A DNA stretch of 62,735 bases from positions 1 through 62,735 of the IMG/VR virus record IMGVR_UViG_3300042448_001551; one strand, 5' to 3'. The notes beneath the pieces were generated by a model. That model searched no databases, was not told where the DNA came from, and saw nothing but the letters and a program-made list of their open reading frames with translations. The position numbers and the translations under genes are program-made. The DNA comes from a virus (taxonomy: Duplodnaviria; Caudoviricetes). Positions within the stretch are counted from its first letter, which is position 1; every line of letters begins with the position of its first letter. Below, piece by piece: positions 1 to 62,735 of this stretch.

Positions 1-259
1 CTTTAATAGATTCAAACCCACCAAAAGACCAGTCACCTAGATGAATAAGTATATCATCTTCTCCAACCATTTGATTAATATTATTTACAATAACATCATT
101 CATATGATCTAAAGTTTTAAAAGGTCTTGTTTGTTCTATTGGAATTTGACCATCTTCTGTTCTCCATTCTGTCACTCCACGACAGATATTCTTATGATTA
201 TAATGAGTATCTGACGTAATAAACAATTTTTGATTAAATCCTAAGTTTATTTTCAGCAT
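1..259 (-). CDS. Calcineurin-like metallophosphoesterase, N-terminal part (runs off the window edge)
   Basis: Manual translation from ATG at 259 gives MLKINLGFNQKLFITSDTHYNHKNICRG...EDDILIHLGDWSFG, containing the DxH and GD metallophosphoesterase motifs. Not in the ORF track. Confidence 0.85.
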   Translation of the reverse strand, partial: MLKINLGFNQKLFITSDTHYNHKNICRGVTEWRTEDGQIPIEQTRPFKTLDHMNDVIVNNINQMVGEDDILIHLGDWSFGGFESIK

Positions 260-636
260 TTTTTATTTTTTTCTTTTTGTGTTTTAATATTATGACAATT
301 ACTACACAGTACTTGTAAATCTTTAGCTTCACAAAAAAGTCTCTCTACAAATCCTGGAAGATCTTGAGCACAATTTAATGAACCAGCAGGTATTATGTGG
401 TCTACGTTAATATTTTTTTCAGCAAACCAGTTTTTACACTGATTGCATTGGTATTCAAACTTTTGTCTTTTGTTTGGACCATTATATTTACGCCTAGACT
501 TTTGTTTACACTCTGTTATTGGTTTCCAATATCTTGATTTTTGTCTTAGACCACTACGAATAAAACTCCAAAAAGCAGACTCAGTCATTGTATTACTGTT
601 TCTAGTCTTTGGAGTTTTAGTTTTTCTTGCTGGCAT
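253..636 (-). CDS. HNH endonuclease-family protein
   Basis: CxxC...VDHIIP...LQVLCxxCH motif. The likely start is MPARKTK at 636, overlapping the primase stop. Confidence 0.85.
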   Translation of the reverse strand: MPARKTKTPKTRNSNTMTESAFWSFIRSGLRQKSRYWKPITECKQKSRRKYNGPNKRQKFEYQCNQCKNWFAEKNINVDHIIPAGSLNCAQDLPGFVERLFCEAKDLQVLCSNCHNIKTQKEKNKKC

Positions 637-1604
637 TAGTTTATTTTTTTGTCCAGTAAAGGTACTAACTTTAAACAAACTTCTCGTGCACCAAAATCTT
701 TTATAGAATCTGAAGGATCTTTACTCATAGGTAAAATAGTGCATTCTATTGTAGGATACATTTCTTTATACTTTTTCATAGCTTTAACTCCAGGTTCATC
801 ATTATCAAATAACATAACTATTTTTTCATATTTGTCTAAATAGTTTTGCATTACATCATCAGGAATTAAAGTGTTCTCTGAGTCTGGAGCAACTATATCC
901 ACTTTAATTTTTAGACTTTTTAAAGACATTATATCTTTTAAACTACTAGTTATTACTAAAAATCTATTATGTTTAGTTTGTTCTGAGCCTTGAATATAGT
1001 TATGAATTTTTATAAACTTTTTATCTTGAGTTTTCGGTTGATATATTTTATATAATGTTCCGTCTTTTTTAAAAAAACCATAAATATATAACCCACTGAT
1101 TGTCAACACTTTATCTTCGTCTTTTCTTAAAGTGTAATAACTTAAAGGAAAAACATTATGTTCTTCTAAAAGTCTTGATCCTATATTAAACTGAGTCCAA
1201 TAATATTGATCTTGAGTTGTCCAAATTCGTTTGCTATACGAACTCACTTTATATTTTGAATTTTGTTTAAATTCTTGAACATCATAACCTCCATTATTAT
1301 GTAAAACATAATCATTATATGTTTCAACTATTATTAAACATGCTTTATGAAAATCACATCCTCTAAGTTCTTTAATAAAATCAATATGTGTACCTCCTTT
1401 TCCAGAAGAAAAGTCTTTAAACTTATATGTTTGTGTTTTAGAATCTACATAAATACAAAGACTAGGAGTTTTTTCATTAGTAAAAAAGCTTTTTATTTTT
1501 ACATCCTGACCTGTTAATTTCTCAGGAATTCCACCAAAGAACTCAAAAACCCATGTAGCTGGGACATCTTTTACATTATGAACTAGGTTTTTTGTTTTAA
1601 ACAT
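636..1604 (-). CDS. DNA primase (TOPRIM domain)
   Basis: N-terminal EKTPSL...FKDFSSGKGG..IDF resembles the DnaG N-terminal region. C-terminal LFDNDEPG and SKDPSD are TOPRIM motifs. Confidence 0.85.
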   Translation of the reverse strand: MFKTKNLVHNVKDVPATWVFEFFGGIPEKLTGQDVKIKSFFTNEKTPSLCIYVDSKTQTYKFKDFSSGKGGTHIDFIKELRGCDFHKACLIIVETYNDYVLHNNGGYDVQEFKQNSKYKVSSYSKRIWTTQDQYYWTQFNIGSRLLEEHNVFPLSYYTLRKDEDKVLTISGLYIYGFFKKDGTLYKIYQPKTQDKKFIKIHNYIQGSEQTKHNRFLVITSSLKDIMSLKSLKIKVDIVAPDSENTLIPDDVMQNYLDKYEKIVMLFDNDEPGVKAMKKYKEMYPTIECTILPMSKDPSDSIKDFGAREVCLKLVPLLDKKIN

Positions 1605-1619
1605 GGCTTAAAATTTAAG

Positions 1620-1650
1620 AAAAAAAGAGAGAGTTTATTAGACTCTCTCT
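1620..1650 (-). terminator. Intrinsic terminator
   Basis: agagagagt/actctctct inverted repeat flanked by an A-run (a U-run on the minus strand). Confidence 0.6.
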
Positions 1651-1677
1651 TAGTTTTCTGTTGGTTTAAGGGGGATA

Positions 1678-2286
1678 TTAGATGTTAAAATCATCATTAG
1701 CTTCAAATCCTTTTACACTAGTAGTAGGTAAAGCTTTATAATGATAAACATTATTTTTATCAAACTTATCTAATTTGTTTTCATCAGTAGAAGCAAATTT
1801 ATACTTTGGTAAAGATAATTTTACAATTGTTTTACCATTATACTCTTCTTCTGTTCCTTTTAAGAAGAAATACAAATCATGACCTTTTAAAACACTAGCT
1901 GCTTGTTTTACCCAATCTTCTATACTAGAAGCGGATATAGCATCTATTTCTTGTCTTAATCCTAGTTCAATAGCAATTTGAGCAAGCTTACTCATAATCT
2001 CATTTTTAGATGGATTGGGATCATTAAACTGATCTGTGTAAGAAGTTGCTGTAACTCTTGCTGATTGTCCTAAGAATTTAGGTCCATTAAGCTCATCTTT
2101 ATTAACAGCCCAACCTTCAAAGTCTGTAAGAGGTGTACCCTCTAACGTTAATTCTAAAACTTTTTTGTCTCCTTTACTAGAAGTTCTAACGTTTGCAGAG
2201 TAAATATGTGCTAATACTATTCCTGCCTGGAATGATTTTGAAACACCACTACTTGTTTTTACTTCTTGTCCTTTTGTACTAAACAT
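1678..2286 (-). CDS. Putative single-stranded DNA-binding protein
   Basis: Lies between the AAA ATPase and primase and ends in an acidic-aromatic tail (EANDDFNI). The call is inferred from context. Confidence 0.5.
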   Translation of the reverse strand: MFSTKGQEVKTSSGVSKSFQAGIVLAHIYSANVRTSSKGDKKVLELTLEGTPLTDFEGWAVNKDELNGPKFLGQSARVTATSYTDQFNDPNPSKNEIMSKLAQIAIELGLRQEIDAISASSIEDWVKQAASVLKGHDLYFFLKGTEEEYNGKTIVKLSLPKYKFASTDENKLDKFDKNNVYHYKALPTTSVKGFEANDDFNI

Positions 2287-2312
2287 ACTGTTGATTTTAA
2301 TTATTAAACATT

Positions 2313-2996
2313 TTAATTTTCATAGTCTATAATAGCTTGTCTAACTAAAGCCAGATTATTAGGAATCTCAAAAAACTCAAACATATCTTTAGGAGATTTA
2401 CAAGTGTTTTCTCCATTAGTTTGAGTCTCAAAAATATACCTTAAATTACCTTCTTTGTCTTTTTTAACCTTACCATATAAAACAATACTGAATAATCCTT
2501 CCAAAGTTAAAGAATTATCCACCATTTTACCAAGAGTTTTTGCTTTAACTCTACGTTTTCCTTCCATATCCAAAGATTCTTCTGCATGCATTAGGAAGTA
2601 AACCTGTAAATCTTGTCTTAAATCTTTAGGTAATCTAGCAATTTTAGCTAAATTAGCTGCAATTGAGACAAATTTATCATAGCCTTTTTCTGTGGCTCTT
2701 TCAAAATACTCAAAAGATGACATATACTGCATATCATCAACTACAATAGTTTTTATTTCTGGCCTTTTTTCACTAATATACCTTAAACAAGCTTCAATTT
2801 TAGCTGGTTCAGCACTATTGTAAAGATTTCCTGATGTATTTTCTTTACTCCAGGGAGTATACATTTTTTTCCAACCTTTAAATGGTAAAGGTTTATTAGC
2901 TACATTAATAATAAATGTTTCTTGTGGATTTAAAGACTCTATACTGGTTGATTTTCCTGAACCAGATTCAGCTACAACTAATACGCTGGTTGCCAT
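2313..2996 (-). CDS. AAA_24/Sak4-like ATPase (phage recombination or replication)
   Basis: Walker A AESGSGKST, Walker B IVVDD, and KAKTLGKMVD..TLEGLFSIVL typical of this phage family. Confidence 0.8.
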   Translation of the reverse strand: MATSVLVVAESGSGKSTSIESLNPQETFIINVANKPLPFKGWKKMYTPWSKENTSGNLYNSAEPAKIEACLRYISEKRPEIKTIVVDDMQYMSSFEYFERATEKGYDKFVSIAANLAKIARLPKDLRQDLQVYFLMHAEESLDMEGKRRVKAKTLGKMVDNSLTLEGLFSIVLYGKVKKDKEGNLRYIFETQTNGENTCKSPKDMFEFFEIPNNLALVRQAIIDYEN

Positions 2997-3006
2997 AAGT
3001 GTTTAT

Positions 3007-3450
3007 TTATTGGGATTTATATTTAAAATCTAAATTGTCTCTATTCATGAACTTTTTTAGAAGAGCAATATTATTTAGTCTACACCATATAGTTTTATAT
3101 GATATATTTAATAATAATGAAGCTGTATGTATATCTTTAAACTCAGCTACTTTTTCATTTTTTAAATTAAAAACTTCAAAAGGCTTGTCTTGTACTCCAT
3201 GTTTATAAGTACAAAAAGGACAATTTTTAACTTTTTCTAACTCCATCAGCTTGTTACGCCCTATCCTATGATTAGCTATAAAAGTATTAACTGGAGTTTT
3301 AAAATAACCTGAATCATCTCTAAATAAAGGTCTTTTACCAATATCATTTTTATAGTATTTAGCTCTTACTTCTTGTATACTATCATACTCACATAAATAC
3401 TTTCCTTTTTCTGAGTATTCATAACATTTTACTTTTTCTCTACCTGCCAT
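3007..3450 (-). CDS. NUMOD1-like DNA-binding repeat protein
   Basis: Two NUMOD1-like segments (KVKCYEYSEKGKYLCEYDSIQE and FEVFNLKNEKVAEFKDIHTASLLL). Confidence 0.5.
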   Translation of the reverse strand: MAGREKVKCYEYSEKGKYLCEYDSIQEVRAKYYKNDIGKRPLFRDDSGYFKTPVNTFIANHRIGRNKLMELEKVKNCPFCTYKHGVQDKPFEVFNLKNEKVAEFKDIHTASLLLNISYKTIWCRLNNIALLKKFMNRDNLDFKYKSQ

Positions 3451-3452
3451 TT

Positions 3453-4046
3453 TTATCTTGTGTTTTTAATTAAATCATTTAACCAAGGTTTTTTACTCAC
3501 TGCTACATTTTTGGTAATAGCATAGTAGTCTCTAATAGTCATCTCACTATAAGGAGCATCTTCTATTGGAGCTGGAGCTTTTTGTGTAGCCGTAGGTTGT
3601 TTTATACCAATAGGTTTATCAACTACAGCTGAAGGACCACTAATAGCTACAGATGTATGATTTACAATTCTAAGTTCTTCAAAAGGAACTAAAAATGATC
3701 CTTTTTCATTTAAAGGATATTCTTCAGAAAAATTAGCATTTTTAGGACATTTGTAAACAGTTCTATTTTCATCTATTGGGTTTAAATAACGGTCTACTAA
3801 TTCAAAGTAGAAACCATCTTTTTTAAACTCTGAGGCAAAAATACCCACTACATTGTTCCCATTTTCATCTTTGAAAACCATTTTCATGTTAAAATCAAGG
3901 ATAGAAATACCAAGATCATTAATAAGATCCATGTTATCTTCTCTGATTTCATCTAGTTTTCTTTTTTTCCAAGCTTTATGCTCTTCATCTGACATTTTAG
4001 AAACTTCTAAAGCTGTTGTTGGTTTTCTGATTTTTTTGATTGCCAT
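3453..4046 (-). CDS. Hypothetical protein (replication block)
   Basis: 197-aa ORF, co-oriented and tightly packed; C-terminal MTIRDYYAI motif. Confidence 0.7.
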   Translation of the reverse strand: MAIKKIRKPTTALEVSKMSDEEHKAWKKRKLDEIREDNMDLINDLGISILDFNMKMVFKDENGNNVVGIFASEFKKDGFYFELVDRYLNPIDENRTVYKCPKNANFSEEYPLNEKGSFLVPFEELRIVNHTSVAISGPSAVVDKPIGIKQPTATQKAPAPIEDAPYSEMTIRDYYAITKNVAVSKKPWLNDLIKNTR

Positions 4047-4061
4047 AATGTGTGTTTTGTG

Positions 4062-5093
4062 TTATATAATATTTGGTTGTTGAGACGGTAATTGTAAACC
4101 ACCACTACCTTTTTTAGACGGTGGAGGACCCACTTCAGCCATTCTTTGTCTTCTACCATCCATCTTTAAAAAGATTATGTTTTCATCACTATCACTACCA
4201 TTTCTGATCTTAATAAGATGCATAAAAACATCCTCTGGACCACATACATATTGCTTAGGTCCATAAAATGGAATATTTGCTTTAAAGGGTCTATTTAAAA
4301 CACCTATCATATCAGAACCTTGCATTAATGCATCACCACCAAATATATCTGCGGATGTAGGATAGTTACCTATCTTTCCAGGTTCTTTCCTAGAAGATTC
4401 ATCTATGCTTCTATTTAGCTGTGTAATCATTAAAACAATAATAGGAATTTTGTTTTTGAGCTGCATAATCATTTCAGTGGTATTATAAAGAGTTTGGAGC
4501 TTTTCTTTCTCATCATTTCTCTTTTTAATTAACCAACTATGATCTATAGTTACAATCATTGGTTTAGCACCCCATTCTACATAAGCATCTAGAATGGCTT
4601 TTTCCATTTCTGTAGAAGTTATAGATTTAGAAATCAGTTCTCTCTTTAAACCAACTTTTTCCATAGCTTCACAATCAGCTATGTAATCTTTAAGTTGTTT
4701 AAGAACAAATCCATCTAACTCTTTTTTAGTACTTAGCATTTCACCATAGTCCATAGCCATATGACCAGCAAACTGTCTAGCAGCATACTGTTCATCTCCC
4801 ATTTCAAATTGAAATTCTAAAATATTAAAAGCTTGTTTAGGATTGATAACTCTAGCTTCTCTTAAAATTTGACTAACAATCATGGTTTTTCCTGCTCCAG
4901 GTCTAGCTCCTAATGTAAGCATAGAACCCCATTCTAAACCATCTACTCCTGCTTCATTAAAAGAAGCCCAAGGTGTTCTTAAAGATTGAATAATACCTTG
5001 TCTACGTTTATCTATGTAAGTGTAACCTTTTTTTAAGACCTCTGAGAAAGGTCTACGACCAAATTTGTCATCATTTATTTCTTCTGCTGCCAT
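4062..5093 (-). CDS. dnaB: DnaB-like replicative helicase
   Basis: GARPGAGKT Walker A, FEMG, IDH, TQLNR and a D..G..ALMQ.SD motif. The likely start is MAAEE at 5093. Confidence 0.9.
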   Translation of the reverse strand: MAAEEINDDKFGRRPFSEVLKKGYTYIDKRRQGIIQSLRTPWASFNEAGVDGLEWGSMLTLGARPGAGKTMIVSQILREARVINPKQAFNILEFQFEMGDEQYAARQFAGHMAMDYGEMLSTKKELDGFVLKQLKDYIADCEAMEKVGLKRELISKSITSTEMEKAILDAYVEWGAKPMIVTIDHSWLIKKRNDEKEKLQTLYNTTEMIMQLKNKIPIIVLMITQLNRSIDESSRKEPGKIGNYPTSADIFGGDALMQGSDMIGVLNRPFKANIPFYGPKQYVCGPEDVFMHLIKIRNGSDSDENIIFLKMDGRRQRMAEVGPPPSKKGSGGLQLPSQQPNII

Positions 5094-5136
5094 ATTGTGT
5101 TTTTGTGGTTTGTGAATCAAAGATACACATAATTTA

Positions 5137-5718
5137 TTAGATATTGTCTAAATTATCTGCATTATCTATTAAAAGTTGACAATAATCAGCCAAAAGAGAT
5201 TTTACAGTTTTGCTTTTAATATCTGTCTTTTGTATAAAATAACTACTTGTAGACATAAACTTAAAATCATCCTCTGTTTTCTTATAAACATAATAATAAG
5301 CAGCATCTATCACTTGTGTCCAGCTATACTCTGGATAGGTTTTAAAGAACCATATAAACTTGTCTTTTAATTCTTGTACAGACTGTCTAGCAAGTTCTCC
5401 TGAAGGAAGTCTTGTTGCTGGAAATAACTCCCTATATTTTTTAATATAGTCTAAAAAGTCACTACCTAGCACATCACTTGCCACTTTTTTCTTAGTCTTA
5501 ACAAGAAGAGTCTCAAAATCTTCTAATAAAACCAATGCTTTAGATGTTAAAGTTCCTGTAAGAGGATCTATAAATCCTTTAGCTTGACAAATATTAAACT
5601 CAGCATCTTCATTTATAATAAGACCTGGTTTTGTTTTTCTTCTACAACAATCTAATAAATAGAGTTGATTAGGACTGATATTGTGCTTCAACAACGTTGT
5701 CCAGAGCTGGTGTCCCAT
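5137..5718 (-). CDS. Hypothetical protein, possible replication initiator or helicase loader
   Basis: Directly upstream of DnaB, with a wHTH-like N-terminus and a YRELFP...FFKTYP C-terminal region. Function is inferred. Confidence 0.45.
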   Translation of the reverse strand: MGHQLWTTLLKHNISPNQLYLLDCCRRKTKPGLIINEDAEFNICQAKGFIDPLTGTLTSKALVLLEDFETLLVKTKKKVASDVLGSDFLDYIKKYRELFPATRLPSGELARQSVQELKDKFIWFFKTYPEYSWTQVIDAAYYYVYKKTEDDFKFMSTSSYFIQKTDIKSKTVKSLLADYCQLLIDNADNLDNI

Positions 5719-6154
5719 TATAATTTTCTTTAATATTTTGTAAAATAATGTTATATTTTTCTTTAAATGCTGAGTCCACTTCTACTAATGCTTTAAAATT
5801 ATTAATACAATGGATAATGGTTGTATGGTCTCTGTTTAAATAAGCACCTATATTAGTTAATGTATACCCCATACTTTTTGCTAAAAAACAAAAAATATTT
5901 CTAAGATCTACAATAGATCTATCTCTATGCTTACTCTCTAATTTTAATACTTTTTTGTGTGAAAACTTAATTGGTAAGTAAGGAGTAAAAACATCTGATA
6001 ATTCTTTTAATCCAATACATGGAAGAACATTTTTATCCTCTATTTGACGTTTTGTTATAACTATTGGGTAATAACCTAACTTTTTTTCAAATTTTTCTTT
6101 AAACTCAGCAACCAGTTTTTCTTCTAGATTACGAGCATATTCTGCTGCAGTCAT
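5669..6154 (-). CDS. Protein with DnaA C-terminal (domain IV) helix-turn-helix
   Basis: R.R.IVDLRNIFCFLA...TLTNIGAYLNRDHTTIIH matches the DnaA domain IV signature (RDHTTV.H). Confidence 0.85.
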   Translation of the reverse strand: MTAAEYARNLEEKLVAEFKEKFEKKLGYYPIVITKRQIEDKNVLPCIGLKELSDVFTPYLPIKFSHKKVLKLESKHRDRSIVDLRNIFCFLAKSMGYTLTNIGAYLNRDHTTIIHCINNFKALVEVDSAFKEKYNIILQNIKENYNGTPALDNVVEAQYQS

Positions 6155-6174
6155 AAATTTTATAGTTTATTGTG

Positions 6175-6182
6175 CAAATATA
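6175..6182 (-). promoter_or_regulatory. Bacteroidota-type -7 promoter element (TATATTTG) for the replication operon
   Basis: caaatata at 6175-6182 reads as TAnnTTTG on the minus strand, about 20 nt upstream of the ATG at 6154. Confidence 0.6.
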
Positions 6183-6269
6183 AGGTTTATGTTAAAAAAT
6201 TTTGTATATTATATTGTAGCTTGTTTTAAACTTCTACATAACATAAGTTTATTTATAAATTTTAAGATT

Positions 6270-6521
6270 ATGGCTAAAAAATTTTATGCCCAAAAAGATT
6301 TTCTAGGATTTCCCATCCCAGGAACTATGATGTCTAACGTAACAGTGCCTGCATCAAGTGTAGAGATTCCTACAACCACTGCATCTGTTTACAAAGAACA
6401 TCCGCACAAACTTAGATATTTTGTTCGTTTAGACAAAAAAGGTAACATTCTTCCTAACTCATTAATAATCAGTCTAAAAAAGCCCACTGGTTTAGTTTTA
6501 GAATTTCGTCTTCCTGTGTAA
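6270..6521 (+). CDS. Hypothetical protein (first gene of the inverted lysis cassette)
   Basis: Likely start MAKKFYAQKD at 6270. Confidence 0.65.
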   Translation: MAKKFYAQKDFLGFPIPGTMMSNVTVPASSVEIPTTTASVYKEHPHKLRYFVRLDKKGNILPNSLIISLKKPTGLVLEFRLPV

Positions 6522-6543
6522 TAAACAATAAATACTTCTAAAA

Positions 6544-6858
6544 ATGAGTGTTTCAGCTGCTGATAAAATAAAAATATGGTTATTTCCTACAGTGATGAGT
6601 CTTTTAGCTGCTCTTATTTGGCATGATGTCAATGAAATAAGAACTGATGTAAAAGCTTTAATGGCTCAAAGTAGTGTAGATAAAACTAGAATAGACAATT
6701 TAGAAAGAATTGTTTATAATAATAAATCTACAGGCTTTTTAGACGCAAAAACGCCACCCAGTAAAGAAAAACCATTTAAAGATATGTGTTTTGAGTTTAT
6801 TCTTATAAGACCAGAAGATTTAAACAAAGTAAAAAAAATTAAAACAAATTTAGTATGA
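6544..6858 (+). CDS. Membrane protein, holin/antiholin-like
   Basis: N-terminal TM segment followed by a coiled coil, within the lysis cassette. Confidence 0.5.
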   Translation: MSVSAADKIKIWLFPTVMSLLAALIWHDVNEIRTDVKALMAQSSVDKTRIDNLERIVYNNKSTGFLDAKTPPSKEKPFKDMCFEFILIRPEDLNKVKKIKTNLV

Positions 6859-7127
6859 ATATAATGACTTTTAAACAATGGATAATAGACCTTTTTAAAG
6901 ATGAAAGAGGGTCCACTTCTGTAAAACCAGTAGTTGCTTTATTATTAAGTCTTTGTTTAGGTGGTACATTAATAGCTAATAGCTTTAGTCATGGAGATAT
7001 TAAACCTGCAGATAGTCTAGTAAATGCTGTTATAGTTGTTATTGTAGTGGCCATTGGTGGTGACACAGCTGACAAATACACAACTCTTAAAAAACAAATA
7101 AAAGATACAAATGAAAGTAATAGCTAA
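6855..7127 (+). CDS. Putative holin
   Basis: Two TM segments and a basic C-terminus, upstream of the endolysin. Confidence 0.6.
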   Translation: MNIMTFKQWIIDLFKDERGSTSVKPVVALLLSLCLGGTLIANSFSHGDIKPADSLVNAVIVVIVVAIGGDTADKYTTLKKQIKDTNESNS

Positions 7128-7719
7128 TATATTAATAGTTTTTAGTTTTTTCTTCTTAGGACTTTTAATGAGAACAGGTTGTAATCCTAATAAAAAACAA
7201 CTTCCACAAAAACCAGACACTGTAAAAATTACAGACACCCTTAGAGTGCCTTTTGATACAAGTTTTGGTAAGAAAGTCTTTATTAAAAAGACTATCCATG
7301 ATACTATTCCTCCTCAATATTTAGCTGATACTTCCTACCCAAAACTTAAAGCTCAATATGATACACTTCTTAAACAATTTTTTGCTAAAAATATACAAGA
7401 AGACACTTTACCAATTGGAACTATTGGAGCTATTTCAATTCAAGATACGGTTCAGTATAATAAAATACAAAAACGAAATTATAAAGTTAGTTATGAAGTT
7501 CAAACTATAACTAATACAGTTACTATTACTAAACCAGCACCTCTTACTAATGCATTTTTTGTTGGTGGTGGTATAATTGGTAACAAAAAAGAACTACAAT
7601 TGTTACAAGGAGGTTTTTTATACAAGACAAAAAAAGATAAAATGCTTGGTACAATTCTTTCTCTTAATCCTTCTGGTCAATTGTCTTATGGTGTACAATT
7701 TTACTATAAATTAAAATAA
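7111..7719 (+). CDS. Putative spanin-like or membrane-anchored lysis protein
   Basis: N-terminal TM or lipoprotein-like segment (..RTGC), DT-rich stalk and a beta-rich C-terminus ending YGVQFYYKLK. Confidence 0.5.
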   Translation: MKVIANILIVFSFFFLGLLMRTGCNPNKKQLPQKPDTVKITDTLRVPFDTSFGKKVFIKKTIHDTIPPQYLADTSYPKLKAQYDTLLKQFFAKNIQEDTLPIGTIGAISIQDTVQYNKIQKRNYKVSYEVQTITNTVTITKPAPLTNAFFVGGGIIGNKKELQLLQGGFLYKTKKDKMLGTILSLNPSGQLSYGVQFYYKLK

Positions 7720-7725
7720 TAAACT

Positions 7726-7926
7726 ATGGATCCTAAACTTTTAAATTTTGTTGGTGCTTTATTAGTAATGCTGATCGGCTTCACTATGTTTTTCATGTTA
7801 ATGTTTAACGAAATGCCCCAGTCTAATAGAGAACTTTTAATAGCATTTGTTTCAGCTCTTTTTGGAGCTGTAAGTGCCTCTCTTAAAAAAATCACTGGTG
7901 ATGGTGAAGAAACTAAAAATCCTTAA
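7726..7926 (+). CDS. Small two-TM membrane protein (holin-like)
   Basis: Two hydrophobic helices, immediately before the endolysin. Confidence 0.55.
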   Translation: MDPKLLNFVGALLVMLIGFTMFFMLMFNEMPQSNRELLIAFVSALFGAVSASLKKITGDGEETKNP

Positions 7927-7931
7927 TACTT

Positions 7932-8402
7932 ATGAAACTATCTGAACATTTAGACTTAGCTGAAGTTACTAGGAGTGACTCTGCTAAAAGAAATGGTATT
8001 CCTAACATGCCAACCCCTGAACACATTGAAAACTTTAAACTTCTTGCAGAAAAAGTATTTGAACCAATTAGAAAACATTTTGGTGTTCCTATTAATATTA
8101 GTTCTGGTTATAGAAGTAAAGAACTCAATGCTAAAATTGGTGGTAGTGCAACATCACAACATAGCTCTGGTGAAGCTATTGACATTGATATGGATGGGTC
8201 TGCTAATGGTGTCACTAACAGGATGGTTTTTGATTACATTAAAGACAATCTTGTATTTGACCAACTTATCTTTGAATTTGGTACTAAAGAAGCTCCAGAT
8301 TGGGTTCACGTTTCTTATGAATCAACTGGTAAACAAAGAAAGCAAATTTTAAGAGCTGTTAAAACAGGTGGAAAAACTTCTTACGAACCATATAAAGCTT
8401 AA
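7932..8402 (+). CDS. Endolysin, peptidase M15 family
   Basis: SSGYRS..LN..IGG...SQH..GEAIDI...WVHVS zinc-peptidase motifs. Confidence 0.9.
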   Translation: MKLSEHLDLAEVTRSDSAKRNGIPNMPTPEHIENFKLLAEKVFEPIRKHFGVPINISSGYRSKELNAKIGGSATSQHSSGEAIDIDMDGSANGVTNRMVFDYIKDNLVFDQLIFEFGTKEAPDWVHVSYESTGKQRKQILRAVKTGGKTSYEPYKA

Positions 8403-8405
8403 CAA

Positions 8406-8525
8406 ATGGCAAAAGTTACTAATGCAAACAAAGTATCCTTTGGTAAAAGGAAAGGTGGCAAAGCTGCTAAATCTAAAGGACCAAAAGATAAAAACATATC
8501 AAAGTATAGAGGTCAAGGTAAATAA
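8406..8525 (+). CDS. Small Lys/Gly-rich basic protein (39 aa)
   Basis: Manual translation MAKVTNANKVSFGKRKGGKAAKSKGPKDKNISKYRGQGK, followed by a terminator. Confidence 0.7.
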   Translation: MAKVTNANKVSFGKRKGGKAAKSKGPKDKNISKYRGQGK

Positions 8526-8528
8526 AAG

Positions 8529-8560
8529 AAAGCCAGTGTAAAGAAAACACTGGCTTTTTT
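8529..8560. terminator. Bidirectional intrinsic terminator
   Basis: aaagccagtgt/acactggcttt inverted repeat between convergent genes, with a T-run on the right and an A-rich run on the left. Confidence 0.8.
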
Positions 8561-8564
8561 GTTT

Positions 8565-10070
8565 TTATTTAGCTTTTGCATGACCATATTTATCCACATC
8601 ATAGATTTTATTTCCAGTAAAAATCACTAATTGATTTCTACTTTGGTATTCTTGCAAAGTTTGATGATTAAAATGATTAAATTTTGCTCCTTCTACACCT
8701 ATAAAAAATGCTTTATCACAATATTCAGAACAATGGTCTTCTGCATCAGTTATTACTAATGCATTTATTCCTATATTTTTAATGTGATTAACAGTCACAT
8801 TTAAGTTAGTGCCGCCACCGCCAGTTATCATAGATATACTTATTAAATCATTTTTACTTTTTTTAACACGAGTGTCAAATAAATAAACATCATTTAACAT
8901 ATCCATTTCTTTTAGTTTAGCAGCAATAGACTTTGCAAAATCTATTTTGGTTACAAATTTACCTTCTATATTTCTCACACCACAACCAGAATTCATAGAA
9001 CCTGAAACATCAATATAAATATCTATTTTACCTACAGACTTTGAGTTTTTTATTAATACATCCTCTAAATGAATTTTTCTTAGTTTAGGATGTAGTAATT
9101 CAAAATCATCTAATCCAGCAATATTATCACTATTAAATAGATCTTCATAGACAGGTATTGTTTGAACAGAGAAAAAACTAATAGATTTATCTAATAATTT
9201 TTTAATTTTTTCTTTTAATGATGTCATGGACAATCTCACATTAGCCAAATTACCAGCTATTTTTCTCATATAATCAGGACTGATTTTAGATGCTTCTTCT
9301 CCACCAGATGAACGTAAAGCATCATCAAAAAGTCTATCTTGTATATCCTGATCAAAGTTTTCGTCCATCATTTTACATGTCTGTTGAGCATCATTCATAA
9401 GTCTGTCTAACATATTTTTTGATGTTCCTTTATCAAACATATCTTTAAGATCTTGATCTCCCTGACCGTTTGGATTATCACCTAAATCATTTTTAATTTT
9501 ACTAGATGCATCTGGGTCTATATACTCCATTATAGTTAGCTGTAAAGCATAATACAACATCATATTTTTAGTAAATATAGATGATTTTAATGCAGCTCCC
9601 TCTGACATAATTTTACCCACTGGATTATTTGCCCTTTCTAAAAACTTATATTTAAACTGATTTTTATCATTTCTGGTTTCAAAATCAAGTTTATCTATTT
9701 TATTATAATACATTTTATAAATATCCTTTTGGATGTGATCAGGAAACTTTTTATAAGTTTCTCTCACTTTAGTATAAAACTTACCATAATCAGGTTTTTT
9801 ATCTGCATCTATTTTTGCAAAATCTTTTGTTTTAGCAAAATTATTATACTCAGATTTTATTTGTTCTTGTGTAGAAAAAGCCCCTTCCACTATATTATCT
9901 AGCTTTCTTTCATCTATATAATGTAAATAAGGTTTAATTAAATCTTCTTTTTTATAAAATTGTATTTTACCAAAAAGACCATCATTCTCTTTATAATAAC
10001 TTTTTATTTCCCCTTTCTTTACTTTTTCTAAAATAGTATAGACGTTTTTATATTGTTTTCCACTAGCCAT
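8565..10070 (-). CDS. VWA-domain protein (ViaA-like partner of a MoxR ATPase)
   Basis: MIDAS DVSGSM, GGGT and ITDAED motifs; downstream of a RavA-like ATPase. Confidence 0.8.
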   Translation of the reverse strand: MASGKQYKNVYTILEKVKKGEIKSYYKENDGLFGKIQFYKKEDLIKPYLHYIDERKLDNIVEGAFSTQEQIKSEYNNFAKTKDFAKIDADKKPDYGKFYTKVRETYKKFPDHIQKDIYKMYYNKIDKLDFETRNDKNQFKYKFLERANNPVGKIMSEGAALKSSIFTKNMMLYYALQLTIMEYIDPDASSKIKNDLGDNPNGQGDQDLKDMFDKGTSKNMLDRLMNDAQQTCKMMDENFDQDIQDRLFDDALRSSGGEEASKISPDYMRKIAGNLANVRLSMTSLKEKIKKLLDKSISFFSVQTIPVYEDLFNSDNIAGLDDFELLHPKLRKIHLEDVLIKNSKSVGKIDIYIDVSGSMNSGCGVRNIEGKFVTKIDFAKSIAAKLKEMDMLNDVYLFDTRVKKSKNDLISISMITGGGGTNLNVTVNHIKNIGINALVITDAEDHCSEYCDKAFFIGVEGAKFNHFNHQTLQEYQSRNQLVIFTGNKIYDVDKYGHAKAK

Positions 10071-10143
10071 TATTATATTTTTTAAAGAGAGGGATTTTTA
10101 TTTCCCTCTCTTATTATTAAAAATTGTTTTTATACTTTTAAAA

Positions 10144-11550
10144 CTATATAATGTCTGCTGGAGCACCTTGAGCATTTGGCACAGCGTCTAAGTCATTTAA
10201 AAGACTTTCAAAATCTTCTGATTTACTAGCACGGGCAGGATGATTTTGTAATAGATAGTTCATAGAAGTTTCTATTTCTTCCACTTGAGCTTCATCCATG
10301 ATGTTACGGCTAGTATAAGTATTAATTAGACCCTCTATTTCTGCAATAGCAAGTTCTAACTGATCATTAGTAGTATAACTATGTAACATTTCCACTTTAG
10401 ACATTACAGCTTTAACTTCTGGACTCATTAGCTTATTCTGTAATTCAGAACCAGCTGTTTGATTAATCATAATTTGAGCTGTTTTAACTAATGCTTTATC
10501 AATACTAATATCCCAAACATAACTTACAGCTTTAGCTAATTTAGGTACAAAAGTTAATGTACGATCTGAACTATGACTATAACCTATTTCAAGATATTTC
10601 TCTAGTTTATTAACTGGAATATTAATAGACTCTATCTCTGTATTAGATGGAACACCAATCTTAAAGTGTTCACGATAGTTTCTAGCACCCTTGTTGTAAT
10701 ATTTAACTAACTCTCCTGCAGATACACGGTTTACTGTCATTTTTAACATAAAACGATCCCAGAATGGAGAATCTGCTTCTTCTTTAGGAATTTCATTACA
10801 TGTTGCTACAAACAGTTTCCACTTACAAGGAATTTTGTGTTTACCATTAAACAAGAACTTCTCATTCATTACACCTAACATGGCATTACGGATAGCTGAA
10901 GAAGCTTTATCCACCTCATTAATAATTACAATCTCAGCATCTGCAATTGGAGTGTTAAGATCATATTTATTATCAGTAAATAATTTACCAAGATCAGGCA
11001 TACCTTTAATTTCTGATGCTTTAGTACCTTCATCAGTTTCTAAAATGTATATTTTATTTGCAAAATCTTCTGCAGTCATTTTACCGTCTTTATTTAGCCA
11101 TGCTTTAGCATATTCTATAACAGTTTTAGTTTTAGCCACTCCAGGTGCTCCAACTAACAAACAAGGAAGTCCAGTGGACTCTGCTAATGCTAACATTTTA
11201 AATACTTCTTCTTTATTAATTAAAGAAGTTTCAATCACTCGCACGTCTTGTGCTACTTTTTTTACTACTTGTCTAGATTTTGACATTTGTTTTGTTTTTG
11301 TGTGTGTTATTATTTGTTTACTTTTTAATAATTTAAAAGATCCTTCAGAATAAAATCCACTAAATCCTGGTCCAAATGATGGATAAGTGGTATATCCTAA
11401 ATCTCTATAATCATTAAATACCACTTGTTCAGTATAATATCCTAATGATGTTATTGTTGCTATTTTGCCTATATGATCAGGATTTATTCCAAGACCTGCT
11501 TTAACAACTTTTACAGTGTCTCCTATTTTAAATCTATGCTGTAAAGACAT
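10144..11550 (-). CDS. MoxR/RavA-like AAA+ ATPase with an N-terminal SH3/KOW-like extension
   Basis: GAPGVAKT Walker A, IIINEVDK Walker B variant, NAMLGVMNE and FWDRF. There is a possible internal start at 11286. Confidence 0.85.
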   Translation of the reverse strand: MSLQHRFKIGDTVKVVKAGLGINPDHIGKIATITSLGYYTEQVVFNDYRDLGYTTYPSFGPGFSGFYSEGSFKLLKSKQIITHTKTKQMSKSRQVVKKVAQDVRVIETSLINKEEVFKMLALAESTGLPCLLVGAPGVAKTKTVIEYAKAWLNKDGKMTAEDFANKIYILETDEGTKASEIKGMPDLGKLFTDNKYDLNTPIADAEIVIINEVDKASSAIRNAMLGVMNEKFLFNGKHKIPCKWKLFVATCNEIPKEEADSPFWDRFMLKMTVNRVSAGELVKYYNKGARNYREHFKIGVPSNTEIESINIPVNKLEKYLEIGYSHSSDRTLTFVPKLAKAVSYVWDISIDKALVKTAQIMINQTAGSELQNKLMSPEVKAVMSKVEMLHSYTTNDQLELAIAEIEGLINTYTSRNIMDEAQVEEIETSMNYLLQNHPARASKSEDFESLLNDLDAVPNAQGAPADII

Positions 11551-11560
11551 TATATAAGAA

Positions 11561-11890
11561 TTAAAGATTTGCAAAAAGCTCAGCAGCGTTATTAGTTTCT
11601 TCAACTTTAACTTTTTCTACTTCTACTGGTTTTGTTTTATTTTGATCTTTTTCTTCCACTTTAAAAATAGTAACTTTTGTTTTAACTCCTTGTAAAACAG
11701 GTAGTTTACGTATCACTTTAATTTGATATGGGTTTGCTGAATACTTTTCTTCTATAGAACCATAACCAAGGTCATCTTTTTTTAACCATGTAAGACCACT
11801 GTGTAAATCTGCAATAAGATCTTCTGCTACAATACTACGTTCAGTTACTTCTACTTCTTCTGTGTTTACTTCTACGTTGTTAATTTTCAT
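11561..11890 (-). CDS. Hypothetical protein
   Basis: 109-aa co-oriented ORF. Confidence 0.65.
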   Translation of the reverse strand: MKINNVEVNTEEVEVTERSIVAEDLIADLHSGLTWLKKDDLGYGSIEEKYSANPYQIKVIRKLPVLQGVKTKVTIFKVEEKDQNKTKPVEVEKVKVEETNNAAELFANL

Positions 11891-11908
11891 TTTGATTTTT
11901 ATTTTTGG

Positions 11909-12628
11909 TTACCAATTAATTGTAAATTCTTTTCCGTTTTGTTCTGTTATAATCTTATTTGTTTCTGCAAATACATCTTCACAATTCCAAATTGTCTTTG
12001 TATAAGCAGCAGATGCTGGATGAGATGCTTTTAGAATATGATGACTTTCACCATCAATAACATCTTCTAATTCTTGGGCTGCTTTACCTAATAGTATAAA
12101 AACAATACCTTTATCTGTAAAATTAATAACGTCTATTACATACATAATAAAGTCTTTCCATATACTAGCATGAGAACCCACTTTATCTATTTCACAAGAA
12201 AGAGCTGAGTTTAATAATAAAACACCTTGATTAGCCCATCTGGTAAGATCTGGATCACGTTCTGATGGTACTCCTTCATTAAGTGTAAGATCTAATGCTT
12301 CAAATATATTTTTTAAACTAGGTTGAGGTTTACCTGTTAAACCACAACTAAAAGCAAGACCGTCAGCTACACCAAAGTGAGGATAGGGATCTTGTCCAAT
12401 TACAACCACTTTTAAATCTTTTATAGGACATTCCTCAAAAGCTCTAAACATGTGTTTTAATGGTGGTGTAAATCTTTTACCCTCATTTCTAAGATTGTAT
12501 AATGTACTAAGGATTTTATCAAAATCTGAAGTTTGTACAAATCCTTTTAATTTATTAGCCCAACCTGATGGTTTAAGCTTTTCTATAAGTTTTAATTTAA
12601 TTTCTTCAAGATCTACTGAAGTTGTCAT
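11909..12628 (-). CDS. ung: Uracil-DNA glycosylase (family 1)
   Basis: GQDPYP, GLAFS, PSLKNI, WANQGVLLLN and SHPAS motifs. Confidence 0.95.
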   Translation of the reverse strand: MTTSVDLEEIKLKLIEKLKPSGWANKLKGFVQTSDFDKILSTLYNLRNEGKRFTPPLKHMFRAFEECPIKDLKVVVIGQDPYPHFGVADGLAFSCGLTGKPQPSLKNIFEALDLTLNEGVPSERDPDLTRWANQGVLLLNSALSCEIDKVGSHASIWKDFIMYVIDVINFTDKGIVFILLGKAAQELEDVIDGESHHILKASHPASAAYTKTIWNCEDVFAETNKIITEQNGKEFTINW

Positions 12629-12660
12629 AAATAGTATTTATATTTGTAAAAATATATTGT

Positions 12661-12957
12661 ATGAGTGAGAAAAAATTAACATATATTGGTATTAAGAAAG
12701 ATACCACTTTTCCTATTACAGTTGGAGGAAACACTTTAATTAATCTTCAAAAACTATTATTATTTTTAATAGCTGATAAATCTGAAGAAGAAATAAAGAT
12801 TGCTCAAGAAAAAATTATGCAACAAAAATATGATGAAGAATGGTATGAGCATGTAGCATTTATTTCTTTTATGATAAATGCTATGGAAACTGAGGCTCAT
12901 AAATTAGGACTCACTGTAGAAGAAGATTTATCAGATCCTAACTTAGGGCAAAATTAA
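12661..12957 (+). CDS. Hypothetical protein on the opposite strand to its neighbours
   Basis: 98-aa ORF fills the gap and is preceded by TATATTTG at 12639-12646. Confidence 0.6.
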   Translation: MSEKKLTYIGIKKDTTFPITVGGNTLINLQKLLLFLIADKSEEEIKIAQEKIMQQKYDEEWYEHVAFISFMINAMETEAHKLGLTVEEDLSDPNLGQN

Positions 12958-13333
12958 CTTCTTGTCCAATCTCTATAGCAGCTTGTATAGCTAAAGATAA
13001 TTCATCTCTAGAACAATCTGCAAAAGACTTAGCTAAAAAATATTCCTTTCCTGCCACAGACCGAGCTATACAAAGACCAGCTCGGTCTTTTATTAATATC
13101 TTCATATTCTCCACTGTTTCTCCCACATGCATAGCTAAATGTTTTATCATAACATGTAATTTAGCCAGCTGAGGAAGTGTACCATCATCATGTGTCACTT
13201 CATAGAATACTTCTACAATAGAACCATCTTTAATATGATTAACAAATAGTTCAAATTGTTTAGATTGACTTAAAGTGGAAAATTTTAAATCTCCATCTTT
13301 TTTAATGTACTTTCCTGTAAAATGTTGTTCCAT
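12938..13333 (-). CDS. Hypothetical protein
   Basis: 131-aa ORF coupled to the helicase stop codon. Confidence 0.65.
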   Translation of the reverse strand: MEQHFTGKYIKKDGDLKFSTLSQSKQFELFVNHIKDGSIVEVFYEVTHDDGTLPQLAKLHVMIKHLAMHVGETVENMKILIKDRAGLCIARSVAGKEYFLAKSFADCSRDELSLAIQAAIEIGQEVNFALS

Positions 13334-14439
13334 TATTCTTTATTTTTAGCTGAATGTACTTTGATTTTTTTAGAATCAAAATCTTTAATAGCTTCTGTAA
13401 TCCACTTTTCATCCACTGTATCCTCATAACATAAAATATGCACTACAGCTAATTCGCCTGGACTAAGTCTTAAAGTTCTACCAAGTTTTTGGGCAAACTT
13501 TCTTTCATTACCAAACGAATGTAAAATAATAGAAGCTCTTAAATTTGGAATGTTTACACCTTCATTTAATTGTTGAACACAAGATAATAAATCTATTTCT
13601 CCTTTTTTAAATTTATCTAGATTAATTTCTGAGTTTGGATTTTTACTATGATAGGAGTGTTTAGACATTCTATCAGCTTGTTCTTGAGTGTTGCAGAACA
13701 AAAGACACTTATCATCTATTTGTTTTAATAGATTTAATGCATAGTTTTCTTTAGTTTTAAAGTCCATTAATGCACGCATTCTCATTAAAGATGTAATTTG
13801 TTTTTGTTTCATACCTGCACTTTCTCTAAAACGCTTAGTCCAATACTCATAATGATTAGATTCTGATGTAAAAAAAGTTTTTTGGGTTTTTAAAACAACA
13901 GGAATATCGCTCACTTGAGAAAGAGGCATTTTATGTATTACAATTCTATAATCATTTAATATTTCGTTGTCAATAGCGTCATCTGTTAAATAACTAAATA
14001 CAACAGGACAATATTTATTTACAAGAATTCCTTTTTCAGAGTTATTATATCTAGGAGGAGTACCAGTGAGACCTAATATTCTACCAGAATATTCTTCTAA
14101 AAAAGCTTCACTACTTGGTAGTATAGAATGACATTCATCTAAGACTAAAATATCATAATATTTAGGATTTTGCTTTGGTAAAGATAGATAAGTGGTAAAA
14201 CTTATATTATCACTAGATATTTTAAATTTTTTTGCATCATCAGTCCAACTTGTAAAAATAGAAAGCTTAGGGGCTACAACTAACACTTTTAGTTTAAACA
14301 TATTAGATTTTTGTAAATGCTCTATATATTTAAGACCTAAAAGTGTTTTACCTACACCCATTGAAATTGCTGCTGTACAACGTTGATGCTTTAAGATTTT
14401 ATCTAAAGCTTCTTTTTGTATTTCATCTTTAGTTAACAT
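13333..14439 (-). CDS. Superfamily 2 (DExH) helicase
   Basis: MGVGKT, DECH, GLTGTP, LNEGVNIP and QKLGRTLR motifs. Confidence 0.9.
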   Translation of the reverse strand: MLTKDEIQKEALDKILKHQRCTAAISMGVGKTLLGLKYIEHLQKSNMFKLKVLVVAPKLSIFTSWTDDAKKFKISSDNISFTTYLSLPKQNPKYYDILVLDECHSILPSSEAFLEEYSGRILGLTGTPPRYNNSEKGILVNKYCPVVFSYLTDDAIDNEILNDYRIVIHKMPLSQVSDIPVVLKTQKTFFTSESNHYEYWTKRFRESAGMKQKQITSLMRMRALMDFKTKENYALNLLKQIDDKCLLFCNTQEQADRMSKHSYHSKNPNSEINLDKFKKGEIDLLSCVQQLNEGVNIPNLRASIILHSFGNERKFAQKLGRTLRLSPGELAVVHILCYEDTVDEKWITEAIKDFDSKKIKVHSAKNKE

Positions 14440-14446
14440 TATTAAT

Positions 14447-14725
14447 TTATTTTAATCCGTATTGTTTCCTGTGTTTTAAAATTTTATTTTTATCTTCTAA
14501 ACAATCATCATAACAACCAGTAGTTAGATAATCAGGTTTTCCTGACATATTCCATTGTCTAAAATTAATCATTGTTAAATCTTTTAAAAGATAATAAGTC
14601 TTTCCCACTGTACTAAACATTTTAACTTTAGCATTAACGTGTTCTAATTGTTTTGCACCATGATTTAAAGATCTAACCATCTTTAAATGAGCTGTGCAAT
14701 TTGAATTTCCGATTTTAAATGACAT
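14447..14725 (-). CDS. Hypothetical protein
   Basis: Co-oriented, tightly packed ORF. Confidence 0.55.
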   Translation of the reverse strand: MSFKIGNSNCTAHLKMVRSLNHGAKQLEHVNAKVKMFSTVGKTYYLLKDLTMINFRQWNMSGKPDYLTTGCYDDCLEDKNKILKHRKQYGLK

Positions 14726-14728
14726 ATA

Positions 14729-15673
14729 TTATTTTTTTTTATTGTTTTCAAACCATTCTGGAATATCTGCTAATACAATATCTGAATGATCTATTAATAC
14801 TTTATCTAATAAAAGTTTAAGTTCTTCTTCACTATACATTTTTTCTTGTCTTTTAAGAAGTATGGCTATACCTTTTTCTAAAGTTTGAATAGCATCGTCT
14901 TTAAAAAACAATTCAGCTTGACATTTAGTAAATAAAATATGACTTTCTACAATTCCTTCTTTACTTGCATGAATGTCTGGGTAAGACTCATCACCACAAA
15001 TTTGTTTAGTAAATCTATTATTTACCCATATTTCAGCAGCTTCTTCTAATGTTTCTTGTTTACTATTATTAAGAAATTCTTCAACTGTTGGACCCACTTT
15101 ATCAGATTCAGCACTTTTTTCCCACTCTTCTAATAACTTCTCTCTTGGAGTATTTTCAAAATGCTTTTTTAAATCTTCATAAAAGTTAGAAGATTGTTTA
15201 GGTTCTTCTTGTGGGATGATGATTTTGTAAACAGAAATCCAAATGTATTTATGTTTTGTTGGTTTTAATTCTTCAGGATTTATCCATTTCTGACAACCTT
15301 CATCTTCAACCTCAATACTTTCACAATTTGGATTCTTTACAAACCATTCTAAAAACTCATCATCAATAGCTTGTACACCATCTTTGATTAAATCGGGGTC
15401 TGTTGTAAGGATGATTCTTTTGCAGAAATGTGGATTTGGCTTAAACGTATGTTTAGTTATAATATGAACATCTCCTACTGGGTCTCTATGATAAAAAGCT
15501 CCACTATCAAATATAGAACTATCATAAGGTAATTTTTCATCAGAAGTTATGTAAATGTGTTGGTTAATTGTATGACCACCTGAATTTTGCAAGATACTAT
15601 CTAAGTGTAATTGACCATTATTAGAGTATAACCTACTTGGTTTATCTGTTGGTATTAAATAAATATTTTTCAT
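14729..15673 (-). CDS. Hypothetical mosaic phage protein
   Basis: MKNIYLIPTDKPSRL start; IILTTDPDLIKDGVQAIDDEFLEWFVKNP, KQETLEEAAE and MYSEEE segments. Confidence 0.7.
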   Translation of the reverse strand: MKNIYLIPTDKPSRLYSNNGQLHLDSILQNSGGHTINQHIYITSDEKLPYDSSIFDSGAFYHRDPVGDVHIITKHTFKPNPHFCKRIILTTDPDLIKDGVQAIDDEFLEWFVKNPNCESIEVEDEGCQKWINPEELKPTKHKYIWISVYKIIIPQEEPKQSSNFYEDLKKHFENTPREKLLEEWEKSAESDKVGPTVEEFLNNSKQETLEEAAEIWVNNRFTKQICGDESYPDIHASKEGIVESHILFTKCQAELFFKDDAIQTLEKGIAILLKRQEKMYSEEELKLLLDKVLIDHSDIVLADIPEWFENNKKK

Positions 15674-15674
15674 A

Positions 15675-16064
15675 TTATTTTGATTTAACTATTTCAATAA
15701 GTTTAACAAGACAAGCTAATTCAGCTTCTTCGTAGGTCCCAACCTCCCAATCTGCAAATAATTCAGTTCTTGTCCCATTAATAAAATTAATAATGACAAA
15801 ACCAGTTACTTCTTTTCTATCATCATTCGTTTGTCCATAACTTCCATAAATTTTATACTTCTCTCTAAAAAACCTAAATGCTTGTGAGAATGTGGGAATA
15901 CCAAAAGGTTTTGTAGGTAAATCGGTTTCTCGATGAACCTTATAACCATTACCTACATGTATAGTGTTAGGATACTCTAAAGTTGCCCAAGCCAAACAAG
16001 GTTTATCAAACCCAATTGACTTTAATTCTAATGCTTGTTCATATGATACAAATTCTTTATTCAT
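15675..16064 (-). CDS. Hypothetical protein
   Basis: MNKEFVSYEQALELK...TYEEAELACL, co-oriented. Confidence 0.7.
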   Translation of the reverse strand: MNKEFVSYEQALELKSIGFDKPCLAWATLEYPNTIHVGNGYKVHRETDLPTKPFGIPTFSQAFRFFREKYKIYGSYGQTNDDRKEVTGFVIINFINGTRTELFADWEVGTYEEAELACLVKLIEIVKSK

Positions 16065-16452
16065 TTTTTAATCTTGATTCAGACAAACCTAATTCTTTAG
16101 CTTCTTCAGGATTTTCCTCGACAAAACGGTGACAATTACGACATAATGCTTTCCACTTGGAAATATTAAGATAATTATCTCCTATTCTTCCAGCGGAGTG
16201 ATGTACATCAGTTGCTTCTCCACTACATCCCACTAATTTAGCTTGACAATTAGGATTTGCTATTAAAAATAATTTTCTTTTTTTAGAATACTCATCCATT
16301 TCTACCTGCCTCTTTTTAGAGACAGGAGAAATAGATTTAGGTTTTTCCATAGAATACCAGCATTCTTTGCAGTACTTTTCTTTTCCTGAGCTTTTCCATA
16401 TGTGTTTAGGTTGTTCACATCCTGCACATTTTTTTAGTTTAGATTGTATCAT
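16057..16452 (-). CDS. Zn-finger/HNH-like protein
   Basis: CxxC..CxxC N-terminus and a C....C...ATDVHH...LCRNCH HNH-like C-terminus. Confidence 0.7.
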   Translation of the reverse strand: MIQSKLKKCAGCEQPKHIWKSSGKEKYCKECWYSMEKPKSISPVSKKRQVEMDEYSKKRKLFLIANPNCQAKLVGCSGEATDVHHSAGRIGDNYLNISKWKALCRNCHRFVEENPEEAKELGLSESRLKNE

Positions 16453-16961
16453 GTTAATTGAAAAAAGTTATTAGTAATTAAATGAGATTTAATTAATCTT
16501 TCAACTATCATTACAGGAGTTATTTTTAACTCTTTAAATGAAAGTGTATTAATATATGTACGATCACATTCGTTTTCATTACACATTTGTTTTACAACTT
16601 TAGAATTAGGAAATAATTTAATTAAAAACCCATTCATTTGGTTGTTTACAATCTCTTGTTTATACAAATTTAAGTTTTCTTGCACTTGAATTTGTGTATT
16701 TTCTATTTTAAACTTTTTATTTTTTGACATAGTTTTGATTTCATCTTCACTATATACATTTAAACCATAAAGAGCCTCAGCATAAACTTTTTGCTGAACA
16801 TTGTTAAACACTGGAGAATCAAATTTTTGATAATATCTACTGTTATTATATAATGGTTTTTCATTATATTTTACAAACTGATGTTTGTTTGTATCTCTAA
16901 ATGATATAATTACACCTTTAGAGTTGGCAGAAGCTGTTTTATGTTGATTACTTTGTATCAT
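16449..16961 (-). CDS. Hypothetical protein
   Basis: 170-aa co-oriented ORF. Confidence 0.65.
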   Translation of the reverse strand: MIQSNQHKTASANSKGVIISFRDTNKHQFVKYNEKPLYNNSRYYQKFDSPVFNNVQQKVYAEALYGLNVYSEDEIKTMSKNKKFKIENTQIQVQENLNLYKQEIVNNQMNGFLIKLFPNSKVVKQMCNENECDRTYINTLSFKELKITPVMIVERLIKSHLITNNFFQLT

Positions 16962-16987
16962 AATGATTACATTTAATTGTTTAAAAT

Positions 16988-17018
16988 AAAAAAAGCCTGG
17001 CTTTTACACCAGGCTTTT
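16988..17018 (-). terminator. Intrinsic terminator
   Basis: aaaagcctgg/ccaggctttt inverted repeat. Confidence 0.75.
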
Positions 17019-17022
17019 AAGT

Positions 17023-17490
17023 CTATAATTCAACTATTTCTTTCTTAACTTTCAAAACACTCATTTGTTTTTGAGCAGCTTGAACACTTCTAATATCATC
17101 ACCATTATTATGCATAATTAACTGGTCTTGAGCAGACTCGTTAGTTGTATAAAAACTCTGACGATAAATAGGTTGATCATCTAAAGTACAAGGAATACCT
17201 GTACTACCAGCAATTTTAAGATCACGGTCTGGATTTTCTGTATTAAATGGAGTTAAAGACTCAATAATAATAATTTTGCCTGTTAATTCCATACCTTCTT
17301 GAAAATCTACATTTTCTAAATCTTTTACAAGACCCTTAATAAATGCTGATCTTTTAGATAGTCTTAACCATCCTTGATCATTAATGTGTTTAGACTCTTG
17401 TTCTACACGAATATAGCCATACTCTGGGCTATTTTGATAAACACCGATAATATTACCATGTTTATCTGCTGTCACTTTAACTTTTGACAT
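17023..17490 (-). CDS. Hypothetical protein (possible OB-fold nucleic-acid-binding protein)
   Basis: 155-aa beta-rich ORF flanked by terminator-like hairpins. Confidence 0.6.
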   Translation of the reverse strand: MSKVKVTADKHGNIIGVYQNSPEYGYIRVEQESKHINDQGWLRLSKRSAFIKGLVKDLENVDFQEGMELTGKIIIIESLTPFNTENPDRDLKIAGSTGIPCTLDDQPIYRQSFYTTNESAQDQLIMHNNGDDIRSVQAAQKQMSVLKVKKEIVEL

Positions 17491-17560
17491 TTTTTTGGTT
17501 TTTATTGTGAAAAAAAATCCCCTTAGATTTCTAAGGGGACATTAAATTTAAATCTTTATT

Positions 17561-17863
17561 TTATTCTTCTATAAGATCTTTATCAACATCTAAATCAGTT
17601 AATTTGTCTATTTCAGGTGTTATATCTGGTGAGATTTCCTCTTCATCATTAGAAGAAGCTTGTTCTCTTTTTTTAAGAATAGAACCAAACCACGGATCTT
17701 CTAGAGTGTCACCATAATTATAAGCTATTAGGTATTCTAGCTCTTCATCTGACATCTCTAAATATTGTTCAGTGCTTATTTCAATAACTTTACCTGTAGG
17801 AAGTTGATATAACATATTAGTAATATAATAATATAAAACTAACATATAATTATCAATTATCAT
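17561..17863 (-). CDS. Hypothetical acidic protein
   Basis: The probable start is MLYQLPTGK; acidic C-terminus. Confidence 0.65.
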   Translation of the reverse strand: MIIDNYMLVLYYYITNMLYQLPTGKVIEISTEQYLEMSDEELEYLIAYNYGDTLEDPWFGSILKKREQASSNDEEEISPDITPEIDKLTDLDVDKDLIEE

Positions 17864-17901
17864 ACAAATAATAAATAAAGACTGGATTATAGAGCTATAA
17901 A

Positions 17902-18078
17902 TTAATTTGATTTTCTATTTTGCATATTATAAATCTTCCTTTTCCAATATGCATTAGTGTTATTTATAACTTTTTGCTGATCTTTTAACTTTTCCTTTAG
18001 ATGTAACACTTCTTTACTAAGATGATTTATAATTTCATCCTTTTTAAAAAAGTTTTTTATATTATTTATTAGTTGCAT
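17902..18078 (-). CDS. Small coiled-coil hypothetical protein (58 aa)
   Basis: Manual translation MQLINNIKNFFKKDEII...NNTNAYWKRK... fills the gap. Confidence 0.5.
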   Translation of the reverse strand: MQLINNIKNFFKKDEIINHLSKEVLHLKEKLKDQQKVINNTNAYWKRKIYNMQNRKSN

Positions 18079-18628
18079 CCTCTATTCTTTTATATAAATT
18101 ATTAAATATGCCTGCTGAGTTAGTATCAATAAAACTATTTGCTTGACTTAATTCTTCATCAAGCTGTAAATCAATTTTAGATACTAAATTACCCTTTTCA
18201 TTCACTTCTTTACCAAGCCTTTTAATATCAAAAATTTGAGTTTCTTTAAAATCTTTTCCTTCAAAAATAACAACTAAAGCTTCTTTATCAATTGGTATTT
18301 CTCTCCAATTTTTTAAATCATCTTCATCAGTTGCTTCTTTATCCACTGTTCTAACCCAAGCTTCAGCTGCCCAAACTACATAATTAATAGTACATATTTT
18401 GTTAGCTTCAGCGATTACTTCTGGAAAAATGTTGTTTAGAAAATTAATTTTTGTTTTATCACTTTCTAAAATTTCAGCAGTTAAAGGAATATGAATAATT
18501 ATAACCTTTTCTTCATTTTCTTTTTTTCCTATTAAAGAAATTTGAGCTGCTATAGAACCCATCATTGTAAACATTTCTTTTAAAGAGTCTACATACTCTT
18601 CTTTTATTGTATTATATTTTTCTGTCAT
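18062..18628 (-). CDS. Hypothetical protein
   Basis: 188-aa ORF with an AEAW motif. Confidence 0.65.
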   Translation of the reverse strand: MTEKYNTIKEEYVDSLKEMFTMMGSIAAQISLIGKKENEEKVIIIHIPLTAEILESDKTKINFLNNIFPEVIAEANKICTINYVVWAAEAWVRTVDKEATDEDDLKNWREIPIDKEALVVIFEGKDFKETQIFDIKRLGKEVNEKGNLVSKIDLQLDEELSQANSFIDTNSAGIFNNLYKRIEDATNK

Positions 18629-18630
18629 AA

Positions 18631-19719
18631 TTATAAAATTAAATCTAAATTATCTTTAAATATGTTATGGGTTACTGCTACTGGTTCTAAGAGTAAGATT
18701 TTTTTATTAATCTCATTTTCTTTTTCTTGATTTTTAGATTCTTTTCCAGCTAATCTAGATAAAGAACTTTGTGATTTTAAATCATTTTCTACTACAATAG
18801 TATTAGATGAAACAATATCTACAATTACACCAAAAAGTTTTCTACCAGCGTAAAAGTGTTCTCCAATTGTATAATCATTAAAATAATTATGAGAAACTCT
18901 AGTGGCATTAAATAAAAGTTTCTTTTGACCATCTATAACTTCATAAACATTAAAAATGTCACTAGTATCACCATTAACATTAAATATTAATTTAAAGTTA
19001 TCTGTACTTTCGTCATGAATATTTACTTCTTCAATAATGGCTTTTACTATATCCATTGTGATTATTGGACGTTCACTGATAAATTTAATAACATCTTGTC
19101 TAAAAAATTTATTAATTAAAAGATCATCAACAACTTCAATTATAACATTAAGTTCTAAGTCATTAAATGTTTTTACATAACGTATTCTAGAAGGTCTTTG
19201 TAATAAATTTTTTTCTATTCTAATATGATTGGTTGTTAATAAAAACAAAATTCTATTATTAGTTTTTAACACACCATCCATTATAGTTAGTAAAGAATTA
19301 TCATGTTCATCATAGATTTTTTCAAATTCATCTATAAAAACAATTATGTCCTGTTGTATTTCATTTAAAAGTGATGCAAACCCTTGATAAGCTTCAGAAA
19401 CAATTATTACAGGAAGATTTAATTTATTACAAATTAATTCAGCTGTGATAGTTTTACCTGTACCTCTTAAACCATTTAATAATACACCAAAATTACCCTT
19501 TGTGTTATTATAAGATTTAACCACTCTGTCTATAAAAGGTTGTTCACATCCATATATTTTATATGGAAATGTAAAACAATCTTGAGTTTTTGATAAATAT
19601 AACACTCCTGTTTGTTCATTAAAACATAATTTATAAATTGCAGGTGGTAAATCTATAATTTGATCAGTTACATCAGATAAGATGTAATTATTTTGTCTTT
19701 TATTCCAAACTTTATTCAT
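18631..19719 (-). CDS. AAA+ ATPase
   Basis: GLRGTGKT, IDEFEK, LLTIMDG, TTN and RPSRI motifs. Confidence 0.9.
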   Translation of the reverse strand: MNKVWNKRQNNYILSDVTDQIIDLPPAIYKLCFNEQTGVLYLSKTQDCFTFPYKIYGCEQPFIDRVVKSYNNTKGNFGVLLNGLRGTGKTITAELICNKLNLPVIIVSEAYQGFASLLNEIQQDIIVFIDEFEKIYDEHDNSLLTIMDGVLKTNNRILFLLTTNHIRIEKNLLQRPSRIRYVKTFNDLELNVIIEVVDDLLINKFFRQDVIKFISERPIITMDIVKAIIEEVNIHDESTDNFKLIFNVNGDTSDIFNVYEVIDGQKKLLFNATRVSHNYFNDYTIGEHFYAGRKLFGVIVDIVSSNTIVVENDLKSQSSLSRLAGKESKNQEKENEINKKILLLEPVAVTHNIFKDNLDLIL

Positions 19720-19723
19720 AATA

Positions 19724-20314
19724 TTAATCCCACCAATGGGATGATTTTTGTTTTAAAATTTCAAATATTAAATTTCTACATCTTTCTTGATTATAAACAC
19801 CTATAAAAGTAGCTAATATTCTGTTGTTGACTACTCCTTCTAAATTATACTTAGCTTTTACTCTTGGGATAAGTTTTTTATACTTATTAATGTATTCATC
19901 TAATTTATCCTGTACAACTGCCTGATCAAAATATTCTGTAGTTATGCGTTTTTCTTCATGAAATTGTCTAAAATCTAATTTAGTGTAGTCCATATAGTCA
20001 TCATTCTCATAATAACTCTCATGTTCTCTTTCAATAAGATTTAATGTGACTGTCATCCAAAAGTTATCTTTATCTACACTTGTGTGTCTGTTATGACTCA
20101 CTATATAATGTCTTTGAAGTTCAATCTTCTTTTGTAGTATTTTAGTAATGTAATAATCATCCCAATGTCTATCATTCCAGATAGTTGGTAACCAATCAAT
20201 AAGATTGGTTACACTATCTACAAATCTACAAAACCAACGGGGGGAAAATCTTCTCCATGTTTTTCTACCAAATACTGAGTCTTCTGGTAATTCTAATTTT
20301 TTATAAATTTTCAT
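19724..20314 (-). CDS. Hypothetical protein
   Basis: IWNDRHWD and terminal WWD motifs, seen in many phage proteins. Confidence 0.7.
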   Translation of the reverse strand: MKIYKKLELPEDSVFGRKTWRRFSPRWFCRFVDSVTNLIDWLPTIWNDRHWDDYYITKILQKKIELQRHYIVSHNRHTSVDKDNFWMTVTLNLIEREHESYYENDDYMDYTKLDFRQFHEEKRITTEYFDQAVVQDKLDEYINKYKKLIPRVKAKYNLEGVVNNRILATFIGVYNQERCRNLIFEILKQKSSHWWD

Positions 20315-20317
20315 AGA

Positions 20318-21673
20318 TTAATCTTGAAATTCTGTTTTTACAACTTTATTAATAATAGTGCTCACTTGCTCTACTAATTTATTATTGTCAGTCACTACAG
20401 TGTGGTAATTATAAATATTTTTTACATTATACTCTAAACCAACACCAATAGTTACAAAACCATCTCGTTTACATTTTTCTATAATTCTTTTCATATCATC
20501 AATAGCTGATTGACCCCCATAAGCTTTACCAGAAGGTTCACCATCACTAATAGATATAAAAATAATATTATCATCTGTAAAACTTCTTACTTTTTCATAC
20601 ACTAAATCAATTACAGGACCATCATAATTTTCACAATAATAATTGCCATCTGTTTGATTTTTAATTGTATATTCAAAATCTTGATTAAATGGATCATGAT
20701 AAACTCTTATTTCTGGATGATCTTCTCCACTATGACCATAAAAAAACATTTTTTCTTTAGGAAGAATTTCAGAAAAAGCTTTATAAAGCACTTTAAATAA
20801 ATGATGCTGATAATATTGATTAGATCCTTGCATAGAACCACTCTCATCTCCTAAAATACACACACTAAATGGTTTAGTAGATTGGTTTTCCTCTATTTTA
20901 TAATAAACATGTGTATTACCAGCAGGAATCTCTCCTATTTTGCTACTATTTAATTTACCTGTTTTTAGATTGGGAACTATATCTTTTTTAGGATCAAAAG
21001 AAATATCTAAAAGTCTTACTAAATGATTTGCTTGAGCTATACACTTTTGATCAAAATGAATAGGAATATCAAATTTATTCATTTTTTGGAAAACTCCATT
21101 CTCTTTTAGTTTACCAGCTCTATCATCATCATATTTAATACTACTTCCAAATGAAAAACTAGATTTTCTAATTTTAATTTCATTTAAAGCTGGTTTAACT
21201 TTAGATAGAGCATCTCTTAAAGGGTTATCAGATTCACCTTCTTTTTTATCTTTTTTAGGAATTTCTATAAAAAACTGCGTGTCTGCTAAAAAATCTTGAT
21301 AATTAATAAATAAAGATGAAAGATCTGGATCATGAGAAAGAATTTCTAAACATGCTTTAATATTGTTTTTTGGAATATATAAATATTCTTTTTCATATAA
21401 TCCAAAAAAGCTTTCTTTTTTAATCTCCATTCCTCTATAATAAAAGAAAGCTTCAGCTCCATTACCATACTCTGATTTTTGATTTAACTTTAATAAAAAT
21501 AATTTTATTAATTTAGTTTTTGTATAGTAAGAAAGTCCTTCAACAGGATCTTCTGGTTCTTTCCAATCTATCTCTAAAGGAACATAAACATCTGGATGAT
21601 CCCATAAAACTTTACTAAAACCACCAAAGTACGAGGTTTCCCACCCCGTACTTGATTTTGAATAATAAGCCAT
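20318..21673 (-). CDS. VWA-domain protein (CobT/NorD-like)
   Basis: MIDAS DESGSM, ENYDG and ISDGEP motifs; downstream of a MoxR ATPase. Confidence 0.85.
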   Translation of the reverse strand: MAYYSKSSTGWETSYFGGFSKVLWDHPDVYVPLEIDWKEPEDPVEGLSYYTKTKLIKLFLLKLNQKSEYGNGAEAFFYYRGMEIKKESFFGLYEKEYLYIPKNNIKACLEILSHDPDLSSLFINYQDFLADTQFFIEIPKKDKKEGESDNPLRDALSKVKPALNEIKIRKSSFSFGSSIKYDDDRAGKLKENGVFQKMNKFDIPIHFDQKCIAQANHLVRLLDISFDPKKDIVPNLKTGKLNSSKIGEIPAGNTHVYYKIEENQSTKPFSVCILGDESGSMQGSNQYYQHHLFKVLYKAFSEILPKEKMFFYGHSGEDHPEIRVYHDPFNQDFEYTIKNQTDGNYYCENYDGPVIDLVYEKVRSFTDDNIIFISISDGEPSGKAYGGQSAIDDMKRIIEKCKRDGFVTIGVGLEYNVKNIYNYHTVVTDNNKLVEQVSTIINKVVKTEFQD

Positions 21674-21679
21674 TTAATA

Positions 21680-22633
21680 CTATTTAGCTGTATTTAATAT
21701 TGTTTCTAACGCTTTTAAACCATCTGGTCCGCCAATACCTTTACAAATAATATAAAAACTATCATAAAGTGTGAAACCGTCTTCTACTAAAGCAGCAATA
21801 AGTTTTAAATGTCTAATAGATAGATTAAAACCAATAACAAACTCATCATGAGCATTATTAATTTTAGTATACACATCTACCATTTTAGCTATTACAAGAG
21901 GATCCATTTTTGGATTTTGAATAGTTATAGCTTTAGTGACATCTTCACTTGTTAATGGATCAATTTCTACTAACATAAATCTATCCATAAGAGCTCTATC
22001 TAACTTGTGAGTTCCTGTATACTGACCACCTAAGTTTGCTGTAGCAAAGAAAACACATTCTGGATGCACTTTGATTGGAGCAGCATCTTCAAAACAATAT
22101 TCCATAGGTAGTTCTCTACGAAAATCTAAACAAGGAAATAATAGATTATTTGCTGTAGCACTAGCTCTTGACAATTCATCCAATAGTATAATACCTGGTT
22201 TTTGGATCATTTCACTAAAACGTGATTTTACAAATGTACTTGTGGTTTTGCCGTCTTCCATTTTTATAATATGAGTTCCTACAAGACTCATAATTGGGTC
22301 ACTCATAGTACCCATGTCAAAAATTGTTAGAGGTAGATTTTTAATTTTAGCTAAATTAGAAACTAACTCTGTTTTACCTACACCAGTAGGTCCTAATAAT
22401 AATGTACTTACATTTTTATCTACATTTCTTTCTACAACTGCTAAAAGCCCTTTTGAAACTCTATAATAACCATTAATAGTTTTATAACTACCTCCAGTAA
22501 ACTCTGGTTTTTTTACTGTTTTTCTGTCTTCTTTAACAGATTTTTTACTACTTTCTTCGATTGACTTTTTTAACTCTTCTACAAGACTTTCTGTAGTTAA
22601 ACCTAGATTTTCCATTGTTGATTTTGTTGACAT
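21680..22633 (-). CDS. MoxR-family AAA+ ATPase (CobS/CbbQ/NorQ-like)
   Basis: GPTGVGKT, LLDELSR, ATAN.G..Y.GT..LD.AL.DRF and SIR motifs. The likely start is MSTKST at 22633. Confidence 0.9.
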   Translation of the reverse strand: MSTKSTMENLGLTTESLVEELKKSIEESSKKSVKEDRKTVKKPEFTGGSYKTINGYYRVSKGLLAVVERNVDKNVSTLLLGPTGVGKTELVSNLAKIKNLPLTIFDMGTMSDPIMSLVGTHIIKMEDGKTTSTFVKSRFSEMIQKPGIILLDELSRASATANNLLFPCLDFRRELPMEYCFEDAAPIKVHPECVFFATANLGGQYTGTHKLDRALMDRFMLVEIDPLTSEDVTKAITIQNPKMDPLVIAKMVDVYTKINNAHDEFVIGFNLSIRHLKLIAALVEDGFTLYDSFYIICKGIGGPDGLKALETILNTAK

Positions 22634-22735
22634 TTTTCTTTTTAGATTTTTATGATTAATAGAATAAAAACAAGTCCCAGTATAAAAATACCAGGACTTT
22701 ATCCGCACAAACAATTCCCATTTATTCCTGGGTCT

Positions 22736-22780
22736 TGGTGACTATAACAAGAATCGAACTTGTTTAAATACCTTTTAGTC
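22736..22780 (-). ncRNA. tRNA-like minihelix (acceptor stem + T-arm + ACCA; no D or anticodon arm)
   Basis: Minus strand reads GACTAAA-AGGTATTTAA-ACAAG TTCGATT CTTGT-TATAGTC-A-CCA. Confidence 0.6.
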
Positions 22781-22841
22781 AAAAAAAAAGGAAGAACTTT
22801 TACATTCTCCCTTTTGTAATCTATATTGTTTTTATTTTTTT

Positions 22842-23171
22842 TTAGAATCTTTCTAATAAGATTCTTTCAGCAAAATCTAATGCTTTTTCTAATCCTTCCA
22901 CTACTTGATAAGCATCAAACTCATTTTGCACACTGTACGGAACAGCTGATTGAGCAGCAATTAATTCACGTCTAGCTGCTGCTAAGTCTTTTTTGGTGGT
23001 AGCTACTGTTACTTCCAAATCTGACTTTGCAATCTGAACTTTTAAGTCCAGCTCCTCCGCTTCTAACTGTTGTTGGGATTTTGATATGAGGTCTTTGTAC
23101 TTTAATACCTCGTTCATTCTGTCTTTCAATATTACTGTTTCCTTCTGTGTTTTTGTTGTTGCTACTGCCAT
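22842..23171 (-). CDS. Coiled-coil hypothetical protein
   Basis: 109 aa, with an A-rich leader (aacacaaatcaaaATG); overlaps the upstream gene by 200 nt. Confidence 0.7.
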   Translation of the reverse strand: MAVATTKTQKETVILKDRMNEVLKYKDLISKSQQQLEAEELDLKVQIAKSDLEVTVATTKKDLAAARRELIAAQSAVPYSVQNEFDAYQVVEGLEKALDFAERILLERF

Positions 23172-24345
23172 TTTGATTTGTGTTTATTGGTTTATTAATA
23201 ATTGCTGTGTATTCTTTTGTATCAGAATTGTATAACCACCTTCTTAACTCAGGAGAACTAATATTACCATTATAATCTCCATTGTACTCTTTAATACCAT
23301 TATATACTTCGTCAGTTATCCTTTCTGTACGTTTTATTTCATTTATTTCGGTTTTTACATCTGTACCTACTGGAAACATTTGCTTACATACTTCTAATGG
23401 AGATAGTTCTTTTTTAGGTATATCATTTATATTTTTTCCACCATTATTGTAAAAAGTTATCTCTTCTGGTGTGGCTAGTCTCCATGATGATTTATCTGCT
23501 GATGATCTAGATTTTGTATAAAATAAGTCATCTTTTTCACTAGCTGGTAAAACTCTAAAAATATCTCCTATTTTTCTAGCACCACCAACATCTCTTAATG
23601 AAACCACTGTATCTCCTATATATATTCCTGGAAATACTACCATTCTTTCTATTTTCTTTTTTTCTTCTGTAATAAACTTAGGCATACCATATTCATAAAA
23701 AGTATCAAAAGATATTAGAGGACCAGAATTGTCCATACCTGTATGAAATTTTTTCTCACTACCATAAATAAATAAGTAATTATCATGATCTGAACAATCA
23801 TGATTAAGTTTCCATCCTTGGGAAATAAACCAGTTTACAGCATGTTCCATATGCTCTTTACTGGGAAGATTAAAAGATTTAGCAGTTGGAATAGGTTTGA
23901 ATTTATTACTAAGTTCAGCGCATACACCTTCTTTTACAGGAACATCAGTACATTCAGCCCATACACCATTATTATAAACAAGTCCTTCATCTTCTTTTAA
24001 AGCAATCATTTTTTTATCATACCAATATGGATAGTCATATTTAATATTTTTATGATGACTTCCTATTGTATCAATATAAGAACATCCACTTGGAAATCTT
24101 TCCATAGCGTCTTGAAGAAGCGCATCTTTATAATTCTCAAAATAAAGATCATACATCCCATGATCTCCTATACGATAACCATCTTTAGATCCATTTTCCC
24201 ATAATACTGTTACCCAACCATTTTTTAAGTTTTCTATTATAACACCTGTTTTTCCTCCTCCATCTTGATTTCCATAAACCCAATCTTTCCCTCTTATCAC
24301 TTTAGCCCCACTTATGGGGTATTTCACGGATATTATTGTGCTCAT
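22972..24345 (-). CDS. Multidomain protein with an N-terminal MIB/HERC2-like (SH3-fold) domain
   Basis: GAKVIRGKDWVYGNQDGGG..G......WVTVLWENG....YRIG..GMYDL. Confidence 0.75.
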   Translation of the reverse strand: MSTIISVKYPISGAKVIRGKDWVYGNQDGGGKTGVIIENLKNGWVTVLWENGSKDGYRIGDHGMYDLYFENYKDALLQDAMERFPSGCSYIDTIGSHHKNIKYDYPYWYDKKMIALKEDEGLVYNNGVWAECTDVPVKEGVCAELSNKFKPIPTAKSFNLPSKEHMEHAVNWFISQGWKLNHDCSDHDNYLFIYGSEKKFHTGMDNSGPLISFDTFYEYGMPKFITEEKKKIERMVVFPGIYIGDTVVSLRDVGGARKIGDIFRVLPASEKDDLFYTKSRSSADKSSWRLATPEEITFYNNGGKNINDIPKKELSPLEVCKQMFPVGTDVKTEINEIKRTERITDEVYNGIKEYNGDYNGNISSPELRRWLYNSDTKEYTAIINKPINTNQNGSSNNKNTEGNSNIERQNERGIKVQRPHIKIPTTVRSGGAGLKSSDCKVRFGSNSSYHQKRLSSS

Positions 24346-24677
24346 GCTGTTTCATTTACGCAGTCAAAAATATGTTGTATTCTCATATTCCAATATTTTC
24401 TACTATGTACTGGATACCAATGTCTTCCCATTGGATCTTTTTTCCATAATCTTGGGGCTTTATTATATAATTCTGGTAAAAATAATTCTAAAAAGTAAAC
24501 ATTATTATAATTCCATTTTGCATGTAATTTTTTAACTTTACTATTTGATTTATAGTTGTCAAATATTACACGATGTATATAATGACATATTCCTTGACTA
24601 AGATTTGGATCTTTTACTGTAAAATCTAATAGTCTTTTGTAAAATTTGTGTCTATCTTTTTTTGTTAATTTTGTCAT
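24342..24677 (-). CDS. Hypothetical protein
   Basis: 111-aa ORF with an ATGA overlap to the next gene. Confidence 0.6.
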   Translation of the reverse strand: MTKLTKKDRHKFYKRLLDFTVKDPNLSQGICHYIHRVIFDNYKSNSKVKKLHAKWNYNNVYFLELFLPELYNKAPRLWKKDPMGRHWYPVHSRKYWNMRIQHIFDCVNETA

Positions 24678-24707
24678 ATTATAAGATTTTAATGTTTAAA
24701 AAATAGC

Positions 24708-24779
24708 GGTGTATGTTGGGACTCGAACCCAAATTTCATCCTCCCGTAGATGCGTACTAGCCTTTATACTACAAACACC
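24708..24779 (-). tRNA. Degenerate tRNA (His-like G-1:C73 acceptor, 6-nt anticodon loop)
   Basis: G-GTGTTTG-TA-GTAT AAAGGCTA GTAC-G-CATCT ACGGGA GGATG-AAAT-TTGGG TTCGAGT CCCAA-CATACAC-C. The cloverleaf is intact, but the anticodon loop is 6 nt and no CCA is encoded. Confidence 0.7.
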
Positions 24780-24811
24780 TTTGTGTTTAAGGTACACAAT
24801 TGGAAACCTAT

Positions 24812-25054
24812 TTATTCAAATATTTTACTAAGCTTAGAAATAACATTGTTATTTTCTGCTTCTTGTATAGACAAAACATTTAACTCAGATTGAATTTTAG
24901 CTTTTTGAGCTTTCTTTTCTTCAGCCAATGTTTGAATGTCTTCATTTACTAGTCTTAACTCCTCCATTGTTTTACTAAAAATATTAGTAATATTTTTAGA
25001 ACGTTTTTGGAGCATTTCTAAGGTTCTTTCTGTAGATTGTTGAAAAAGATTCAT
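24812..25054 (-). CDS. Coiled-coil hypothetical protein
   Basis: 80-aa ORF preceded by TAAATTTG on the minus strand. Confidence 0.65.
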   Translation of the reverse strand: MNLFQQSTERTLEMLQKRSKNITNIFSKTMEELRLVNEDIQTLAEEKKAQKAKIQSELNVLSIQEAENNNVISKLSKIFE

Positions 25055-25130
25055 AAGTTTTATTTTGGCAAATTTAATAAAACATTACCATTTTACTGGA
25101 ACTTCTCCATAATTATCTTATTTTTGTATT

Positions 25131-25709
25131 ATGGAAAATAAATATGTTGTGTATTTACATTATACAAAAGATAATAATAAAGTTTTTTACGTGGGTGAGG
25201 GAACAATACGTAGATCAAAAACACGTTCTGGTCGAAATATTTATTGGCAGCGTGTTGTAGCAAAACATGGTTTTACTGTTAAAATAATAGCCAATAATCT
25301 TACTAAAATTGAAGCTCTAAAACTAGAAAAGTTAACAATTAAAGGCTTAAAACGTACTGGGTACAATCTTACAAATTTAATAAATTCTTCAATTGGAAAT
25401 AATAATATTGGTAAAAAAAATCCTAAATTAAAAGAATGGAATATTAAACATTCTGGAAAATTACACCCAATGTATGGAACTAAACGTCCAGATACTGCTC
25501 TTAGAAATAAATTAACTGCGTCAACTCGTAAAAGAACTTTTAAACCAGTTAGATGTATTGAGACAGGTTTAGAGTTTCCTTCTTTAATTTCCGCAGTAAA
25601 ATATTGTGGAAGAAAAAAACATCATAATTTATCTGAACATCTAACTGGTAAAAGAAAAACTGCTTTTGGTTTTACATGGGAGTTTATTAACGTTTTGAAT
25701 CAAGGTTAA
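25131..25709 (+). mobile_element. Free-standing GIY-YIG homing endonuclease with NUMOD-type C-terminal domains
   Basis: YVVYLH...FYVGEG...R is a GIY-YIG variant; HPMYG and KPVRCIETG..FPS are NUMOD-like. It is inserted against the direction of the operon. Confidence 0.8.
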
Positions 25710-26646
25710 TTAGTAAACCCCCTCCTGATCCAGAAACTACTTGAGGTACTCCTCCTGACCATTTTTGTACTTTTAAATAATCAATATATAACGGTGTTAA
25801 ATATTGTTGTTCTTTTTTAACAGCTTCAGCTCTACCAGCAGCTGCAATTACAGCTTGTGCAGAATCACCTTTAGCTGTAGCTATTTTAGTCTGAGCTTGA
25901 GCTTCAGCTACTAACTTTTGTTGGATAGCACTTTGAGCTTCTTGTACAGCTTTAGTTTTTGCATTAATAGCTTCTGTAATTTCTTTTGGAGGAAGAATAT
26001 TAGTTCTTAATTGACTTACATTAAACCATTTAGAAACTCTTTTATTACATTCTTTTACTATATCAGACTCAAACTCAGCTCTGTGGTTAAAAATAGAATC
26101 CACTGTATATAAATTAGCTACGTCATTAACTGCTCCAATAATAGCATTTTTTAACCATGTATCTCTGATATCATCTACGTCTTTCTTTAGAGATTGATAC
26201 ATATCAGCTGCATTAGCTGCATTTACACTCCAGTTAAAACTTGGTTTAATTATTGCTTGAAATCCACCTTTTGTAATAATAGATGTTTCTTCATAATCAA
26301 TGTGTTGTTGTGTAGTGGGATATTCTTTAATTCTACTCAACCATGAGTTGTAAAATACCCATCCCGTAACATATACAGTCTTAGATACTCCACGCTCATC
26401 ACCCGTGTTATTCACTTTAAGTCCTACATTACCCACATCAATCCTTTCAACACTTATTGGATTGATTATAGTAATAACAAAACTTCCTACAATCACTGCT
26501 AAAAGAATTAACAGTTTCTTGTCATTAAAACCTTTGTTAACATCTCCAAATCTGTCTTTTGTTTCAACAGAATAAGAACCCTTAAAAACTCCAAAAATTG
26601 CACCCAGTATTAAAAAGGATGCTACTAAAACTAAAAAACTAATCAT
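25687..26646 (-). CDS. SPFH/band-7 (prohibitin-like) membrane protein
   Basis: N-terminal TMs, IDVGNVGLKV, an Ala/Gln-rich coiled coil and KWSGGVPQV. Confidence 0.85.
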   Translation of the reverse strand: MISFLVLVASFLILGAIFGVFKGSYSVETKDRFGDVNKGFNDKKLLILLAVIVGSFVITIINPISVERIDVGNVGLKVNNTGDERGVSKTVYVTGWVFYNSWLSRIKEYPTTQQHIDYEETSIITKGGFQAIIKPSFNWSVNAANAADMYQSLKKDVDDIRDTWLKNAIIGAVNDVANLYTVDSIFNHRAEFESDIVKECNKRVSKWFNVSQLRTNILPPKEITEAINAKTKAVQEAQSAIQQKLVAEAQAQTKIATAKGDSAQAVIAAAGRAEAVKKEQQYLTPLYIDYLKVQKWSGGVPQVVSGSGGGLLINLDSKR

Positions 26647-26848
26647 TGTTTTTAATTATATTGGTTATTAAATAAAATACAAATTTACCTAAATGGATTA
26701 CTAAAAAAATCCATAAAAACATTAATAATGATATTGCCACTCCTGTTAATAAGAGATCATTATTTTTAGAAGCAAAATCTCCTAAATAATATATTAAAAC
26801 TAATGTTAATATAAAATGAAAGAATAATAAAATACTTTTTTTAATCAT
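26639..26848 (-). CDS. Small two-TM membrane protein
   Basis: Hydrophobic ORF coupled to the SPFH gene. Confidence 0.55.
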   Translation of the reverse strand: MIKKSILLFFHFILTLVLIYYLGDFASKNNDLLLTGVAISLLMFLWIFLVIHLGKFVFYLITNIIKNND

Positions 26849-27103
26849 AATATAAAGTTTATTACACATATCTTAGGGACTGCATTTCTAAGTTAGTACA
26901 CATCATTACTACTTTCTTTATAAACGCATTCATTTCTGAATCTAGTCAATATAGATTTCATTCTGTGTCTTATAATTAATACTATACAGGCTCCTAAGAT
27001 CATGTAAAAAGTTCAGTATCACGGCCCCCCTTGTTTATGGCTAATCTTATCATAAACATAAATTTATATAAAAGTAGGATAAACAGATGGGGGCGTGACA
27101 CTA

Positions 27104-27310
27104 TTAAATTCTTTGTTTTAAGATGGAAAGCTCTTTATTTATACGCTCCACATCTTTATCAGTTAAAGGAATATTACTAAGTGTCTGATCAGATTTTTTA
27201 GGAGCTTTCATTCCTTTCTTTAACTGATTTTCCAGACGTTCTATAACTCTTTCTCTTCTAGACTTTGCTTGAGGTGTACCATTAAAACTTTTAGTTGATT
27301 TATTACTCAC
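27104..27310 (-). CDS. Small basic hypothetical protein
   Basis: 68-aa ORF with a GTG start. Confidence 0.55.
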   Translation of the reverse strand: MSNKSTKSFNGTPQAKSRRERVIERLENQLKKGMKAPKKSDQTLSNIPLTDKDVERINKELSILKQRI

Positions 27311-27323
27311 TGTTTATATAGTT

Positions 27324-27608
27324 TTATTTTAATAATATTGTTGTATGACTTTTACCAATTCCATTGGAATAACGAGATATTACACCTGCCACCATTAAAG
27401 ATTTAATACTTCTTTTAACTGTAGAAGGTGTAATATTTAAATCAGCTGCTATTCTATTAACAGATACAAATAATGAGTTAGATTCACTATCTGCATAAAG
27501 AGATAGATATGCATAAACTGCTTTATCCCTTAATGAAATAGCTGGATCTTTTATAACCAAAGAGGAAACTTGACCAAAGCCATCTTTCAATCTTGGATTT
27601 TTACTCAT
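27324..27608 (-). CDS. Winged helix-turn-helix DNA-binding protein
   Basis: KAVYAYLS.YA......SVNRIAADLNITPSTVKRSIKSL...GVI. Confidence 0.8.
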   Translation of the reverse strand: MSKNPRLKDGFGQVSSLVIKDPAISLRDKAVYAYLSLYADSESNSLFVSVNRIAADLNITPSTVKRSIKSLMVAGVISRYSNGIGKSHTTILLK

Positions 27609-27619
27609 TATTTAATGAT

Positions 27620-28291
27620 TTATTCTTCATCAGAATTTAAAAGAATGTTGTTAAGCATAGAATCAACTTCTTTAGTTGATTCTTTTACATAATCTAATAA
27701 CTCTTGATCTTTATAATTTTCAGCTAAAATCTTTAAATAATCTGTAAAATTATGTTTTGATTTAATTATAAAATCAACACGTTTTAATAAAGTGAATGGA
27801 TCTAATTTATTAATAGGAAGTTCATTTTTATTAGATAAATTAAATAAAGAATCATCATCGTCATCATCGTCATCAGATTTTCTAGTAATTTCTAAATGAT
27901 CTCCAAACTTTTCTTTAAGTTCACCAAGCATCTTTAACATATTAATAGCAGTTTTTTCTTCTTCACTCATTTCATCATTAATCTGAGCAAGATGAGCGTT
28001 TATAGTTTGTAAAGAAAGCTTATGAAAATTATTAAACATTAATAGAGTGTAAGCATATTCTTCTTCAGAATTTACTAACTTCATACATCTTTCAAGATCT
28101 CCAGTTGCTGTTCTCATTTCTCTTGGAGCATCTTTTTTATTTTCACCATAAAGATTATTTAAAACAAGAGCATTAACCATAGTAACAAAAAATATTCTTT
28201 CTCTTGATACCATAATTAATACATCTTTTATACCTAATGCTCTGTTAAACATTGCTTCTTCATGTTTATAACAGTTTGTTTTTAAATACAT
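27620..28291 (-). CDS. Hypothetical protein
   Basis: 223 aa with a poly-Asp tract. Confidence 0.7.
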   Translation of the reverse strand: MYLKTNCYKHEEAMFNRALGIKDVLIMVSRERIFFVTMVNALVLNNLYGENKKDAPREMRTATGDLERCMKLVNSEEEYAYTLLMFNNFHKLSLQTINAHLAQINDEMSEEEKTAINMLKMLGELKEKFGDHLEITRKSDDDDDDDDSLFNLSNKNELPINKLDPFTLLKRVDFIIKSKHNFTDYLKILAENYKDQELLDYVKESTKEVDSMLNNILLNSDEE

Positions 28292-28374
28292 AATATTTAA
28301 TTTAAAAAGATTAAAAAATGCGTAAAGGGGAGTATAGAAATACTCCCCTACGACTTTAAATTATGAAAACAAAT

Positions 28375-28767
28375 TTATAACGTCTTAGTTATTTCAGACG
28401 CAATACGTTTAACAAATTGATCTGCTGTTTCTCCATCATTAGATGTAAACCCTTCTATAATAATTTTATTATATACAGATTCATATGTTGGAATAACACC
28501 AGTGTGACTAATGTTTACTGAACAAGTTGAATAATGAAAGTCAACAAATGTTTTAGGATACTTATCTCTTAAAATATTTATTTTGTTACTTATTTCACCT
28601 TTTAGTTTAGCTTGTTGTTGAGCTAATTTCTCTAATTCTTTATAAACTTTATCTTTTTTATAAGCTGCATCTTTTTTTGCTCTAATGTCTGTAGCTTGTA
28701 ATTTAATGTTAGTTAAGACTTCTGTTGCTAAAGCTTTTGCAATTGTAGGCGTAATTTTTGTGGCCAT
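28375..28767 (-). CDS. Hypothetical protein
   Basis: 130 aa, followed by a hairpin at 28326-28350. Confidence 0.7.
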   Translation of the reverse strand: MATKITPTIAKALATEVLTNIKLQATDIRAKKDAAYKKDKVYKELEKLAQQQAKLKGEISNKINILRDKYPKTFVDFHYSTCSVNISHTGVIPTYESVYNKIIIEGFTSNDGETADQFVKRIASEITKTL

Positions 28768-29030
28768 GATAATACGTTTTTTTGATTGTTATTTCTTTTT
28801 GATTTAAACAAAAAATTGTTTTTACATTCTTGAATGTCAATGTATTTAATATTATTACCAACTTGTACTTCTATTATTGTAGAACCTACATTAGTAAATC
28901 CACTAACATTAAATTTTTTAAACCACTCTTCTAGGCTTAATTCTCTTTCAGTTTTAGTCATCAGAATTGTTTTTTTGGTCTCTAAAATTTTTAAATCTTT
29001 TAATAACTTCTTCTGGTCCACCTTTAGCAA
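28728..29030 (-). CDS. Hypothetical protein (true start probably internal, MTKTERE)
   Basis: Co-oriented ORF overlapping both neighbours. Confidence 0.45.
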   Translation of the reverse strand: MLKVDQKKLLKDLKILETKKTILMTKTERELSLEEWFKKFNVSGFTNVGSTIIEVQVGNNIKYIDIQECKNNFLFKSKRNNNQKNVLSWPQKLRLQLQKL

Positions 29031-29193
29031 TTGCTATTTCCTTAGAAAGCAACATTGAACAAAACATAGACAGTTCTTTTGTAGCTCCTATGTTTTCAGG
29101 ATTTTCTATAACTTTTTCAGCTGCTTCTTTAATTTTTTTAGCCAATTCTTCAACGGGCATACTAGCAGCTAGCATGATGATTAACTCCTCCAT
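28954..29193 (-). CDS. Hypothetical protein
   Basis: 79 aa with an A-rich leader. Confidence 0.6.
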   Translation of the reverse strand: MEELIIMLAASMPVEELAKKIKEAAEKVIENPENIGATKELSMFCSMLLSKEIAIAKGGPEEVIKRFKNFRDQKNNSDD

Positions 29194-29336
29194 AATTGTT
29201 TTTTTTTTAAAAGGTTGAATAAGATTTTTTCTTTACTACATATCTGCATCCAGTTTTAGGTGCAGAACAAGATGTTATGCTAAATATAGCCCAAGCTAAT
29301 AAAGCTGTATATAAAGCTAAAATGATTAGTGATTCT

Positions 29337-29624
29337 TTATTTTTCTTCATTTACTAGTTTTTTAATAGATAATCTTTTTGGAAAGTTTTCATCTTTAGCA
29401 ATTCTAAATATTTCTCTTTCAGAAATACCAGTTATTTTAGATATTTTAGTGATAGATTTAAACTTAATTATATCCATCCAACATTTTTTTATAATGCCCA
29501 CTTTCATATCTTGGATATTTAAATTGTCATTTTCATTGTAAATGATTGTTGGAAACTTTTCACATAAATTAACATAATTAGTATTTCTTTTTCCCATGTT
29601 TAATCTTTTATTAATGAATAACAT
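29337..29624 (-). CDS. Hypothetical protein with a C-terminal HTH-like segment
   Basis: SITKISKITGISEREIFRIAK. Confidence 0.5.
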   Translation of the reverse strand: MLFINKRLNMGKRNTNYVNLCEKFPTIIYNENDNLNIQDMKVGIIKKCWMDIIKFKSITKISKITGISEREIFRIAKDENFPKRLSIKKLVNEEK

Positions 29625-29737
29625 TCTAGTGCATGCTCATAATTAATAGCCCAAATTCTAAATCCGTCTATAATCCACATGCATTTACCTGATTTAAGAT
29701 TTATTTCATCAGGTGGTGGATTTAATTGATTTTCCAT
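29600..29737 (-). CDS. Small hypothetical protein (45 aa)
   Basis: Manual translation MENQLNPPPDEINLKSGKCMWIIDGFRIWAINYEHALECYSLIKD. Confidence 0.5.
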   Translation of the reverse strand: MENQLNPPPDEINLKSGKCMWIIDGFRIWAINYEHALECYSLIKD

Positions 29738-29907
29738 TATCTTTTACGTTTAAGTCTAAAATAAGTGGACCAAAATTTTTCTACATAATAATGAACTAAT
29801 TCTTTCGGGTGTTTAAAATCCCAATTCCATAATGCTTCACATAAAAGTATGAAATAAGCTGGAATAAAAGTTATTGTTAATATTAAGAATTTTAATATGT
29901 ATTTCAT
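29737..29907 (-). CDS. Small membrane protein (56 aa)
   Basis: Manual translation MKYILKFLILTITFIPAYFILLCEALWNWDFK... Confidence 0.45.
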   Translation of the reverse strand: MKYILKFLILTITFIPAYFILLCEALWNWDFKHPKELVHYYVEKFWSTYFRLKRKR

Positions 29908-30217
29908 TGTTTAATGAATTTTAATGGTGATAAAATAGAGTCCCCACGTAGAAACGCAGGGACTTGTCATAAAAATAATACAAACAGTTTTTGACATGTT
30001 TAGGTCAATAATATATGGTTAATGTTTCTTTATTAACGTGGTAACAAATGCCCACGGAGTATCCACTTGTCTAGAACTTAGTAAGAAGTCCTCAATCTTC
30101 TTTGATTTATAATCTAGAATATTAACAAAAAAAATATGTAGAAAATTCTACATATTAAGATCACACGTCTTTCATCTAATATTAGATCCCTTCGTTAACT
30201 TCCTGTGTGATAAGATT

Positions 30218-30595
30218 TTAAATTAAATTAAATTTGGTTAGTTTATCTCTACTTTCTTCTTTATTTATGTTCATCAAGTAATTCTGGACATTAGTAATGA
30301 TTTTTTTATTATAAACACTATTTAAAAATCCTAATGTTATAGGTTTAGTGACAACATTACTTTTATCTATATTATTATTTTTAAAATCACTAATGGCAGA
30401 TAGTATTTGATTTTTATATCCAGAGTTTCCATTAATAAGATTTATTGTTTTATTAGTTAAAAAACCATTAACAACAATTCTTAATTGATGAACTTTAAGT
30501 CCTTTTTTAAATGTTATAATATACTCATCATAACCATCATGGACAAAAGAATCATTAATTTTTTCATATTTAGCAATTTTAAAATTTATTTGCAT
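30218..30595 (-). CDS. Hypothetical protein
   Basis: 125-aa ORF. Confidence 0.65.
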   Translation of the reverse strand: MQINFKIAKYEKINDSFVHDGYDEYIITFKKGLKVHQLRIVVNGFLTNKTINLINGNSGYKNQILSAISDFKNNNIDKSNVVTKPITLGFLNSVYNKKIITNVQNYLMNINKEESRDKLTKFNLI

Positions 30596-30736
30596 ATATA
30601 ATTATTTTTTTAAATATAAAAATGTAACTTTTAAATTACCCCCAGAGTTACCAACTGTGTCAACATACGATTTGAAACTCAAAACAGATCTTACGGTATG
30701 TAATAGTTGTCTTCGATCCTTACACTTAGGCTATTG

Positions 30737-30840
30737 TAGTCAGGACAGGAATGACCCTGTTTAGGTGTTTTAACATTAAACTAGTATTACATTGGAATTG
30801 ACCAATATCTCCTAATGACTTTTTGTTCGTCACCTGACTA
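30737..30840 (-). ncRNA. tRNA-like element A (TAGTCAGG...CCTGACTA)
   Basis: 8-bp acceptor-like stem, TGAC/GTCA D-like arm, expanded TTAGG/CCTAA middle arm and ACAGG GTCATT CCTGT T-like arm. Confidence 0.55.
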
Positions 30841-30846
30841 TAAAAT

Positions 30847-30925
30847 GAGGGTGAGAAACCCTCTGTGTTGTGGGACTACCTATCCCATAGTTCATTACAG
30901 ATTCCTTTCTCAAGGGAACAACACA
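30847..30925 (-). ncRNA. Three-way-junction RNA motif, copy A
   Basis: TGTGTTGT/ACAACACA closing stem, TCCCTT GAGA AAGGA hairpin, TGGGA/TCCCA hairpin, then a GAGGGT/ACCCTC hairpin. Confidence 0.6.
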
Positions 30926-30931
30926 CATTTT

Positions 30932-31216
30932 TTAACTATCAAATACCACCATCATTCTTTCAATCCACGGATGAGCTTCAAAGAATGCTGTAACCCATTT
31001 GACTTGTTCTTCATTATATTCTTCAGGACGGTCTATTAAATCTTGTTTAACCCAATATACTTTGTTCCCATCGTAAGATACAATATTATTATCTCTAACA
31101 AAATCACAACATTTATTCCAACTCAAACCCATAGATGCATTTTCTGAAATAAATCTAATTAAATAAGCATCATCGACATAATGTATTTGTTCTTTTTCAA
31201 ATAAAACTGGTTTCAT
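30932..31216 (-). CDS. Hypothetical protein
   Basis: 94-aa ORF between the two RNA modules. Confidence 0.65.
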   Translation of the reverse strand: MKPVLFEKEQIHYVDDAYLIRFISENASMGLSWNKCCDFVRDNNIVSYDGNKVYWVKQDLIDRPEEYNEEQVKWVTAFFEAHPWIERMMVVFDS

Positions 31217-31231
31217 ATTATTTAATTTTAG

Positions 31232-31299
31232 TAGTCAGGACAGATTATGATTCTGTAACTTAGCCTATCGACTCTGCTTTACTTTAAGCTACCTGACTA
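31232..31299 (-). ncRNA. tRNA-like element B (TAGTCAGG...CCTGACTA)
   Basis: TAGTCAGG-TA-GCTT AAAGTA AAGC-AG-AGTC GATA GGCT-AAGTT-ACAGA ATCATAA TCTGT-CCTGACTA, with a 4-nt anticodon-position loop. Confidence 0.6.
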
Positions 31300-31410
31300 T
31301 ATTAAGTTGTAAGTAAACCACTTAGGGACTATCATTAATGCTCTTTACCTTCTTAACTTCTTTATCATTAATGAACCCTTTACCGTTCAGTACTATTAGT
31401 ACCAACTTGA

Positions 31411-31498
31411 TGAGGATAGAAATTCCTTCATGCGTTGTAGAGAACGTTATTTATTACTCTCTTATCCTAGTTTATTCCTTTTCAAAGGGAACAACGCA
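31411..31498 (-). ncRNA. Three-way-junction RNA motif, copy B
   Basis: TGCGTTGT/ACAACGCA closing stem, TCCCTTTGAAAAGGA hairpin, AGAGAG/TTCTCT arm, then a TGAAGGA/TCCTCA hairpin. Confidence 0.6.
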
Positions 31499-31657
31499 AT
31501 TTTGCTCCTTATTCTCTTACCCCTTTATATCAGAGCTATCCTGCTTATCTAAGGAATTAACCTATAATACGAGTTTCTCAGGGATACAGGAAATAAAAAC
31601 AACTAATGATTTTTTTACTTTTCAGTATTAACCATTAGTTGTTTAAACTTTTTTTAT

Positions 31658-32083
31658 TTAAACAGTATAATACTGCTTAATAGTAACAACTTTTAAATTG
31701 TCTACCATTTTTGTAGAAACTTGTTCTTCAAAAATCATATTTCCAACTTTTTTAGTAGCAATATTCTTTTTGTTAACAAACTCCACATTCTTACTTTTAA
31801 CCATAAATTGGTCTTGCATAGTTTCTCTAAGACCATTTTTTCTATACCAAGCACTTTTAACAGCTTTAATATGCATTCCCATTTGTTTTGCTATTTTTTC
31901 AAAAGCAGTTTCCAAGTTTTGTGGAGACTTTTTAAGTTCTTTAGCAAATAAATCAATGGTTTTTTGACTGTGCCAGCTAGTGTTTCTTTTCATTTTTGTG
32001 ATTTTTGGTTTAAAAAAAAGTTTATAATTGAGGGAGAGCCCATTCAAGAAGTTCTTTTTGTTCATCTTCATACCAACTATCAT
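31658..32083 (-). CDS. Basic hypothetical protein with an HTH-like segment (true start probably MKRNTSW)
   Basis: AFEKIAKQMGMHIKAVKSAWYR. Confidence 0.6.
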   Translation of the reverse strand: MIVGMKMNKKNFLNGLSLNYKLFFKPKITKMKRNTSWHSQKTIDLFAKELKKSPQNLETAFEKIAKQMGMHIKAVKSAWYRKNGLRETMQDQFMVKSKNVEFVNKKNIATKKVGNMIFEEQVSTKMVDNLKVVTIKQYYTV

Positions 32084-32387
32084 TCACCTTAGATAAATTA
32101 TCAAGTTGATTTTGAACGTCAAATTTTTCTTGTATAACTTGCAAATAACTTTGACCAAAGTTAGCAAGTCTTTTTTGCAAATCTTCAGAATTTATATCTT
32201 CAGAATAAAAAGCATCAAATTCTGATTGAAATGCATCACAAACACTACAAGAACCATAAGAACCAGTTACTAGTCCTTTTTTATTATTATACTCCACTAT
32301 ACACCCCCAAGTTCCTTGGTAACTTCCTGCATAATGTGTATTTAACACTTTAGCTCCTGCTGCTGCTAACGCTGATTCATAACCCAT
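32022..32387 (-). CDS. Hypothetical protein
   Basis: GSYQG and YGSCSVCD motifs. Confidence 0.7.
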   Translation of the reverse strand: MGYESALAAAGAKVLNTHYAGSYQGTWGCIVEYNNKKGLVTGSYGSCSVCDAFQSEFDAFYSEDINSEDLQKRLANFGQSYLQVIQEKFDVQNQLDNLSKVNDSWYEDEQKELLEWALPQL

Positions 32388-32459
32388 ATATAAATAAATT
32401 TAGTAATGATAAAATAAATGGGAACCAGAGCCTTTCAGCCCCAGTTCACCATAATAATT

Positions 32460-32666
32460 TTAGCTTAGTTTTTCATCAAGATCTGATAAAATAACTATTC
32501 CTGGTACCCAGCCAAAAACAACTGTTACCATAAGTACTCCTCCAGATGTACAAGCTTCTTTAAAGCTTATATCTAAATTTGTAAATAAATAATTTAATAG
32601 CCCTAAAAATAACCAGGTTAATAAAATACTTGCTATAAAAGCTAGCATCATAATTGTGTTTTTCAT
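32460..32666 (-). CDS. Small two-TM membrane protein
   Basis: Likely start MKNTIMM; hydrophobic. Confidence 0.6.
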   Translation of the reverse strand: MKNTIMMLAFIASILLTWLFLGLLNYLFTNLDISFKEACTSGGVLMVTVVFGWVPGIVILSDLDEKLS

Positions 32667-32691
32667 ATAATAGATTTTAATGATGACAAAA

Positions 32692-32757
32692 TAAAAAAGC
32701 TGTAACAAGAGGTTTTACTAAGAGACATTGTCCTACTTAGTTACATTGTTACAGCTG
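32692..32757 (-). terminator. Terminator or processing hairpin at the 3' end of the candidate large ncRNA
   Basis: agctgtaaca/tgttacagct 10-bp stem followed by a U-run on the minus strand. Confidence 0.55.
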
Positions 32758-32759
32758 GA

Positions 32760-33700
32760 TTTCTCAATCTTTGATTAATAGAATAAGTAATCAAGGATGA
32801 CCTTATTTCTAAAATGTCCCCTAAACAACAACATAGCTTGATTTAATGTTGTATAGGAAAATAATACAATATGTATTATTCCTTTATCAAAGATTGGGGT
32901 GTGTTCCTCATGCACTCAGTTGTAATATTACTACCGTGGAGATCAACCCACCCAACTCTATAGTTATATCATATTAATATAACTCCTATCCTCGTATTAT
33001 TACAAACTGTCTCATTCTTAGATTGATTAACTTTAATTACAGGCAATATTACCTTCCCCTACATAGCACCCACTCTATTGTGAGATTTATATGCAGATTC
33101 GTTTGTTAATCAGATCTTTTTACATCTTGGGAGCTGATTAAAACCTTACTACATCTAACTATATAGCAAGTTTATACATTCTTTACAGCTGGCATTTAAG
33201 GAGAATAGTTAGTTCTTAGCCAATACTGTGGTGTTGTATTATTAATCAGATGTCCCAAGAAAGAATGAATAGTGCATAAAGGAATAAGTTTTGTTTTAAG
33301 GACTCAAGGGTCGGTCAACCCTTGATTTATATTTTATAAAAATCTCATTGGAACTACACACGACCTGAATGTATAGCTAATGTCTCCACATCACCCCAAT
33401 AAGATCGACTCTATACTAACTTTTAGTATATCATCTGTTATCTGGTCCACCACAAACCAGGGAGAGAAATAGACGTGTGGTTTTTACGTCTACGAAACGG
33501 TTGTACCATTACTGGTCGTTTAACTGTTACCTCTAAGCTTAACCGTAAATTTAGAGATTCAGTGCTTGATTTTATAGTCTGCACTAACTTAGCATTACAT
33601 AGAAAGGAATGTTTATCTATGTTTAATACTCTCACCCTTATATGAGAGAACACTATAGTAGCCCCACAAGCTTGTCACAGTTTATTAATCCGTAAAGAAG
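32760..33700 (-). ncRNA. Candidate large structured non-coding RNA (about 950 nt)
   Basis: No credible ORF in an otherwise gene-dense genome, many local hairpins and several long-range helices (see findings). The strand is inferred from the flanking genes and the terminator. Confidence 0.55.
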
Positions 33701-33713
33701 AAAGAGAGCCTTT

Positions 33714-33872
33714 TTACAGACTCTCTATTTTTTCTGTTGTAGTTATAATAATTTTGCTTACATACATAACATTGCATATAAGCTTATCATCCCCATATAA
33801 CTGCTCATCTTTTATCTCTATTTTTCTGTAAATAGAAGGAATTTCAGCAATTATAACAATAAATACAGACAT
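33714..33872 (-). CDS. Small hypothetical protein (52 aa)
   Basis: Manual translation MSVFIVIIAEIPSIYRKIEIKDEQLYGDDK... Confidence 0.4.
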   Translation of the reverse strand: MSVFIVIIAEIPSIYRKIEIKDEQLYGDDKLICNVMYVSKIIITTTEKIESL

Positions 33873-33908
33873 ATATTAGGTTTTTGGTTATAAAAAGAAA
33901 GAGCCCTG

Positions 33909-34196
33909 TTACAGGCCCTTTAATTTTTTATAAATTTTCTCAGCTCTTTCCCAATTAGATGATATAAACTCTGGTATTCTGGTTCTTTCTGGATAACGGT
34001 CATCTCCACCATAACAATGGTAACCTTTTAGAATAACTGCATAAGTAACAGTTAAAGGTTTACCATCTTCCCAGTTTTTAATAAGTATAAACTTATCACT
34101 CAGTTCAAAGCTTTCATCTTGGTTAGATTCTGCCATCATACATAAATGACCACAAATTTCATTTGCAATCATTTCTTTAGTAATTTCTATTGTCAT
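33909..34196 (-). CDS. Hypothetical protein
   Basis: Likely start MTIEITKE. Confidence 0.6.
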   Translation of the reverse strand: MTIEITKEMIANEICGHLCMMAESNQDESFELSDKFILIKNWEDGKPLTVTYAVILKGYHCYGGDDRYPERTRIPEFISSNWERAEKIYKKLKGL

Positions 34197-34317
34197 AACA
34201 ATAAAACATTTGGTGACCTCTATAGACAGTGCCGTCTTGTACACCACGTTGGGCTTAAAGAGCATTTCTGCACACCGTTATCTGTCTATAGAACGCACAA
34301 GGCCTAACACCACCTTG

Positions 34318-34539
34318 CTAAAATGGGAGAGTTCCTCCATAAGCTTTATGAACATTAGTTTTTGGTTGTTGACCAAAATAATGATCTTGAAACTCATCCA
34401 CTGAAGAATACTCTCTAAGACCATACTCTTGTACTAACATATGTAATTCTTGAGGAAAAACAGATATGTAATTTTCAAGAGCTCCTGCATAAGGTGGAGC
34501 AATAATAAGTTGGTCTCCTATAAATCCTAATATTTCCAT
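34318..34539 (-). CDS. Hypothetical protein
   Basis: 73 aa, ending in LPF. Confidence 0.6.
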   Translation of the reverse strand: MEILGFIGDQLIIAPPYAGALENYISVFPQELHMLVQEYGLREYSSVDEFQDHYFGQQPKTNVHKAYGGTLPF

Positions 34540-34695
34540 ATAAAGTTTTTAACAATTAAATAATATATAGCTATCTCATCCGCAAACTTGAATCCATTTT
34601 AGAGAGGTTTTTTAAACTAAAAGATAACGTGGAAGTGGTTCTATCACTCTCACCACACTGCGTAACTCCCACGTTATCAATCAGTTATGAAGGGA

Positions 34696-34842
34696 TTAGT
34701 AAGTAATCACCACCATAACTCTTCTCTCACTTGTGTTCCACTTAATGAATGCACAAGCAAGTTGTCTGAACTTAGTCTTCATGGATGTATACCATGTTCT
34801 GAACAGCTCAAACGTTCTAAATGAAAGTCTTCTAGATTTCAT
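34696..34842 (-). CDS. Small basic hypothetical protein (48 aa)
   Basis: Manual translation MKSRRLSFRTFELFRTWYTSMKTKFRQLACAFIKWNTSERRVMVVITY, flanked by hairpins. Confidence 0.45.
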   Translation of the reverse strand: MKSRRLSFRTFELFRTWYTSMKTKFRQLACAFIKWNTSERRVMVVITY

Positions 34843-34948
34843 GTTAGATTGTTTTAAGGGTTAGTAAATAAGAAAGCACAAGCAAGTTATTGTTATGGAT
34901 TATTATAACTTATAAGATGCTTGTACCTTCCTTTAAAAAAACAGAGGA

Positions 34949-35221
34949 TTATTCCTCTGTTAAACCGTTTGCGTCTATAGAGCCAAATAGCTCCACAGCA
35001 CCGTTTACAAACCAGTATGAACCTTTAAGGTGTTCATAGCTTTTACCCTTTTTATCTTCACCACCCTGATGTTGGGTAATGAATACTTCTTTTTTCCAGT
35101 CTATCTTCTCAGCTACGAAGATAGTACCTACTGGAGTAGAAGCAAATGCTCTACCTTTACCTTTTAAAAGGTCGATTTTCTGTAGTCCACAGACTTCCAG
35201 AAATTGTCTTAGTGTCATCAT
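34949..35221 (-). CDS. Hypothetical protein, first gene of the leftward arm
   Basis: 90-aa ORF next to the strand switch. Confidence 0.7.
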   Translation of the reverse strand: MMTLRQFLEVCGLQKIDLLKGKGRAFASTPVGTIFVAEKIDWKKEVFITQHQGGEDKKGKSYEHLKGSYWFVNGAVELFGSIDANGLTEE

Positions 35222-35321
35222 ATAGTTTAGATTTTAAGTACGGGTACCAAATGCCCTATGAGTAAGGAGGGGAGCTTTAAGTAGTAGGTCCCAACACACT
35301 ACTATATAGAATAGTTTTACC

Positions 35322-35446
35322 ACGGGGGGTCTTTTGTACAGAAAGCTTACGGGGGGTGTTTAAACTTCTAGAGGTAGCACCAGTGACCCCCTAACATAGT
35401 AATAAGTTAATATTAATAGTATTATATAGGGGTCACCAGTGATCCC
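35322..35446. repeat. GC-rich direct and inverted repeats at the strand switch (candidate origin, terminus or control region)
   Basis: ACGGGGGGT at 35322 and 35349; CACCAGTGAYCCC at 35378 and 35434; GTGACCCC/GGGGTCAC inverted pair around an AT-rich core. Confidence 0.55.
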
Positions 35447-35461
35447 ACGAGAGAATTAAAG

Positions 35462-35492
35462 TTTGGCTGTATAAAAAATAGTTTTACATTTG
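35462..35492 (+). promoter_or_regulatory. Bacteroidota primary-sigma promoter
   Basis: TTTG (35462-35465), a 19-nt spacer and TACATTTG (35485-35492) match the -33/-7 consensus. Confidence 0.75.
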
Positions 35493-35496
35493 ATTT

Positions 35497-35715
35497 ATGG
35501 AAAATAAAGATAAAGTGATTTACACAGACTTAGACAGTGTGATAGACTTATTTGAAGAGGGAGATCTTTCTTCTGATGAACTTGCCTTTCCTTATTACAA
35601 GGGAGGTGTTGGTAGTGATGGTCAAAAGCTAGTGAGCTGGGTACATAGGAGTGAGCTTGAGAACTATCTCATTTTAAGAAAGACTTATAATAACAGTCTT
35701 TTAAAGAGACAATAA
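35497..35715 (+). CDS. Hypothetical protein
   Basis: 72 aa, directly after the promoter. Confidence 0.65.
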   Translation: MENKDKVIYTDLDSVIDLFEEGDLSSDELAFPYYKGGVGSDGQKLVSWVHRSELENYLILRKTYNNSLLKRQ

Positions 35716-35784
35716 AATATATTTTATTATTACATATAATAGAAGTAAATTTGTATAGTTTAAACTTTTTAAGTATATTGTATT

Positions 35785-35997
35785 ATGACAGCAGTTGTAA
35801 AAAACCAACAAGAGAGTCAGTTAAGTTATTACTTACAGACGACAAACAAATACGGTGAGCCAGTTAACATTCCAGTTATAGATGTTAGAGATGGGTTAGC
35901 TGAGAGAATGCTAGGAGAACAGTTTATAAAGTCTAGCAATCGTAGTAAGTATATAACATATAATGAATACCATATTTCACGCAAAAACCAAAAATAA
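35785..35997 (+). CDS. Hypothetical protein
   Basis: 70-aa co-oriented ORF. Confidence 0.6.
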   Translation: MTAVVKNQQESQLSYYLQTTNKYGEPVNIPVIDVRDGLAERMLGEQFIKSSNRSKYITYNEYHISRKNQK

Positions 35998-35998
35998 T

Positions 35999-36289
35999 AT
36001 GATTCACATTTGTAACATACAGTGTTTAACAATGGATCAAGAAGAAGCCAGTCTATTAAATATAAAAGACAAGGGTAAGTGGCTTCCTTTTATGTTTAAG
36101 CTAGATATAGTGGAAGCAATTAAATTGGCATCAGATGAACCAGATGCTTTAGCATATGAAAAGACTTCTGTTTTTACCAATGGGGGTGATGTATATGTTA
36201 TAGACACCCCGTTTGATGTTTTCCAAACTATATTTATAAAACACAATATTGAGGGTCATCTTCCAGATAGGGAGGAACCCTCTTTTTAA
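35999..36289 (+). CDS. Hypothetical protein
   Basis: Likely start MIHICNIQC. Confidence 0.65.
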   Translation: MIHICNIQCLTMDQEEASLLNIKDKGKWLPFMFKLDIVEAIKLASDEPDALAYEKTSVFTNGGDVYVIDTPFDVFQTIFIKHNIEGHLPDREEPSF

Positions 36290-36310
36290 TTTTAAAAACC
36301 AATAAGCATT

Positions 36311-36682
36311 ATGAAAGACCAAGAACAACCAAAAGCTCCTTCTAAAGAAGAAGTGATTGCTTTCTTAAAAGAACAGATTGAGGTGAAATCAGTTCAATTA
36401 GAACTACAGAAGATTAACACCAGTCTTGCAATAGAAAAAGCAGAAGAGTTAAAAGCTTTGTCTATTATTGGACAAATTACCAACCCAGGGTCTAGAGAAG
36501 ATTCTTATAAAGGAGGCACTCCTCACATTTTAACAAAAGAGGATATGGAGTTAAATCCTGAGCTTGCCGAGGAAGGACTTAAAGAAGGAGACACTATTGT
36601 TATTCCAGATGGAGAATCAGTGGAGTCTTTAAAAGATGAAGCCCCTACAGTTGAGAAAAAATCTAAATCTTTAAAAAAGTAA
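36311..36682 (+). CDS. Hypothetical acidic protein
   Basis: HILTKEDMELNPELAEEGLKEGD motif. Confidence 0.7.
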   Translation: MKDQEQPKAPSKEEVIAFLKEQIEVKSVQLELQKINTSLAIEKAEELKALSIIGQITNPGSREDSYKGGTPHILTKEDMELNPELAEEGLKEGDTIVIPDGESVESLKDEAPTVEKKSKSLKK

Positions 36683-37114
36683 ATGAACACTCTTTATAAA
36701 CTAAAAGATTATAGGGAAACATTTAAGTTTGAGAAAGAACATCCTAAACCTCTCCGCTGGGATGACCAGTATAAATTATACATGTTGTCACAAGCGGAGA
36801 AGTTTCAGGGTATTTGGTTCAAAGATAAAGGAGAGTTAATAGGAGAAATTTTGTTTAGCTGGCAAAGTGATAATGTAGTGCATATAGATTCTTTCACTAT
36901 AATAGAAGCTTACAGAGGAAAAGGATTGGGGTATGAAATAGTTAATGAAGGAATAAAATGGGCTGAAAGTTTTAATTTCTCTTACATCACTGGAGAAGCT
37001 AGACAAGGAGCCAGTTGGAAAATATTTGAAAATATAGGAGCATTCCCTATTTTGTTACATGAAAACTGGAATGACACAAAAGAAAATTACATGAGTTTTA
37101 AATTAGATATATAA
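36683..37114 (+). CDS. GNAT-family acetyltransferase
   Basis: HIDSFTIIEAYRGKGLG acetyl-CoA-binding motif A. Confidence 0.85.
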   Translation: MNTLYKLKDYRETFKFEKEHPKPLRWDDQYKLYMLSQAEKFQGIWFKDKGELIGEILFSWQSDNVVHIDSFTIIEAYRGKGLGYEIVNEGIKWAESFNFSYITGEARQGASWKIFENIGAFPILLHENWNDTKENYMSFKLDI

Positions 37115-37476
37115 TGGCATTAGTAAACCAAGTTGATAAGAGAGTAAAAATGGACCTTTGGCAGATAGTAAAATATCAGATTTTAACCCATTGTTACATT
37201 AATAAAATACAGATAAGTGATTCTGACTTAGACTGTTTAACATATTTAGCTTTAGAAGGAGACCAAGAATTAACTAGCTTTTGTAATAAAGCTAATGAAA
37301 AAAGATTGTTTTCCTCAGCCCAGTCTGTGAGAAACTGTCTCACTAAATCAGAAAAGAAAGGTCTTATAAAGAAAGAAGGAAAGAATAAGAAAAAAATATT
37401 TTTACACCCAGATCTTAAAGTGCATAGTAAAGGAAACATATTATTAGACTTTAAATTCTTGTGCGTTGCATCCTAA
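37114..37476 (+). CDS. Conserved wHTH-like hypothetical protein
   Basis: SAQSVRNCLTKSEKKGLI; lies upstream of the HU/IHF-like gene. Confidence 0.6.
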   Translation: MALVNQVDKRVKMDLWQIVKYQILTHCYINKIQISDSDLDCLTYLALEGDQELTSFCNKANEKRLFSSAQSVRNCLTKSEKKGLIKKEGKNKKKIFLHPDLKVHSKGNILLDFKFLCVAS

Positions 37477-37897
37477 AAAAGCTAAAGAGTTAATACCAGA
37501 AGTAGCTGAAAAAACCAATCTACCAGAAGAAATTGTGAAACAAATAGTTTCTTATTACTGGCAGGAGGTGAGACAAGCTCTTTCTAGTCTTCAACATTCT
37601 AGGGTGCATGTAACAAATCTTGGAGATTTTGTAATTAAACATTGGAAATTAGAAGAAAAGGTTAAAGTGTTTGAACAGTTTGAGGAAAAAAACAAACAGA
37701 AAGGTTTACAACAAATCACTGCTAGATTTAGAACAGCTGAAAAACTTTTTGATCTTAAAAATTTACAAAGTATAATAGATACTGAGAAGCAAAGGGCAGA
37801 TTTTGTTAAAATTTATAAAACTACTAGAGATGAGTCTAAAACAAAATATAATAAGGGTTTGGAAAAACAAAAACCAAATAGTGGAGGGGGTGACTAA
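37466..37897 (+). CDS. HU/IHF-like DNA-binding protein
   Basis: KELIPEVAEKTNL....VKQIVS....V...L.....VHVTNLGDF is the HU N-terminal pattern. Confidence 0.7.
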   Translation: MHPKKAKELIPEVAEKTNLPEEIVKQIVSYYWQEVRQALSSLQHSRVHVTNLGDFVIKHWKLEEKVKVFEQFEEKNKQKGLQQITARFRTAEKLFDLKNLQSIIDTEKQRADFVKIYKTTRDESKTKYNKGLEKQKPNSGGGD

Positions 37898-38165
37898 TTC
37901 TATATTTAAGAAAGAAGATGTAGAAGCTATTGCTGAGGAAAGAATGAACATATGTAGAAAATGCCCTTCTAATCTTTATGATGAGACAGGAGAGGGCTGT
38001 TTAATTTTAGGTACACAACCATGCTGTCATATAGAGAAAGGAGGATGTGGATGTAGTCTTGGTTTTAAAACTAGAAGTCTTTCAGCTGGTTGTGATCTTC
38101 ACCATTGGGAGCCAGAGATTTCCCAACAAGAAGAAGATCTTTTAAAACAAAAATTAGGTATATGA
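37830..38165 (+). CDS. Cys-rich hypothetical protein
   Basis: R..IC..CP...CC...GCGC.L..KTRSLS..C...W. Confidence 0.7.
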   Translation: MSLKQNIIRVWKNKNQIVEGVTNSIFKKEDVEAIAEERMNICRKCPSNLYDETGEGCLILGTQPCCHIEKGGCGCSLGFKTRSLSAGCDLHHWEPEISQQEEDLLKQKLGI

Positions 38166-38998
38166 GTATATTAAGATTCACTGCTCATGATCATAAATAC
38201 ACAAGTATTGATGAACATGAAAAAGAGTGGTTATCTGTAACATCTTTTATTGGACAGTTTAAACAACCGTTTGATGCTGATAAGATTGCAGAGAAATCTT
38301 CTAAAAAAAGAAACTCGAAATGGTATGGAATGACTCCAGAGGATATAAAAACTGCCTGGAAAAATGAAGCACTAAGAGCTACAACACTTGGAACATGGTA
38401 TCACAATTGTCGTGAAAAAGATATTTGTGATTTTCAAGATATGGAAAGACATGGAAAGACAGTACCCGTTTTTACACCAATAGAAGTGGAAGGAATCAAG
38501 TATTCTCCTAATCAAAAGCTTACGGACGGTGTCTACCCAGAACATATGGTTTATTTAAAATCAGCAGGACTTTGTGGGCAATCAGATCTTGTAGAAGTGA
38601 TAGATGGGTTTGTACATATAACAGATTATAAGACAAACAAAGAGATTAAGTTGGAAGGATTTACCAGCTGGGATGGAATAACACAAAAAATGTTACCACC
38701 AGTGTCTCATTTAGACGATTGTAATTTAAACCACTATGCATTACAGTTGAGTCTTTATATGTATATTATATTAAAGCACAATCCTAAATTAAAACCAGGA
38801 GTGCTAACTATTCATCATATAATGTTTGAGGAAGTGGGTAGGGATAAGTTTGACAACCCTATAACAGAGCTTGATAGTAATGGAGATCCTGTAGTTAAAG
38901 ATATTGTACAATATGATCTTCCATATTTAAAATCAGAGATTATTAATCTTTTACATTGGCTAGAGGATAATCGCCACAAAATAAAAGTAAAGCACTAA
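38162..38998 (+). CDS. PD-(D/E)XK nuclease (Cas4/RecB-like)
   Basis: SVTSFI, GT..H, E...., GQSDLV, ITDYKTNK and HYALQLSLY motifs. Confidence 0.85.
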   Translation: MSILRFTAHDHKYTSIDEHEKEWLSVTSFIGQFKQPFDADKIAEKSSKKRNSKWYGMTPEDIKTAWKNEALRATTLGTWYHNCREKDICDFQDMERHGKTVPVFTPIEVEGIKYSPNQKLTDGVYPEHMVYLKSAGLCGQSDLVEVIDGFVHITDYKTNKEIKLEGFTSWDGITQKMLPPVSHLDDCNLNHYALQLSLYMYIILKHNPKLKPGVLTIHHIMFEEVGRDKFDNPITELDSNGDPVVKDIVQYDLPYLKSEIINLLHWLEDNRHKIKVKH

Positions 38999-39672
38999 TG
39001 AAAGTAGTATTTGATCACATTAATGGTTTTGGTAAAGTGAGTGATCAAGATTTTATTTATTCACAACCTTATGGTATTCTTGAAAATGGAGAAAATCCTT
39101 CAGATGCTTTAGATAAAGGATGGATACCGTGGGAAGACTTATGGTATAATATTAGATCTGTAAGAATAAAGTTAAGTGATTATAAACCACATGAAACTAC
39201 AAGAAAAAAAGCTAGACTTATTAATTTTTTGTATAAAGAGTTTGATGATAAACTTATCTATCGTGAACTATATGAGAAGTATTTAAGTCACCGTGGGTTT
39301 TTAAGAACAATTACATGGGAACAACTCTTTACTGGTCATATTGTTGAGTATAGTTACATGGGGAATGTTATTGGGTTTTCATGTGTAGAAAAATATAATG
39401 ATGCTTTAGTAGCAACACAGTTTGTCTGGGATTATGAAGAACCTAGTCTTTCTTTAGGCAAGGTGGCTCAGATGTATGAGTGTGAAATAGCAAAGATTTT
39501 AGAATGTAAATATGTATATATTTTAGGAGGTTATGAACAATGTTGTTTGTATAAGTCAGACTTTTATGGTTTTGAATGGTGGACAGGTTCAGAATGGAGT
39601 AGAGATAAACAATTATATAAAACTCTTTGTGAAAGAGATGATAAAACTACTGTAACATATGATGATATATGA
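38998..39672 (+). CDS. ATE1/Bpt-like aminoacyl-tRNA-protein transferase
   Basis: LDKGW, RSVRI and WDYEEPSLSLGK...E..IAK..ECKYVYILG.Y..CCLYKSDF resemble the ATE C-terminal D....SLG...Y.YLGY..C..M.YK..F pattern. Confidence 0.7.
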   Translation: MKVVFDHINGFGKVSDQDFIYSQPYGILENGENPSDALDKGWIPWEDLWYNIRSVRIKLSDYKPHETTRKKARLINFLYKEFDDKLIYRELYEKYLSHRGFLRTITWEQLFTGHIVEYSYMGNVIGFSCVEKYNDALVATQFVWDYEEPSLSLGKVAQMYECEIAKILECKYVYILGGYEQCCLYKSDFYGFEWWTGSEWSRDKQLYKTLCERDDKTTVTYDDI

Positions 39673-39853
39673 ACCAATTAATAGAGTGGAAGTGACCACT
39701 CCTAAAGGTGATGGTGTTATTTGGATTATTACAGACTATGGTCATGAAACAGATACCGTGTATACTATTATAATAGATAAAACATGTGAACTTTGGCAGT
39801 TTACACATAAAGACATAAAGATTAGAAAAAACGTAACATTTAGAAGAACATGA
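39659..39853 (+). CDS. Small hypothetical protein
   Basis: VTTPKGDG...ITDYG.E motif; overlaps both neighbours in a coupled manner. Confidence 0.6.
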   Translation: MMIYEPINRVEVTTPKGDGVIWIITDYGHETDTVYTIIIDKTCELWQFTHKDIKIRKNVTFRRT

Positions 39854-40362
39854 TAAGATTATTTGATATATCCAATGGTAAAGTGATTCCTAGTGAGCAT
39901 TGTTATACATTGAAGTTTTTAAAAGATATTATAGATTATTATGGGGAAGAAGCTCCTAAAGTTTATGCTTATTTGTTTTATATGACTTGTCCCAATCCAG
40001 ATCTTAATCCATTTTTTGATATGCTGGAAACAGAAAAAGAAGAATTTATTTTAAAAGAAATAGATGGAGAGTTTTCAGGGGAGGATGATTTAATAATTAC
40101 AGCCTTAGCTATGTGTAGAAAAATGTATGAAACTCCTACATATAGGGCTTACCAAGGTATTAAAATAGCTCTTGATAACTTAGGGAAGGTTTTGGCTACA
40201 GAAACTCCTACCTTTGGAAGAGATGGATCAGCTACATCTTTATTAAAGATTGCTGAAAGATTTGATATGGTGAGACAGTCTTTTAAAGGAGTGTATAAAG
40301 ACCTCCAAGAAGAACAAGATTCAAAAGTGAGAGGTGGGCAAAATATGGCTTACGATCAATAA
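39850..40362 (+). CDS. Conserved protein, candidate terminase small subunit
   Basis: Helical protein ending in VRGG, located near TerL. The call is an inference. Confidence 0.45.
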   Translation: MIRLFDISNGKVIPSEHCYTLKFLKDIIDYYGEEAPKVYAYLFYMTCPNPDLNPFFDMLETEKEEFILKEIDGEFSGEDDLIITALAMCRKMYETPTYRAYQGIKIALDNLGKVLATETPTFGRDGSATSLLKIAERFDMVRQSFKGVYKDLQEEQDSKVRGGQNMAYDQ

Positions 40363-40392
40363 TTTTAACCTTTTAAAGTGTAATACATATTT

Positions 40393-41043
40393 ATGAAAGA
40401 ACCAAACAGACAGCGTAAAAATGAAATTAAGTATTCTATTGAGTTAAATGAAGAACAGAAAGAAGCCAAGAGGCTTATTAGGGAAAATCAAATAGTTATT
40501 ATTACTGGTAGAGCTGGCTGTGGAAAGTCTTTAGTGTCTGCTCAAGTGGCGTTAGATTTTCTCTTTAAAAAAGAATGTGAAAAAGTCTTTGTTACAAGAG
40601 CTGCTGTGGAGGTGGGAACATCTTTAGGATTTTTACCAGGGGGCCTTTCTGAAAAATTTAACCCCTATCTAGAAGCATTTATTGAAAACTTAGTAAAATG
40701 TTATGATAAAACTAGAGTGGAGCAGCTAGTCATTGACCAAAAGATAATAGCTTCTCCTGTACAGTTTATACGTGGTAAAACTATAGATGATGTTTTAGTT
40801 ATAGAGGAGGCACAGAATTTAACTAAACATGAAATCTTAGCTTTGTTAACTAGACTTGGTAAAACTGGTAAGATTATTATTAATGGAGATAATGAGCAAA
40901 AAGACATTAAAGAAAGTTTTAATGGTCTTAGTTATGTAATAGAGCTTTCTAAAAAAATACAAGAAATTCAATGGGTTAAATTAAAAGAAAACCATAGAAG
41001 TGATCTTGTGGGAAAAATATTAGATTTTGAGTATGGCAAATAA
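40393..41043 (+). CDS. phoH: PhoH-like ATPase
   Basis: GRAGCGKS, TRAAVE, LGFLPG, FIRGKT, EEAQN, LTRLG, GD..QKD and HRS motifs. Confidence 0.92.
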   Translation: MKEPNRQRKNEIKYSIELNEEQKEAKRLIRENQIVIITGRAGCGKSLVSAQVALDFLFKKECEKVFVTRAAVEVGTSLGFLPGGLSEKFNPYLEAFIENLVKCYDKTRVEQLVIDQKIIASPVQFIRGKTIDDVLVIEEAQNLTKHEILALLTRLGKTGKIIINGDNEQKDIKESFNGLSYVIELSKKIQEIQWVKLKENHRSDLVGKILDFEYGK

Positions 41044-41341
41044 ACCATTAAGTAGAGAATTTTTATTAAATAGAGGATATTGTTGTGGTAATGGATGTTT
41101 TAATTGTCCTTATAAAGAAAAAACAATAAATATGGCAAGAAGTATACATGATTATGTATTTCATTTTAACGAGTATACAAACCTTTGGAATGCTATTCCT
41201 AGAGAATTAATAAATGATTATTGGAATAAACCAAAAGTAAAAGGTGTTATTAGTTCTTCTAGAATTGAAGTATTAACAGAACTAATAAATAAAGTGGCAA
41301 CCGATGCCAATTTTTTAGATAAGATTAAACAGGATGAGTAA
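41033..41341 (+). CDS. DUF5522-like Cys motif fused in frame to a small hypothetical protein
   Basis: LLNRGYCCGNGCFNCPY; second in-frame ATG at 41132 with an A-rich leader. Confidence 0.6.
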   Translation: MANKPLSREFLLNRGYCCGNGCFNCPYKEKTINMARSIHDYVFHFNEYTNLWNAIPRELINDYWNKPKVKGVISSSRIEVLTELINKVATDANFLDKIKQDE

Positions 41342-43538
41342 TTATAAAGAAATATATACATATGAAAATAATACTTGGAGCACCACTGTGTTTCAAACTC
41401 GTGAAGAATTTAGGGATTTTTTAATCCCTTTATTTATTGAGCCAGGTAAATATGATTTTGATGAGAATTCTTTAGTGTTTAATGAAGAGGGTAGGAAGTT
41501 TCAAAAACAAGGTTATTATTGCTCAGCTCCTTTTAAAACAAAAGATTTTATACATTATTGGGATTTACAAAAACATAAATGTAGGAATGGTATAATTGTT
41601 AAGAGTGGAGATAAAACCTGGTATATTACAAGAGAATATTATATGTGGTTAAACTTTCTTCCTATTTATGATAAAGAAGAAAAAAAGTTTGATTTTGCTA
41701 AAGTGAGAGATGCTCAGTATCATATGGCTCTTTATGAGCTTTTAGCTGAGCTTCATTATAAACATGCAGTTGTTTTAAAGAAACGTCAGATTGCATCTTC
41801 TTATTACCATATGGCTAAGTTTATAAACCATTGGGTATTTGAAGAAGGAGCTGTTTTAAAACTAGGAGCTAGCCTTAAAGATTATATTAATGAAAAAGGT
41901 TCTTGGAAATTTTTAGATGAATACCGTAATTTTTTAAACCAACATACAGCATGGTATCGTCCATCAGAACCTGATAAAGTGGGATCTTGGCAGCAACAGA
42001 TTAAAGTGAGGATAAATGGTAGAGACACTTATAAAGGTTTAAAAGGAACTATTAATGCTTATTCATTTGAGAAAAACCCAACTAATGGGGTCGGTGGTCC
42101 AGTAACTTATTTCTTTCACGAGGAAGCTGGTATTGCTCCTAAGATGGATGACACATATGGATTTATGAAACCAGCCTTAAAATCTGGTCATATGATCACT
42201 GGTCAGTTTATAGCTGCTGGATCAGTGGGTGATCTTGATCAATGTGAACCTTTAAAACTTTATATAGAAAGACCTGAAGAAAATGGATTTTATGGTGTCA
42301 CTTCTAATTTATTAGACTCTAAAGGAACTATTGGTGTAACAGGATTGTTTATTCCAGAACAATGGAGTATGCCTCCTTACATAGATAAATATGGTAATTC
42401 TAAAGTGGAAGAAGCTTTAGAAGCTCTTGAGAAAGAGTTTGAAAAACTAAAAAAAGACTTAGAACCTGCCGCCTATCAGTTAACTATTTCACAGTCTCCT
42501 AGAAATATAGAAGAGGCTTTTGCTACAAGGAAGCTTTCCATTTTTCCAAAACATTTATTATCAAAACAAATGCAACGTATACAGGATAAAGAATATCCTG
42601 TAGAGTATTTAGAACTTTCCAGAGATTCTAATGGGCAAATTGTAGATAAACCATCTAGAAAAATTCCTATTATGGAATTCCCTATTTCTAGAAAAACTGA
42701 GGATAAAGAAGGGGTTTTATGTATTTATGAAAGACCTCATAAAGATCCACCTTTTGGTATGTATTATGCTTCCGTGGATCCAGTGGGTGAAGGTAAAACC
42801 ACTACATCTGAATCATTATGTTCAATCTATATTTACAAAAATCCTGTTGAGGTTATTATTGATGATGGTGATGGTAAAGTGAAAAGTGTTATAGAAAGAG
42901 ACAAAATAGTGGCATCTTGGTGTGGACGTTTTGATGATCTTAATAAAACACATGAACGTTTAGAGATTTTAATAGAGTGGTATAATGCATGGACTGTTGT
43001 AGAAAACAACGTAGCTTTATTTATACAATACATGATTTCTAAAAAGAAACAACGCTATTTAGTCCCAAAAGACATGATTTTGTTTTTAAAGGATATTGGA
43101 GCTAATAGAAACGTATTCCAAGAATATGGTTGGAAAAATGTGGGCACATTATTTAAAGGTACAGTTTTATCCTATGGTATAGAGTTTTTAAAAGAGGAGT
43201 TAGACCATGAAACTAAAGCTGATGGAGAGATAGTAAAAACTATATATGGTGTAGAGAGAATCCCAGACCCTATGCTTTTAAAAGAAATGGATGCTTACCA
43301 AGATGGTTTAAACGTGGATAGGTTAGTTGCATTTTGTGCTTTAATAGCATTTGCTAAAATACAACAATCTAATAGGGGTTTAGTTAGACGGGTCGAGGCT
43401 GTAAAACAAAACTTGGATAAATCAAAAAAATTTAGTAAATTAAACTATAGCCCTTTTAGACATATTGGGGCTTCAACTATTTCTAAACATGGTGGTATGA
43501 CTGCCCCAAAAAGAAATGCATTTAAAAATTTTAGATGA
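41334..43538 (+). CDS. terL: Terminase large subunit
   Basis: LKKRQIASS Walker A variant, FHEEAG Walker B, nuclease SVDPV and DRLVA; position immediately before the portal. Confidence 0.9.
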   Translation: MSNYKEIYTYENNTWSTTVFQTREEFRDFLIPLFIEPGKYDFDENSLVFNEEGRKFQKQGYYCSAPFKTKDFIHYWDLQKHKCRNGIIVKSGDKTWYITREYYMWLNFLPIYDKEEKKFDFAKVRDAQYHMALYELLAELHYKHAVVLKKRQIASSYYHMAKFINHWVFEEGAVLKLGASLKDYINEKGSWKFLDEYRNFLNQHTAWYRPSEPDKVGSWQQQIKVRINGRDTYKGLKGTINAYSFEKNPTNGVGGPVTYFFHEEAGIAPKMDDTYGFMKPALKSGHMITGQFIAAGSVGDLDQCEPLKLYIERPEENGFYGVTSNLLDSKGTIGVTGLFIPEQWSMPPYIDKYGNSKVEEALEALEKEFEKLKKDLEPAAYQLTISQSPRNIEEAFATRKLSIFPKHLLSKQMQRIQDKEYPVEYLELSRDSNGQIVDKPSRKIPIMEFPISRKTEDKEGVLCIYERPHKDPPFGMYYASVDPVGEGKTTTSESLCSIYIYKNPVEVIIDDGDGKVKSVIERDKIVASWCGRFDDLNKTHERLEILIEWYNAWTVVENNVALFIQYMISKKKQRYLVPKDMILFLKDIGANRNVFQEYGWKNVGTLFKGTVLSYGIEFLKEELDHETKADGEIVKTIYGVERIPDPMLLKEMDAYQDGLNVDRLVAFCALIAFAKIQQSNRGLVRRVEAVKQNLDKSKKFSKLNYSPFRHIGASTISKHGGMTAPKRNAFKNFR

Positions 43539-43813
43539 GTATGATAAATCAAGATTTACATCATAAAAAGATAGAAATTTTATCTAGACTTATTAAAGAC
43601 AATCTCATTTCTAAAGCTGAAGCTTTGGTTTTACTAGAGAATGATGAGAATATTGAGACACAAAAACAAGAAACAACTCCTTTAAAGTTTGTTACTACAG
43701 ATACAGTTTATCAAGATTGGATAAAAAACTACCCTTTATTTGTGGGTGATACTTATATCAAAACAAATGATTACACATTTCAACTCCCTACAAGTAGCGG
43801 CACTTCTTTTTAA
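43535..43813 (+). CDS. Hypothetical protein
   Basis: 92 aa between TerL and the portal. Confidence 0.6.
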   Translation: MSMINQDLHHKKIEILSRLIKDNLISKAEALVLLENDENIETQKQETTPLKFVTTDTVYQDWIKNYPLFVGDTYIKTNDYTFQLPTSSGTSF

Positions 43814-43830
43814 TAAAAATATTATTTAAC

Positions 43831-46572
43831 ATGCAAGTATATAATGCTTTAGACCTCAAAGCTGGTAAAAAATCAGACTATAATAAAATGGGTACTCTTA
43901 CCCAACCAATTCAATTTTTACCAGAATCTGAGAAAGATGAGGAATGGAGAGCTTGGAATTTAGATTGGCTAGAGTGGCAAGCTATGAAACAGCTTAGAAG
44001 AAATTCTAGGAGATTAATGAAAAACTACAAGCTTGCTAAAGGTATTATTGATAAAACTGATTATATAGTTGAGGAAGATAATGAGATGGCTGATCTTATT
44101 GATACATTAACAAAAGAAGATGAGTCGGCATTAGAGTTAAAATTCTACCCTATTATTCCAAATGTAATTAATGTTTTATGTAATGAGTTTTCTAAAAGAA
44201 GCTCAAAGGTTATGTTTAGGGCTATAGACGATATTTCATATAATGAGATGTTGGAAGAGAAACGTGCTATGATAGAGAATGTTTTAGTACAACAAGCTCA
44301 GATGAAAATGATGAATCAAATTTTAGCTCAAGGTGGAGATTTTGAATCTGACGAGTCTAAACAGATGATGGATGTTAGTAATATAAAAACTCTTCCAGAA
44401 ATTGAAGATTTTTTTAAGAAAGACTATAGATCTATGATAGAAGAGTGGGCCACACACCAAATGAAAGTGGACAATGAAAGATTTAAAATGCAAGAACTGG
44501 AAGAAATGGGCTTTAGAGATATGCTTATAGCTGACCGTGAGTTTTGGCATTTTAAGATGGGTGAAGATGATTATGAAGTGGAATTATGGAATCCTTTATT
44601 AACATTTTACCATAAGTCTCCTGATGTACGTTATGTATCACAAGGAAACTGGGTTGGTAAAATGGATATGATGAGTGTATCTGACATTATAGATAAGTAT
44701 GGTTGGATGATGACTCAAAAACAATTAGAGGCTTTAGAGGTCATCTATCCTGTTAGATCAGCTGGTTATGCTGTACAAGGCTACCAAAATGATGGTACAT
44801 ATTATGATCCCACACGTACACATGAGTGGAACACTCAAATGCCAAGTCTTCAGTATAGACAATTTACTTCTATATATGATGCTAAGTTTGGTACAGGAGA
44901 TATTCTTCAGTGGATCCTATCTGACTCAGAAGACACTATAGACTTTGGTAAAGGACATCTTTTAAGAGTGACTCAGGTTTATTGGAAGTCTCAGCGTAAG
45001 GTGGGTCATTTAACAAAAATAACTGAAGAAGGAGAATTAATTCAGGATATTATAGGAGAAAAATATAAAGTGACGGATAAACCTTTATACAACACTACAG
45101 TTTATAAAGACAAAACAAAAGATAATTTAATATTTGGGGAGCATATAGATTGGATTTGGATTAATGAAACTTGGGGTGGTATTAAAATAGGACCTAATAG
45201 ACCAGCATTCTGGGGACAGAATAACCCAGGAGGTATAAATCCTATTTATTTAGGATTAAATGGGGGTAAACCAGGTAGAATTCCTTTTCAATTTAAAGGA
45301 GATAACACTGTTTATGGTTGTAAACTTCCTGTAGAAGGAGCTATTTTTAGTGATAGAAATACAAGAAGTATTTCTTTAGTTGATTTAATGAAGCCTTTCC
45401 AAATTGGCTACAATATAGTTAACAACCAAATTGCTGATATATTAGTTGATGAACTTGGTACAGTTATTTTGTTTGACCAAAATGCTCTTCCTCGTCATTC
45501 TATGGGAGAAGACTGGGGTAAGAATAACTTACATAAAGCTTATGTAGCTATGAAGAACTTCCAAATGCTACCGTTAGACACCACCATCACTAACACTGAA
45601 AATGCATTAAGTTTCCAACACTACCAAGTTTTAAACTTAGAACAAACTAACCGTTTACTTTCCCGTATTAATTTAGCTACATACTTTAAGAACCAAGCTT
45701 TTGAAGTGATTGGTCTTAACCAACAACGTATGGGTCAGCAGATTGCTCAACAACAAACTGCCACTGGTGTAGAACAAGCTATGAATGCTAGTTATGCTCA
45801 AACTGAACAGTATTTTATACAGCATAGTGATAACTTAATGCCTAGGGTACACCAAATGAGAACTGACCTAGCTCAGTATTATCATTCTAAAAAACCTAGT
45901 GTACGTTTACAGTATATAACAGGGGCTGATGAAAAAGTTAACTTTCAAATGAATGGAACAGATCTTTTAATGAGAGATCTTAATATATTCTGTACCACTA
46001 GAACAAATTCTAGAGCTATTATTGAACAACTTAAACAGTTGGCTGTAAATAACAATACAACTGGTGCTTCTATTTATGATCTTGGTAATATAATTAAGTC
46101 TGAATCTATAGCTGAATTATCTCATGTATTAAAAGCTACAGAAGAAAAATCTCTAAGCTTAAAGAGACAAGAACAAGAAAACCAACAAAAGTTACAACAA
46201 GAAATGTTGGCTTCTCAAGAGAAACAAAAACAAATGGATCTTCAGTTTAGAGCTGAACAAGCTGAACTTGATAGACAAAATAGTATCACTGTAGCAGAAA
46301 TTAGAGCTGCAGGATATGGTGCTGCTGTTGATATTAATCAAAATCAAATGTCTGATTATCAAGATGCTTTAGCTAACATCCAAAAGCAAGATAACTACAC
46401 AGACACTATGAACTTTAAAAGAGAACAAGAAGTTAATAAGTCTTCTAGAGAAATGCAGAGATTACAGATTGATAGAGAAAAGCTTCAAACTCAAAAAGAA
46501 ATAGCTGACAAGCAATTACAGATTGCTCGTGAAAATAAGAATAAATACGATACTAAACAGAAGACTAAATAA
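43831..46572 (+). CDS. Portal protein
   Basis: 913 aa after TerL, with YPIIPNVIN, SLVDLMKPFQ..YN, QRMGQ and a long Gln/Glu coiled-coil C-terminus, as in crAss-like portals. Confidence 0.85.
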   Translation: MQVYNALDLKAGKKSDYNKMGTLTQPIQFLPESEKDEEWRAWNLDWLEWQAMKQLRRNSRRLMKNYKLAKGIIDKTDYIVEEDNEMADLIDTLTKEDESALELKFYPIIPNVINVLCNEFSKRSSKVMFRAIDDISYNEMLEEKRAMIENVLVQQAQMKMMNQILAQGGDFESDESKQMMDVSNIKTLPEIEDFFKKDYRSMIEEWATHQMKVDNERFKMQELEEMGFRDMLIADREFWHFKMGEDDYEVELWNPLLTFYHKSPDVRYVSQGNWVGKMDMMSVSDIIDKYGWMMTQKQLEALEVIYPVRSAGYAVQGYQNDGTYYDPTRTHEWNTQMPSLQYRQFTSIYDAKFGTGDILQWILSDSEDTIDFGKGHLLRVTQVYWKSQRKVGHLTKITEEGELIQDIIGEKYKVTDKPLYNTTVYKDKTKDNLIFGEHIDWIWINETWGGIKIGPNRPAFWGQNNPGGINPIYLGLNGGKPGRIPFQFKGDNTVYGCKLPVEGAIFSDRNTRSISLVDLMKPFQIGYNIVNNQIADILVDELGTVILFDQNALPRHSMGEDWGKNNLHKAYVAMKNFQMLPLDTTITNTENALSFQHYQVLNLEQTNRLLSRINLATYFKNQAFEVIGLNQQRMGQQIAQQQTATGVEQAMNASYAQTEQYFIQHSDNLMPRVHQMRTDLAQYYHSKKPSVRLQYITGADEKVNFQMNGTDLLMRDLNIFCTTRTNSRAIIEQLKQLAVNNNTTGASIYDLGNIIKSESIAELSHVLKATEEKSLSLKRQEQENQQKLQQEMLASQEKQKQMDLQFRAEQAELDRQNSITVAEIRAAGYGAAVDINQNQMSDYQDALANIQKQDNYTDTMNFKREQEVNKSSREMQRLQIDREKLQTQKEIADKQLQIARENKNKYDTKQKTK

Positions 46573-46753
46573 TTATAGCTCTATTATCCATTAGTTAGGT
46601 TTTTAAAAATTACAAATTGTAAATTTTTAAAATTTAAGTTGTATATTAATAATGTAGATATATACAACATTAATAGACAGGATGATACACTGATCAGTAT
46701 ATAAAATATACAGGTGTGTCATCTGAACAGTCTATAAAAAACCCAACAAATAT

Positions 46754-48010
46754 ATGGTTGATACACAAACAAATGTACAAACTTCTGTACAAGAAGTTGA
46801 CGTAGACTTAGATAGTCTTTTTGCAGGAGCTCCAGGAGCTGACAGTATTGTAACTCCTACCACTCCAACCGAGTCTAAACCAAATATCTTTAGTCAAAAA
46901 GCTGAAGATTTAAAGTTTTTAGATGATGACGGATCTGAAGAAGATGATGATGTTTCACGTGGAACAGACGACAATTTAAAACCTATTTCAAAAGAAGAAA
47001 CTGATGATCTTTTAAATGAGTTAGATGAAACAGAAGAAAAAGGAAAATCTCCTGGTCGTCCTAAAACAGAAAAATCAGGTCTTGTAGAGTTTTTGAAAAA
47101 ACGTATTGAATCAAAAGAAATGTTTGCTTTTGATGATTATGATGAATCAAAACAAAGTCTTGATGATTATTTAAGTGGTTTAGGTGAAAAAGATATAGAG
47201 GAGTTATGGCAAGCTAACGTAGACAATCTTAAACAAGAAGTTGCAAGTAGTACACCAAAAGAGTTTTTTGAATCACTTCCAGATGAATTACAATATGCTG
47301 CAAAGTATGTAATGGATGGAGGTCAAGATTTAAAAGGTCTTTTTCAAGCTCTTGCTCAAGTGGAACAAGTTAGAGAAATGGATCCCACAGATGAAAATGA
47401 TCAAGAAGGAATTGTAAGATCTTATTTACAGGCAACTAACTTTGGTAATCAAGACGAAATTGAAGAAGAAATTACCACTTGGAAAGATCTTAATGTTTTA
47501 GAAAAGAAAGCCAAACAGTTTAAACCTAAGCTAGATCAAATGCAAGAACAAATTGTTCAAGCTAAGATTATAGAGCAAGAGGAAAGACAAATACAACAAA
47601 GAGAAGCTGCTGATGCTTATATGAAAAATGTTTTTGAAGCTCTTCGTCCAGCTGAAATTAATGGACTTAAATTAGATAAGAAAACACAAGCTCAGTTATA
47701 TAGTGGTTTAACACAGCCACAATATCCTTCTATATCAGGTAGACCAACAAACTTGTTAGGACATCTTTTAGAAAGATACCAGTTTGTAGAACCAAACTAC
47801 CCATTGATTGCAGAAGCTTTATGGTTACTTTCTGAACCAGAGGCATATCGTCAAAGTTTAATAAAACAGGGTAAAAATCAAGCTGTTGAACAAACAGTTA
47901 GACAGTTAAAAACTGAACAAGCTCGTAAAAACACTAGTAATGTTTACGAGGAAAATGAACCAGAAAGAACTAGAAAGATTTCTAGACCTACAAATATTTT
48001 TAAACGTTAA
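46754..48010 (+). CDS. Acidic scaffolding-like protein
   Basis: Highly acidic N-terminus; lies between the portal and the major capsid gene. Confidence 0.65.
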   Translation: MVDTQTNVQTSVQEVDVDLDSLFAGAPGADSIVTPTTPTESKPNIFSQKAEDLKFLDDDGSEEDDDVSRGTDDNLKPISKEETDDLLNELDETEEKGKSPGRPKTEKSGLVEFLKKRIESKEMFAFDDYDESKQSLDDYLSGLGEKDIEELWQANVDNLKQEVASSTPKEFFESLPDELQYAAKYVMDGGQDLKGLFQALAQVEQVREMDPTDENDQEGIVRSYLQATNFGNQDEIEEEITTWKDLNVLEKKAKQFKPKLDQMQEQIVQAKIIEQEERQIQQREAADAYMKNVFEALRPAEINGLKLDKKTQAQLYSGLTQPQYPSISGRPTNLLGHLLERYQFVEPNYPLIAEALWLLSEPEAYRQSLIKQGKNQAVEQTVRQLKTEQARKNTSNVYEENEPERTRKISRPTNIFKR

Positions 48011-48049
48011 TAATATAATTTTTAATTAACCCTTAAATCAAAATGCCCC

Positions 48050-49669
48050 ATGGCAACTCCAGTTCTAAACAATGGTATATTTCTACGTGACAATACCTAT
48101 AATGCAAGCTCTCACGTAGACTCTTACCACCTTTCCAACTTGCTGAAATCAGCTGAACCTACTGATTTAGGTCCAGTGGATTTATGGGCAATGGTTCAAA
48201 AAGTAGAAATGCCTTTGTACCAGATGTCTAGCTTTGGTGGAAAAAACGTTATCTCAGTAGATAATGCTCGTGGTGAGTACAAATGGCAGATCCCTGTAAC
48301 ACAAGATCTACCATACATAGTTGAAGATATTGAATCAGCAAACACTACTAAAGGTGTTGATGGTCAATTATTCAAAATTAAACTTAACAAACGTACATTT
48401 GGACATGGTGATATCATCACTTATGACAAGTATAACGGTGTTGAGATGTACATTACAGCTGATGACATCATACCTGCTGGTGATGGTTTCATTTACACTG
48501 TACAGTTAGTAAACAATGATAGTACTAAATATCTAGATAACAAATATCTAAGAGTTGGTACTAAGGTATCCCGTAAGGGTTCTGCCCGTGGTGAATACGG
48601 TGAAAGATTCTCTGACATTGGTAATGTAAATGCAGGTTTCCGTGAGTTCTATAACTACGTTGGTGGTGCTGAAGCTCACGTACACTATTCAATCTCTAGT
48701 CGTGCTGACTTAATGATGAAAGGTGGTATGAAAGCTGATGGTACAGTTCCAGTTATTGAAATGTGGAGAAACTTTGACAAAAATGTAGATCCTGCTGTAA
48801 GCAGTCTTGAAGACATGGCTTCTAAAATGGGTAAAGATTATGTGAAAAAAGCTTACCAAAATGGTCAGTTAACACGTTCTTTTTTAACCACTTTAGAAGC
48901 AGCTCATTTGACTAAAATTGCTAATGACATTGAAACTTACTTAATGTGGGGTCAAGGTGGTAAAGTTAAGCAAGACGGTCCAGATGATATTCGTCTATCT
49001 GTTGGTCTTTGGAAGCAATTGGATAACTCATTCAAGCGTATTTACAACAAAGGAAGCTTTAACTTAGATCTTTTCAAATCTGAAATCTTTAACTTCTTCA
49101 ATGGTAAAGTTGAGTTCCAAGGTCCAGATCCTAAGCGTGCATTAATTGTACAAACAGGATTAGGTGGTATGAAGCTTATCAATGAAGCAATTAAGAAAGA
49201 AGCTATTAATAGTGGCTTAGTTATTAATGCATCTGAGGTTGGAGCTATCACTGGTAAAGGAATGGATCTTAACTTTGGATTTGCTTACACTCAGTACGTT
49301 ATTCCTTTCTTGGCTAACGTTAAGTTTGTATTAAACCCAGCGTTTGATAACATTCACACTAATGATATTGAGAATCCAATCATAGATGGTTTCCCTCTAT
49401 CTTCTTATAACTTTATCATATTTGATATTACTGAAAACACTAACGATAACATCTTCTTGTTAAAGTTAAGTTGGGATAACCAATTAAAGTGGTTCTATCA
49501 AAATGGTACTATGGATTACATGGGACGTACCCAAGGTTTCCAGTCTTCTGGTAACTTTAATGGATACCGTGTATTCATGACACAAACAATGCCAGCTATT
49601 TGGGTTAAAGACCCTACCAAGGTGTTGAAAATTGTTATGAGAAACCCTGTAACTGGTGGATCATTCTAA
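48050..49669 (+). CDS. Major capsid protein
   Basis: 539 aa, position after the scaffold gene, codon usage suggesting high expression (many C-ending codons), and a strong terminator downstream. Confidence 0.85.
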   Translation: MATPVLNNGIFLRDNTYNASSHVDSYHLSNLLKSAEPTDLGPVDLWAMVQKVEMPLYQMSSFGGKNVISVDNARGEYKWQIPVTQDLPYIVEDIESANTTKGVDGQLFKIKLNKRTFGHGDIITYDKYNGVEMYITADDIIPAGDGFIYTVQLVNNDSTKYLDNKYLRVGTKVSRKGSARGEYGERFSDIGNVNAGFREFYNYVGGAEAHVHYSISSRADLMMKGGMKADGTVPVIEMWRNFDKNVDPAVSSLEDMASKMGKDYVKKAYQNGQLTRSFLTTLEAAHLTKIANDIETYLMWGQGGKVKQDGPDDIRLSVGLWKQLDNSFKRIYNKGSFNLDLFKSEIFNFFNGKVEFQGPDPKRALIVQTGLGGMKLINEAIKKEAINSGLVINASEVGAITGKGMDLNFGFAYTQYVIPFLANVKFVLNPAFDNIHTNDIENPIIDGFPLSSYNFIIFDITENTNDNIFLLKLSWDNQLKWFYQNGTMDYMGRTQGFQSSGNFNGYRVFMTQTMPAIWVKDPTKVLKIVMRNPVTGGSF

Positions 49670-49685
49670 ACCTTAATGTAGAAAA

Positions 49686-49715
49686 AACCTGGGATTTATT
49701 TCCCAGGTTTATTTA
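49686..49715 (+). terminator. Intrinsic terminator after the major capsid gene
   Basis: aaacctggga/tcccaggttt stem followed by a T-rich run. Confidence 0.75.
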
Positions 49716-49736
49716 CCTTTATAAAAAATAAACATT

Positions 49737-49892
49737 ATGTCTACTCCAAACAAATCATTTAACAAAGCAACTGCTAACGTTGGAAAGCAAGCTGCTACAC
49801 CTAGAGCTAGTGTAGTTAAATCTACTGCTCCTAAAGGTGCTGTACCTTCTATGAAAAAAGGTGGTATGGTAAAAAGTAAAAAAGGTTATTAA
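49737..49892 (+). CDS. Small basic protein (51 aa)
   Basis: Manual translation MSTPNKSFNKATANVGKQAATPRASVVKSTAPKGAVPSMKKGGMVKSKKGY. Confidence 0.65.
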   Translation: MSTPNKSFNKATANVGKQAATPRASVVKSTAPKGAVPSMKKGGMVKSKKGY

Positions 49893-50018
49893 ACTTACCT
49901 CCCCTCTAAGAATAGTATTCTTAGACGATGTTTAAAACACATCTAATCAAACCTGTTGTATGCAACTAGTTTACTAGAAGGCTTGCAACCTTCAACAGGT
50001 TCTAAATTTAACAACGCT

Positions 50019-50252
50019 ATGACAATATATACTAGATTAGGTAGATTATGCAAAGTGTTAAATCCAGGATATAAAAAGAGTGTAAATAAAGAACCCTTTT
50101 ATATGGCTGTGATGGTTAAATATAAAGTGGATGAAAAGAATAAAACACAGTTATTATTTTTTACAGAAGCTGAACTTGAATTAGCATCAGCTCGTGCTAA
50201 AAGACTTCCTTTTAATGTTGAGCAAAGTGTTATTTCTAAAATTATAGATTAG
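50019..50252 (+). CDS. Hypothetical protein
   Basis: Likely start MTIYTRLGRL; LLFFTEAELE.A..RA motif. Confidence 0.65.
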   Translation: MTIYTRLGRLCKVLNPGYKKSVNKEPFYMAVMVKYKVDEKNKTQLLFFTEAELELASARAKRLPFNVEQSVISKIID

Positions 50253-50295
50253 TCTCAGAATAAACTGAGTTTAATATAAAAACAAAAAACCAAAT

Positions 50296-51312
50296 ATGAG
50301 TAGTGTAACTATTGTGGAAAAGTATCCACAAAACAAAAAATCAAGTATTGCTATACGTCCTTTTTTTGATTCTAGCATGGATAACATGGGTTTACAAAAA
50401 TATGGATTAAGTCTTTTTGATGGTGCATTCCATGAAGAACCTATAGCTTGCTTAGATATTAATGGAATTAAAAGGTATGTTACAGGATTAAATGAATTTG
50501 CTCCAGATATTAAAGCTCTTTCTATGGATGAGCAAGAAGCTAAGGTTAAGCAAATTCGTCAAATAATTTCTCAGTTAGAGAAAGAGTTAGCTGCAAATGT
50601 AGTTGATCCTAATGATGATCAGTTTTGGAACAAAGTGAAATTACTTAAACCTGATAATGCAGATTTTTGGGATAAGATAAAAATAAGATGTGGTAATGAA
50701 CCAGTCTTTTTAGAACCTGATAAAGACCCTTATGATCTGATTAGACTTTTAGCAATAGAAGCAGGTGGTTTTTCAATAGTTGCTAAGTCTTTAGAAGACG
50801 CTCGTAGAATGCCAGTTCCTCCTAAGTTTTATTTAGATAGACTAGAAGAAACAGCATCATTAAATACGGAGGTTAAAAAGATGAGAAATAAAGCTCTTTC
50901 TGAACTTCAAAAGTTATTTGATAAAAATCAGAATAAACTACTTTATGTAGCAAAAGCTTTAGATCCAAATAGTGCTCAATATAAGAAGTCTACACCAAAT
51001 GACATTATTTATGACAACATGGATAAGTATATTAATGGTGATCTTGTAGAGAAGGATAAACGTAAAACGGCAGAAAAGTTTTTAGAGGCAGCCAGTTTAG
51101 ATATGGAAACTTTAAAAATCAAAGCCATTGTAAAAGATAGTTCTTATTATAAGTTTATTTCTACAAAAGCAGATGGGTTTATCTATCATATGCAAACAGT
51201 TACTCTTTTAGGAAGAACTCTAGTAGATGTGGTTGAGTATTTAAGAAATCCTTTAAATGAGGAAATTTTAATAGATCTTACTAAGAAAGTAGAAAAATAT
51301 TGGAATCAATAA
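50296..51312 (+). CDS. Conserved virion-module protein
   Basis: 338 aa in the capsid block (RYVTGLNE motif). Confidence 0.7.
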   Translation: MSSVTIVEKYPQNKKSSIAIRPFFDSSMDNMGLQKYGLSLFDGAFHEEPIACLDINGIKRYVTGLNEFAPDIKALSMDEQEAKVKQIRQIISQLEKELAANVVDPNDDQFWNKVKLLKPDNADFWDKIKIRCGNEPVFLEPDKDPYDLIRLLAIEAGGFSIVAKSLEDARRMPVPPKFYLDRLEETASLNTEVKKMRNKALSELQKLFDKNQNKLLYVAKALDPNSAQYKKSTPNDIIYDNMDKYINGDLVEKDKRKTAEKFLEAASLDMETLKIKAIVKDSSYYKFISTKADGFIYHMQTVTLLGRTLVDVVEYLRNPLNEEILIDLTKKVEKYWNQ

Positions 51313-51364
51313 AAACAGTACCTGGGTGCTTACCATAAGAACAGCCCCCAGGTCATTTTAAAAT

Positions 51365-52066
51365 ATGAATAACGGTCTATTACAAATAAAGATAAAGCAG
51401 CGTTTGAATAAACTAGCATCTTTTGATTATGATAATCTAGAGTGCTGGCAAATAGCTGAAGCTTTTAATAAAGCTCAAATTGAGTGGGTACGTAGACAAG
51501 TTTATGGATATAATTTAAGAAAAGAAGGCGCAGAACAATCTATAGGATTAGTGGATGATCTTAGAATTCTTTTGAAAAGCCAAACATTAGCATCAGCTAA
51601 AAAATCTGGTTTTTACGAAGGAACGCTTCCCTCTGATTATTTATATTATGTTAGGGCAGATGTAATGGCTACAAAAGGTTGTTGTACAGAACCTAGACGT
51701 ATGACTGTTTATGAGGCTGAAGAAGCTAATATAGGTATTTTATTAAATACAGAAACTAAAAATCCTAATTTTGAATGGGCTGAAACTCTTAGTACATTAA
51801 TCGGTAATAAAATAAGAATTTATACAAATGATCAATTTGACATATCTAATATAAATCTTGTTTATTATAGGGTTCCCGCAGAAATACAAATTATTAATTG
51901 TATTAATCCAAACACAGGTACTGTATACACTAAAGATCAAATTTGTGAGTTTAAGGATGATATTGCTGAAATTATTTTAGATGGTGCAGCAGCAATTTTA
52001 GCTGGTGACATAGAGAGTATGAATCAATATCAGAGAGAAAGTCAAAACGTACAAAATAATACTTAA
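51365..52066 (+). CDS. Putative head-tail connector or ring protein
   Basis: LNKL.S.DYDN, FNKAQ, LPSDYLYYVR and YYRVP motifs; position after the capsid block. Confidence 0.6.
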   Translation: MNNGLLQIKIKQRLNKLASFDYDNLECWQIAEAFNKAQIEWVRRQVYGYNLRKEGAEQSIGLVDDLRILLKSQTLASAKKSGFYEGTLPSDYLYYVRADVMATKGCCTEPRRMTVYEAEEANIGILLNTETKNPNFEWAETLSTLIGNKIRIYTNDQFDISNINLVYYRVPAEIQIINCINPNTGTVYTKDQICEFKDDIAEIILDGAAAILAGDIESMNQYQRESQNVQNNT

Positions 52067-52070
52067 ATAA

Positions 52071-52502
52071 ATGATACAGAAATTACAAAGACCAATTGCT
52101 CCTTATAGTAAAGGTGGTAGTTCATTAGAATCAAAAGTGGCTGCTTGTGTATCAGAATTAATGAATGCTGCAACAAGTTTTCATAAACTTCACTTAAAAG
52201 TTACAGGAATAGGTTCTTATGCTGCTCACAAAGCTTTAAATAAAATATATGACTCTATGCCTGGACATGCTGATGATCTTGCAGAAGGTTTTCAGGGAGC
52301 TTCTGAAAAGCTTTTAGATTATGAAGATGTAGCACCAAGAGTTTTAAATTCTGTACAAGAAGCTTTATCTTATTGTAGAGAACTTATTCAAATGGTTAAT
52401 GGATTACAAGCAATTATGCCTTACTCAGAAATTGTTAATGACTTAGATACTATAAAGAGTGATATTAACTCTATTAAGTATAAGTTGTTATTTTTAAAAT
52501 AA
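52071..52502 (+). CDS. Ferritin/Dps-like four-helix protein
   Basis: HKLHL..TG..SYAAHKAL..IYD.....DDLAE.FQG...KYKL is a ferritin-like pattern. Confidence 0.75.
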   Translation: MIQKLQRPIAPYSKGGSSLESKVAACVSELMNAATSFHKLHLKVTGIGSYAAHKALNKIYDSMPGHADDLAEGFQGASEKLLDYEDVAPRVLNSVQEALSYCRELIQMVNGLQAIMPYSEIVNDLDTIKSDINSIKYKLLFLK

Positions 52503-52539
52503 TTTTATTTTTTTTTATTAACCCAAAATTACATTAATT

Positions 52540-54012
52540 ATGTATTTTCCACACGCCTTTAGGAAGTCGTTTTTACCAGCAAGTACGACTTTGGCAACAA
52601 CTGGTTCTACACAGAACCTTACCGCTGGTCAAGTAGGTTTCTTTGATGCAAAGAGCTATGCTGTAGTATCTGCTCAAGCTGCTCCATTTATTGTAGCTCA
52701 AGGATCTTACTTTAACACAGATAAAATTGGACCTGTTCATGGTGGTTACAAAGAGTCTATTAAGTCAAAAGTGATTAACCCTAAGTATGTTAGTCGTTTG
52801 ATTAAAGTGGCTGCTAAAACTCCAGTACAACAAGTGGTTAAAGTGAGTGTAAATGGTGGATTGACTGCCGATAGTACATTTAGACTTCGTTTAGATGTAA
52901 AAGGTTCTCCAGCTTTACGTTTCTTAAATCACCAATTGTATAAGACTTTAGATGCTTATACTGGTTGTGCTGACACAACTAACCCCACTTATGTGAAAGA
53001 TCCTGTAGCTTCTTTGTTACAATGGAAAGATCAAATTAACAACACTATCATTTTTAACGAAATGGTAAGTGCAAGAGTGTACAAGTATGTAACTGTATTA
53101 CCAGCTACTGGTGCTGTAACTGCTACCACTTCTCAAACAACTATTCCTATGTCTAGCACAACTGGTGTTGTGGTTGGTCAAAAAGTAGTTGGTACTGGTA
53201 TTCCAGCAAATAGCTTTGTAACAACTGTTACTGCTAGCACAAGTATTGTAATTAAGTATCCAACTCAAGCTGTTGCTCCTACTATTAGTGCATCTGTAAG
53301 CATGAAGTTTTACACTGATGTTTATAGTGAAGCTGGCGTTGTTGCTACTATTCCTGGTACTTCTACAGCGACTGGTCTTACATCTGCTGCTTACGTTGCT
53401 TCTGCTGATGCAGCTTCTTTTACTTTTACTGAAGCTCCTTTTATTGAAATCACTGCTGGTTTCGTAGAAACTAAGTTTGGTGGATGTAGCACAAATCTTG
53501 GAACTTTCACTGCTAGTGACAAATACGAAGTTGAACCTTTAGTAATCTATGCATCTGTAAAAGATGAGTCTGGTGAACCATGTTTAGTTAGTGCATTTGT
53601 TGCAAACACTGGAACTATTTCAGCTACAAATCCTTATTTATCTAGTCATGGTATTGAGGTACAAGCTCCTGTACAAGCTCAAGGTTCTGGTGAAGCTGTT
53701 TTACGTGAGCTTATTTTAGATGGTCGTTATTTACAAAATGCTTTTCCTGATAGTGCTCGTACAGACTCTTTCAGAATGAGAGAAATTGAAGCTGACCCAG
53801 CTTTATTAACAGTAAACCGTAATGGTTTATATGATAGAGTTTTGGTTCTTCATAACGTACCAAGATTTTACAATCCTACTGGTAGCTTTGATAATGATCA
53901 ATATTTGCTAGTGTTCCACGTTCCAGCTGGAACTAGTACCACTACAATTACTGACTTTATTACAAACTCTTGTACTGCTGCTGGTAATGGTGTTACTTTA
54001 GAATCTTACTAA
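52540..54012 (+). CDS. Abundant structural protein (auxiliary capsid or tail)
   Basis: Ala/Thr/Val-rich 490-aa protein with an internal beta-rich insertion, followed by a terminator at about 54034-54068. Confidence 0.6.
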   Translation: MYFPHAFRKSFLPASTTLATTGSTQNLTAGQVGFFDAKSYAVVSAQAAPFIVAQGSYFNTDKIGPVHGGYKESIKSKVINPKYVSRLIKVAAKTPVQQVVKVSVNGGLTADSTFRLRLDVKGSPALRFLNHQLYKTLDAYTGCADTTNPTYVKDPVASLLQWKDQINNTIIFNEMVSARVYKYVTVLPATGAVTATTSQTTIPMSSTTGVVVGQKVVGTGIPANSFVTTVTASTSIVIKYPTQAVAPTISASVSMKFYTDVYSEAGVVATIPGTSTATGLTSAAYVASADAASFTFTEAPFIEITAGFVETKFGGCSTNLGTFTASDKYEVEPLVIYASVKDESGEPCLVSAFVANTGTISATNPYLSSHGIEVQAPVQAQGSGEAVLRELILDGRYLQNAFPDSARTDSFRMREIEADPALLTVNRNGLYDRVLVLHNVPRFYNPTGSFDNDQYLLVFHVPAGTSTTTITDFITNSCTAAGNGVTLESY

Positions 54013-54146
54013 TCCTAAGATTTGAAACATACTAGGAGGGCTCAAAACTGAGCTCTCCTTTTTGTTTTGGATAAGTCCTGAAAAATCAGTATATTAATAT
54101 TGAGAACCTTTAAGTTTTTATTACATAAATTTATAAAGTTTATATT

Positions 54147-54698
54147 ATGGCCGCTAAACACCAATTAAGTTTAGAACTTCCTGATACTAATAATATCAAG
54201 GTTTTACGTTTATTTGACACAAGTACTTATGTTGAAAATATACCTGTTGACTGTAGCACATTACGTATTACATCACCTGGATTTAATTTACCTGTAGCAA
54301 TAGAGGTTTTACCTCAATTTAATGTAGTTTTAAATGCATGTACTTTAGGATTACAAAGATCTGGATGTTCTGAACTATCCCAACCTCTTCCTGATGGAAT
54401 TTATGTTATTAACTATTCTGTTTCTCCTAATACAAATGTATTCGTAGAATATAATCATTTAAGGGTGACACAAACTACTAATAAGTATTTTAATTTAATG
54501 TGTCAACTAGAAATGGCAGCTTGTGAACCAAGTGCAGATGTAAAAGAACAGTTAGAAGAATTAAGACTTATTAAAAGTTTTATAGATGCTGCAAAAGTAA
54601 AAGTGGAATACTGCCATGAACCAGAAGTGGGCATGGATCTTTTAATTTATGCACAAAAAAGACTAGAAAAATATACTAGTAAATGTGCTAGTTGTTAA
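54147..54698 (+). CDS. Putative tail ring or adaptor protein
   Basis: LPDGIYVINYSV.PN motif; located in the tail block. Confidence 0.55.
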   Translation: MAAKHQLSLELPDTNNIKVLRLFDTSTYVENIPVDCSTLRITSPGFNLPVAIEVLPQFNVVLNACTLGLQRSGCSELSQPLPDGIYVINYSVSPNTNVFVEYNHLRVTQTTNKYFNLMCQLEMAACEPSADVKEQLEELRLIKSFIDAAKVKVEYCHEPEVGMDLLIYAQKRLEKYTSKCASC

Positions 54699-54719
54699 GA
54701 TATTAAAACCAATAAATAC

Positions 54720-54899
54720 ATGAGAACTTGTACTAATTGTAATGCACAAATTACATGTGGTTGTCAAGATAGAATAGCCACAGATGGAAAATTAGTTTGT
54801 AGTAGTTGTGTAGCAACTTATGAACAAACTTTAATCCAGAAAAAAGTAAATGAATCTAAACTTTATTCCTCTGATATAAATGAGAACACTACTTTCTAA
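54720..54899 (+). CDS. Small Cys-rich (Zn-binding) protein (59 aa)
   Basis: Manual translation MRTCTNCNAQITCGCQDRIATDGKLVCSSC... Confidence 0.6.
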   Translation: MRTCTNCNAQITCGCQDRIATDGKLVCSSCVATYEQTLIQKKVNESKLYSSDINENTTF

Positions 54900-55497
54900 A
54901 AAAGAAAAATACTATAAAGATTTTGCTGCTGTTATTGTAAAACAATACAAGCAAATGAAATATGGTATTGCTACATGCACACCATTAAAAAATGATGATT
55001 TAGCTTCTATTAGAGCTGAAATTGTACAGTGGCAAACAAACTCTGATGATGATGCTCTATCTCAATCAAATATAAATTACACTACTTGGCTTCCTGTTAA
55101 TTATAGGAATGATGCATTAGTTAATTATGATCCTAATAAAAATGCTTGGGGACCTGGGTATGTACAAACATCAAATCCTCATGGTTCCTCATCTATAGGT
55201 ATGGGTTACACTTATGGAAATGGTACTCAAAATATTATTGAGGTAAATACAGGTGGTTGTATAACTAGAATAAATTTAAATCCAGCCATTACTATAAACC
55301 AAAATAGTTCATTTGAGTTTATACAGTCTACACCCTCTAATGTTTGGACTATAGAACATAACATGGGAATAGTTCCAAATGTAACTACAGAAGATTTATT
55401 AGGTAATGATATTTCTGGTGTAATAGAAGTTGTAAATAATAACACTTTAAAAATCTACTTTAATACAGCAATTGCTGGTAAAGCTTATTTATCATAA
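54880..55497 (+). CDS. Tail-associated protein
   Basis: The C-terminal FIQSTPSNVWTIEHNMG..P...AGKAYLS domain is typical of phage fibre or baseplate proteins. Confidence 0.65.
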   Translation: MRTLLSKKEKYYKDFAAVIVKQYKQMKYGIATCTPLKNDDLASIRAEIVQWQTNSDDDALSQSNINYTTWLPVNYRNDALVNYDPNKNAWGPGYVQTSNPHGSSSIGMGYTYGNGTQNIIEVNTGGCITRINLNPAITINQNSSFEFIQSTPSNVWTIEHNMGIVPNVTTEDLLGNDISGVIEVVNNNTLKIYFNTAIAGKAYLS

Positions 55498-58400
55498 TGT
55501 CATTATCTAAATCATATTTACACGATATACTTGCAAAAGCTAAATTAGATGTAACTGATACCACTACGTTGCGTACAGTTGAAAATTCTAATATAGACAC
55601 TGATAAATTTTTAGTGGTAGAAAATAATGTTGTTAAGTATAGGACTGGAGAACAATTACTTGCAGATATTGGAGTGATTGGTTTAAATATGACTACAATA
55701 GTAGAGCCTTTGTATTTTCAAATTATAAATAGTGTTCCAACATTATTTATTACTAAGGCTGATACTGATACTAATGGGTATTTATCTTTTGAAGATTGGA
55801 ACACTTTTAACAATAAACAACCTTTTATAACTCCTGGTACAAATCTTCAGTATTGGAGAGGAGATAAAACCTGGCAAACTTTAGACACTTTAGTAGTTCC
55901 TGAAAATACTAATTTATATTTTACTAATGCTAGAGCTAGACAATCTATTAGTCTTACCACTCTTAATAATTCTGGATCATCTGCTTATGATTCAGGTACT
56001 GGAGTATTAAATGTACCTACTTACACTCTTTCTGGTCTTGGTGGAGAACCTATTATTACTCCAGGTACTAATTTACAATACTGGAGAGGGGACAAAACTT
56101 GGCAGACATTAGATACATCTATTGTTCCAGAAAATACTAATCTTTATTATACACAAGGAAGATTTGATTTAGCATTTTCTGCTAAATCTACAACTAATTT
56201 AGCTGAGGGTCTTAATTTATATTATACTAATGAAAGAGCAAGAGCTTCTATAACTCTAACTACAACAGGTTCATCTGGTGTGGCTAGTTATTTTTCTGAT
56301 ACTGGTATTCTTAACATTCCAGAATATACACTTTCTGGACTAGGTGGCGTACCTTCTACTAGAACATTAACTATTAATGGAGTTACTTATGATCTTTCTG
56401 CTAATAGAAGTTGGTCTATTGTAGCAGGTGTTTCTAGTATAACTAGCAATGCTCCCTTACATTCCACTAATGTAGATGGTGCTGTTACAATATCTATTTA
56501 TCAAGCTAATACAGGTGTAGACGGATATTTATCATCTACAGATTGGAACACTTTTAATTCTAAAGAACCTGCTATAGCTTCGGGCAGTAACACTCAATAC
56601 TGGCGTGGGGATAAATCTTGGCAAACCCTTAACACTTCTGTTGTTACAGAAGGAACTAATTTATATTTTACAGATTTAAGAGCAAGAACTGCTATTTCAT
56701 TAACTACTAATGGTAATAATGGAGCATCAACTTATTCAACATCAACTGGAATATTTAATATTCCTGAATATACTCTTGCTGGCCTTGGTGGTGTACCAAG
56801 TACAAGAACCATCACTATAGATGGGGTTACTTATGATCTGAGTATTAATAGAACTTGGAATGTTTTACCAGCTCATGGAACTGCAGGCCAAATTTTAGCA
56901 AAGATTAACGGAACTAGTTATAATACAGAATGGATAGATAACTACACTAGTTCTGTTAAACATTTAGTTAGTCTTTCAGAAGCAATGACTATTGGTACAG
57001 CAGTTTATGTATCAAGTGCTAATGGTACAAACATGGTTGTATCAAAAGCTTCTAATGTTGGAGAATCCACGTCTAGTAAAACAATGGGTATTATTGCGTT
57101 TTCTGGATCTGCTAATGCTCAAGGATTTTTAATAACAGAAGGACTTTTATCTGGTATAAATACAAGTCTTGCTAATGCTGGAGATCCAGTTTGGTTAGGT
57201 GTTAATGGTCAGTTATTGTTTGGTTTATCTAATAAACCACAAGCTCCAGCCCATATGGTATTTTTGGGTATTGTTACTAGAGTGCAACAAAATAATGGAG
57301 AAATTTTTGTAAAAGTTCAAAACGGTTTTGAGCTTCAAGAATTACATAATGTATTTTTAAATGGAACAGCCAATAATCAAATCTTAGTTTATGAAAGTGC
57401 TACTAGTCTTTGGAAAGCAAAGTCTATTACTACTATACTAGGATATACACCTGTTTCAACAACTTCTAATTTAACAACTTCTTATATACCAAAAGCTTCT
57501 GGCTCAACTAGTTTAATAAATAGTAATATTTCAGATGATGGTACCACTATTAAATTAAACTCTAATGCTAGAGTGATTGGTAATTTACAGATTGATGGTA
57601 ACTTTATTGTAGGTGGAACTACCACTACAGTGGGTGCTATTAATTTATCTGTTTCAGATAATATGATTTATCTGAATAATGCAATAGAAACTAATATAAC
57701 TAATGTTGTAGGTAATGGAACCACAGTGACTTATACTGCTGATAATAATTATGTAGCAGGTATGTCAGTGACAATTACTGGTGTAAATCCAAGTTCTTTT
57801 AATCTATCTAATCAAACTATAGTTTCAGCTGACGCAACATCGTTTACTATTAATAGTACAGTGGTTGCTACTTATATAGGTGGTGGTACAGCTAGAGCTA
57901 AATCAAATGCAAATCCAGATCTTGGTTGGGCTGCTGGTTATAATGATGGAACCTATCACCATACAGGTCTTTTTAGAGATGCTACGGATGGTGTATACAA
58001 ATTTTTTCAAGGTTATATACCTGAACCAGATCTTTCTGTATTTATAGATACATCAGATCCTTCTTTTCAATTAGCTCAAGTACAAGCGTCTAAATTTATA
58101 GGACCTTTACAAGGTAATGCAGACACTGTTACTAATGGTGTTTACACTAGCAGAACTTTAACAATTAATGGTGTAACTTATGATTTAAGTGCTAACAGAA
58201 GTTGGACAATTACTGCAGGAGTATCCTCTGTTACAGCATCTAGTCCTTTAACATCTAGTGGGGGTTCTACACCAAATATTTCTATATCACAAGCTACTAG
58301 CACTACAAACGGTTATTTAAGTTCTACAGATTGGAACATTTTTAATAACAAACAAAATGCATTTACATTAACAACCACTGGTTCTTCTGGTTCTGCTACA

Positions 58401-59534
58401 TATTTAACTAATGTACTAAACATTCCTACTTACACTTTAAGTGGTTTAGGTGGTGTACCAACGTCTCGTATATTAACAATAAATGGAACTGGTTATGATT
58501 TATCAACAGATAGAAGTTGGAGTGTAGGCACTGTAACAAGTGTAGCTGCTTTAACAATAGGAACAACTGGTACTGATGTAAGCTCAACAGTGGCAACAGG
58601 AACAACCACTCCTGTTATTACATTAAATATTCCCACTTCTTCTGCTACAAATAGAGGTGTTTTATCTTCTACTGATTGGAACACATTTAATAATAAACAA
58701 AATGCTTTAGGTTATACACCTGTAAATCAAACGAGAACATTAACTATCAATGGTGTAGGTTATGATCTTTCAGCAGATAGATCTTGGACTATAACAGCTG
58801 GTGTATCTGGGTCTGGTGTAGCTAATCAACTTACTTACTGGAATGGTACAAGTTCTGTAACTAGTTCTGCTTCATACACTTTTAATCCTTCTGTTACAGC
58901 TTCTTCAGCTTTAGGAAGAAGTTTATATTTAGCTCCTACAGTTATTGCAGCAGCTAACAATGATGTGTTATCATCATTTGACATTAATCCTACATTTACT
59001 AATGGAGCTTTTACAGGTGTTACAAATTATGGTTTAAGAGTTTTAAATGGATCTACTTATTTTTATCATCCCGTAGTTGGTGCTACAGTATTTACCGTAC
59101 AAGGCACAACTGGTCAATTATTTACAGTTTCAGATATAACCACTGGAAACTTACTACAAGTGAATGATGTTTCAGGACTTCCTCTAATGGCTGTAAATGC
59201 TAATGGAGCTTTATACATGTATTCGGCTTCAGCTACTGGAATATCTACATCTCCTTATACAATTTATACATTAGATGAGACAACTGGAACGGCAGCTTAT
59301 TTTGATTATAGAGTGACAAACACAGTTAATAATGGATGGAGAGCAGGAACAGTGATGGCTGTTTGGAATCCAACAACTAATGTGGTTGAATTTACAGATA
59401 CATCCACTGCTGATCTTACAGCAACTACATCAGGACTTTCTTGGTCTGTAGCTGTAACTGGGACTAATGTACAACTTTCAGCTATTATAACTTCTGGTAC
59501 ATGGAATATTAAAATAGGAGCAAGAGTGATATGA
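55497..59534 (+). CDS. Long tail fibre protein with internal repeats
   Basis: 1345 aa, Thr/Ser/Gly-rich, with repeated QYWRGDK.WQTL, TINGVTYDLS.NRSW, LSSTDWN.FN.K and NIP.YTL.GLGG modules. Confidence 0.85.
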   Translation: MSLSKSYLHDILAKAKLDVTDTTTLRTVENSNIDTDKFLVVENNVVKYRTGEQLLADIGVIGLNMTTIVEPLYFQIINSVPTLFITKADTDTNGYLSFEDWNTFNNKQPFITPGTNLQYWRGDKTWQTLDTLVVPENTNLYFTNARARQSISLTTLNNSGSSAYDSGTGVLNVPTYTLSGLGGEPIITPGTNLQYWRGDKTWQTLDTSIVPENTNLYYTQGRFDLAFSAKSTTNLAEGLNLYYTNERARASITLTTTGSSGVASYFSDTGILNIPEYTLSGLGGVPSTRTLTINGVTYDLSANRSWSIVAGVSSITSNAPLHSTNVDGAVTISIYQANTGVDGYLSSTDWNTFNSKEPAIASGSNTQYWRGDKSWQTLNTSVVTEGTNLYFTDLRARTAISLTTNGNNGASTYSTSTGIFNIPEYTLAGLGGVPSTRTITIDGVTYDLSINRTWNVLPAHGTAGQILAKINGTSYNTEWIDNYTSSVKHLVSLSEAMTIGTAVYVSSANGTNMVVSKASNVGESTSSKTMGIIAFSGSANAQGFLITEGLLSGINTSLANAGDPVWLGVNGQLLFGLSNKPQAPAHMVFLGIVTRVQQNNGEIFVKVQNGFELQELHNVFLNGTANNQILVYESATSLWKAKSITTILGYTPVSTTSNLTTSYIPKASGSTSLINSNISDDGTTIKLNSNARVIGNLQIDGNFIVGGTTTTVGAINLSVSDNMIYLNNAIETNITNVVGNGTTVTYTADNNYVAGMSVTITGVNPSSFNLSNQTIVSADATSFTINSTVVATYIGGGTARAKSNANPDLGWAAGYNDGTYHHTGLFRDATDGVYKFFQGYIPEPDLSVFIDTSDPSFQLAQVQASKFIGPLQGNADTVTNGVYTSRTLTINGVTYDLSANRSWTITAGVSSVTASSPLTSSGGSTPNISISQATSTTNGYLSSTDWNIFNNKQNAFTLTTTGSSGSATYLTNVLNIPTYTLSGLGGVPTSRILTINGTGYDLSTDRSWSVGTVTSVAALTIGTTGTDVSSTVATGTTTPVITLNIPTSSATNRGVLSSTDWNTFNNKQNALGYTPVNQTRTLTINGVGYDLSADRSWTITAGVSGSGVANQLTYWNGTSSVTSSASYTFNPSVTASSALGRSLYLAPTVIAAANNDVLSSFDINPTFTNGAFTGVTNYGLRVLNGSTYFYHPVVGATVFTVQGTTGQLFTVSDITTGNLLQVNDVSGLPLMAVNANGALYMYSASATGISTSPYTIYTLDETTGTAAYFDYRVTNTVNNGWRAGTVMAVWNPTTNVVEFTDTSTADLTATTSGLSWSVAVTGTNVQLSAIITSGTWNIKIGARVI

Positions 59535-60262
59535 GTTTAGTAATTAAAGGACAAACAGTTTATGGAGTTAAACCTATTGTAACAGATGGGCTTGTTTTAT
59601 ATTTGGATGCAGCTAACACTAAAAGTTATCCTGGTACAGGTACAACATGGGCTGATTTAAGTCCTTATAAAACAAATGCTACATTAGTTAATGGTCCTAC
59701 GTACACTCCAGCTAATGCTGGTGGTATTGTATTTGATGGTACTAATGATGGAGTCACTTTGCAAGCTTCAACACTTTGGAATGTTGGTGCTTCTGATTTT
59801 ACTATTGAATTCTGGTTTAGAAGGACTGGAACTAGTCAAGCTTATGGTAGGTATTTTCAACTAACTAATGGTGATACTTATAGCGCATTTAGTTTAGCTG
59901 TAAAAGGGACAAACCAAGATCAATTATCATTCTCTATGACTACTGCAAATGGAAGTTGGAATGTTTTAAATGATGCTACAATAGGAACTTTAACAGCAGG
60001 ACGATTCAATCATGTTGTTATTTCAAGAATAGGGACAAATTTTTATCTATATTTAAACACAGTTCAAAGTCTGATTACTACTAGTGCAGCATCACTATAT
60101 TATGCAGCTGGTGGTGTACCTATAATTGGAGGTCAAACAATTGGTACAGCTAGATCTTTAGCTGGTATAATTTCTTTGTTTAAATTTTACAAAGGAAAAG
60201 GGCTTACATTAGCCGAAGTAACACAAAATTATAATGCTTTAAAAGGGAGGTTTGGATTATGA
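59531..60262 (+). CDS. LamG/concanavalin-like domain protein (receptor binding)
   Basis: GLVLYLDAAN..SYPGTGTTW.DLS, FDGTND, FTIEFW and NYNALKGRFGL motifs. Confidence 0.85.
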   Translation: MSLVIKGQTVYGVKPIVTDGLVLYLDAANTKSYPGTGTTWADLSPYKTNATLVNGPTYTPANAGGIVFDGTNDGVTLQASTLWNVGASDFTIEFWFRRTGTSQAYGRYFQLTNGDTYSAFSLAVKGTNQDQLSFSMTTANGSWNVLNDATIGTLTAGRFNHVVISRIGTNFYLYLNTVQSLITTSAASLYYAAGGVPIIGGQTIGTARSLAGIISLFKFYKGKGLTLAEVTQNYNALKGRFGL

Positions 60263-61584
60263 GCAGTTTAATAGGAACAAATAGTACTATAACAGATGGA
60301 TTAGTATTATGTATTGATATAGGAAATAATAAATCTTATAATAGTACAAGTAACACTTGTCGAGATATAAGTCCTTATAATAGATTGTGTACATTAAATA
60401 ATTCGCCAATATACCTTTCTGATAATGTTGGAAGTTTAGTATTTGATGGAGTCAATGCAAAATCAGTAACCTTTACTCCAACTTCATTACCATCAGGAAA
60501 TCAATCATTTTCAATTAGTTTATGGGCAAAATTAAATAGTATACCTACTGGTGGGGATAACAGAAAATTTATATTTAGTTATGGAAACGGTTCTTATGGG
60601 CAATGTGTATCAGTTGGTATAAAAGGTAGTAGTTACTTTATAGGTTCTTTCGGTCTTGATAAAACTATAACTGGCACTACAGTTCAAACTAAAAAATGGT
60701 TTAATTTAGTCATAACAAAAGATGCTACTAATTTAAAAGCATATTTAAATGGAGTTGAAATATATTCAACTGATACACCAACTTATAATATAGTATTATC
60801 AAGTGGTTTAATTGGTGGTGGACTTGAAGGTCTATTACCTTGGAATGGAAATATTAGTATTGCTAAAGTATATAACACCACTTTATCGGCAGCAGATATT
60901 TTAAAAGATTATACAATTATTGTTAAAAGATATCTATATACTCCACCTCCTGGTAGCATTATCAAAACAAATCTTAAATTCTACGTAGATGCAGGCGATA
61001 TAACATCATATCCAGGAACAGGAACTACTTGGTATGATATAAGTGGTAGTGGTACAAATGCTACACTATATAATGGACCTACATATAATAGTTTTGGTGA
61101 AGGATCTATATTATTTGATGGGGTTGATGATTGGGGTAGTTTTGACGGAACAAATTTACCTTATGGAAACAGTGCAAGAACAATATCTACTTGGCTATAT
61201 TGTACTGACTTAACTTATTTTAACTGGGTTTTTTCTTATGGAAATTACACAAATAATCAGTTTTTATCTTTAGGTAATAACTGGGCAAGTTATTGTTTTG
61301 GTACTGGATATGATGTTCTTGCTAATGGATTTTCAACTAATAAATGGATTAACCTTGTAGGAACTTATAATGGAACAGCAGCTAAATTATATGCTAACGG
61401 TACTTTATTAACTTCTACAAATAGGACTTGGAACACTGTTCAAAATTATGTAGAGATAGGAAGAGGATTCACACAAGATAATTTTCCTGGGTATATATCA
61501 TCTATAGCCATATATAATGTGGAATTAACAGACACTCAAATTTTAAATAATTATAACGCATTAAAAGGAAGATTTGGTTTATAA
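60259..61584 (+). CDS. Tandem LamG/concanavalin-like domain protein
   Basis: Two copies of the same domain pattern and the same NYNALKGRFGL C-terminus. Confidence 0.85.
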   Translation: MSSLIGTNSTITDGLVLCIDIGNNKSYNSTSNTCRDISPYNRLCTLNNSPIYLSDNVGSLVFDGVNAKSVTFTPTSLPSGNQSFSISLWAKLNSIPTGGDNRKFIFSYGNGSYGQCVSVGIKGSSYFIGSFGLDKTITGTTVQTKKWFNLVITKDATNLKAYLNGVEIYSTDTPTYNIVLSSGLIGGGLEGLLPWNGNISIAKVYNTTLSAADILKDYTIIVKRYLYTPPPGSIIKTNLKFYVDAGDITSYPGTGTTWYDISGSGTNATLYNGPTYNSFGEGSILFDGVDDWGSFDGTNLPYGNSARTISTWLYCTDLTYFNWVFSYGNYTNNQFLSLGNNWASYCFGTGYDVLANGFSTNKWINLVGTYNGTAAKLYANGTLLTSTNRTWNTVQNYVEIGRGFTQDNFPGYISSIAIYNVELTDTQILNNYNALKGRFGL

Positions 61585-61597
61585 ATAAATTTAATAT

Positions 61598-61864
61598 ATG
61601 GAAATTAAAGAGTATGAGAGTAGACAGTTTATGATATTTGATGTTATAGAATTAAATAAAATAGATTTTACTCAAGTCTTAGAAACATCATCAGAAACAG
61701 TTAGAAAATCCGTAGATAACACAAAAACATTTGTAAAATGGGAAGGAGCTGTAATTCCAGATTGTGTTTTAGATCTATATACAAAAAAAGGTCCTTATAC
61801 GTATTCTGAAATACTTTCTATACTAGATACACCAGAGTGGCAAAACATTCATATAACAATTTAA
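61598..61864 (+). CDS. Small tail-associated hypothetical protein
   Basis: IDFTQVLETS..TVRKS.D.TKTFVKW motif. Confidence 0.65.
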   Translation: MEIKEYESRQFMIFDVIELNKIDFTQVLETSSETVRKSVDNTKTFVKWEGAVIPDCVLDLYTKKGPYTYSEILSILDTPEWQNIHITI

Positions 61865-61902
61865 AAACTTTACCTGTTGGATAGTGAAAACAGATAATTA
61901 TT

Positions 61903-62735
61903 ATGGCAAATGAATTTATAGCCAAGAAAGGTCTTGGTATTGGAAACTTAGTTTCCACACTTTTAAAAGTTAATGCTAGTGGTATAGTGGTAGCAGCAGT
62001 GCCTGGTACAGATTATTTATCTACTATTACATTAACCACCACTGGTAATAGTGGAGCTGCCACTTTCTCTAGTGGAACTTTAAATATACCTAATTACACT
62101 TTAGCTGGTCTTGGTGGTCAGCCTCAACTTAATGGTACAGGCTTTGTAAAAATCTCTGGTACAACAATTAGTTATGATAATAGTACTTATTATTTAGCAT
62201 CTAATCCGAATGGATATACATCAAATACTGGTACAGTAACATCTGTAGCTACATCTGGCGGTTATGGTGGATTAACATTAACTGGAGGTACTATAACTAC
62301 AAGTGGAACTATAACTTTAGGAGGAACTCCTACAGGTACGTGGCCTATTAGCGTGACTGGTAATGCTGCTACAGCAACTTATGCTACAACACTTTATTCC
62401 AATGACGTAAGAACTATATCTCCAAGTTCTGCAACTGCATATAGAGCAACTTATGGGTTTACATCATGGGGAAATAATAATACTTCACCCTATGCAGATT
62501 ATCTTCATTTTAGAGGATATTCTGATGCATCAGGTGGTGCTGATAATCTAATAATGTTTAGAAAAGATGCAATTGGAATGAGGATATGGCAACAATCTTA
62601 TGGAAGTACTACAGCATATAGTAATTATGTAGATGTTTTACACAGTTCTAATTACACATCATATGCTTTACCATTATCAGGTGGTAGTTTAAGTGGAGCA
62701 ATTACATTTTCAAATTTATCTGGTGGTATACGTGT
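61903..62735 (+). CDS. Second tail fibre protein, N-terminal part (runs off the window edge)
   Basis: Open frame from MANEFIAKKGL; shares the LTTTGNSGAATFSSGTLNIPNYTLAGLGG module with 55497..59534. Confidence 0.8.
   Translation, partial: MANEFIAKKGLGIGNLVSTLLKVNASGIVVAAVPGTDYLSTITLTTTGNSGAATFSSGTLNIPNYTLAGLGGQPQLNGTGFVKISGTTISYDNSTYYLASNPNGYTSNTGTVTSVATSGGYGGLTLTGGTITTSGTITLGGTPTGTWPISVTGNAATATYATTLYSNDVRTISPSSATAYRATYGFTSWGNNNTSPYADYLHFRGYSDASGGADNLIMFRKDAIGMRIWQQSYGSTTAYSNYVDVLHSSNYTSYALPLSGGSLSGAITFSNLSGGIR

Follow-up and report, generated by a model that had tools for sequence, protein, structure and literature searches.

Minihelices that consist of the acceptor stem and the T-arm of tRNA have a long tradition as laboratory constructs and are central to ideas on how tRNA arose, in which they are the proposed ancestral tRNA; the model substrates of McClain and Altman are said to be a related system. 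Among natural RNAs, mascRNA from MALAT1 is a tRNA-like by-product of a long RNA. The same is described for the tRNA-like RNA of GUT15 (PMC6152437), and in RNAs of this type tRNA-end enzymes excise a tRNA-like fold, leaving the end of the host RNA and a small CCA-tailed RNA. Synthetic acceptor-T-psi-C minihelices (pATSer-type, Schimmel) are established substrates of RNase P and are cut well, and RNase P, some synthetases and EF-Tu are named as their users (PMC11221534); RNase P is described as measuring the stack of T-arm and acceptor stem (PMC4919913). The t-elements used by plant mitochondria as processing signals (Forner et al. 2007) are non-canonical tRNA-like folds in transcribed spacers by mRNAs, found via a conserved T-arm motif; according to PMC1920247, they were proposed or shown to direct the cuts by RNase P and RNase Z that make mRNA ends, and the excised element can persist and gain a non-encoded C or CCA. 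Finally, integrating elements commonly generate fragments of the 3' part of tRNAs (PMC9897764). In full-text literature searches, no description of natural, genomically encoded minihelices in phages was found.

The element described here, 45 nt long and situated in a phage genome fragment of 62,735 nucleotides (the window), resembles each of these systems in part. Architecture and size are those of the synthetic minihelices, but the latter, as presented in PMC11221534, are designed and have continuous stems without a connector, whereas the phage element is genomically encoded and has a 5' connector of 10 nt with a GG. With the t-elements it shares a T-arm fold in an intergenic spacer, on the coding strand of both flanking genes, and the core of its T-loop fits the plant t-element motif GGTTCRANYCC, of which the flanking GG and CC do not fit; t-elements, as far as PMC1920247 describes them, are organellar, belong to a system with protein-only RNase P and keep partial cloverleaves, whereas the phage elements, as putative cleavage substrates, offer just about 12 stacked pairs and the GG connector. 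RNAs of the mascRNA/GUT15 type differ in being eukaryotic and cloverleaf-like, around 60 nt long, and are not minihelices. The tRNA-like domain of tmRNA combines an acceptor stem and a T-arm, as the element does, with a D-loop analogue without D-stem, but the G3-U70 pair, the tag reading frame and the pseudoknots between the halves of tmRNA have no counterpart in the window element. An origin as a tmRNA remnant was considered and rejected, as there is neither G3-U70 nor a tag, and ARAGORN and Rfam gave no tmRNA in the window. Like the element, tRNA 3' fragments of the att type have a T-arm and an acceptor 3' strand with CCA, lack a D-arm and precede a terminator (PMC9897764); their start, however, lies in a canonical anticodon loop and their sequence equals that of a host tRNA, neither of which holds for the window element with its own 5' strand.

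Taken from lake water, the IMG/VR virus record that forms the window is around 48% complete and has a G+C content of 31%. A crAss-type major capsid domain is encoded in it (Pfam), and as this domain was all that was seen in this respect, the Bacteroidota host assumed in the original prediction is not established. The minihelix extends over positions 22736..22780 on the minus strand (i.e., it reads from 22780 down to 22736) and was delimited by sequence, pattern scan, the Rfam tRNA model RF00005 and the minimum free energy (MFE) fold of its context. It begins with the 5' strand GACTAAA (22780-22774), followed by the connector of 10 nt (22773-22764), the GG of which is situated 6-7 nt ahead of the T-stem, by the T-arm with the stem strands ACAAG (22763-22759) and CTTGT (22751-22747) around the loop TTCGATT (22758-22752), by the 3' strand TATAGTC (22746-22740), the discriminator A (22739) and an encoded CCA (22738-22736). 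In the outer stem, six of seven pairs are Watson-Crick, with an A.A mismatch at pair 6; pair 3-70 is C-G. The acceptor stem, T-arm, discriminator and CCA that had been read from the letters alone were thus all found in place, on the minus strand, as were the 10 nt standing in for the D, anticodon and variable arms.

Concerning its tRNA character, the element possesses six of seven acceptor pairs, all five T-stem pairs, GTTCGATTC (G53-TTCRANY-C61) and ACCA; its stack comprises around 12 pairs, as 7+5 or 5+6 layers, including the one A.A mismatch. It does not qualify as a tRNA, since D-arm and anticodon arm are absent and just 10 nt lead from the 5' strand to the T-stem. ARAGORN makes no call on it. 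RF00005 aligns to 22739-22780 from end to end; its score of 16.9 bits (E 0.03) does not reach the cut-off of 29, and no other Rfam family gave a meaningful match. Folded in isolation, the 45-mer has z = -1.9, is equalled by 7 of 200 shuffles and adopts another fold as MFE, and the MFE of the 148-nt context (22634-22781) contains both the outer stem and the T-arm. Logan contigs from three of four lake-water runs (X5, X8, X10; three studies) span 22530-22931 and carry the element without any listed difference, such that its sequence is real and fixed rather than an assembly artefact; owing to this identity they offer no variation to compare at the element. The fourth run, X16, has no contig over 22663-23005, which is a gap in cover only.

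All genes adjoining the minihelix are coded on the minus strand, as is the minihelix itself. Upstream lies a gene of 109 aa without family assignment (22842..23171, from the ORF list), which is the final gene of a block shared with the phage record G001, with 82% DNA identity that ends at 22841. Its stop codon (22842) is followed by an intrinsic terminator, T1 (22781..22815, terminator scan), which is the terminator-like hairpin already seen beside the element and is now placed at 22815-22786, with a run of nine T that ends directly at G1 of the minihelix. On the other side of the CCA, a small hairpin (approximately 22712..22735; MFE and centroid of 22634-22781) precedes a second intrinsic terminator-like hairpin, T2 (22672..22699; terminator scan and MFE), in the interval between the minihelix and the next gene; the single long hairpin at 22671-22737 of the original prediction is better read as this small hairpin and then the intrinsic terminator at 22699-22672. 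The ATG at 22633 opens a cobS-like/MoxR-type AAA_5 ATPase gene of 317 aa (21680..22633; Pfam AAA_5, phrog_249; hereafter AAA gene), after which a cobT-like vWA gene (20318-21673; phrog_17276) continues the minus-strand order. A promoter scan of the region recognised none for the minihelix.

Some further features of the window may be recorded. A full-length Hatchet self-cleaving ribozyme is situated at 33564-33699 (minus strand; 74.1 bits, cut-off 51), intergenic and on the coding strand. Just beyond the block shared with G001, at 24706-24779 (minus strand), lies a tRNA (RF00005, 42 bits) that lacks one base of the anticodon loop, such that ARAGORN gives a 2-base 'anticodon' (gg), and that has no encoded CCA. 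Within a gene of 457 aa with a MIB_HERC2 domain at its start, around 710 nt (23216-23928, minus strand) have no counterpart in G001, where the flanking matches abut; a weak paralogous match to this part is found in the next gene of G001. An ORF of 224 aa (38998-39672, plus strand) contains the C-terminal domain of arginine-tRNA-protein transferases (ATE_C, E 8.9e-8), i.e., it encodes an aminoacyl-tRNA-dependent transferase-like protein in a phage. A link between this ORF and the minihelices was considered and rejected, as the ATE_C family is present in none of the five other minihelix-bearing records.

The motif GTTCRANTC occurs at two sites in the 62.7-kb window, namely in the minihelix and in the single tRNA called by ARAGORN, and the whole pattern including NCCA is matched by the minihelix only (custom pattern scan). 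Among 1000 dinucleotide shuffles this complete pattern appeared in 4, whereas it appeared in 367 when CCA was not required; the statistical weight therefore rests mostly on the CCA, and the stems alone prove little in an AT-rich window. A 5' strand with six of seven Watson-Crick pairs at the spacing typical of the class described below is expected in about 2-5% of random AT-rich flanks, by a calculation from base composition. At the level of the window, the tRNA features of the element exceed chance.

Homologues of the AAA protein are numerous (at least 1325 at E <= 1e-10 among the best 8000 candidates scored, with P0002 at 96%, P0003 at 81% and P0004 at 79% identity nearest), the cultured ones being distant (at most 40.5% identical). 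An alignment headed by the window AAA protein yielded 26 IMG/VR loci with AAA homologues (24 at 47-72% identity, two weaker or partial), none of which has a minihelix; a locus search with the window protein alone gave one weak locus. GenBank phages contain no DNA match to 21600-23900, and the 61-nt element region matched there only the T-arm and acceptor part of tRNA-Arg in four Acinetobacter phages (E 0.4). Five records (L032-L036) carry the 109-aa gene at 90% identity, with a homologue of T1 and then directly the next gene, without minihelix. The AAA gene has no match in G001 (112 kb, rated complete) or in G002-G004, and G001 likewise has no minihelix. Homology with G001 and L032 extends through T1 and ends at its T-run, i.e., at the 5' end of the element. 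It follows that a mosaic junction lies ahead of the entire minihelix, which together with its 5' strand goes with the AAA module, and that truncation at this junction did not produce the 5' strand. The retained 5' acceptor strand, to which the original prediction had pointed, therefore shares its mosaic module with the remainder of the element. Since no available relative of the window phage carries the minihelix, the signs of conservation described below come from other copies.

In two of the 26 loci, the position upstream of the AAA gene is occupied by a tRNA-type gene. L024 has a tmRNA gene (2152-2427, plus strand; tag AEENNFALAA) directly upstream of the AAA orthologue; in L009, a D-arm-less tRNA-Arg(UCU)-like gene (2160-2239, plus strand; 35.8 bits) with a variable region of around 20 nt precedes the AAA orthologue and is followed by a terminator. 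At a distance of 1-2 kb upstream, both L009 and L010 also possess clusters of tRNAs. Another non-coding block, which starts with GTGGGCTAAGG and contains GGGGGTTCCTCAG, is conserved after a terminator around 250-350 nt upstream of the AAA start in two large phage records (L012 and L026); read by eye, it may represent another structured RNA.

The same architecture was found in unrelated phages. A scan of IMG/VR with the exact 17-nt T-arm gave at least 120 loci, 106 of them ordinary tRNAs and 14 others among the matches listed, and a full scan for GG-N7-T-arm gave 58 loci (40 tRNAs and 18 others); pooled, these are at least 133 distinct contexts, divided among the matches listed into 114 ARAGORN tRNAs and 19 non-tRNA contexts. 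Under a pairing rule that asks for at least six contiguous pairs of the 7 nt behind the T-arm with a 7-mer located 8-16 nt upstream, 5 of the 19 non-tRNA contexts (from four lineages) passed, the other 14 having at most three pairs, as against 3 of the 114 tRNA contexts (both among the matches listed). This rule is not fully specific, as four of five att-type tRNA fragments from bacterial genomes also pass it, three of them belonging to a single tRNA-Arg(CCT) type and having two G-U pairs apiece, and a relaxed version (six of seven pairs anywhere) flags five true tRNAs in L009 and L010. In a strict scan of the window together with four phage records (439 kb), 10 of 29 T-arm motifs were minihelix-like; the window contributes two of these motifs, and its own copy fails the strict rule of six contiguous pairs because of the A.A mismatch, such that all 10 stand among the 27 motifs of the four other records, which had been selected for already having one copy and were read whole or nearly whole. 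One copy is found in G008, two in G006, three in G009 and four in G007, six of them with T-arms of other sequence. In 100 shuffles under the strict rule, the mean was 0.13 minihelix-like copies and the maximum 1.

The members of this class mostly combine an outer stem of 6 bp with a T-stem of 6 bp, i.e., 12 stacked pairs, equal to the total of tRNA (7+5). The 5' connector measures 10-15 nt and contains a GG in all 12 elements compared, mostly 5-7 nt ahead of the T-stem, and the 3' side has at most one unpaired base. Folded in isolation, 7 of the 12 adopt the minihelix as MFE, and their folding z-scores are ordinary. CCA is encoded in two of the 12, the window copy and L240:6061-6105 (both as ACCA), and several elements begin with C, A or U instead of G. 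Every copy is intergenic and on the same strand as its flanking genes, and around seven of the 12 are directly preceded by a hairpin (by eye). In G009, three copies occur within 6.5 kb, each situated 6-9 nt past a stop codon, with the next ATG of that strand following after 33-41 nt. The copies of the window and of L158 stand independently upstream of phrog_249 cobS-like genes (30% identical over the AAA domain), whereas the other ten members adjoin unrelated genes with no Pfam match or with DUF3846; a Pfam analysis of the genes flanking the new copies gave no common family.

In the records examined for the class, other RNAs of unusual organization were noted. A type II hammerhead (L161 3218-3279, minus strand; 37.3 bits, cut-off 37) lies between the G009 minihelix at 65.8 kb and the other two at 59.3-60.1 kb. 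G006, which holds two minihelices, also contains a permuted (two-piece) tmRNA gene called by ARAGORN (50138-50726, plus strand). L194, L198 and L201 (around 201-330) possess what by eye are circularly permuted lookalikes of tRNA(CAT), in the order T-arm, acceptor 3' strand, a linker of 6 nt, acceptor 5' strand, D-arm and anticodon arm, with complementary flanks. A permuted or split tRNA was considered for the window element too and rejected, as no 5' strand follows its CCA, unlike in these three records. Finally, tRNA-like genes of around 105 nt, with an acceptor stem, a T-arm and a long unusual interior, are conserved across five records (L167, L186, L187, L191, L197) without being called by ARAGORN.

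Paired sites have changed together in two cases. In L221, the AAA protein of which is 72% identical to that of L158, the element has kept its place and a canonical T-loop, the connector differs, and two T-stem pairs are changed on both sides. Likewise, three outer pairs differ on both sides between two paralogues in G007 that are 300 nt apart. These two-sided changes, in L221 versus L158 and within G007, are signs of selection for pairing. More distant relatives of L158 (L222-L224 and L226; AAA proteins 57-59% identical) retain the outer stem, both strands of which have gained one matching base, around a hairpin without T-loop, which suggests a structured leader for which tRNA likeness is not essential. 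A locus search with the DUF3846 gene beside the L161 copy returned only identical relatives and hence no added covariation. In L220-L226, a GC-rich hairpin with the loop motif GTCTGNTATCGG is conserved around 100-250 nt upstream of the AAA start, and the motif recurs further upstream in each of these relatives; the hairpin may serve as a promoter of the phage or bind a protein. The check suggested in the original prediction, a search for the pattern in other phages, is thus positive in unrelated phages, with co-changes at paired sites in one lineage and one paralogue pair, whereas every available relative of the window phage lacks the pattern and hence offers no pairing to compare.

On the evidence of sequence features, recurrence, enrichment over controls and compensatory changes, the element is derived from tRNA and very probably a member of a real, selected phage class. 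As the best explanation we tentatively propose, at somewhat less than even confidence, that it belongs to an apparently undescribed class of tRNA top-half elements in phages that would act in intergenic RNA as signals for RNase P and 3'-end processing, similar to t-elements. A minus-strand transcript of the element would be a substrate for the tRNA-end enzymes of the host: RNase P would cut directly ahead of G1, behind the final U of the T1 tail, a site that offers the favoured U-1/G+1, around 12 stacked pairs up to the T-loop and A73-CCA, and the 3' side would be trimmed by a nuclease at the CCA or beyond it. Cleavage would thereby detach the leader of the cobS-like gene from the upstream RNA, which stems from the 109-aa gene and would have the T1 hairpin at its end; neighbouring genes may be affected, and a minihelix of around 45 nt would be freed as a by-product. 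The placement of the class between a stop codon and the next ATG, and the hammerhead among the G009 copies, fit a processing signal. Against such a role stand the separation of the element from the AAA gene by T2, the A.A mismatch of the window copy, the ordinary folding z-scores, the scarcity of CCA in the class, the starts with bases other than G, the hairpins without T-loop in the more distant L158 relatives and the lack of minihelices in the available relatives of the window phage; moreover, little RNA may reach the element, since the strong T1 with its nine U ends at its first base and no promoter was recognised.

The window element might instead be an inert remnant of a tRNA gene that, together with its terminator T2, originally stood upstream of the AAA gene and lost positions ~8-37 by internal deletion or by recombination in the anticodon region, its ends still pairing only because the event is recent. 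Such an origin, which we regard as the main rival, possible although rather unlikely, would agree with the frequent occupation of this position by tRNA-type genes (the tmRNA of L024, the tRNA-Arg(UCU)-like gene and terminator of L009, the clusters of L009 and L010), with a layout in which CCA is followed by a terminator as at the end of a tRNA gene, and with a connector similar to positions ~38-48 in those phage tRNAs that have this T-arm, where GG-N7 is seen as well (the 40 tRNAs among 58 loci). It would also agree with a window copy that has no conserved homologue, a mismatch and no recognisable promoter. Random decay, however, accounts neither for the recurrence of this geometry and of the GG connector in several unrelated phages, and in multiple copies within a genome, nor for the two-sided changes at paired sites, and a paired 5' strand, which is not taken from the neighbouring module, would be expected in only the small share of random flanks given above. 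A remnant of another kind, an att-like site by which the 3' part of a host tRNA is carried for integration, is most improbable. Integrating elements do commonly make such fragments (PMC9897764), and five fragments in bacterial genomes share the T-arm, with a canonical anticodon loop at the start and CCA and a terminator at the end. Yet a search of 185,579 bacterial and archaeal species, each represented by one genome, gave no match to the 20-mer that covers the T-loop to the acceptor 3' strand, and it is this lack of the 3' 20-mer in any bacterial tRNA searched that makes an att-like origin unlikely; the two loci of this 20-mer in JGI metagenomes are both GC-rich chance matches outside tRNAs, and an exact 26-mer of the element has no match in IMG/VR, perhaps minus the window's own record. 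Ahead of the GG there is no canonical anticodon loop (Y-U-NNN-R-A), as ACTAAAA lacks U33, whereas CTCCTAA stands at this place in the bacterial fragments; the 84 ORFs of the window, which represents about half the genome, gave no integrase domain; and several phages have multiple copies, each with its own 5' strand. The original judgement in favour of a true tRNA-derived acceptor/T-arm minihelix over an att-like copy of a host tRNA is thus upheld.

More of the original prediction is retained in a free small RNA that acts in trans, i.e., a CCA-ended minihelix that is aminoacylated or serves as a decoy or sponge for proteins binding the acceptor end or the elbow. The encoded ACCA of the window copy and of L240:6061-6105, the position of the element between two terminators in the manner of a small gene, and the use of acceptor-T minihelices by synthetases, EF-Tu and RNase P in vitro (PMC11221534) all speak for it, and the GG of the connector could mimic the docking of G18-G19 of the D-loop on the T-loop. 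We nevertheless regard it as improbable: no promoter was found, most members have no CCA and sit tightly between cistrons, there is no known minihelix identity element (3-70 being C-G, not G-U), and the ATE_C-like ORF does not co-occur with the class. For the class at large, a phage family of true minihelix RNAs that are excised by RNase P, carry an encoded or added CCA and act in trans, being charged or titrating host factors for the tRNA acceptor end or elbow, tRNA-directed defence enzymes included, is an equally doubtful prospect. Should the tRNA likeness be incidental, the element could be a cis-acting leader of the cobS-like gene, as operator, 5' stabiliser or, together with T2, attenuator. 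The minihelices of the window and L158 are indeed situated directly upstream of phrog_249 AAA_5 genes, in the common order hairpin, minihelix, small hairpin, hairpin, start codon; the L158 lineage maintains its outer stem with the matched insertion even without T-loop; and, by eye, an alternative pairing of the 3' CCA region of the window copy with the 3' arm of T2 is possible, although the context MFE does not contain it. We give this little credence, as the other ten members precede unrelated genes and none of the 26 AAA-homologue loci has such a leader. Very improbable, finally, is a chance overlap with a sigma-70-type promoter from which an AAA leader would start just past the 'CCA'. The promoter scan lists a corresponding minus-strand site, composed of TTTAAA (from 22768), a 16-nt spacer and TG-n-TATAGT (to 22741), with 9 of 12 matches and an extended -10 TG, and the minihelix pattern without CCA is common in shuffles. 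Promoter-like sites are not enriched around the element, on the other hand (6 observed versus 3.8 expected), the full pattern with CCA is rare, and the other class members have no comparable promoter (by eye).

To judge from these comparisons, the window element is more likely a working RNA signal for tRNA-trimming enzymes than debris. If the class is real and processed, the punctuation of polycistronic RNA by tRNA-like folds known from organelles would also exist in bacterial viruses, beside intergenic self-cleaving ribozymes; the elements would constitute a compact and portable signal for RNase P and 3'-end processing, and would explain T-arm motifs that tRNA finders leave unannotated. If instead they act in trans, they would represent a new kind of phage tRNA mimic.

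Follow-up and report, generated by a model that had tools for sequence, protein, structure and literature searches.

The window, as we call the whole 62.7-kb stretch of phage DNA analysed here, harbors a cluster of small RNA elements on its minus strand. Read from the sequence in the direction of transcription, the order is motif B, tRNA-like B, a 94-aa ORF, motif A and tRNA-like A, where the two motifs are copies of one structured RNA. This order, and the coordinates of the motifs and tRNA-like elements, had been given in the original prediction and are confirmed. The phage itself is found in lake-water metagenomes. The features of the cluster, together with a ribozyme in the same region, are:

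33564-33699, minus strand: hatchet ribozyme (RF02678), found with Rfam at 74.1 bits
31505-31595, minus strand: element U, conserved, immediately 5' of motif B
31411-31498, minus strand: motif copy B, from sequence and a covariance-model score of 49.3 bits (E 3e-7)
31498-31491 with 31438-31431, minus strand: closing stem P1 of copy B
31490-31474, minus strand: hairpin H2 of copy B, with its pseudoknot loop strand at 31483-31479
31462-31439, minus strand: third arm H3 of copy B
31427-31413, minus strand: 3' hairpin P4 of copy B, with its loop at 31423-31417
31300-31405, minus strand: element X, between motif B and tRNA-like B, its ends joined by a closing stem predicted from a single-sequence fold
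31232-31299, minus strand: tRNA-like B, 68 nt, acceptor-like stem 31298-31292 with 31239-31233
31256-31240, minus strand: T-like arm of tRNA-like B
30932-31216, minus strand: ORF of 94 aa, starting 15 nt after tRNA-like B and ending 6 nt before motif A
30847-30925, minus strand: motif copy A, from sequence, fold and a covariance-model score of 78.2 bits
30925-30918 with 30871-30864, minus strand: closing stem P1 of copy A
30917-30901, minus strand: hairpin H2 of copy A, with its loop strand GAGAA at 30911-30907
30886-30872, minus strand: third arm H3 of copy A
30863-30847, minus strand: 3' hairpin P4 of copy A, with its loop strand UUCUC at 30857-30853
30737-30840, minus strand: tRNA-like A, 104 nt
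30839-30833 with 30744-30738, minus strand: acceptor-like stem of tRNA-like A, with the U at -1 at 30840
30760-30756 with 30749-30745, minus strand: T-like stem of tRNA-like A, with the A in the discriminator place at 30737

A preceding ORF is followed by a terminator-like hairpin and then by copy B, which heads the RNA/ORF cluster of the window. The 94-aa ORF is without a match in PHROG, Pfam and NCBIfam. Element U has no Rfam match, and the same block also precedes the motif in one other locus (L020) and follows it in another (L100). The sequence GTTGTTCCCTT, common to both motif copies, has two exact occurrences in the window, both of them here, and 25 at up to two mismatches. As single sequences the two motifs fold only moderately better than their shuffled counterparts, with z values of -2.26 (5 of 200 shuffles as good) and -1.65 (16 of 200).

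Strong evidence that the copies are not a matter of chance is comparative, and comes from the separation achieved by a covariance model, R1, that was built without copy B. The model gives copies A and B the scores listed above, and the next match in the window reaches 14.8 bits (E 0.92). In the output of two pattern scans of IMG/VR, R1 finds at least 72 matches in at least 67 sources and at least 104 matches in at least 100 sources; combined, the scans yield at least 138 distinct sequences with at least 127 distinct third arms. These sequences were collected with exact word patterns, the closing stem being left free only on its 5' side and only in the second scan, and their apparent invariance is therefore inflated. 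The motif is thus a member of a large, widespread and previously unclassified family of phage RNAs.

The members of this family are around 80-90 nt in length and are built around a three-way junction closed by P1, a nearly invariant stem of 7-8 bp in which GUGUUGU pairs with ACAACAC. H2, a short hairpin, has UUGAGAA as its 7-nt loop, and the third arm, H3, varies in both sequence and length, from 23 to 105 nt across the family. P4, a hairpin of 4-5 bp, lies directly 3' of the closing stem and carries a 7-nt loop containing UUCUC; a UUUCU-type loop had been predicted for the 3' hairpins and is present in both copies. GAGAA of the H2 loop pairs with UUCUC of the P4 loop, and since the two 7-nt loops pair in this way, the molecule is locked into a compact pseudoknot. 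This loop-loop pairing goes beyond the original prediction, as do the size of the family and the descent of the AGUCAGG elements, described below, from a family of tRNA-shaped phage RNAs.

Support for this fold is drawn from an alignment of 72 rows, in which 88.4% of cells are paired, compared with at most 56.4% when the partner columns are slid. Changes on both sides are seen at 9 pairs, against 3.2 in shuffles, and none of 500 shuffles reaches the observed value, although this control ignores kinship among the sequences. Three of the five pseudoknot pairs undergo double changes (UGGAA:UUCCA in L041, UAGAA:UUCUA in L125, and copy B, whose P4 loop has changed in step with the altered letters of its H2 loop). 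P4 covaries at three of its four core pairs. In H2, pair 15:78 changes from CG to UA in two rows, and the consensus C-A opposition at 17:27 gives way, among 77 rows, to UA in 9, to CG in 5 and to UG in 1. Covariation of the closing stem is thin, at 2 of 8 pairs in the 72-row alignment and 0 of 8 in a later check; the compensatory change that had been noted between the two copies is real, being a U:A to C:G change at columns 8:141, and CG at this pair occurs in 1 of the 72 rows, namely copy B. The third arms, described earlier as unrelated in sequence but still paired, do pair in both copies, as judged by folding and by the family alignment, and across the family 60 of 68 distinct sequences have a helix of at least 4 bp directly against the closing stem, versus 42% of shuffles. 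G-U pairs are confined to the strand of the motif. As to P4, its reading as an intrinsic terminator was rejected, the family tail consisting mostly of AA and mixed letters with no U tract; P4 of copy A was flagged in a terminator scan because AUUUUAU follows it.

The family appears to have gone unnamed. The original prediction had called for a comparison with Rfam, and no family there matches the motif. With Rfam 15 (4227 models), the hatchet ribozyme, located away from the motifs, is the only feature of the window to pass its gathering threshold, and at E up to 10 no match overlaps either motif core or tRNA-like element. In 14 other motif-bearing loci searched at E up to 0.1, only tRNA and tmRNA pass their thresholds, and seven further loci give no match to the motif. 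A blastn search of GenBank phages with one family member returned six weak partial matches, none covering 80% of it. The sole exact 20-nt match, in Pseudoalteromonas phage HM1, lies in apparent coding sequence without a closing stem or a nearby tRNA and is taken as chance. A search of genomes from 185,579 species found the motif in 4 contigs, all of them metagenome-assembled. Neither its sequence words nor descriptions of it were found in the literature searched; six of the supplementary files of a 2023 survey, in which IMG/VR yielded about 8,500 candidate RNAs without names, contain no match, and that survey may list the motif unnamed (PMC10690425).

The second component of the cluster is the pair of tRNA-like elements, characterized by the stem-forming sequence AGUCAGG. 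TAGTCAGG occurs exactly four times in the window, and these are the two inverted pairs; of the 17 matches listed, 13 come at one mismatch, which is not an enrichment (shuffles give 38). Folding sets both elements well apart from 200 shuffles, with z of -3.60 for A (1 of 200 as good) and -3.41 for B (0 of 200). tRNA-like A and B have unrelated interiors, that of A measuring about 72 nt, and the T-like stem of A shows two G:C to A:U double changes (30757/30748 and 30756/30749) in one metagenome contig. tRNA-like B has a 4-bp D-like stem and, where an anticodon arm would stand, a 4-bp stub closed by a 4-nt loop. Its first 25 nt are identical at 23 positions to a real tRNA of related phages, and its 5' half is, on this sequence likeness, homologous to that tRNA.

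Neither window element is called by ARAGORN or by the Rfam tRNA model at E up to 10. They fail the full cloverleaf, being without a 5-bp anticodon stem with its 7-nt loop and without D and T loops of canonical form, and keep the minihelix, a 7-bp acceptor stem stacked on a 5-bp T stem. Among 27 AGUCAGG elements ARAGORN calls four, of which two have a three-letter anticodon, and six elements of other phages pass the threshold of the Rfam tRNA model (RF00005) with 32.4-46.9 bits. AGUCAGG elements resemble tRNAs in their 7-bp acceptor stem, the U at position 8, the 5-bp T stem and the A in the discriminator place, to which those of other phages add a canonical D arm and T loop. They differ from tRNAs in that stubs or inserts replace the anticodon arm and that their total length ranges from 66 to 168 nt. 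An explanation as ordinary intron-bearing tRNAs was rejected, since ARAGORN run with introns gave inconsistent intron places and anticodons. The window elements are degenerate members of a family of tRNA-shaped phage RNAs and have kept only the acceptor and T-like stems.

The relationship between these two components is clearest in other phages, where the motif is a member of tight, same-strand arrays of tRNAs, tRNA-shaped RNAs and other stem-closed RNAs. In 67 oriented loci, all 44 tRNAs called by ARAGORN lie on the motif strand. A relaxed detector places a tRNA-shaped element just downstream in 31 of 43 short-form rows, of which 25 start 4-6 nt after P4, although about 5 of the 31 detections seem spurious because of odd T-loops. 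By manual reading, about 27 of 38 short-form copies stand 4-6 nt before a tRNA or tRNA-shaped RNA, whereas in about 11 of 38 the adjacent downstream sequence holds no tRNA-shaped element of canonical form. A tRNA lies just upstream in 12 of the 43 rows, with a gap of 5 nt in 11 and 6 nt in one, and 5-6 nt is the usual spacing inside these arrays. A related phage of 127.7 kb exemplifies the arrangement, reading tRNA, 5 nt, motif, 4 nt, tRNA-like. The long form of the motif also occurs upstream of tRNA-shaped RNAs or tmRNA, and in L009, L022 and L100 the motif is followed by an ORF or other elements. With the homologues, the covariation and the absence of an Rfam match, this recurring association with tRNAs and AGUCAGG elements bears out the earlier proposal of an unnamed structured RNA tied to tRNA-like elements.

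Copies per record number 1-4, and one locus (L104) has at least four in tandem, a few hundred nucleotides apart. These copy numbers are lower bounds, as scoring covered 150 out of 493 first-look candidates in one case and 150 out of 264 in another. Two complete, tRNA-rich records of 270 and 362 kb have at least one copy each, which fits an RNA gene better than a processing device needed for every tRNA and so argues against a maturation role at each tRNA; a maturation element had also been suggested. Two other ideas were set aside. A link to an ATE_C-type aminoacyl-tRNA transferase gene (38998-39672) was rejected because this gene family is present in a close relative (G008) but in none of four other motif-bearing records, and a function as antisense guide finds the longest complementarity of the variable parts to the window at 10-13 nt, against a shuffle mode of 12 nt.

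From the spacing within the arrays and the properties of RNase P, we tentatively favour the view that the motif is a discrete small RNA excised by host tRNA-processing enzymes, while giving it somewhat less than an even chance. These enzymes would cut the array transcript into pieces. Cleavage by RNase P at the 5' end of the downstream tRNA-shaped element, 4-6 nt away, would create the 3' end of the motif RNA, and trimming of the upstream RNA its 5' end. The freed, compact RNA would then act in trans on a putative conserved partner, which would explain the near-invariant helices. RNase P needs the acceptor and T stems of its substrates. In the AGUCAGG elements of the window the anticodon arm is gone, as are the D and T loops of canonical form, but the part that RNase P needs is retained, and the elements may therefore serve mainly as processing handles, also setting the mRNA ends of the 94-aa ORF. 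Counting against this reading, motif B is separated from tRNA-like B by 111 nt rather than 4-6 nt.

The best of the alternatives, which we nevertheless regard as unlikely, is that the motif represents a new class of self-cleaving ribozyme, cutting polycistronic tRNA/mRNA transcripts near its own boundary. Theta (HDV-like) and hatchet ribozymes both cleave at their 5' ends, and the first G of the motif is fixed 5 nt after the upstream tRNA in 11 of 12 cases. The compact pseudoknotted three-way junction with its highly conserved core would suit a ribozyme, as would the distribution, restricted to phages like that of hatchet, and the same ORF-poor region contains, 2 kb away, a bona fide hatchet ribozyme. 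The strand order, too (P1 5', loop strand, P1 3', loop partner), could be read as the nested double pseudoknot that HDV-like ribozymes have. However, although the P1 and pseudoknot strands interleave, both pseudoknot strands lie in hairpin loops, unlike the HDV arrangement. Mapping onto an HDV-like ribozyme fails: there is no conserved C before the 3' pseudoknot strand, the letter before UUCUC being C, U, G, A or absent, there is no equivalent of P1.1, A and then GAGG follow P1, and the place of the short conserved P3 is occupied by the variable arm of 23-105 nt. Moreover, only 12 of 43 copies come after a tRNA, and as the next tRNA starts anywhere from 4 to 6 nt downstream, the motif could make neither neighbouring tRNA end precisely. 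The complete tRNA-rich records, with at least one copy each, also speak against it, as does the almost invariant closing stem, since the helices of known small ribozymes covary freely.

Other known ribozymes have likewise been set aside. The hammerhead core consists of CUGANGA and GAAA around a three-way junction; neither word is present in the junction strands of the aligned family, and no Rfam hammerhead model matches. RF02678 is without a match to the motif even at E up to 10, and the conserved letters of the hatchet alignment are not shared by the motif. The original prediction had found no hammerhead core in the motif and no match to HDV, and on the features compared it is neither a hammerhead nor an HDV-like ribozyme. 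We give a similarly low chance to a broader reading, in which the motif would be the catalytic core of a tenth-or-so class of small self-cleaving ribozymes that punctuates the transcripts of RNA-gene islands in lake phages. Independently, the AGUCAGG elements would constitute a new "top-half" tRNA-shaped class, with an acceptor stem, an elbow, a D arm that we take to resemble the leucine type and variable cargo for an anticodon arm, acting for instance as decoys for host defences that target tRNAs or as non-decoding carriers.

Rather less probable is that the motif works as a cis-acting leader within the nascent transcript, helping the downstream RNA without being a product itself. Such a leader might protect a 5' end, guide the folding or RNase P cutting of odd tRNA-shaped RNAs, or let polymerase read through the hairpins of the array, as phage put RNAs make RNA polymerase do. 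Its position 4-6 nt ahead of a tRNA or tRNA-shaped RNA in about 27 of 38 short-form copies would suit this role, as would the long forms that precede tRNA-shaped RNAs or tmRNA and the place of copy B after a terminator-like hairpin at the head of its cluster. However, an ORF or other elements come next in three loci, the tandem copies of L104 would be unneeded for one antitermination signal, the ordinary tRNAs of the same arrays lack the motif, and its invariant letters show no tie to the downstream sequence.

The earlier suggestion of a repeat scaffold for exchanging cassettes is weakly backed by three short joints linking the copies, metagenome contigs X9 and X13 passing from motif A to B with omission of 572 or 602 nt. 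The stronger form, in which the repeats are DNA-level recombination scaffolds or mobile-element ends with incidental RNA structure, would also suit the differing distance in relatives between the module and a shared marker gene (no motif in flanks of up to 10 kb at 13 loci, about 13 kb in G008). It is very improbable, for each joint is a single contig whose short side is 25-34 nt at 80% likeness, a kind to which repeats or other organisms often give rise, neither a transposase nor an integrase adjoins the repeats, and compensatory changes, one-strand G-U pairs, loop-loop pairing and co-orientation with tRNAs are signatures of RNA selection.

It is rare for a new natural RNA fold with a conserved, pseudoknotted core to be found, and earlier ones have turned out to be ribozymes, riboswitches or parts of ribonucleoproteins. 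The motif is abundant (at least 138 distinct sequences), confined to phages and tied to tRNA gene arrays, and is a defined, easily synthesised object of 80 nt. It also points to a second unexplained class, that of tRNA-shaped RNAs without an anticodon arm. The tRNA arrays of phage genomes are under study because tRNAs are both weapons and targets in the conflict between phage and host.

Among known systems, the hatchet ribozyme, known mainly from metagenomic sequence, is of about equal size to the motif and lies in the same region of the window. Theta ribozymes, reported from gut phages, are minimal HDV-like ribozymes beside phage tRNAs (PMC10879173). Like them, the motif is a small phage RNA with a pseudoknot that directly adjoins tRNA genes of its own strand, and in 12 of 43 copies its first nucleotide, a G, comes a few nucleotides behind a tRNA. 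It differs from them in lying mostly upstream rather than downstream of tRNAs, and the present phage occurs in lake water. In the window and the other loci searched, no HDV-type model of Rfam matches the motif. A broader likeness is to the stable RNAs C and D of the T4 tRNA cluster and to ROOL and GOLLD, which adjoin tRNAs in phages; all are phage-borne, non-coding and in or beside tRNA clusters, but the motif is far smaller than ROOL and GOLLD, has its own fold and has no Rfam match to any of them. The closest parallel to the proposed processing may lie further afield. RNase P forms the 3' end of MALAT1 at the downstream tRNA-like structure of mascRNA, and organelle transcripts are punctuated by tRNAs and tRNA-like "t-elements". 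Although these systems are eukaryotic or organellar, with no relation to the motif in sequence or structure, they may share with it a common logic, in which a downstream tRNA-shaped element sets the end of an RNA and a compact structure protects that end.

The motif occurs twice in the window, within a module whose parts all lie, on the minus strand, where the original prediction had placed them:

31498-31411, minus strand: motif copy B
31299-31232, minus strand: tRNA-like element B, of the AGUCAGG type
31216-30932, minus strand: 94-aa ORF
30925-30847, minus strand: motif copy A
30840-30737, minus strand: tRNA-like element A, of the AGUCAGG type

The word shared by the two copies has exact occurrences in the window only at these two places, and the 8-nt AGUCAGG stem word has four exact matches, which form two inverted pairs. 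Folding of single sequences likewise gives the proposed three-way junction with its 3' hairpin, and it recovers both tRNA-like elements as stem-closed structures.

The closing stem, P1, is formed by GUGUUGU with ACAACAC, is often one pair longer and is almost invariant, with both-side changes at two of its eight pairs, one of these in window copy B. The short hairpin H2, whose consensus was present in only 34 of 97 distinct copies when H2 was left free in gathering, has variants that support a stem of four pairs plus a C-A opposition, leaving a 7-nt loop, UUGAGAA. Across a 77-row alignment, H2 pair 15:78 changes from CG to UA in two rows, and the C-A opposition becomes UA in nine, CG in five and UG in one. 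The third arm, H3, varies from 23 to 105 nt in length and is not conserved in sequence. Of 68 distinct sequences, 60 have a helix of at least 4 bp abutting P1 (42% for shuffles); AG with CU is its commonest closure, seen in 26 of these 60, and AAG, CAG or GAG often precedes it. A single A separates P1 from the 3' hairpin, P4, in which a stem of 4-5 pairs carries a 7-nt loop and covaries freely; GC is replaced by AU in 10 rows and by UA in four, for example. New here, and beyond the original prediction, is a pseudoknot in which GAGAA of the H2 loop pairs with UUCUC of the P4 loop. Double changes in it are rare (UGGAA with UUCCA at phage locus L041, UAGAA with UUCUA at L125), and in window copy B two of its pairs are replaced by others while the outermost no longer forms. 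Taking all helices together, paired cells make up 88.4%, compared with no more than 56.4% once the partners are slid, and nine pairs carry double changes against 3.2 in shuffles, a value reached by none of 500; because this control ignores the relatedness of the sequences and word-based sampling of the family inflates invariance, these figures are support rather than proof. The G-U pairs are compatible with the motif's strand only.

About 29 of the at least 72 copies found with the covariance model described below depart from this short form 3' of P1. In this long form (loci L008, L016, L021, L039, L049, L073, L080 and about 20 more) a 7-nt linker precedes the same loop partner, UUCUC, one or two more conserved helices replace the 3' strand of P4, and there is also a conserved 5' extension. 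The long form matches no Rfam family, is absent from the window, and at some loci has a phage tmRNA (L073) or an AGUCAGG element after it.

The expectation of viral homologues was borne out. A first IMG/VR scan, keyed on the hairpin word, returned at least 119 stretches, and at least 67 loci hold the complete motif and share its closing stem, which lay outside the search pattern. A covariance model of 29 short-form copies, with window copy B left out, scores copies A and B at 78.2 and 49.3 bits, finds only these two in the window (next match, 14.8 bits), and recovers at least 72 copies in at least 67 sources from the first-scan set. A further scan, whose pattern was taken from the 3' part of the motif, gave at least 122 stretches with at least 104 model matches in at least 100 sources; pooled, the scans hold at least 138 distinct sequences and at least 127 distinct third arms. 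By blastn the motif was found in no GenBank phage record, a lone 20-nt match being dismissed as chance, and in a set of 185,579 species, with one genome per species, only four contigs carry it, all of them from metagenome-assembled genomes of unrelated phyla. Judged from these collections, the family appears to be limited to uncultured phages.

The window, a whole IMG/VR virus record of 62,735 bases with an estimated completeness of 48%, has the gene content of a tailed phage, and near-identical DNA is present in 20 lake-water metagenome runs belonging to 19 studies, none of the runs being on record as RNA. Its layout is as follows:

up to ~24 kb, minus strand: replication genes
between the replication and head blocks, minus strand: small ORFs and ORF-poor DNA
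from ~41 kb, plus strand: terminase, portal and head genes

The sole ARAGORN tRNA (24706-24779, minus strand) has an abnormal anticodon loop and a two-letter anticodon call. A full-length hatchet ribozyme (33564-33699, minus strand; 74.1 bits) lies inside the ORF-poor stretch 32720-33900, directly preceded by a terminator-like hairpin, and the ~840 nt on its 3' side contain no notable ORF and no Rfam match. A 224-aa protein (38998-39672, plus strand) matches Pfam ATE_C, the arginyl-tRNA-protein transferase C-terminal domain, at 33.2 bits, which is unusual for a phage; a link to the motif was rejected, the protein being present in the related 127.7-kb phage G008 and absent from all four other motif-bearing records.

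ARAGORN tRNAs in 67 oriented loci are without exception on the motif's strand (44 of 44), and at L037, L040, L065, L075 and L079 the motif takes one place within a closely spaced tRNA array. A tRNA-shaped element stands just 5' of the motif in 12 of 43 short-form rows, with a gap to the first G of 5 nt (11) or 6 nt (1). Just 3' of P4 a relaxed detector places one in 31 of the 43, of which about five look spurious and 25 start at 4-6 nt; read by eye, about 27 of 38 true short-form copies, including window copy A, have a tRNA or tRNA-shaped RNA 4-6 nt downstream. Ordinary array neighbours are likewise spaced by 4-7 nt, so the motif behaves as would any further member of the array. The predicted co-occurrence also holds in other phages, where the element 3' of the motif very often begins AGUCAGG. 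Copies number 1, 1, 4, 1 and 2 in five records, with one each in complete 362-kb and 270-kb records, all lower bounds since only part of the first-look candidates was scored. Relatives with a 64-78% identical marker protein lack the motif within flanks of up to 10 kb around the marker gene, and in G008, one of these relatives, the module lies ~13 kb from that gene, so it is kept in the lineage without a fixed place. In G008 a tRNA with an apparent D-loop insert comes first, then, after 5 nt, the motif, after a further 4 nt a tRNA-like RNA and, ~60 nt on, an AGUCAGG element; the insert, seen by eye, is ~50 nt (locus L266, G008:C1:95600-98600, minus strand ~1700-1830).

A conserved block at ~31505-31595 (minus strand), the U element, lies upstream of the motif in L020 and downstream in L100, travels with it in three unrelated records, and has no Rfam match. 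Other phages have at least three more conserved non-coding blocks that recur beside the motif:

5' of the motif: L053, L081, L099, L103, L104
flanking the motif: L030 and L100
from motif to AGUCAGG element: L048, L110, L093

Their recurrence suggests that several unnamed RNA families are crowded together in islands. Motif A is joined to motif B, with the cassette skipped, on single metagenome contigs (joints 30926/31499 and 30871/31474), which may be natural deletion variants or partly aligning copies from other phages.

In other phages the AGUCAGG elements start with that word, end with CCUGACU plus A, have U at position 8 and canonical D and T arms, and differ in their middle part in every case, with total lengths of 66-168 nt. 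Six pass the Rfam tRNA threshold. ARAGORN calls only four of 27, two of these with an ordinary anticodon, and gave inconsistent answers with introns allowed, on which intron-bearing tRNAs were rejected; on these results the elements are RNAs shaped like tRNAs but lacking a normal anticodon arm. Window elements A and B have the family's acceptor stem and non-canonical T loops, A has no D arm, and neither is called by ARAGORN or Rfam. The first 25 nt of B are homologous to a real tRNA of related phages, with 23 identical, and the T-like stem of A shows two G:C to A:U double changes on one metagenome contig (depth 2.7). We read both as probable degenerate members that keep an acceptor/T minihelix.

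The comparisons establish the fold, the family, the strand and the neighbourhood, whereas the account of how the RNA works is inferred. Low copy number, ordinary array spacing on both sides, near-invariant helices and the fact that some copies precede ORFs or other elements lead us to favour, tentatively, an RNA gene. Processing enzymes would cut the array transcript and release the motif RNA, its 3' end would be made by RNase P cutting at the tRNA-shaped element that comes next, and the freed RNA would bind a conserved partner. The main rival, a new self-cleaving ribozyme, is unlikely; in its favour are the fold, the occurrence in phages only, the presence of a hatchet ribozyme 2 kb away, and theta ribozymes, which set a precedent by standing beside phage tRNAs (PMC10879173), but a role in tRNA maturation fits poorly with the varying distance to the downstream tRNA, an upstream tRNA in a minority of copies and the low copy number. 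A purely cis-acting leader is weaker than either the processed RNA or the ribozyme and rather improbable, and a DNA-level recombination scaffold, weaker than both as well, is very improbable.

As the original prediction anticipated, the motif matches no Rfam 15 family, whether in the window or at other motif-bearing loci. Literature text searches did not find its sequence, nor did keyword searches find a description of it. It differs from the HDV-like ribozymes in having none of their defining catalytic C, P1.1 and short P3, and from the hammerhead in having no hammerhead core, which agrees with the earlier failure to place it in either class. Taken together, and with the IMG/VR catalogue of anonymous candidate RNAs compared in part, these differences lead us to rate the motif as what appears to be a new kind of RNA.

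Follow-up and report, generated by a model that had tools for sequence, protein, structure and literature searches.

The largest ORF-poor stretch of the window (the whole 62,735-nt stretch of phage DNA analyzed here) carries on its minus strand a full-length Hatchet self-cleaving ribozyme, which is followed by an 806-nt tail that shows no coding signal and an excess of predicted folding. We give an even chance to the reading that the ribozyme and the tail together form a Hatchet-processed, modular structured non-coding RNA of an accessory cassette. Such an RNA would be a so far undescribed form of the RNA islands that accompany ribozymes in crAss-like phages. The ribozyme part is already known, and the tail may represent a new structured RNA.

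Organization of the locus

The source is a distant crAss-like phage of lake water. Its terminase is ~25% identical to those of gut crAss phages, and the stretch was detected in 22 lake-water DNA runs and one RNA run. The features of the locus are as follows.

32687-34284, minus strand: swappable cassette of 1598 nt, containing the 95-aa gene, the 52-aa gene, P0 and the Hatchet ribozyme, the tail, and the terminator
33909-34196, minus strand: gene for a conserved small Cys/His protein of 95 aa, the first gene of the cassette
33714-33872, minus strand: 52-aa ORF from the ORF list, 5' of the ribozyme within the cassette
33703-33726, minus strand: P0 hairpin (9-bp stem with 4 G-C pairs, 6-nt loop), directly 5' of the predicted Hatchet cleavage site
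33564-33699, minus strand: Hatchet self-cleaving ribozyme (RF02678), 136 nt, full-length by the Rfam covariance model
32758-33563, minus strand: 806-nt tail, ORF-free and predicted to fold strongly, of no known family
32687-32756, minus strand: terminator-like element, an 11-bp stem around a smaller hairpin, then a U-run
32460-32666, minus strand: gene for a small hydrophobic protein of 68 aa, starting 31 nt past the terminator stem

In three related records (L225-L227), 375 nt take the place of the 1598-nt cassette; at the edges, the 39-nt junction at 34323-34285 is 100% identical and positions 32686-32388 are 94-98% identical. A contig of depth 59 from run X22 makes the same cassette-skipping jump, and both the ribozyme and the tail are absent from a related 112-kb record that is 100% complete. 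Because the cassette is dispensable and accessory, the role of the tail would probably lie in host take-over or conflict and not in core replication.

The 95-aa protein has 20 homologues (53-100% identity, usual length 88-97 aa), in the alignment of which C15, C19, and H60 are invariant; no match was found in Pfam or PHROG. The 52-aa ORF, for which family searches gave no match, is preceded by a copy of the phage start-site motif AAAATCWATTATATG with 2 mismatches. An exact copy of AAAATCWATTATATG is located at 32664-32678 before the 68-aa gene, and the homologues of its product (91-92% identity) begin at the same Met. The neighboring 118-aa ORF had no match in viral contigs, and the 121-aa ORF was found in 10 loci that have tRNA arrays and no Hatchet.

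Both elements that the first-pass annotation had placed at the ends of the stretch were found. The hairpin on the 5' side is located at 33726-33703 with 9 bp. The stem on the 3' side (32756-32746/32708-32698) has 11 bp with a pair probability of 0.98 in the predicted fold, and the Us follow it on the minus strand. A scan for sigma-70 promoters was uninformative (22 sites vs 21.3 expected).

Hatchet ribozyme and predicted cleavage site

The Hatchet match scores 74.1 bits against a gathering score of 51 (E = 2.2e-13) and covers model positions 1-133 of 133. All elements of the core, UC↓U (the arrow marks the cleavage position), CAA, UGUGGGGC, GUGCAGAC, and AAAAUCA, are present in the covariance-model alignment. 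The conserved nucleotides of Hatchets are located in the linker between P1 and P2 and in the internal loops between P2 and P3 (PMC6154101), and cleavage is reported at a C-U dinucleotide at the base of P1 (PMC6154101; PMC4604424). Here, UUC↓U aligns with model positions 1-4. From this alignment and the published C-U site, we infer a cut between C33697 and U33696.

The 3' end of the P0 hairpin is 3 nt ahead of the first model position. The hairpin, which has a terminator-like look, overlaps the stop codon of the 52-aa ORF. Approximately 90% of Hatchets are reported to have a P0 hairpin a few nucleotides before P1 (PMC4604424), and the hairpin here is typical of them. We designate positions 33564-33699 as a known ribozyme that is predicted to be self-cleaving. 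In the Hatchet of a relative, two substitutions preserve predicted pairs (A-U to G-U and G-U to A-U), and a 3-nt insertion is located in a loop.

This identity of the 5' 136 nt and of the "boundary hairpin" was missed by the first-pass annotation, and two local hairpins that it listed (33561-33585 and 33629-33648) lie inside the ribozyme. The identification removes novelty from the 136 nt and the boundary hairpin, and it sets the strand of the RNA and its predicted 5' end.

Most known Hatchet copies sit in crAss-like phages, as stated in a preprint (10.64898/2026.03.07.710320). The present copy is like Hatchet RF02678 in its full model, conserved core, C-U dinucleotide, P0, and crAss-like phage. 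It differs from known Hatchets in that its lake-water phage has the distant terminase described above. The ribozyme was absent from 53 of the 53 related phage records searched, which are three whole records and 50 of the 80 loci obtained by the terminase search.

Predicted folding of the tail

The minimum free energy (MFE) of the tail on the minus strand is -226.3 kcal/mol, compared with -176.2 +/- 7.7 for 25 shuffles (z -6.49), and the plus-strand fold gives z -4.95. Over 32690-33700, the MFE is -284.1 for the minus strand and -242.1 for the plus strand. Seven coding stretches as long as the tail, used as controls, range from z -0.34 to -4.18. In the same arm, z falls to -5.1 and -5.0 (minus strand) in two further gaps poor in ORFs; therefore, strong folding is not unique to this stretch. 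The tail also contains 23 perfect inverted repeats of at least 8 nt, compared with 7.6 +/- 2.7 in 300 dinucleotide shuffles, none of which reached 23. The folding predictions are consistent with the earlier proposal of a ~1-kb non-coding, strongly folding minus-strand RNA candidate with these bounds.

The three long-range complementarities that had been proposed all exist in the sequence, and two of them, 32896-32886/32775-32765 and 33260-33242/33141-33125, are formed in the minus-strand MFE fold with mean pair probabilities of 0.96-0.98. The third, between 32893-32901 and 33392-33400, is absent from this fold, in which 33406-33395 pairs with 33352-33341. The local hairpins described at 32860-32880, 33304-33325, 33412-33430, and 33470-33492 are all formed, with 8-10 bp.

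Modules of the tail in relatives

Contigs of relatives from four runs, including an RNA library, divide the tail into blocks that are 97-99% identical, with sharp-edged swaps between them. The blocks and domains are listed below in 5' to 3' order.

33493-33562, minus strand: variable block with two hairpins, directly 3' of the ribozyme, swapped in relatives
33294-33492, minus strand: near-unchanged block with five hairpins and a three-way junction, common to relatives in three runs
33134-33249, minus strand: hairpin domain of 116 nt with an 8-bp closing helix, kept as a unit in the relative of run X23
32929-33133, minus strand: 205-nt variable block, in whose place one relative has 74 other letters
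32765-32896, minus strand: 3' domain with an 11-bp closing helix (32896-32886/32775-32765, mean pair probability 0.98) and three inner hairpins

The contigs from the RNA run and from a DNA run both jump from 33492/33497 to 33563, and the RNA-run contig has 74 other letters in place of the block at 33493-33562. The swapped block runs exactly from the ribozyme end to the next hairpin. The block at 33294-33492 is matched by contigs of X22 (33294-33497, 3 differences), X24 (33294-33395, 0 differences), and X23 (33425-33492, 1 difference). In the X23 contig, 33134-33249 is retained with 1 difference between differing flanks, and the ends of this block are exactly the helix arms 33249-33242/33141-33134 (mean pair probability 0.96). 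The X23 relative also retains 32855-32928, which is part of the 3' domain. In this relative, the sequence differs where the predicted long-range helices 33284-33271/32916-32904 have their 5' arms; therefore, the global fold is not evidently kept.

Three of the four contigs of the lake metatranscriptome run X23 that match 31000-36000 fall on 32855-33675 (ribozyme and tail), as contigs that carry no strand, ends, or expression level and might include DNA carry-over. The fourth matches 49 nt at 31501, with 5 differences. Uncovered parts, and the runs X23 and X24 with their low shares, were not counted as evidence of habitat or absence.

Proposed RNA product

In the reading given an even chance above, the ribozyme would cut an early transcript, which runs through the 95-aa and 52-aa genes, between C33697 and U33696. 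This would leave an upstream mRNA with the P0 hairpin and a 2',3'-cyclic phosphate at its 3' end, and the downstream product would be a ~1.0-kb RNA with a 5'-hydroxyl and a folded ribozyme at its start, extending to the terminator near 32690 or beyond it on read-through. The tail would consist of a structured RNA module, or several of them, associated with the ribozyme and outside the described families, and would be an environmental counterpart of the RAGATH RNA islands around Hatchets in gut crAss-like phages. Such a product may be stable, and the probable role in take-over or conflict would be that of its tail.

Like those islands, the tail is non-coding, predicted to be structured, and on the same strand as the Hatchet, and its modular blocks fit an array of separate motifs. 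RAGATH-type RNAs, as a kind, are conserved structured non-coding RNAs next to a self-cleaving ribozyme; of these features, the location beside a Hatchet and an excess of predicted folding are seen here, which makes the tail a candidate. In contrast, the tail matches none of the RAGATH families, even at E <= 10. None of the 14 Rfam matches at this threshold in 32300-34300 was to a RAGATH model, and the same scan was sensitive enough to find RAGATH-6, -7, -7-assoc, -9, and -14 at other Hatchet loci. The environmental Hatchet loci L096, L106, L121, L122, and L157 have a Hatchet only, with no further Rfam RNAs. Most RAGATH RNAs are described as having no known function (PMC11061315).

A more specific proposal, which we consider rather doubtful, is that the ~870 nt from the Hatchet cut to the terminator represent a large, modular and structured RNA of a new class, with a ribozyme-made 5'-OH end and the ribozyme fold kept as a cap. 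It would accumulate in infected lake bacteria and act in trans, for instance as a scaffold or decoy when phage and host are in conflict, and strains would exchange its hairpin modules. The post-Hatchet stretches of two other loci, L138 (1109 nt ORF-free, z -5.65) and L157 (708 nt ORF-free, z -3.67), would be its analogues. In the literature searched, no Hatchet was found described with a large RNA attached to it.

To our knowledge, no small self-cleaving ribozyme is less well understood than Hatchet, and we know of no established biological role for it. The locus is a clean case, with a P0 that also serves as 3' hairpin for the gene upstream, a predicted cut site, a very long non-coding product predicted to fold strongly, and a terminator. 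The presence or absence of the cassette in close lake phages provides a natural comparison for the role of the ribozyme and its appended RNA. If the tail is conserved and structured, a ribozyme-matured large RNA would join the short list of giant phage RNAs, and the Hatchet-bearing RNAs of freshwater metatranscriptomes might derive from DNA phages. If not, the locus is one more Hatchet copy, the first placed in a lake-water crAss-like phage in this analysis.

Comparison with other Hatchet loci

A scan for Hatchet loci listed at least 123 stretches, 80 of which were retrieved, and the comparisons below use 27 other loci among the matches listed. Further Rfam RNAs (RAGATH-6, -7, -7-assoc, -9, -14, hammerhead, second Hatchets, and tRNAs) are located within 2 kb in 21 of these 27. 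Non-coding sequence of at least 111 nt follows the ribozyme in all 27, and the distance to the next co-directional ORF is 111-1110 nt (210-377 nt in 24 of them).

Both regularities fit the reading given an even chance above, and the second also agrees with an alternative explanation, in which the tail is a long structured 5' leader acting in cis. The ribozyme would split a polycistronic early transcript, and the ~800 nt would stabilize or regulate the downstream genes for small membrane proteins (68 aa, 121 aa onwards), with neither a separate product nor a function in trans. A review (PMC6765202) raises the possibility that polycistronic transcripts are processed by ribozymes into pieces of different stability. 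In addition, relatives also have a hairpin and a U-run directly ahead of the 68-aa gene. Because the 31 nt between the terminator stem and the next start codon leave no room for a promoter, the hairpin and U-run elements between the small genes probably leak, and with leaky terminators the tail may belong to a longer mRNA. However, the 897 nt from the ribozyme end to the next start codon are three times the usual 210-377 nt, and the predicted folding of the tail is much stronger than that of 10 ordinary post-Hatchet leaders (z +0.9 to -3.1, with L159, L160, and L163 outside this set). Relatives also express the same 68-aa gene without the tail. Taken with these points, a leader in cis appears rather unlikely.

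Homologue searches

No homologue of the tail was found by blastn in 50,697 phage records; by nhmmer in 90 loci (L002-L091), which include 80 terminase-related loci; by nhmmer at E <= 10 in the 27 Hatchet loci; by blastn and nhmmer in 11 metagenome loci bearing the 95-aa gene; or by BLAST in three related whole records (L233 and L235 outside this set). The records nearest to the window may be missing from these collections, and the blanks do not imply that the tail is rare. Hairpin words of 22 and 23 nt gave 0 matches in metagenome and viral contigs, respectively. Word matches of 19 nt in 9 loci belong to one unrelated phage family of 48% GC, with only those 19 letters matching, and the one match to a Hatchet-3' pattern (L224) is an unrelated Hatchet; both were rejected. 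Within the window, the longest identity of the tail (34% G+C) with the rest is 15 nt.

That no tail homologue was found in the collections searched beyond near-identical strains might also mean that only the ribozyme is functional. The tail would then be an unconstrained recombination patchwork, whose folding arises from AT-rich palindromes and leftover intergenic hairpins. The sharp-edged swaps between the near-identical blocks, the hypervariable early arm of the relatives, the strong folding of the other ORF-poor gaps, and the recurrence of similar hairpins in the gaps between genes of the window all fit this explanation. Several observations argue against it: the z of -6.5 is the most extreme among 19 window stretches (7 coding controls and 4 gaps, both strands), the block edges match helix ends, and an 84-Mb metatranscriptome yielded assembled contigs of the stretch. 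Moreover, phage genomes seldom retain 800 nt of useless DNA. We regard a functionless tail as unlikely.

Coding capacity and described RNA families

As the first-pass annotation had proposed, the stretch holds the largest ORF-free gap of the window at every ORF threshold tried. This gap is 729 nt (32709-33437) for ORFs of at least 50 or 60 aa and 1200 nt (32709-33908) for those of at least 80 aa, and there is no minus-strand ORF of at least 30 aa between 32916 and 33437. Short ORFs are present (one of 46 aa at 32775-32915 on the minus strand, two of 43 and 56 aa on the plus strand), and these are the only indication for hidden protein-coding sequence in the form of an alternative code, small ORFs, or decayed genes. 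This explanation is very improbable: no long frame opens in the tail under any of four codes (standard, TAG=Q, table 4, and TAA=Q); a six-frame Pfam scan with stops masked gave nothing above the cut-off, its sole sub-threshold match having 13.2 bits against a cut-off of 25; and the start-site motif, present before both flanking small genes, is absent inside the tail.

GOLLD and ROOL are phage RNAs of ~600-900 nt that have no coding capacity, often adjoin tRNA genes, and are reported to be compact or multimeric. The tail resembles them in its similar size, phage origin, and non-coding nature, and the first-pass annotation had proposed either membership in this class or a new large RNA class. 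Membership is not supported, since neither family gave an Rfam match at E <= 10 in 32300-34300 or at E <= 1 in 24000-36500. The same held in both ranges for group I/II introns, RNase P, tmRNA, OLE, and HEARO, and ARAGORN found no tmRNA under default settings. The covariance-model check thus yielded one known RNA, the Hatchet at the 5' end, and no large-RNA family, and the tail itself had no Rfam match at E <= 10. The cluster of tRNA-like elements that had been suggested nearby proved to be a single tRNA-like gene at 24706-24779, ~8 kb away (ARAGORN and Rfam), with only low-quality, implausible calls from relaxed ARAGORN settings. The tail also differs from GOLLD and ROOL in that no sign of conservation emerged from the homologue searches, and in the Hatchet at its 5' end, and we know of no 5'-end ribozyme described for either of them. 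With size and phage origin as its only points of agreement, a described large RNA can practically be dismissed here.

The Hatchet-bearing "viroid-like" circular RNAs of freshwater are reported to be 357-567 nt long with a median G+C of 35% (Lee et al., bioRxiv 10.1101/2022.07.19.500677). The present RNA is like those described there in its freshwater origin, low G+C, strong Hatchet match, and highly paired predicted fold. In contrast, its single Hatchet is encoded by a DNA phage, and the contigs aligned to the stretch run colinear with the DNA and show no back-joints. Tandem Hatchets, which this window does not have, occur in the gut loci L093, L128, and L144, where they could release a ligatable unit.

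Hatchet ribozyme and its downstream tail

The 806 nt downstream of the Hatchet ribozyme on the minus strand, here called the tail, are a real, non-coding and unusually self-complementary sequence, which is very probably transcribed together with the ribozyme. We see roughly an even chance that the tail represents one or several ribozyme-associated structured RNA modules, belonging to no described family and carried on an accessory cassette.

Features of the cassette
32687–34284, minus: cassette, 1598 nt
33909–34196, minus: gene for a 95-aa Cys/His protein
33714–33872, minus: 52-aa ORF
33726–33703, minus: hairpin, putative P0
33564–33699, minus: Hatchet ribozyme (RF02678)
33563–32758, minus: tail

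The ribozyme is the only Rfam gathering-level match of the window (74.1 bits against a cut-off of 51, with the whole model covered). Because the conserved core nucleotides and the UC|U cleavage context are visible in the alignment, and the published cut lies at C-U at the base of P1 (PMC6154101, PMC4604424), we place the predicted cut between C33697 and U33696. The hairpin taken in the first-pass annotation as a boundary of the region is real. It ends 3 nt before the first model position, has the 52-aa ORF's stop codon within it, and fits the P0 hairpin located 5′ of the cleavage site, reported for ~90% of Hatchets (PMC4604424). In a relative's ribozyme from two lake runs (X23, metatranscriptome; X22, DNA), two substitutions both leave the predicted pairing intact, and an insertion of 3 nt lies in a loop. 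As a further copy of a known family, in a kind of phage where Hatchets occur, the ribozyme is unremarkable.

As the annotation had claimed, nowhere else in the window is an ORF-free gap as long, whether the ORF threshold is set at 50, 60 or 80 aa. No minus-strand ORF of at least 30 aa lies between 32916 and 33437, no long frame appears in the tail when TAG, TGA or TAA is read as sense, and the sole tail match to Pfam (six frames, stops masked) is sub-threshold at 13.2 bits (cut-off 25). The start-site motif AAAATCWATTATATG precedes both small genes flanking the tail and is not found within it; window-wide, it has 10 matches at ≤2 mismatches against 2.8 expected. The 806 nt are thus non-coding. 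In several small early genes of the phage and its relatives, a conserved motif, (TT)AAAATC(A/T)ATTATATG, reaches into the start codon (32664–32678 and 33870–33884 in the window; 3700–3716, 4015–4033 and 4296–4312 in the related record L225).

The proposed membership of the GOLLD/ROOL class was not borne out. Because no Rfam family besides Hatchet comes near threshold even at E≤10, the tail as a known family was rejected for GOLLD, ROOL, OLE, introns, RNase P, tmRNA and all RAGATH (ribozyme-associated structured RNA) families.

Predicted structure of the tail

The tail contains 23 perfect inverted repeats of at least 8 nt, compared with 7.6 ± 2.7 in shuffled sequences (0 of 300 shuffles reach 23). 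Its minimum free energy on the minus strand is −226.3 kcal/mol, compared with −176.2 ± 7.7 for 25 dinucleotide shuffles.

Fold z-scores
Tail, 33563–32758: minus −6.49; plus −4.95
Seven coding stretches of equal length: sense −0.34 to −4.18
ORF-poor gap 26647–27323: minus −5.1; plus −2.5
ORF-poor gap 34540–34948: minus −5.0; plus −2.6
ORF-poor gap 29625–30217: minus −3.0
ORF-poor gap 35222–35962: minus −1.7

By these predictions, the tail folds far beyond chance, as an extreme case that is not qualitatively alone. The gaps 26647–27323 and 34540–34948, with no Rfam match at E≤1 except a 22.6-bit microRNA-family match (34612–34687), may be further structured RNAs or intergenic hairpin clusters.

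Five parts of the predicted minus-strand fold
Part 1: two hairpins directly 3′ of the ribozyme
Part 2, 33493–33304: five hairpins in a run, with a three-way junction
Part 3: 380-nt multi-branch domain of three sub-domains, closing helix 33284–33271/32916–32904
Part 4: 132-nt domain, closing 11-bp helix 32896–32886/32775–32765
Part 5, 32756–32698: 11-bp stem, then Us

All complementarities and hairpins listed in the first-pass annotation were found where it had placed them. Two of its three long-range pairings occur in the minimum-energy fold (pair probabilities 0.96–0.98), but the third, 32893–32901/33392–33400, suggested as a switch, does not. The local hairpins are likewise present, but those at 33561–33585 and 33629–33648 are parts of the ribozyme.

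Comparison with other Hatchet loci

A core-motif scan of IMG/VR gave at least 123 matching stretches, of which 80 were examined, yielding at least 27 loci with the full motif. Among the matches listed, Rfam confirmed Hatchet in all 27 (7/7 and 20/20), and at least 111 nt of non-coding sequence separate the ribozyme from the next co-directional ORF in every one. This gap measures 111–377 nt in 24 of the 27 listed loci; the remaining three are L121 (470 nt), L157 (709 nt) and L138 (1110 nt). At 897 nt, that of the window is the second longest of the 28 among these matches. Of the post-Hatchet stretches, ten ordinary ones show no notable folding (z +0.9 to −3.1), and the long ones of L157 (−3.67) and L138 (−5.65) fold well.

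Among the matches listed, 21 of the 27 loci have additional Rfam RNAs on the ribozyme's strand, no more than 2 kb away. Within 2 kb, RAGATH-9 occurs in 14, RAGATH-6, -7, -7-assoc or -14 in 6, a second Hatchet in 4, and tRNAs in 7. Most RAGATH RNAs are without known function (PMC11061315). The five environmental loci resemble the window in that Rfam shows Hatchet alone.

Several gut loci have arrangements of their own. Tandem Hatchets ~240–280 nt apart on one strand occur in gut crAss-like phages (L093, 1736–2092; L128 and L144, 1694–2099). Cuts at both would free a ligatable unit with a 5′-OH and a cyclic phosphate, and the "circular RNAs" with Hatchets described from metatranscriptomes may come from such tandems. 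The gut crAss-like phages L159 (1637–2113) and L138 (956–2108, native coordinates) have a tRNA gene downstream of the Hatchet and on its strand, ~270 nt and ~950 nt away, respectively. In L138, the additional ~730 nt contain no ORF, have no Rfam match and show strong folding (z −5.65); a RAGATH-14, hammerhead, RAGATH-6 and RAGATH-7 array lies upstream. The first ~60 nt 3′ of the ribozyme are 86–93% identical between otherwise different gut loci (L094, L110, L129, L160, L163 and relatives), and a second group (L093, L108, L123, L128, L138, L144, L159) has a ~130-nt non-coding block in common, 130–270 nt downstream of the ribozyme. Such similarity hints at conserved post-Hatchet elements.

Terminator-like elements and mosaic variation

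Terminator-like sites are enriched in 31500–36500 (11 against 2.0 ± 1.7 expected), and nearly all small genes have them in between. Because the terminator stem of the tail ends 31 nt upstream of the next start codon, and relatives carry a similar hairpin immediately upstream of the same gene, these elements probably leak. One of the two main rival readings, that the tail acts in cis as a leader, seems unlikely to us.

Variants of the tail exist in the lake runs at contig level. Three of the four X23 contigs matched to 31000–36000 fall on 32855–33675 and belong to relatives, not to the window phage; the fourth matches poorly, over 49 nt at 31501. One contig reads 32855–32928, 74 other letters, 33134–33249 and then unlike sequence; another reads 33425–33492, 74 other letters and the ribozyme (33563–33675), and an X22 DNA contig makes the same jump (33497 to 33563). 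These X23 contigs come without strand, ends or expression level, and may include DNA in the RNA library. The kept block 33134–33249 is exactly the hairpin domain closed by 33249–33242/33141–33134, and the swapped block 33493–33562 runs exactly from the last base of the ribozyme to the first base of the next hairpin; block edges that match helix ends fit exchangeable structural modules. In X23, the predicted long-range helices have their 5′ arms in sequence that differs, and preservation of the overall fold is therefore not evident. The other main rival, that the tail is unconstrained mosaic filler, we likewise consider rather improbable.

The cassette and its phage

The reading of the tail as structured modules places them on a cassette that varies among relatives. 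Hatchet was found in none of 50 related records searched. Three other records (L225–L227) carry the downstream 68-aa gene (91–92% protein identity) and share the flanks 34323–34285 (39 nt, 100% identical) and 32686–32388 (94–98%), between which they hold 375 nt with one different small ORF, against 1598 nt in the window. In one of the three (112 kb, rated 100% complete), neither Hatchet nor tail occurs anywhere, and the cassette-skipping jump recurs in a 12.4-kb contig of X22 (depth 59). The 39-nt segment (3597–3635 in L225–L227), which begins at the upstream ORF's stop codon, holds a small hairpin and has unrelated flanks on one side; it resembles a recombination junction at which early-gene cassettes would be swapped.

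A conserved 95-aa protein is encoded by the cassette's first gene. It matches nothing in Pfam or PHROG, and its 20 homologues come from lake and marine metagenomes. The protein has invariant Cys15, Cys19 and His60 and a GYHCYG motif, and may bind zinc. Neither Hatchet nor tail was found in 11 metagenome loci encoding this protein; therefore, the ribozyme and tail are not tied to that gene.

The IMG/VR virus record (62,735 bases; estimated completeness 48%; G+C ~30%) has a plus-strand late arm from ~35963 (terminase, portal, major head protein) and a minus-strand arm below ~35300, with small genes and a replication module (primase, DnaB-like helicase, AAA ATPases, UDG-like protein). Because its terminase is only ~25% identical to those of crAss-like phages of Bacteroides, Flavobacterium and Cellulophaga (130 matching records, all <60%), the phage is, by sequence, a distant crAss-like phage. 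In terminase-related loci, the late arm is syntenic and the early arm hypervariable. Parts of the stretch were found in 22 lake-water DNA runs, and at least half of the sampled words in 11.

The sole tRNA-like gene of the window (24706–24779, minus; anticodon unnamed by ARAGORN, "gg" at position 35) scores 42 bits as an Rfam tRNA in a permissive scan and is absent from the first gathering-level list. Relatives have one or two tRNA genes directly upstream of the terminase (L061, 9702–9772; L064, 9601–9758; L089, 9688–9758; L021, 9622–9703); the window has none at the equivalent place. More distant relatives, connected via a 121-aa protein (L003–L006, L011), carry arrays of 4–11 tRNA genes ~3 kb downstream of a phrog_28969 homologue, an array that the window does not have.

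Follow-up and report, generated by a model that had tools for sequence, protein, structure and literature searches.

The transferase gene and its neighbours

The window (by which we mean the whole stretch of 62,735 nucleotides that was analysed, IMG/VR record IMGVR_UViG_3300042448_001551) comes from a crAss-like phage of lake water. It carries a gene whose product, here called P0001, is related to the aminoacyl-tRNA-protein transferases ATE1 and Bpt (Table 1). The initial annotation had described a compact protein with an ATE/Bpt-like C-terminal pattern, and the open reading frame is confirmed, its translation containing the strings on which that description was based.

Table 1. Features of the window discussed in the text
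Feature	Position	Strand	Basis
ATE1/Bpt-like aminoacyl-tRNA transferase homologue (P0001), 224 aa	38998..39672	+	ATG-started ORF, translation, ATE_C match
Conserved small gene, 64 aa, SH3/Tudor-like beta-barrel	39659..39853	+	Overlap with transferase end, homologues
TAATG junction: PD-(D/E)XK gene stop / transferase start	38996..39000	+	Sequence, ORF ends
tRNA-like element	24706..24779	-	ARAGORN (undetermined anticodon), Rfam tRNA (42 bits), RNAfold (6-base loop)

The gene is packed tightly against its neighbours. Upstream lies a gene of the PD-(D/E)XK type (PDDEXK_1, 22.3 bits with a cut-off of 22; phrog_298 exonuclease, E 1.7e-23), whose stop codon has one base in common with the transferase start, while the small gene downstream overlaps the 3' end of the transferase by 14 bases. 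Further along the same strand are genes encoding PhoH, DUF5522, the large terminase, the portal protein and the Crass-type capsid protein, and the transferase and small gene stand at the head of this terminase-portal-capsid strand. The placement of the transferase between a nuclease gene and genes leading to terminase is thus correct for the window, but its description as part of a packaging operon does not extend to relatives, where that setting is not conserved.

What tends to be conserved is the small gene. In 79 of 89 loci, the transferase is immediately followed by a homologue of it (58-83% identity), which is kept as a neighbour even where all others differ. Its product is more conserved than the transferase, with 22 invariant columns in 37 sequences, and its AF2 model (pLDDT 84) resembles generic SH3, Tudor and KOW barrels (best Z by VIA, 6.9). 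The protein belongs to no Pfam family and has no match in PHROGs and none by Foldseek at E 0.001 or better; its only matches in the Atlas are clusters of hypothetical viral proteins. Each gene may occur without the other: about 39 of 80 loci have the small gene but no transferase, as do all 12 of the larger records checked, and two transferase loci (L060 and L061) lack the small gene. In L061, an M23 peptidase gene lies 1.2 kb from that of the transferase.

Homology to ATE1 and Bpt

P0001 matches the Pfam family ATE_C (PF04377) over residues 99-179 with a score of 33.2 bits, above the curated cut-off of 25 (E 8.9e-8), so the likeness to ATE/Bpt proteins exceeds chance. The same family is matched by 44 of the 62 members of the phage family. 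A search of the PDB with P0001 as a single sequence found ATE1 only weakly (E 0.11), and a profile of the family was needed to reach Ate1 of K. lactis at E 2e-8. The N-terminal part is a different matter. P0001 has no match to ATE_N (PF04376) at E values up to 10, and none was found at E 0.01 or better in either of two sets of family members (0/62 and 0/32). Nor do the NCBIfam equivalogs for arginyltransferase and Bpt (the PRK01305 models) recognize the protein: their cut-offs run from 170 to 358 bits, and its best score is 28.2. P0001 has no Pfam match to Leu_Phe_trans, the Aat family, and no match in PHROGs (best E 0.13). None was found by tblastn amongst 50,697 GenBank phage records, a set that may omit the window's own record or those near it. 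The name given automatically by JGI to relatives is arginyl-tRNA--protein-N-Asp/Glu arginylyltransferase.

The predicted fold agrees with the ATE_C match and extends it over nearly the entire protein. With the AF2 model of P0001 (pLDDT 95.2) as query, the first ten matches by Foldseek are all ATE1 (top E 6.6e-8). VIA aligned 210 of the 224 residues (model residues 1..216) with human ATE1 (8tzv_A; Z 15.7, rmsd 4.2) and 212 of 224 with ATE1 of K. lactis (7wfx_A; Z 14.6). FemX, MprF and L-PGS reach similar scores (Z 14.6-15.0), but over only 143-174 residues, and a structure of Aat (2dps) ranks 41st (Z 9.9). P0001 has the GNAT fold at its core, and Z values between 10 and 12.6 are reached by many acetyltransferases; in both searches, however, the aminoacyl-tRNA transferases (ATE1, FemX and MprF) outrank the GNATs that use acyl-CoA. 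The annotation would have been in difficulty if the fold had best matched a plain acetyl-CoA GNAT, but the best matches are ATE1 and then transferases of the FemX and MprF type. P0001 is a true homologue of the ATE1/Bpt proteins, and it is very probably an aminoacyl-tRNA-dependent transferase of that superfamily.

Residues of the donor side

Residues were mapped by sequence alignment onto Ate1 of K. lactis and read against the mutagenesis given in excerpts of Kim et al. 2022 (PMC9351520). Counts refer to two sets, a wide family of 62 members and 81 closer relatives at 48-82% identity.

According to those excerpts, the catalytic Lys304 of K. lactis ATE1 corresponds to Lys305 of FemX and is preceded by Tyr303, whose hydroxyl is essential. 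Lys304 aligns with K186 of P0001, which is present in 61/62 of the wide family and in all 81 closer relatives. Tyr303 aligns with Y185 (52/62, with W in 9 others; 81/81), Trp260 with W144 (46/62; 79/81) and Glu277 with E161 (57/62; 81/81). The basic helix that binds tRNA is evident in segment 64-75, where each of the 81 closer relatives has three to five Lys or Arg residues; the helix is partly deleted in the wide family, with gaps at positions 69-73 in 9 to 30 of the 62.

The same excerpts give the pocket for the donated amino acid as Ser255/Ser273/Glu277/Tyr289 in ATE1, where the acidic residue is needed for arginine, and as Ala168/Ala185/Gln189/Leu201 in Bpt of the Vibrio vulnificus type. 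In the window's clade, the pocket reads Ala139/Ala157/Glu161/Val173, and the closer relatives hardly depart from it (A139 in 80/81, A157 in 81/81, V173 in 80/81). In the wide family, the three positions other than Glu161 are mostly Ser/Ser/Leu. The pocket is therefore similar in shape to that of Bpt, though with the acidic residue of ATE1 retained, which would make the basic amino acids Arg and Lys the likeliest donors to judge from the alignment. Since three of the four pocket residues in the window's clade are Bpt-like, a hydrophobic donor may still be considered.

Residues of the acceptor side

The pocket of ATE1 that recognizes acidic substrates contains Arg80, together with Tyr25; in the excerpted results, R80E is dead and R80K weak (PMC9351520). 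By alignment, Arg80 falls in column 43, where none of the 62 members of the wide family has a basic residue (L in 35, I in 10, A in 7, C in 3, M and T in 2 each, and Q, S and Y in 1 each) and where 80 of the 81 closer relatives have I. An equivalent of Tyr25 is also missing from the phage family. So are the four cysteines of the CX2C...CC zinc (or Fe-S) site: no column of the N-terminal part has a conserved Cys, and P0001 itself has its first Cys only at residue 129. The loop that carries Cys95/96 in K. lactis Ate1 is reduced in P0001 to a short turn bearing Arg53, which, like Arg56, is invariant (62/62).

With neither the Arg that recognizes acids nor the zinc cysteines, the enzyme is not a standard Asp/Glu transferase, and the alignments indicate that it probably does not accept the acidic N-termini on which ATE1 and Bpt act. 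The two losses also mean that to take protein N-termini as the acceptor, as we do below, is to make an assumption.

Distribution and cellular relatives

The family is almost wholly viral, with at least 551 stretches in IMG/VR and only 9 MAG contigs among 185,579 species genomes. The branch recurs in lake metagenomes (20 sequencing runs from 17 studies, none listed as an RNA run). The nearest cellular relatives found, proteins of candidate phyla collected in alignment A4, match the phage family over 219 columns (hhalign Prob 99.8, E 8.5e-30). In all 15 of their genomes, the gene adjoins one for a MurC/Mpl-like ligase, and in 7 it is preceded by a MraY-like gene. This synteny points to a cell-wall precursor as the acceptor in that clade. 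More distant are Bpt-like proteins that lack the cysteines (alignment A2), found in Bacteroidota, Acidobacteriota and Ignavibacteria (hhalign E 7.6e-18).

A quick IQ-TREE run with every second row of alignments A1 and A2, one long row of A2 having been dropped, separated the phage, Mur-linked and Bpt-like groups into three clean clades. The tree is unrooted and is therefore silent on the origin of the branch. In the literature searched, no paper amongst the matches listed joins ATE_C with candidate phyla, and none describes an aminoacyl-tRNA-protein transferase encoded by a phage, crAss-like or otherwise; the enzymes are described there from cells only.

A possible N-degron pathway

ATE1 and Bpt create N-degrons, and the initial annotation had suggested that the phage may redirect the proteolysis of its host that depends on them. 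Some observations, of an indirect kind, make such a role plausible. A phage gene for ClpS was found in 6 of 16 virus records bearing the transferase and in none of 12 relatives without it (the positive control gave 5/5). The phage ClpS retains the NDD and VH..GK motifs, and its gene lies 10-12 kb from that of the transferase. However, the six records all come from a single related subclade, and the difference between 6/16 and 0/12 may therefore represent one evolutionary event. ClpS is missing from the window's own subclade (none in the complete genomes G513, G514 and G517), and no ClpP was found in the five transferase-bearing records searched. In L061, a gene for an ATPase of the Clp/Hsp100 type lies 2.4 kb upstream of the transferase.

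The likely host phylum is that of a MAG titled Chitinophagaceae, which holds a related phage contig. There, ClpS (98 of 101 genomes) and Aat (95 of 101) are nearly universal, and ATE_N was found in 7 of 201. The suggestion of a part in N-degron proteolysis thus stands as plausible, though not in the form of a standard transferase acting on Asp or Glu, as the acid-recognising Arg and zinc cysteines are missing.

The best explanation might run as follows. An enzyme of a separate, almost wholly phage-borne branch of the ATE1/Bpt superfamily would take an amino acid from a tRNA charged by the host, its basic helix binding the acceptor arm of the tRNA and Lys186, Tyr185 and Trp144 serving in the reaction. 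The amino acid would be joined to an amino group, most likely that of protein N-termini that are not acidic. The added residue could then be read by the N-degron pathway of the host, through Aat and ClpS/ClpAP, or, in one subclade, perhaps by the ClpS of the phage instead. The chain as a whole, from aminoacyl-tRNA transferase through protein N-termini to proteolysis of the ClpS type, is offered tentatively, with doubt slightly outweighing confidence. One may go further and imagine that these phages run an N-degron branch of their own. A basic residue would be moved from host aminoacyl-tRNA onto non-acidic N-termini, possibly those of host proteins that start with Met or a hydrophobic residue, and Aat and ClpS/ClpAP would destroy the tagged proteins, shutting off the host across its proteome. 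The ClpS core encoded by phages of one subclade, which has no long N-terminal extension, would divert that pathway or obstruct it, and the same branch of enzymes would have been adopted separately by bacteria of candidate phyla for the synthesis of cell walls. So extended, the scheme is quite unlikely to hold in all its parts.

Other explanations

Perhaps the acceptor is not a protein. By analogy with FemX, the transferase might aminoacylate some other amine, most plausibly a peptidoglycan precursor, and so, late in infection, cap for example the amino group through which the stem peptide of the host is cross-linked. The Mur ligase beside the gene in the closest cellular clade (and the MraY-like gene that precedes it in some genomes) would fit, as would the G[WF]-hydrophobic and RSxR motifs and full-length architecture common to that clade and the phages, the loss of the acid-recognising Arg, the scores of FemX, MprF and L-PGS, and the M23 peptidase of L061. 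On the other hand, only ATE1 aligns with the whole protein, and the Phe of FemABX-type enzymes is replaced by Tyr at the position of Tyr303. The Mur-linked clade, whose connection to cell walls is one of synteny only, has Ala in place of Glu161, arguing for a different donor, and in the phages the conserved neighbours of the transferase include no mur gene and none for lysis or the cell wall. We consider an acceptor of this kind fairly unlikely. A conventional enzyme, which would move Leu or Arg to N-terminal Asp or Glu with Arg53 taking the place of Arg80, appears improbable from the alignments. Such an enzyme would account for the full-length likeness to ATE1 and the name bestowed by JGI, and the invariant Arg53 (with Arg56) lies, by secondary structure and alignment, beside the active-site cleft, in the turn found in place of the zinc loop. 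But no member of the phage family has a basic residue in the Arg80 column, whereas 35 of 36 Cys-less Bpt-like proteins have Arg there; there is likewise neither Tyr25 nor a CX2C loop; and Arg53 is common to the Mur-linked cellular clade and therefore not specific to acidic protein ends.

The target might instead be made by the phage itself: the SH3-like neighbour, or else some protein of the virion or its cargo encoded in the same block of the late strand. The constancy of the small gene, its overlap with the transferase stop and its greater conservation could be so explained, as could the position of the pair at the head of the terminase-portal-capsid strand in the window. The many small genes that do without a transferase, the reverse case in L060 and L061, and the lack of any fusion of the two among 390 stored proteins count against it, and we give this possibility little credence. 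Still less can be said for an ordinary GNAT that uses acyl-CoA, or for a remnant without catalytic activity, either of which seems very improbable. The core is indeed that of a GNAT, with the acetyltransferase scores noted above, and 3 of the 62 members match Acetyltransf_6, but none matches Acetyltransf_1 at E 0.01 or better, aminoacyl-tRNA transferases stand above acetyltransferases in both fold searches, and the catalytic and pocket residues are invariant or nearly so in 81 proteins whose overall identity is only about 50%. Finally, the initial annotation had speculated that anticodon-defective tRNA-like RNAs of the same genome serve as dedicated donors, forming with the enzyme a two-part system. 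In favour of this, ATE1 requires only the acceptor arm of its tRNA (as stated in an excerpt of PMC10115844). However, where several such RNAs had been supposed, one odd element was found in the window (Table 1), 14 kb from the transferase, on the opposite strand and with no similar sequence in the fetched loci. Amongst complete or near-complete genomes bearing the transferase, G205 and G208 have no tRNA genes and G207 has a single, ordinary tRNA-Arg. The tRNAs near the gene in relatives are ordinary: they are present in 21 of the 89 loci, with nine identities and none of them defective, and absent from the remaining 68. The link finds no support, and a dedicated RNA donor is highly improbable.

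Significance

We return to the preferred reading, an aminoacyl-tRNA transferase that tags protein N-termini. The branch to which it belongs is large and conserved, with catalytic residues kept, the acceptor pocket rebuilt and a partial co-occurrence with phage ClpS. If the tags lead to proteolysis, then phages would have a new route to the remodelling of the host proteome, and the enzyme would offer a compact, zinc-free transferase for engineering protein N-termini. If cell-wall precursors turn out to be the acceptor, as the gene neighbourhood of the cellular relatives suggests, then the ATE fold would have been put to chemistry like that of FemX. In either case, a protein of 224 aa makes acceptor specificity in the ATE1/Bpt superfamily directly testable.

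Comparison with known systems

Like eukaryotic ATE1 (structures from K. lactis, yeast and human: 7wfx, 8e3s, 8tzv), P0001 has a GNAT-type ATE_C core within a full-length fold that includes the N-terminal lobe. Also retained are the catalytic Lys, with the critical Tyr and Trp, as well as the pocket Glu and the basic helix for tRNA binding. P0001 differs from ATE1 in being less than half the size (ATE1 has about 500 aa) and in lacking the variable C-terminal domain, the CX2C...CC zinc site, Arg80 and Tyr25, and its donor pocket has Ala, Ala and Val where ATE1 has Ser, Ser and Tyr. Bacterial Bpt was compared through the residues listed in excerpts of PMC9351520 for the Vibrio vulnificus type and through the Cys-less Bpt-like family. 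P0001 resembles Bpt in size and two-lobe layout, and the window's clade has the same Ala/Ala/x/aliphatic pocket, but with Glu for Gln and without the acid-recognising Arg or a match to ATE_N. The Cys-less Bpt-like proteins are similar in length (about 220 aa) and likewise have no zinc cysteines. They match ATE_C at 60-72 bits and, unlike the phage family, keep the equivalent of Arg80 (35/36) and are weakly recognized by ATE_N; the position of Arg53 is occupied in them by Val, and that of Glu161 by Ala (21/36) or Glu (11/36).

FemX/FemABX and the MprF/aa-PG synthases resemble P0001 as GNAT transferases that depend on aminoacyl-tRNA and have the catalytic Lys in the same place. The alignment with them is confined to the 143-174 residues given above, the N-terminal lobe differs, and the residue before the catalytic Lys is Phe in FemX/FemABX (from excerpts of PMC9351520) but Tyr, or Trp in 9 members, in the phage family. 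The closest of the cellular relatives found are the Mur-linked proteins of candidate phyla, which start at the N-terminus as the phage family does, carry its RSxR and G[WF]-hydrophobic motifs and have its C-terminal extension. Those proteins, however, are cellular, with fixed Mur ligase synteny and a strongly conserved SSENRR helix, and their Ala at the position of Glu161 suggests that the two groups use different donors.

A phage-borne member of the ATE1/Bpt superfamily

The initial annotation took the transferase gene to encode an ATE1/Bpt-like enzyme, and the sequence strings that it quoted are present in the translation. The single protein sequence matches Pfam ATE_C (PF04377) at 33.2 bits (curated cut-off 25), shows a weak likeness to solved ATE1 chains (E about 0.1), and scores 28 bits with the NCBIfam arginyltransferase models, whose cut-offs are 170 or more. 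There are 183 relatives at E 0.001 or better (90% clusters); among the 120 of these that were listed, lengths run from 221 to 248 aa and 117 contain PF04377. The matching 50%-identity clusters number 175, out of 1.84 billion representatives. A 62-sequence alignment of the phage family, used as a profile, retrieved the ATE1 proteins of K. lactis (E 2e-8) and yeast (E 5.7e-8). ATE_C matches 44 of the 62 members and Acetyltransf_6 matches three, while ATE_N and Acetyltransf_1 match none.

With the AlphaFold2 model built on this alignment (pLDDT 95.2, pTM 0.90), the best ten Foldseek matches were all ATE1 (E 6.6e-8 to 1e-6), followed by MprF, aa-PG synthases, and FemX. Human ATE1 headed the VIA fold search (Z 15.7, 210 residues aligned, model residues 1 to 216), where K. 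lactis Ate1 gave Z 14.6 over 212 residues. FemX, MprF, and L-PGS had similar Z scores, with just 143-174 residues aligned; ordinary acyl-CoA GNATs reached at most 12.6 and Aat 9.9. ATE1, FemX, and MprF thus rank above the acyl-CoA GNATs, and the profile and fold searches together argue against a plain acetyl-CoA GNAT, the identity that would have undone the annotation. The protein truly belongs to the ATE1/Bpt superfamily, is conserved and carried by phages, and is probably an aminoacyl-tRNA-dependent transferase. The annotated identity stands at the level of the superfamily and does not extend to orthology with ATE1 or Bpt, as the protein fails on ATE_N, the zinc site, the acid-recognizing Arg, and the equivalog models.

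Residues of the active site and donor pocket

Residues mutated by Kim et al. 2022 (PMC9351520) were placed on the transferase through HMMER and hhalign alignments. According to that paper, Lys304 of K. lactis Ate1 is catalytic, the hydroxyl of Tyr303 is essential, and the charge of Arg80 is essential for Asp/Glu substrates, while the donor pocket is Ser/Ser/Glu/Tyr in Ate1 and Ala/Ala/Gln/Leu in Bpt. In the family alignment, Lys304 corresponds to K186 (61/62), Tyr303 to Y185 (52 Tyr, 9 Trp), Trp260 to W144 (46/62), and Glu277, of the arginine pocket, to E161 (57/62). Arg80 falls on column 43, where each of the 62 sequences has a hydrophobic or small residue and none has a basic one. The four zinc cysteines are not present (the first Cys is residue 129), and a short turn stands in place of the loop bearing Cys95/96 in Ate1. 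Arg53, within the turn, and Arg56, just after it, are invariant (62/62).

Among 81 closer relatives, proteins from viral loci 48-82% identical, just 51 of 224 columns are invariant. All 81 keep H7, R53, R56, A157, E161, Y185, and K186; I43, A139, and V173 are each found in 80 and W144 in 79. The helix matching the tRNA-binding helix of ATE1 carries three to five basic residues in every one. Judged from the sequences, this pattern of conservation is that of a working enzyme. In the window's clade the donor pocket reads Ala/Ala/Glu/Val, like that of Bpt in shape but with the acidic residue of Ate1 retained, and pocket residues of this combination would favor a basic donor, Arg or Lys.

Genomic setting and distribution

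Features of the window and of related loci (L, fetched loci; G, virus genome records; P, stored proteins)
Feature	Location	Strand	Remarks
tRNA-like element	window 24706..24779	-	ARAGORN: undetermined (2-base) anticodon; Rfam tRNA 42 bits; sole one in window
Hatchet ribozyme, full-length match	window 33564-33699	-	RF02678, 74.1 bits (gathering 51), E 2.2e-13
Acetyl-CoA-type GNAT, ordinary	window 36683-37114	+	Acetyltransf_1 43.1 bits
HU/IHF-like DNA-binding protein	window 37466-37897	+	Bac_DNA_binding 25.9 bits
PD-(D/E)XK-type nuclease gene	directly upstream of transferase gene		PDDEXK_1 22.3 bits (cut-off 22); phrog_298 exonuclease E 1.7e-23
Transferase gene	window 38998..39672	+	ATG start, 224-aa ORF
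64-aa ORF	window 39659..39853	+	14-base overlap with transferase gene end
170-aa unknown, PhoH, DUF5522, large terminase, portal, capsid protein	3' of transferase and small gene	+	
Phage ClpS, 84 aa	L215:1489-1743	+	48.6-58.6 bits (cut-off 23); also G204, G205, G208, G516, G520
Clp/Hsp100-type double-AAA+ ATPase, 684 aa	L061:1554-3608	+	AAA, AAA_lid_9, AAA_2 at 232 bits, ClpB_D2-small
Cys-less Bpt-like cellular family (A2)	L091-L097, P0271-P0390		Bacteroidota, Acidobacteriota, Ignavibacteria bins
Mur-linked cellular group (A4)	L089:4881-5540 and L198-L213		met via Magasanikiibacteriota-titled MAG (L089)

The window, a 62,735-base record of 48% completeness by CheckV, is about half of a crAss-like phage. 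Its capsid protein matches Crass_capsid, its G+C is about 30%, and the stretch was found again in 20 lake/freshwater metagenome runs from 17 studies; three of these could be its source. At the TAATG junction, the stop of the nuclease gene and the start of the transferase gene overlap by one base. The "packaging operon" proposed earlier describes the window's own subclade, the position being common to that subclade only. The GNAT and HU/IHF-like genes, which precede the transferase gene by a few genes within its strand block, are conserved in this subclade too. The ribozyme match falls between the phage's two divergent gene blocks, in a region with few genes.

In the viral collection, the family is present in at least 551 confirmed stretches. 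Prokaryotes (one genome per species, 185,579 species) gave nine matches, every one on a MAG contig; two are contigs of 118-132 kb in bins titled Chitinophagaceae and Bacteroidetes. Of five viral records with the gene in a different neighborhood, three are also crAss-like by capsid and two are not (187 kb, L061; 124 kb with terminal repeats). A 132-kb contig of a Bacteroidetes-titled MAG has a distant ATE-like gene (30% identity) within a cluster of nine tRNA genes, and its genome also has a Crass-type capsid gene.

In 79 of 89 loci, the gene next after the transferase is a homologue of the 64-aa ORF; about 50 of these loci have no other gene in common with the window. The small protein has 22 invariant columns (37 sequences) and matched no known family; its model is a six-stranded SH3/Tudor-like barrel (pLDDT 84) with generic structural matches. 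A search from the small gene gave 80 loci: 36 with the transferase directly upstream, about 39 without it despite sufficient upstream sequence, and five too short to judge. No transferase was found anywhere in 12 larger small-gene records (positive control 5/5). The transferase nearly always precedes the small gene, and the small gene, given the loci and larger records that lack the transferase, does not require it.

The source of aminoacyl-tRNA

The initial annotation speculated that anticodon-defective tRNA-like RNAs serve as donors in a two-part system. The one such element has normal acceptor, D, and T arms and an anticodon arm with a 5-bp stem and a 6-base loop (RNAfold). Encoded on the strand opposite to the transferase gene and 14 kb away from it, the element has nothing similar in the fetched related loci. 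Genes for tRNAs are lacking from two transferase-bearing genomes that are complete or nearly so, and in a third the only one is an ordinary tRNA-Arg(TCT), 1.5 kb upstream of the transferase. Of the 89 loci, 68 are without a tRNA; the other 21 carry tRNAs of nine identities, with no defective one among them. The two-part system is not supported; with tRNA-free genomes and ordinary tRNAs nearby, the transferase must depend on host-charged tRNAs.

In close relatives (L001-L003, L009-L014, L019-L020), the slot that separates the 170-aa unknown gene from DUF5522/terminase, 0.7-1.7 kb past the ATE-like gene, is occupied by a single tRNA, and its identity differs by lineage (Cys, Met, Leu-CAG, Asp). 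The window has PhoH in this slot.

Possible acceptors and the N-degron pathway

Sampled genomes of the likely host phylum, that of the Chitinophagaceae-titled MAG, encode ClpS (98/101) and the Leu/Phe transferase Aat (95/101) almost universally, so a phage enzyme adding a basic residue would feed an existing host pathway, one mostly without a Bpt step. ClpS is encoded by six of 16 transferase-bearing virus records (three of the eight at least 90% complete) and by none of 12 transferase-free relatives. Calculated by hand, the hypergeometric probability of this split is about 0.02, but all six records come from one subclade, not the window's own, and the co-occurrence may therefore have arisen only once. 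Some 10-12 kb separate the ClpS and transferase genes. In an alignment to a solved ClpS core, the NDD and VH..GK motifs of the phage protein are intact, and its start is only a few residues ahead of that core. Delivery to ClpA by E. coli ClpS depends on an N-terminal extension; with almost none, the phage protein might block delivery instead. In the 187-kb phage of L061, the Clp/Hsp100 ATPase gene is 2.4 kb upstream of the ATE-like gene on the same strand, and an M23 peptidase gene is 1.2 kb downstream on the other. A search of five records for ClpP gave no match. The full chain, from basic donor through non-acidic protein N-termini to ClpS-type proteolysis, is a tentative reading that falls a little short of an even chance.

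Perhaps the acceptor is not a protein at all, a cell-wall precursor for instance. We consider this rather unlikely; what points to it is the Mur-linked group of cellular relatives. In the candidate phylum of the Magasanikiibacteriota-titled MAG, 15 of 301 sampled genomes have a homologue, directly adjoined by a MurC/Mpl-like Mur ligase gene in all 15 and preceded by an MraY-like gene in seven. These neighbors suggest that the ATE-fold enzyme of the group works in peptidoglycan precursor synthesis. In profile comparison this group comes closest to the phage family (E 8.5e-30 over 219 columns, versus 7.6e-18 for the Cys-less Bpt-like family). It resembles the phage family in its N-terminal start, hydrophobic Arg80 column, and RSxR motif, but differs in having Ala at the Glu161 position. 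A quick unrooted tree sets the three groups cleanly apart and shows nothing further.

ATE_N-type proteins are rare in the likely host phylum (7/201 genomes, two above cut-off). Those found belong to the Cys-less, roughly 220-aa Bpt-like family, which also occurs in Acidobacteriota and Ignavibacteria. Unlike the phage family, it keeps the Arg80 equivalent (35/36) and has Val at the position of phage Arg53. At the position of Glu277 it has Ala in 21 of 36 and Glu in 11, a split in sequence that hints at two donor specificities.

Comparison with known enzymes

In the literature searched, no description of an ATE1/Bpt-type enzyme encoded by a phage turned up. The JGI pipeline already auto-names relatives of the transferase as arginyltransferases. 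The phage enzyme departs from ATE1 in having no ATE_N match, no zinc site, and no acid-recognizing Arg.
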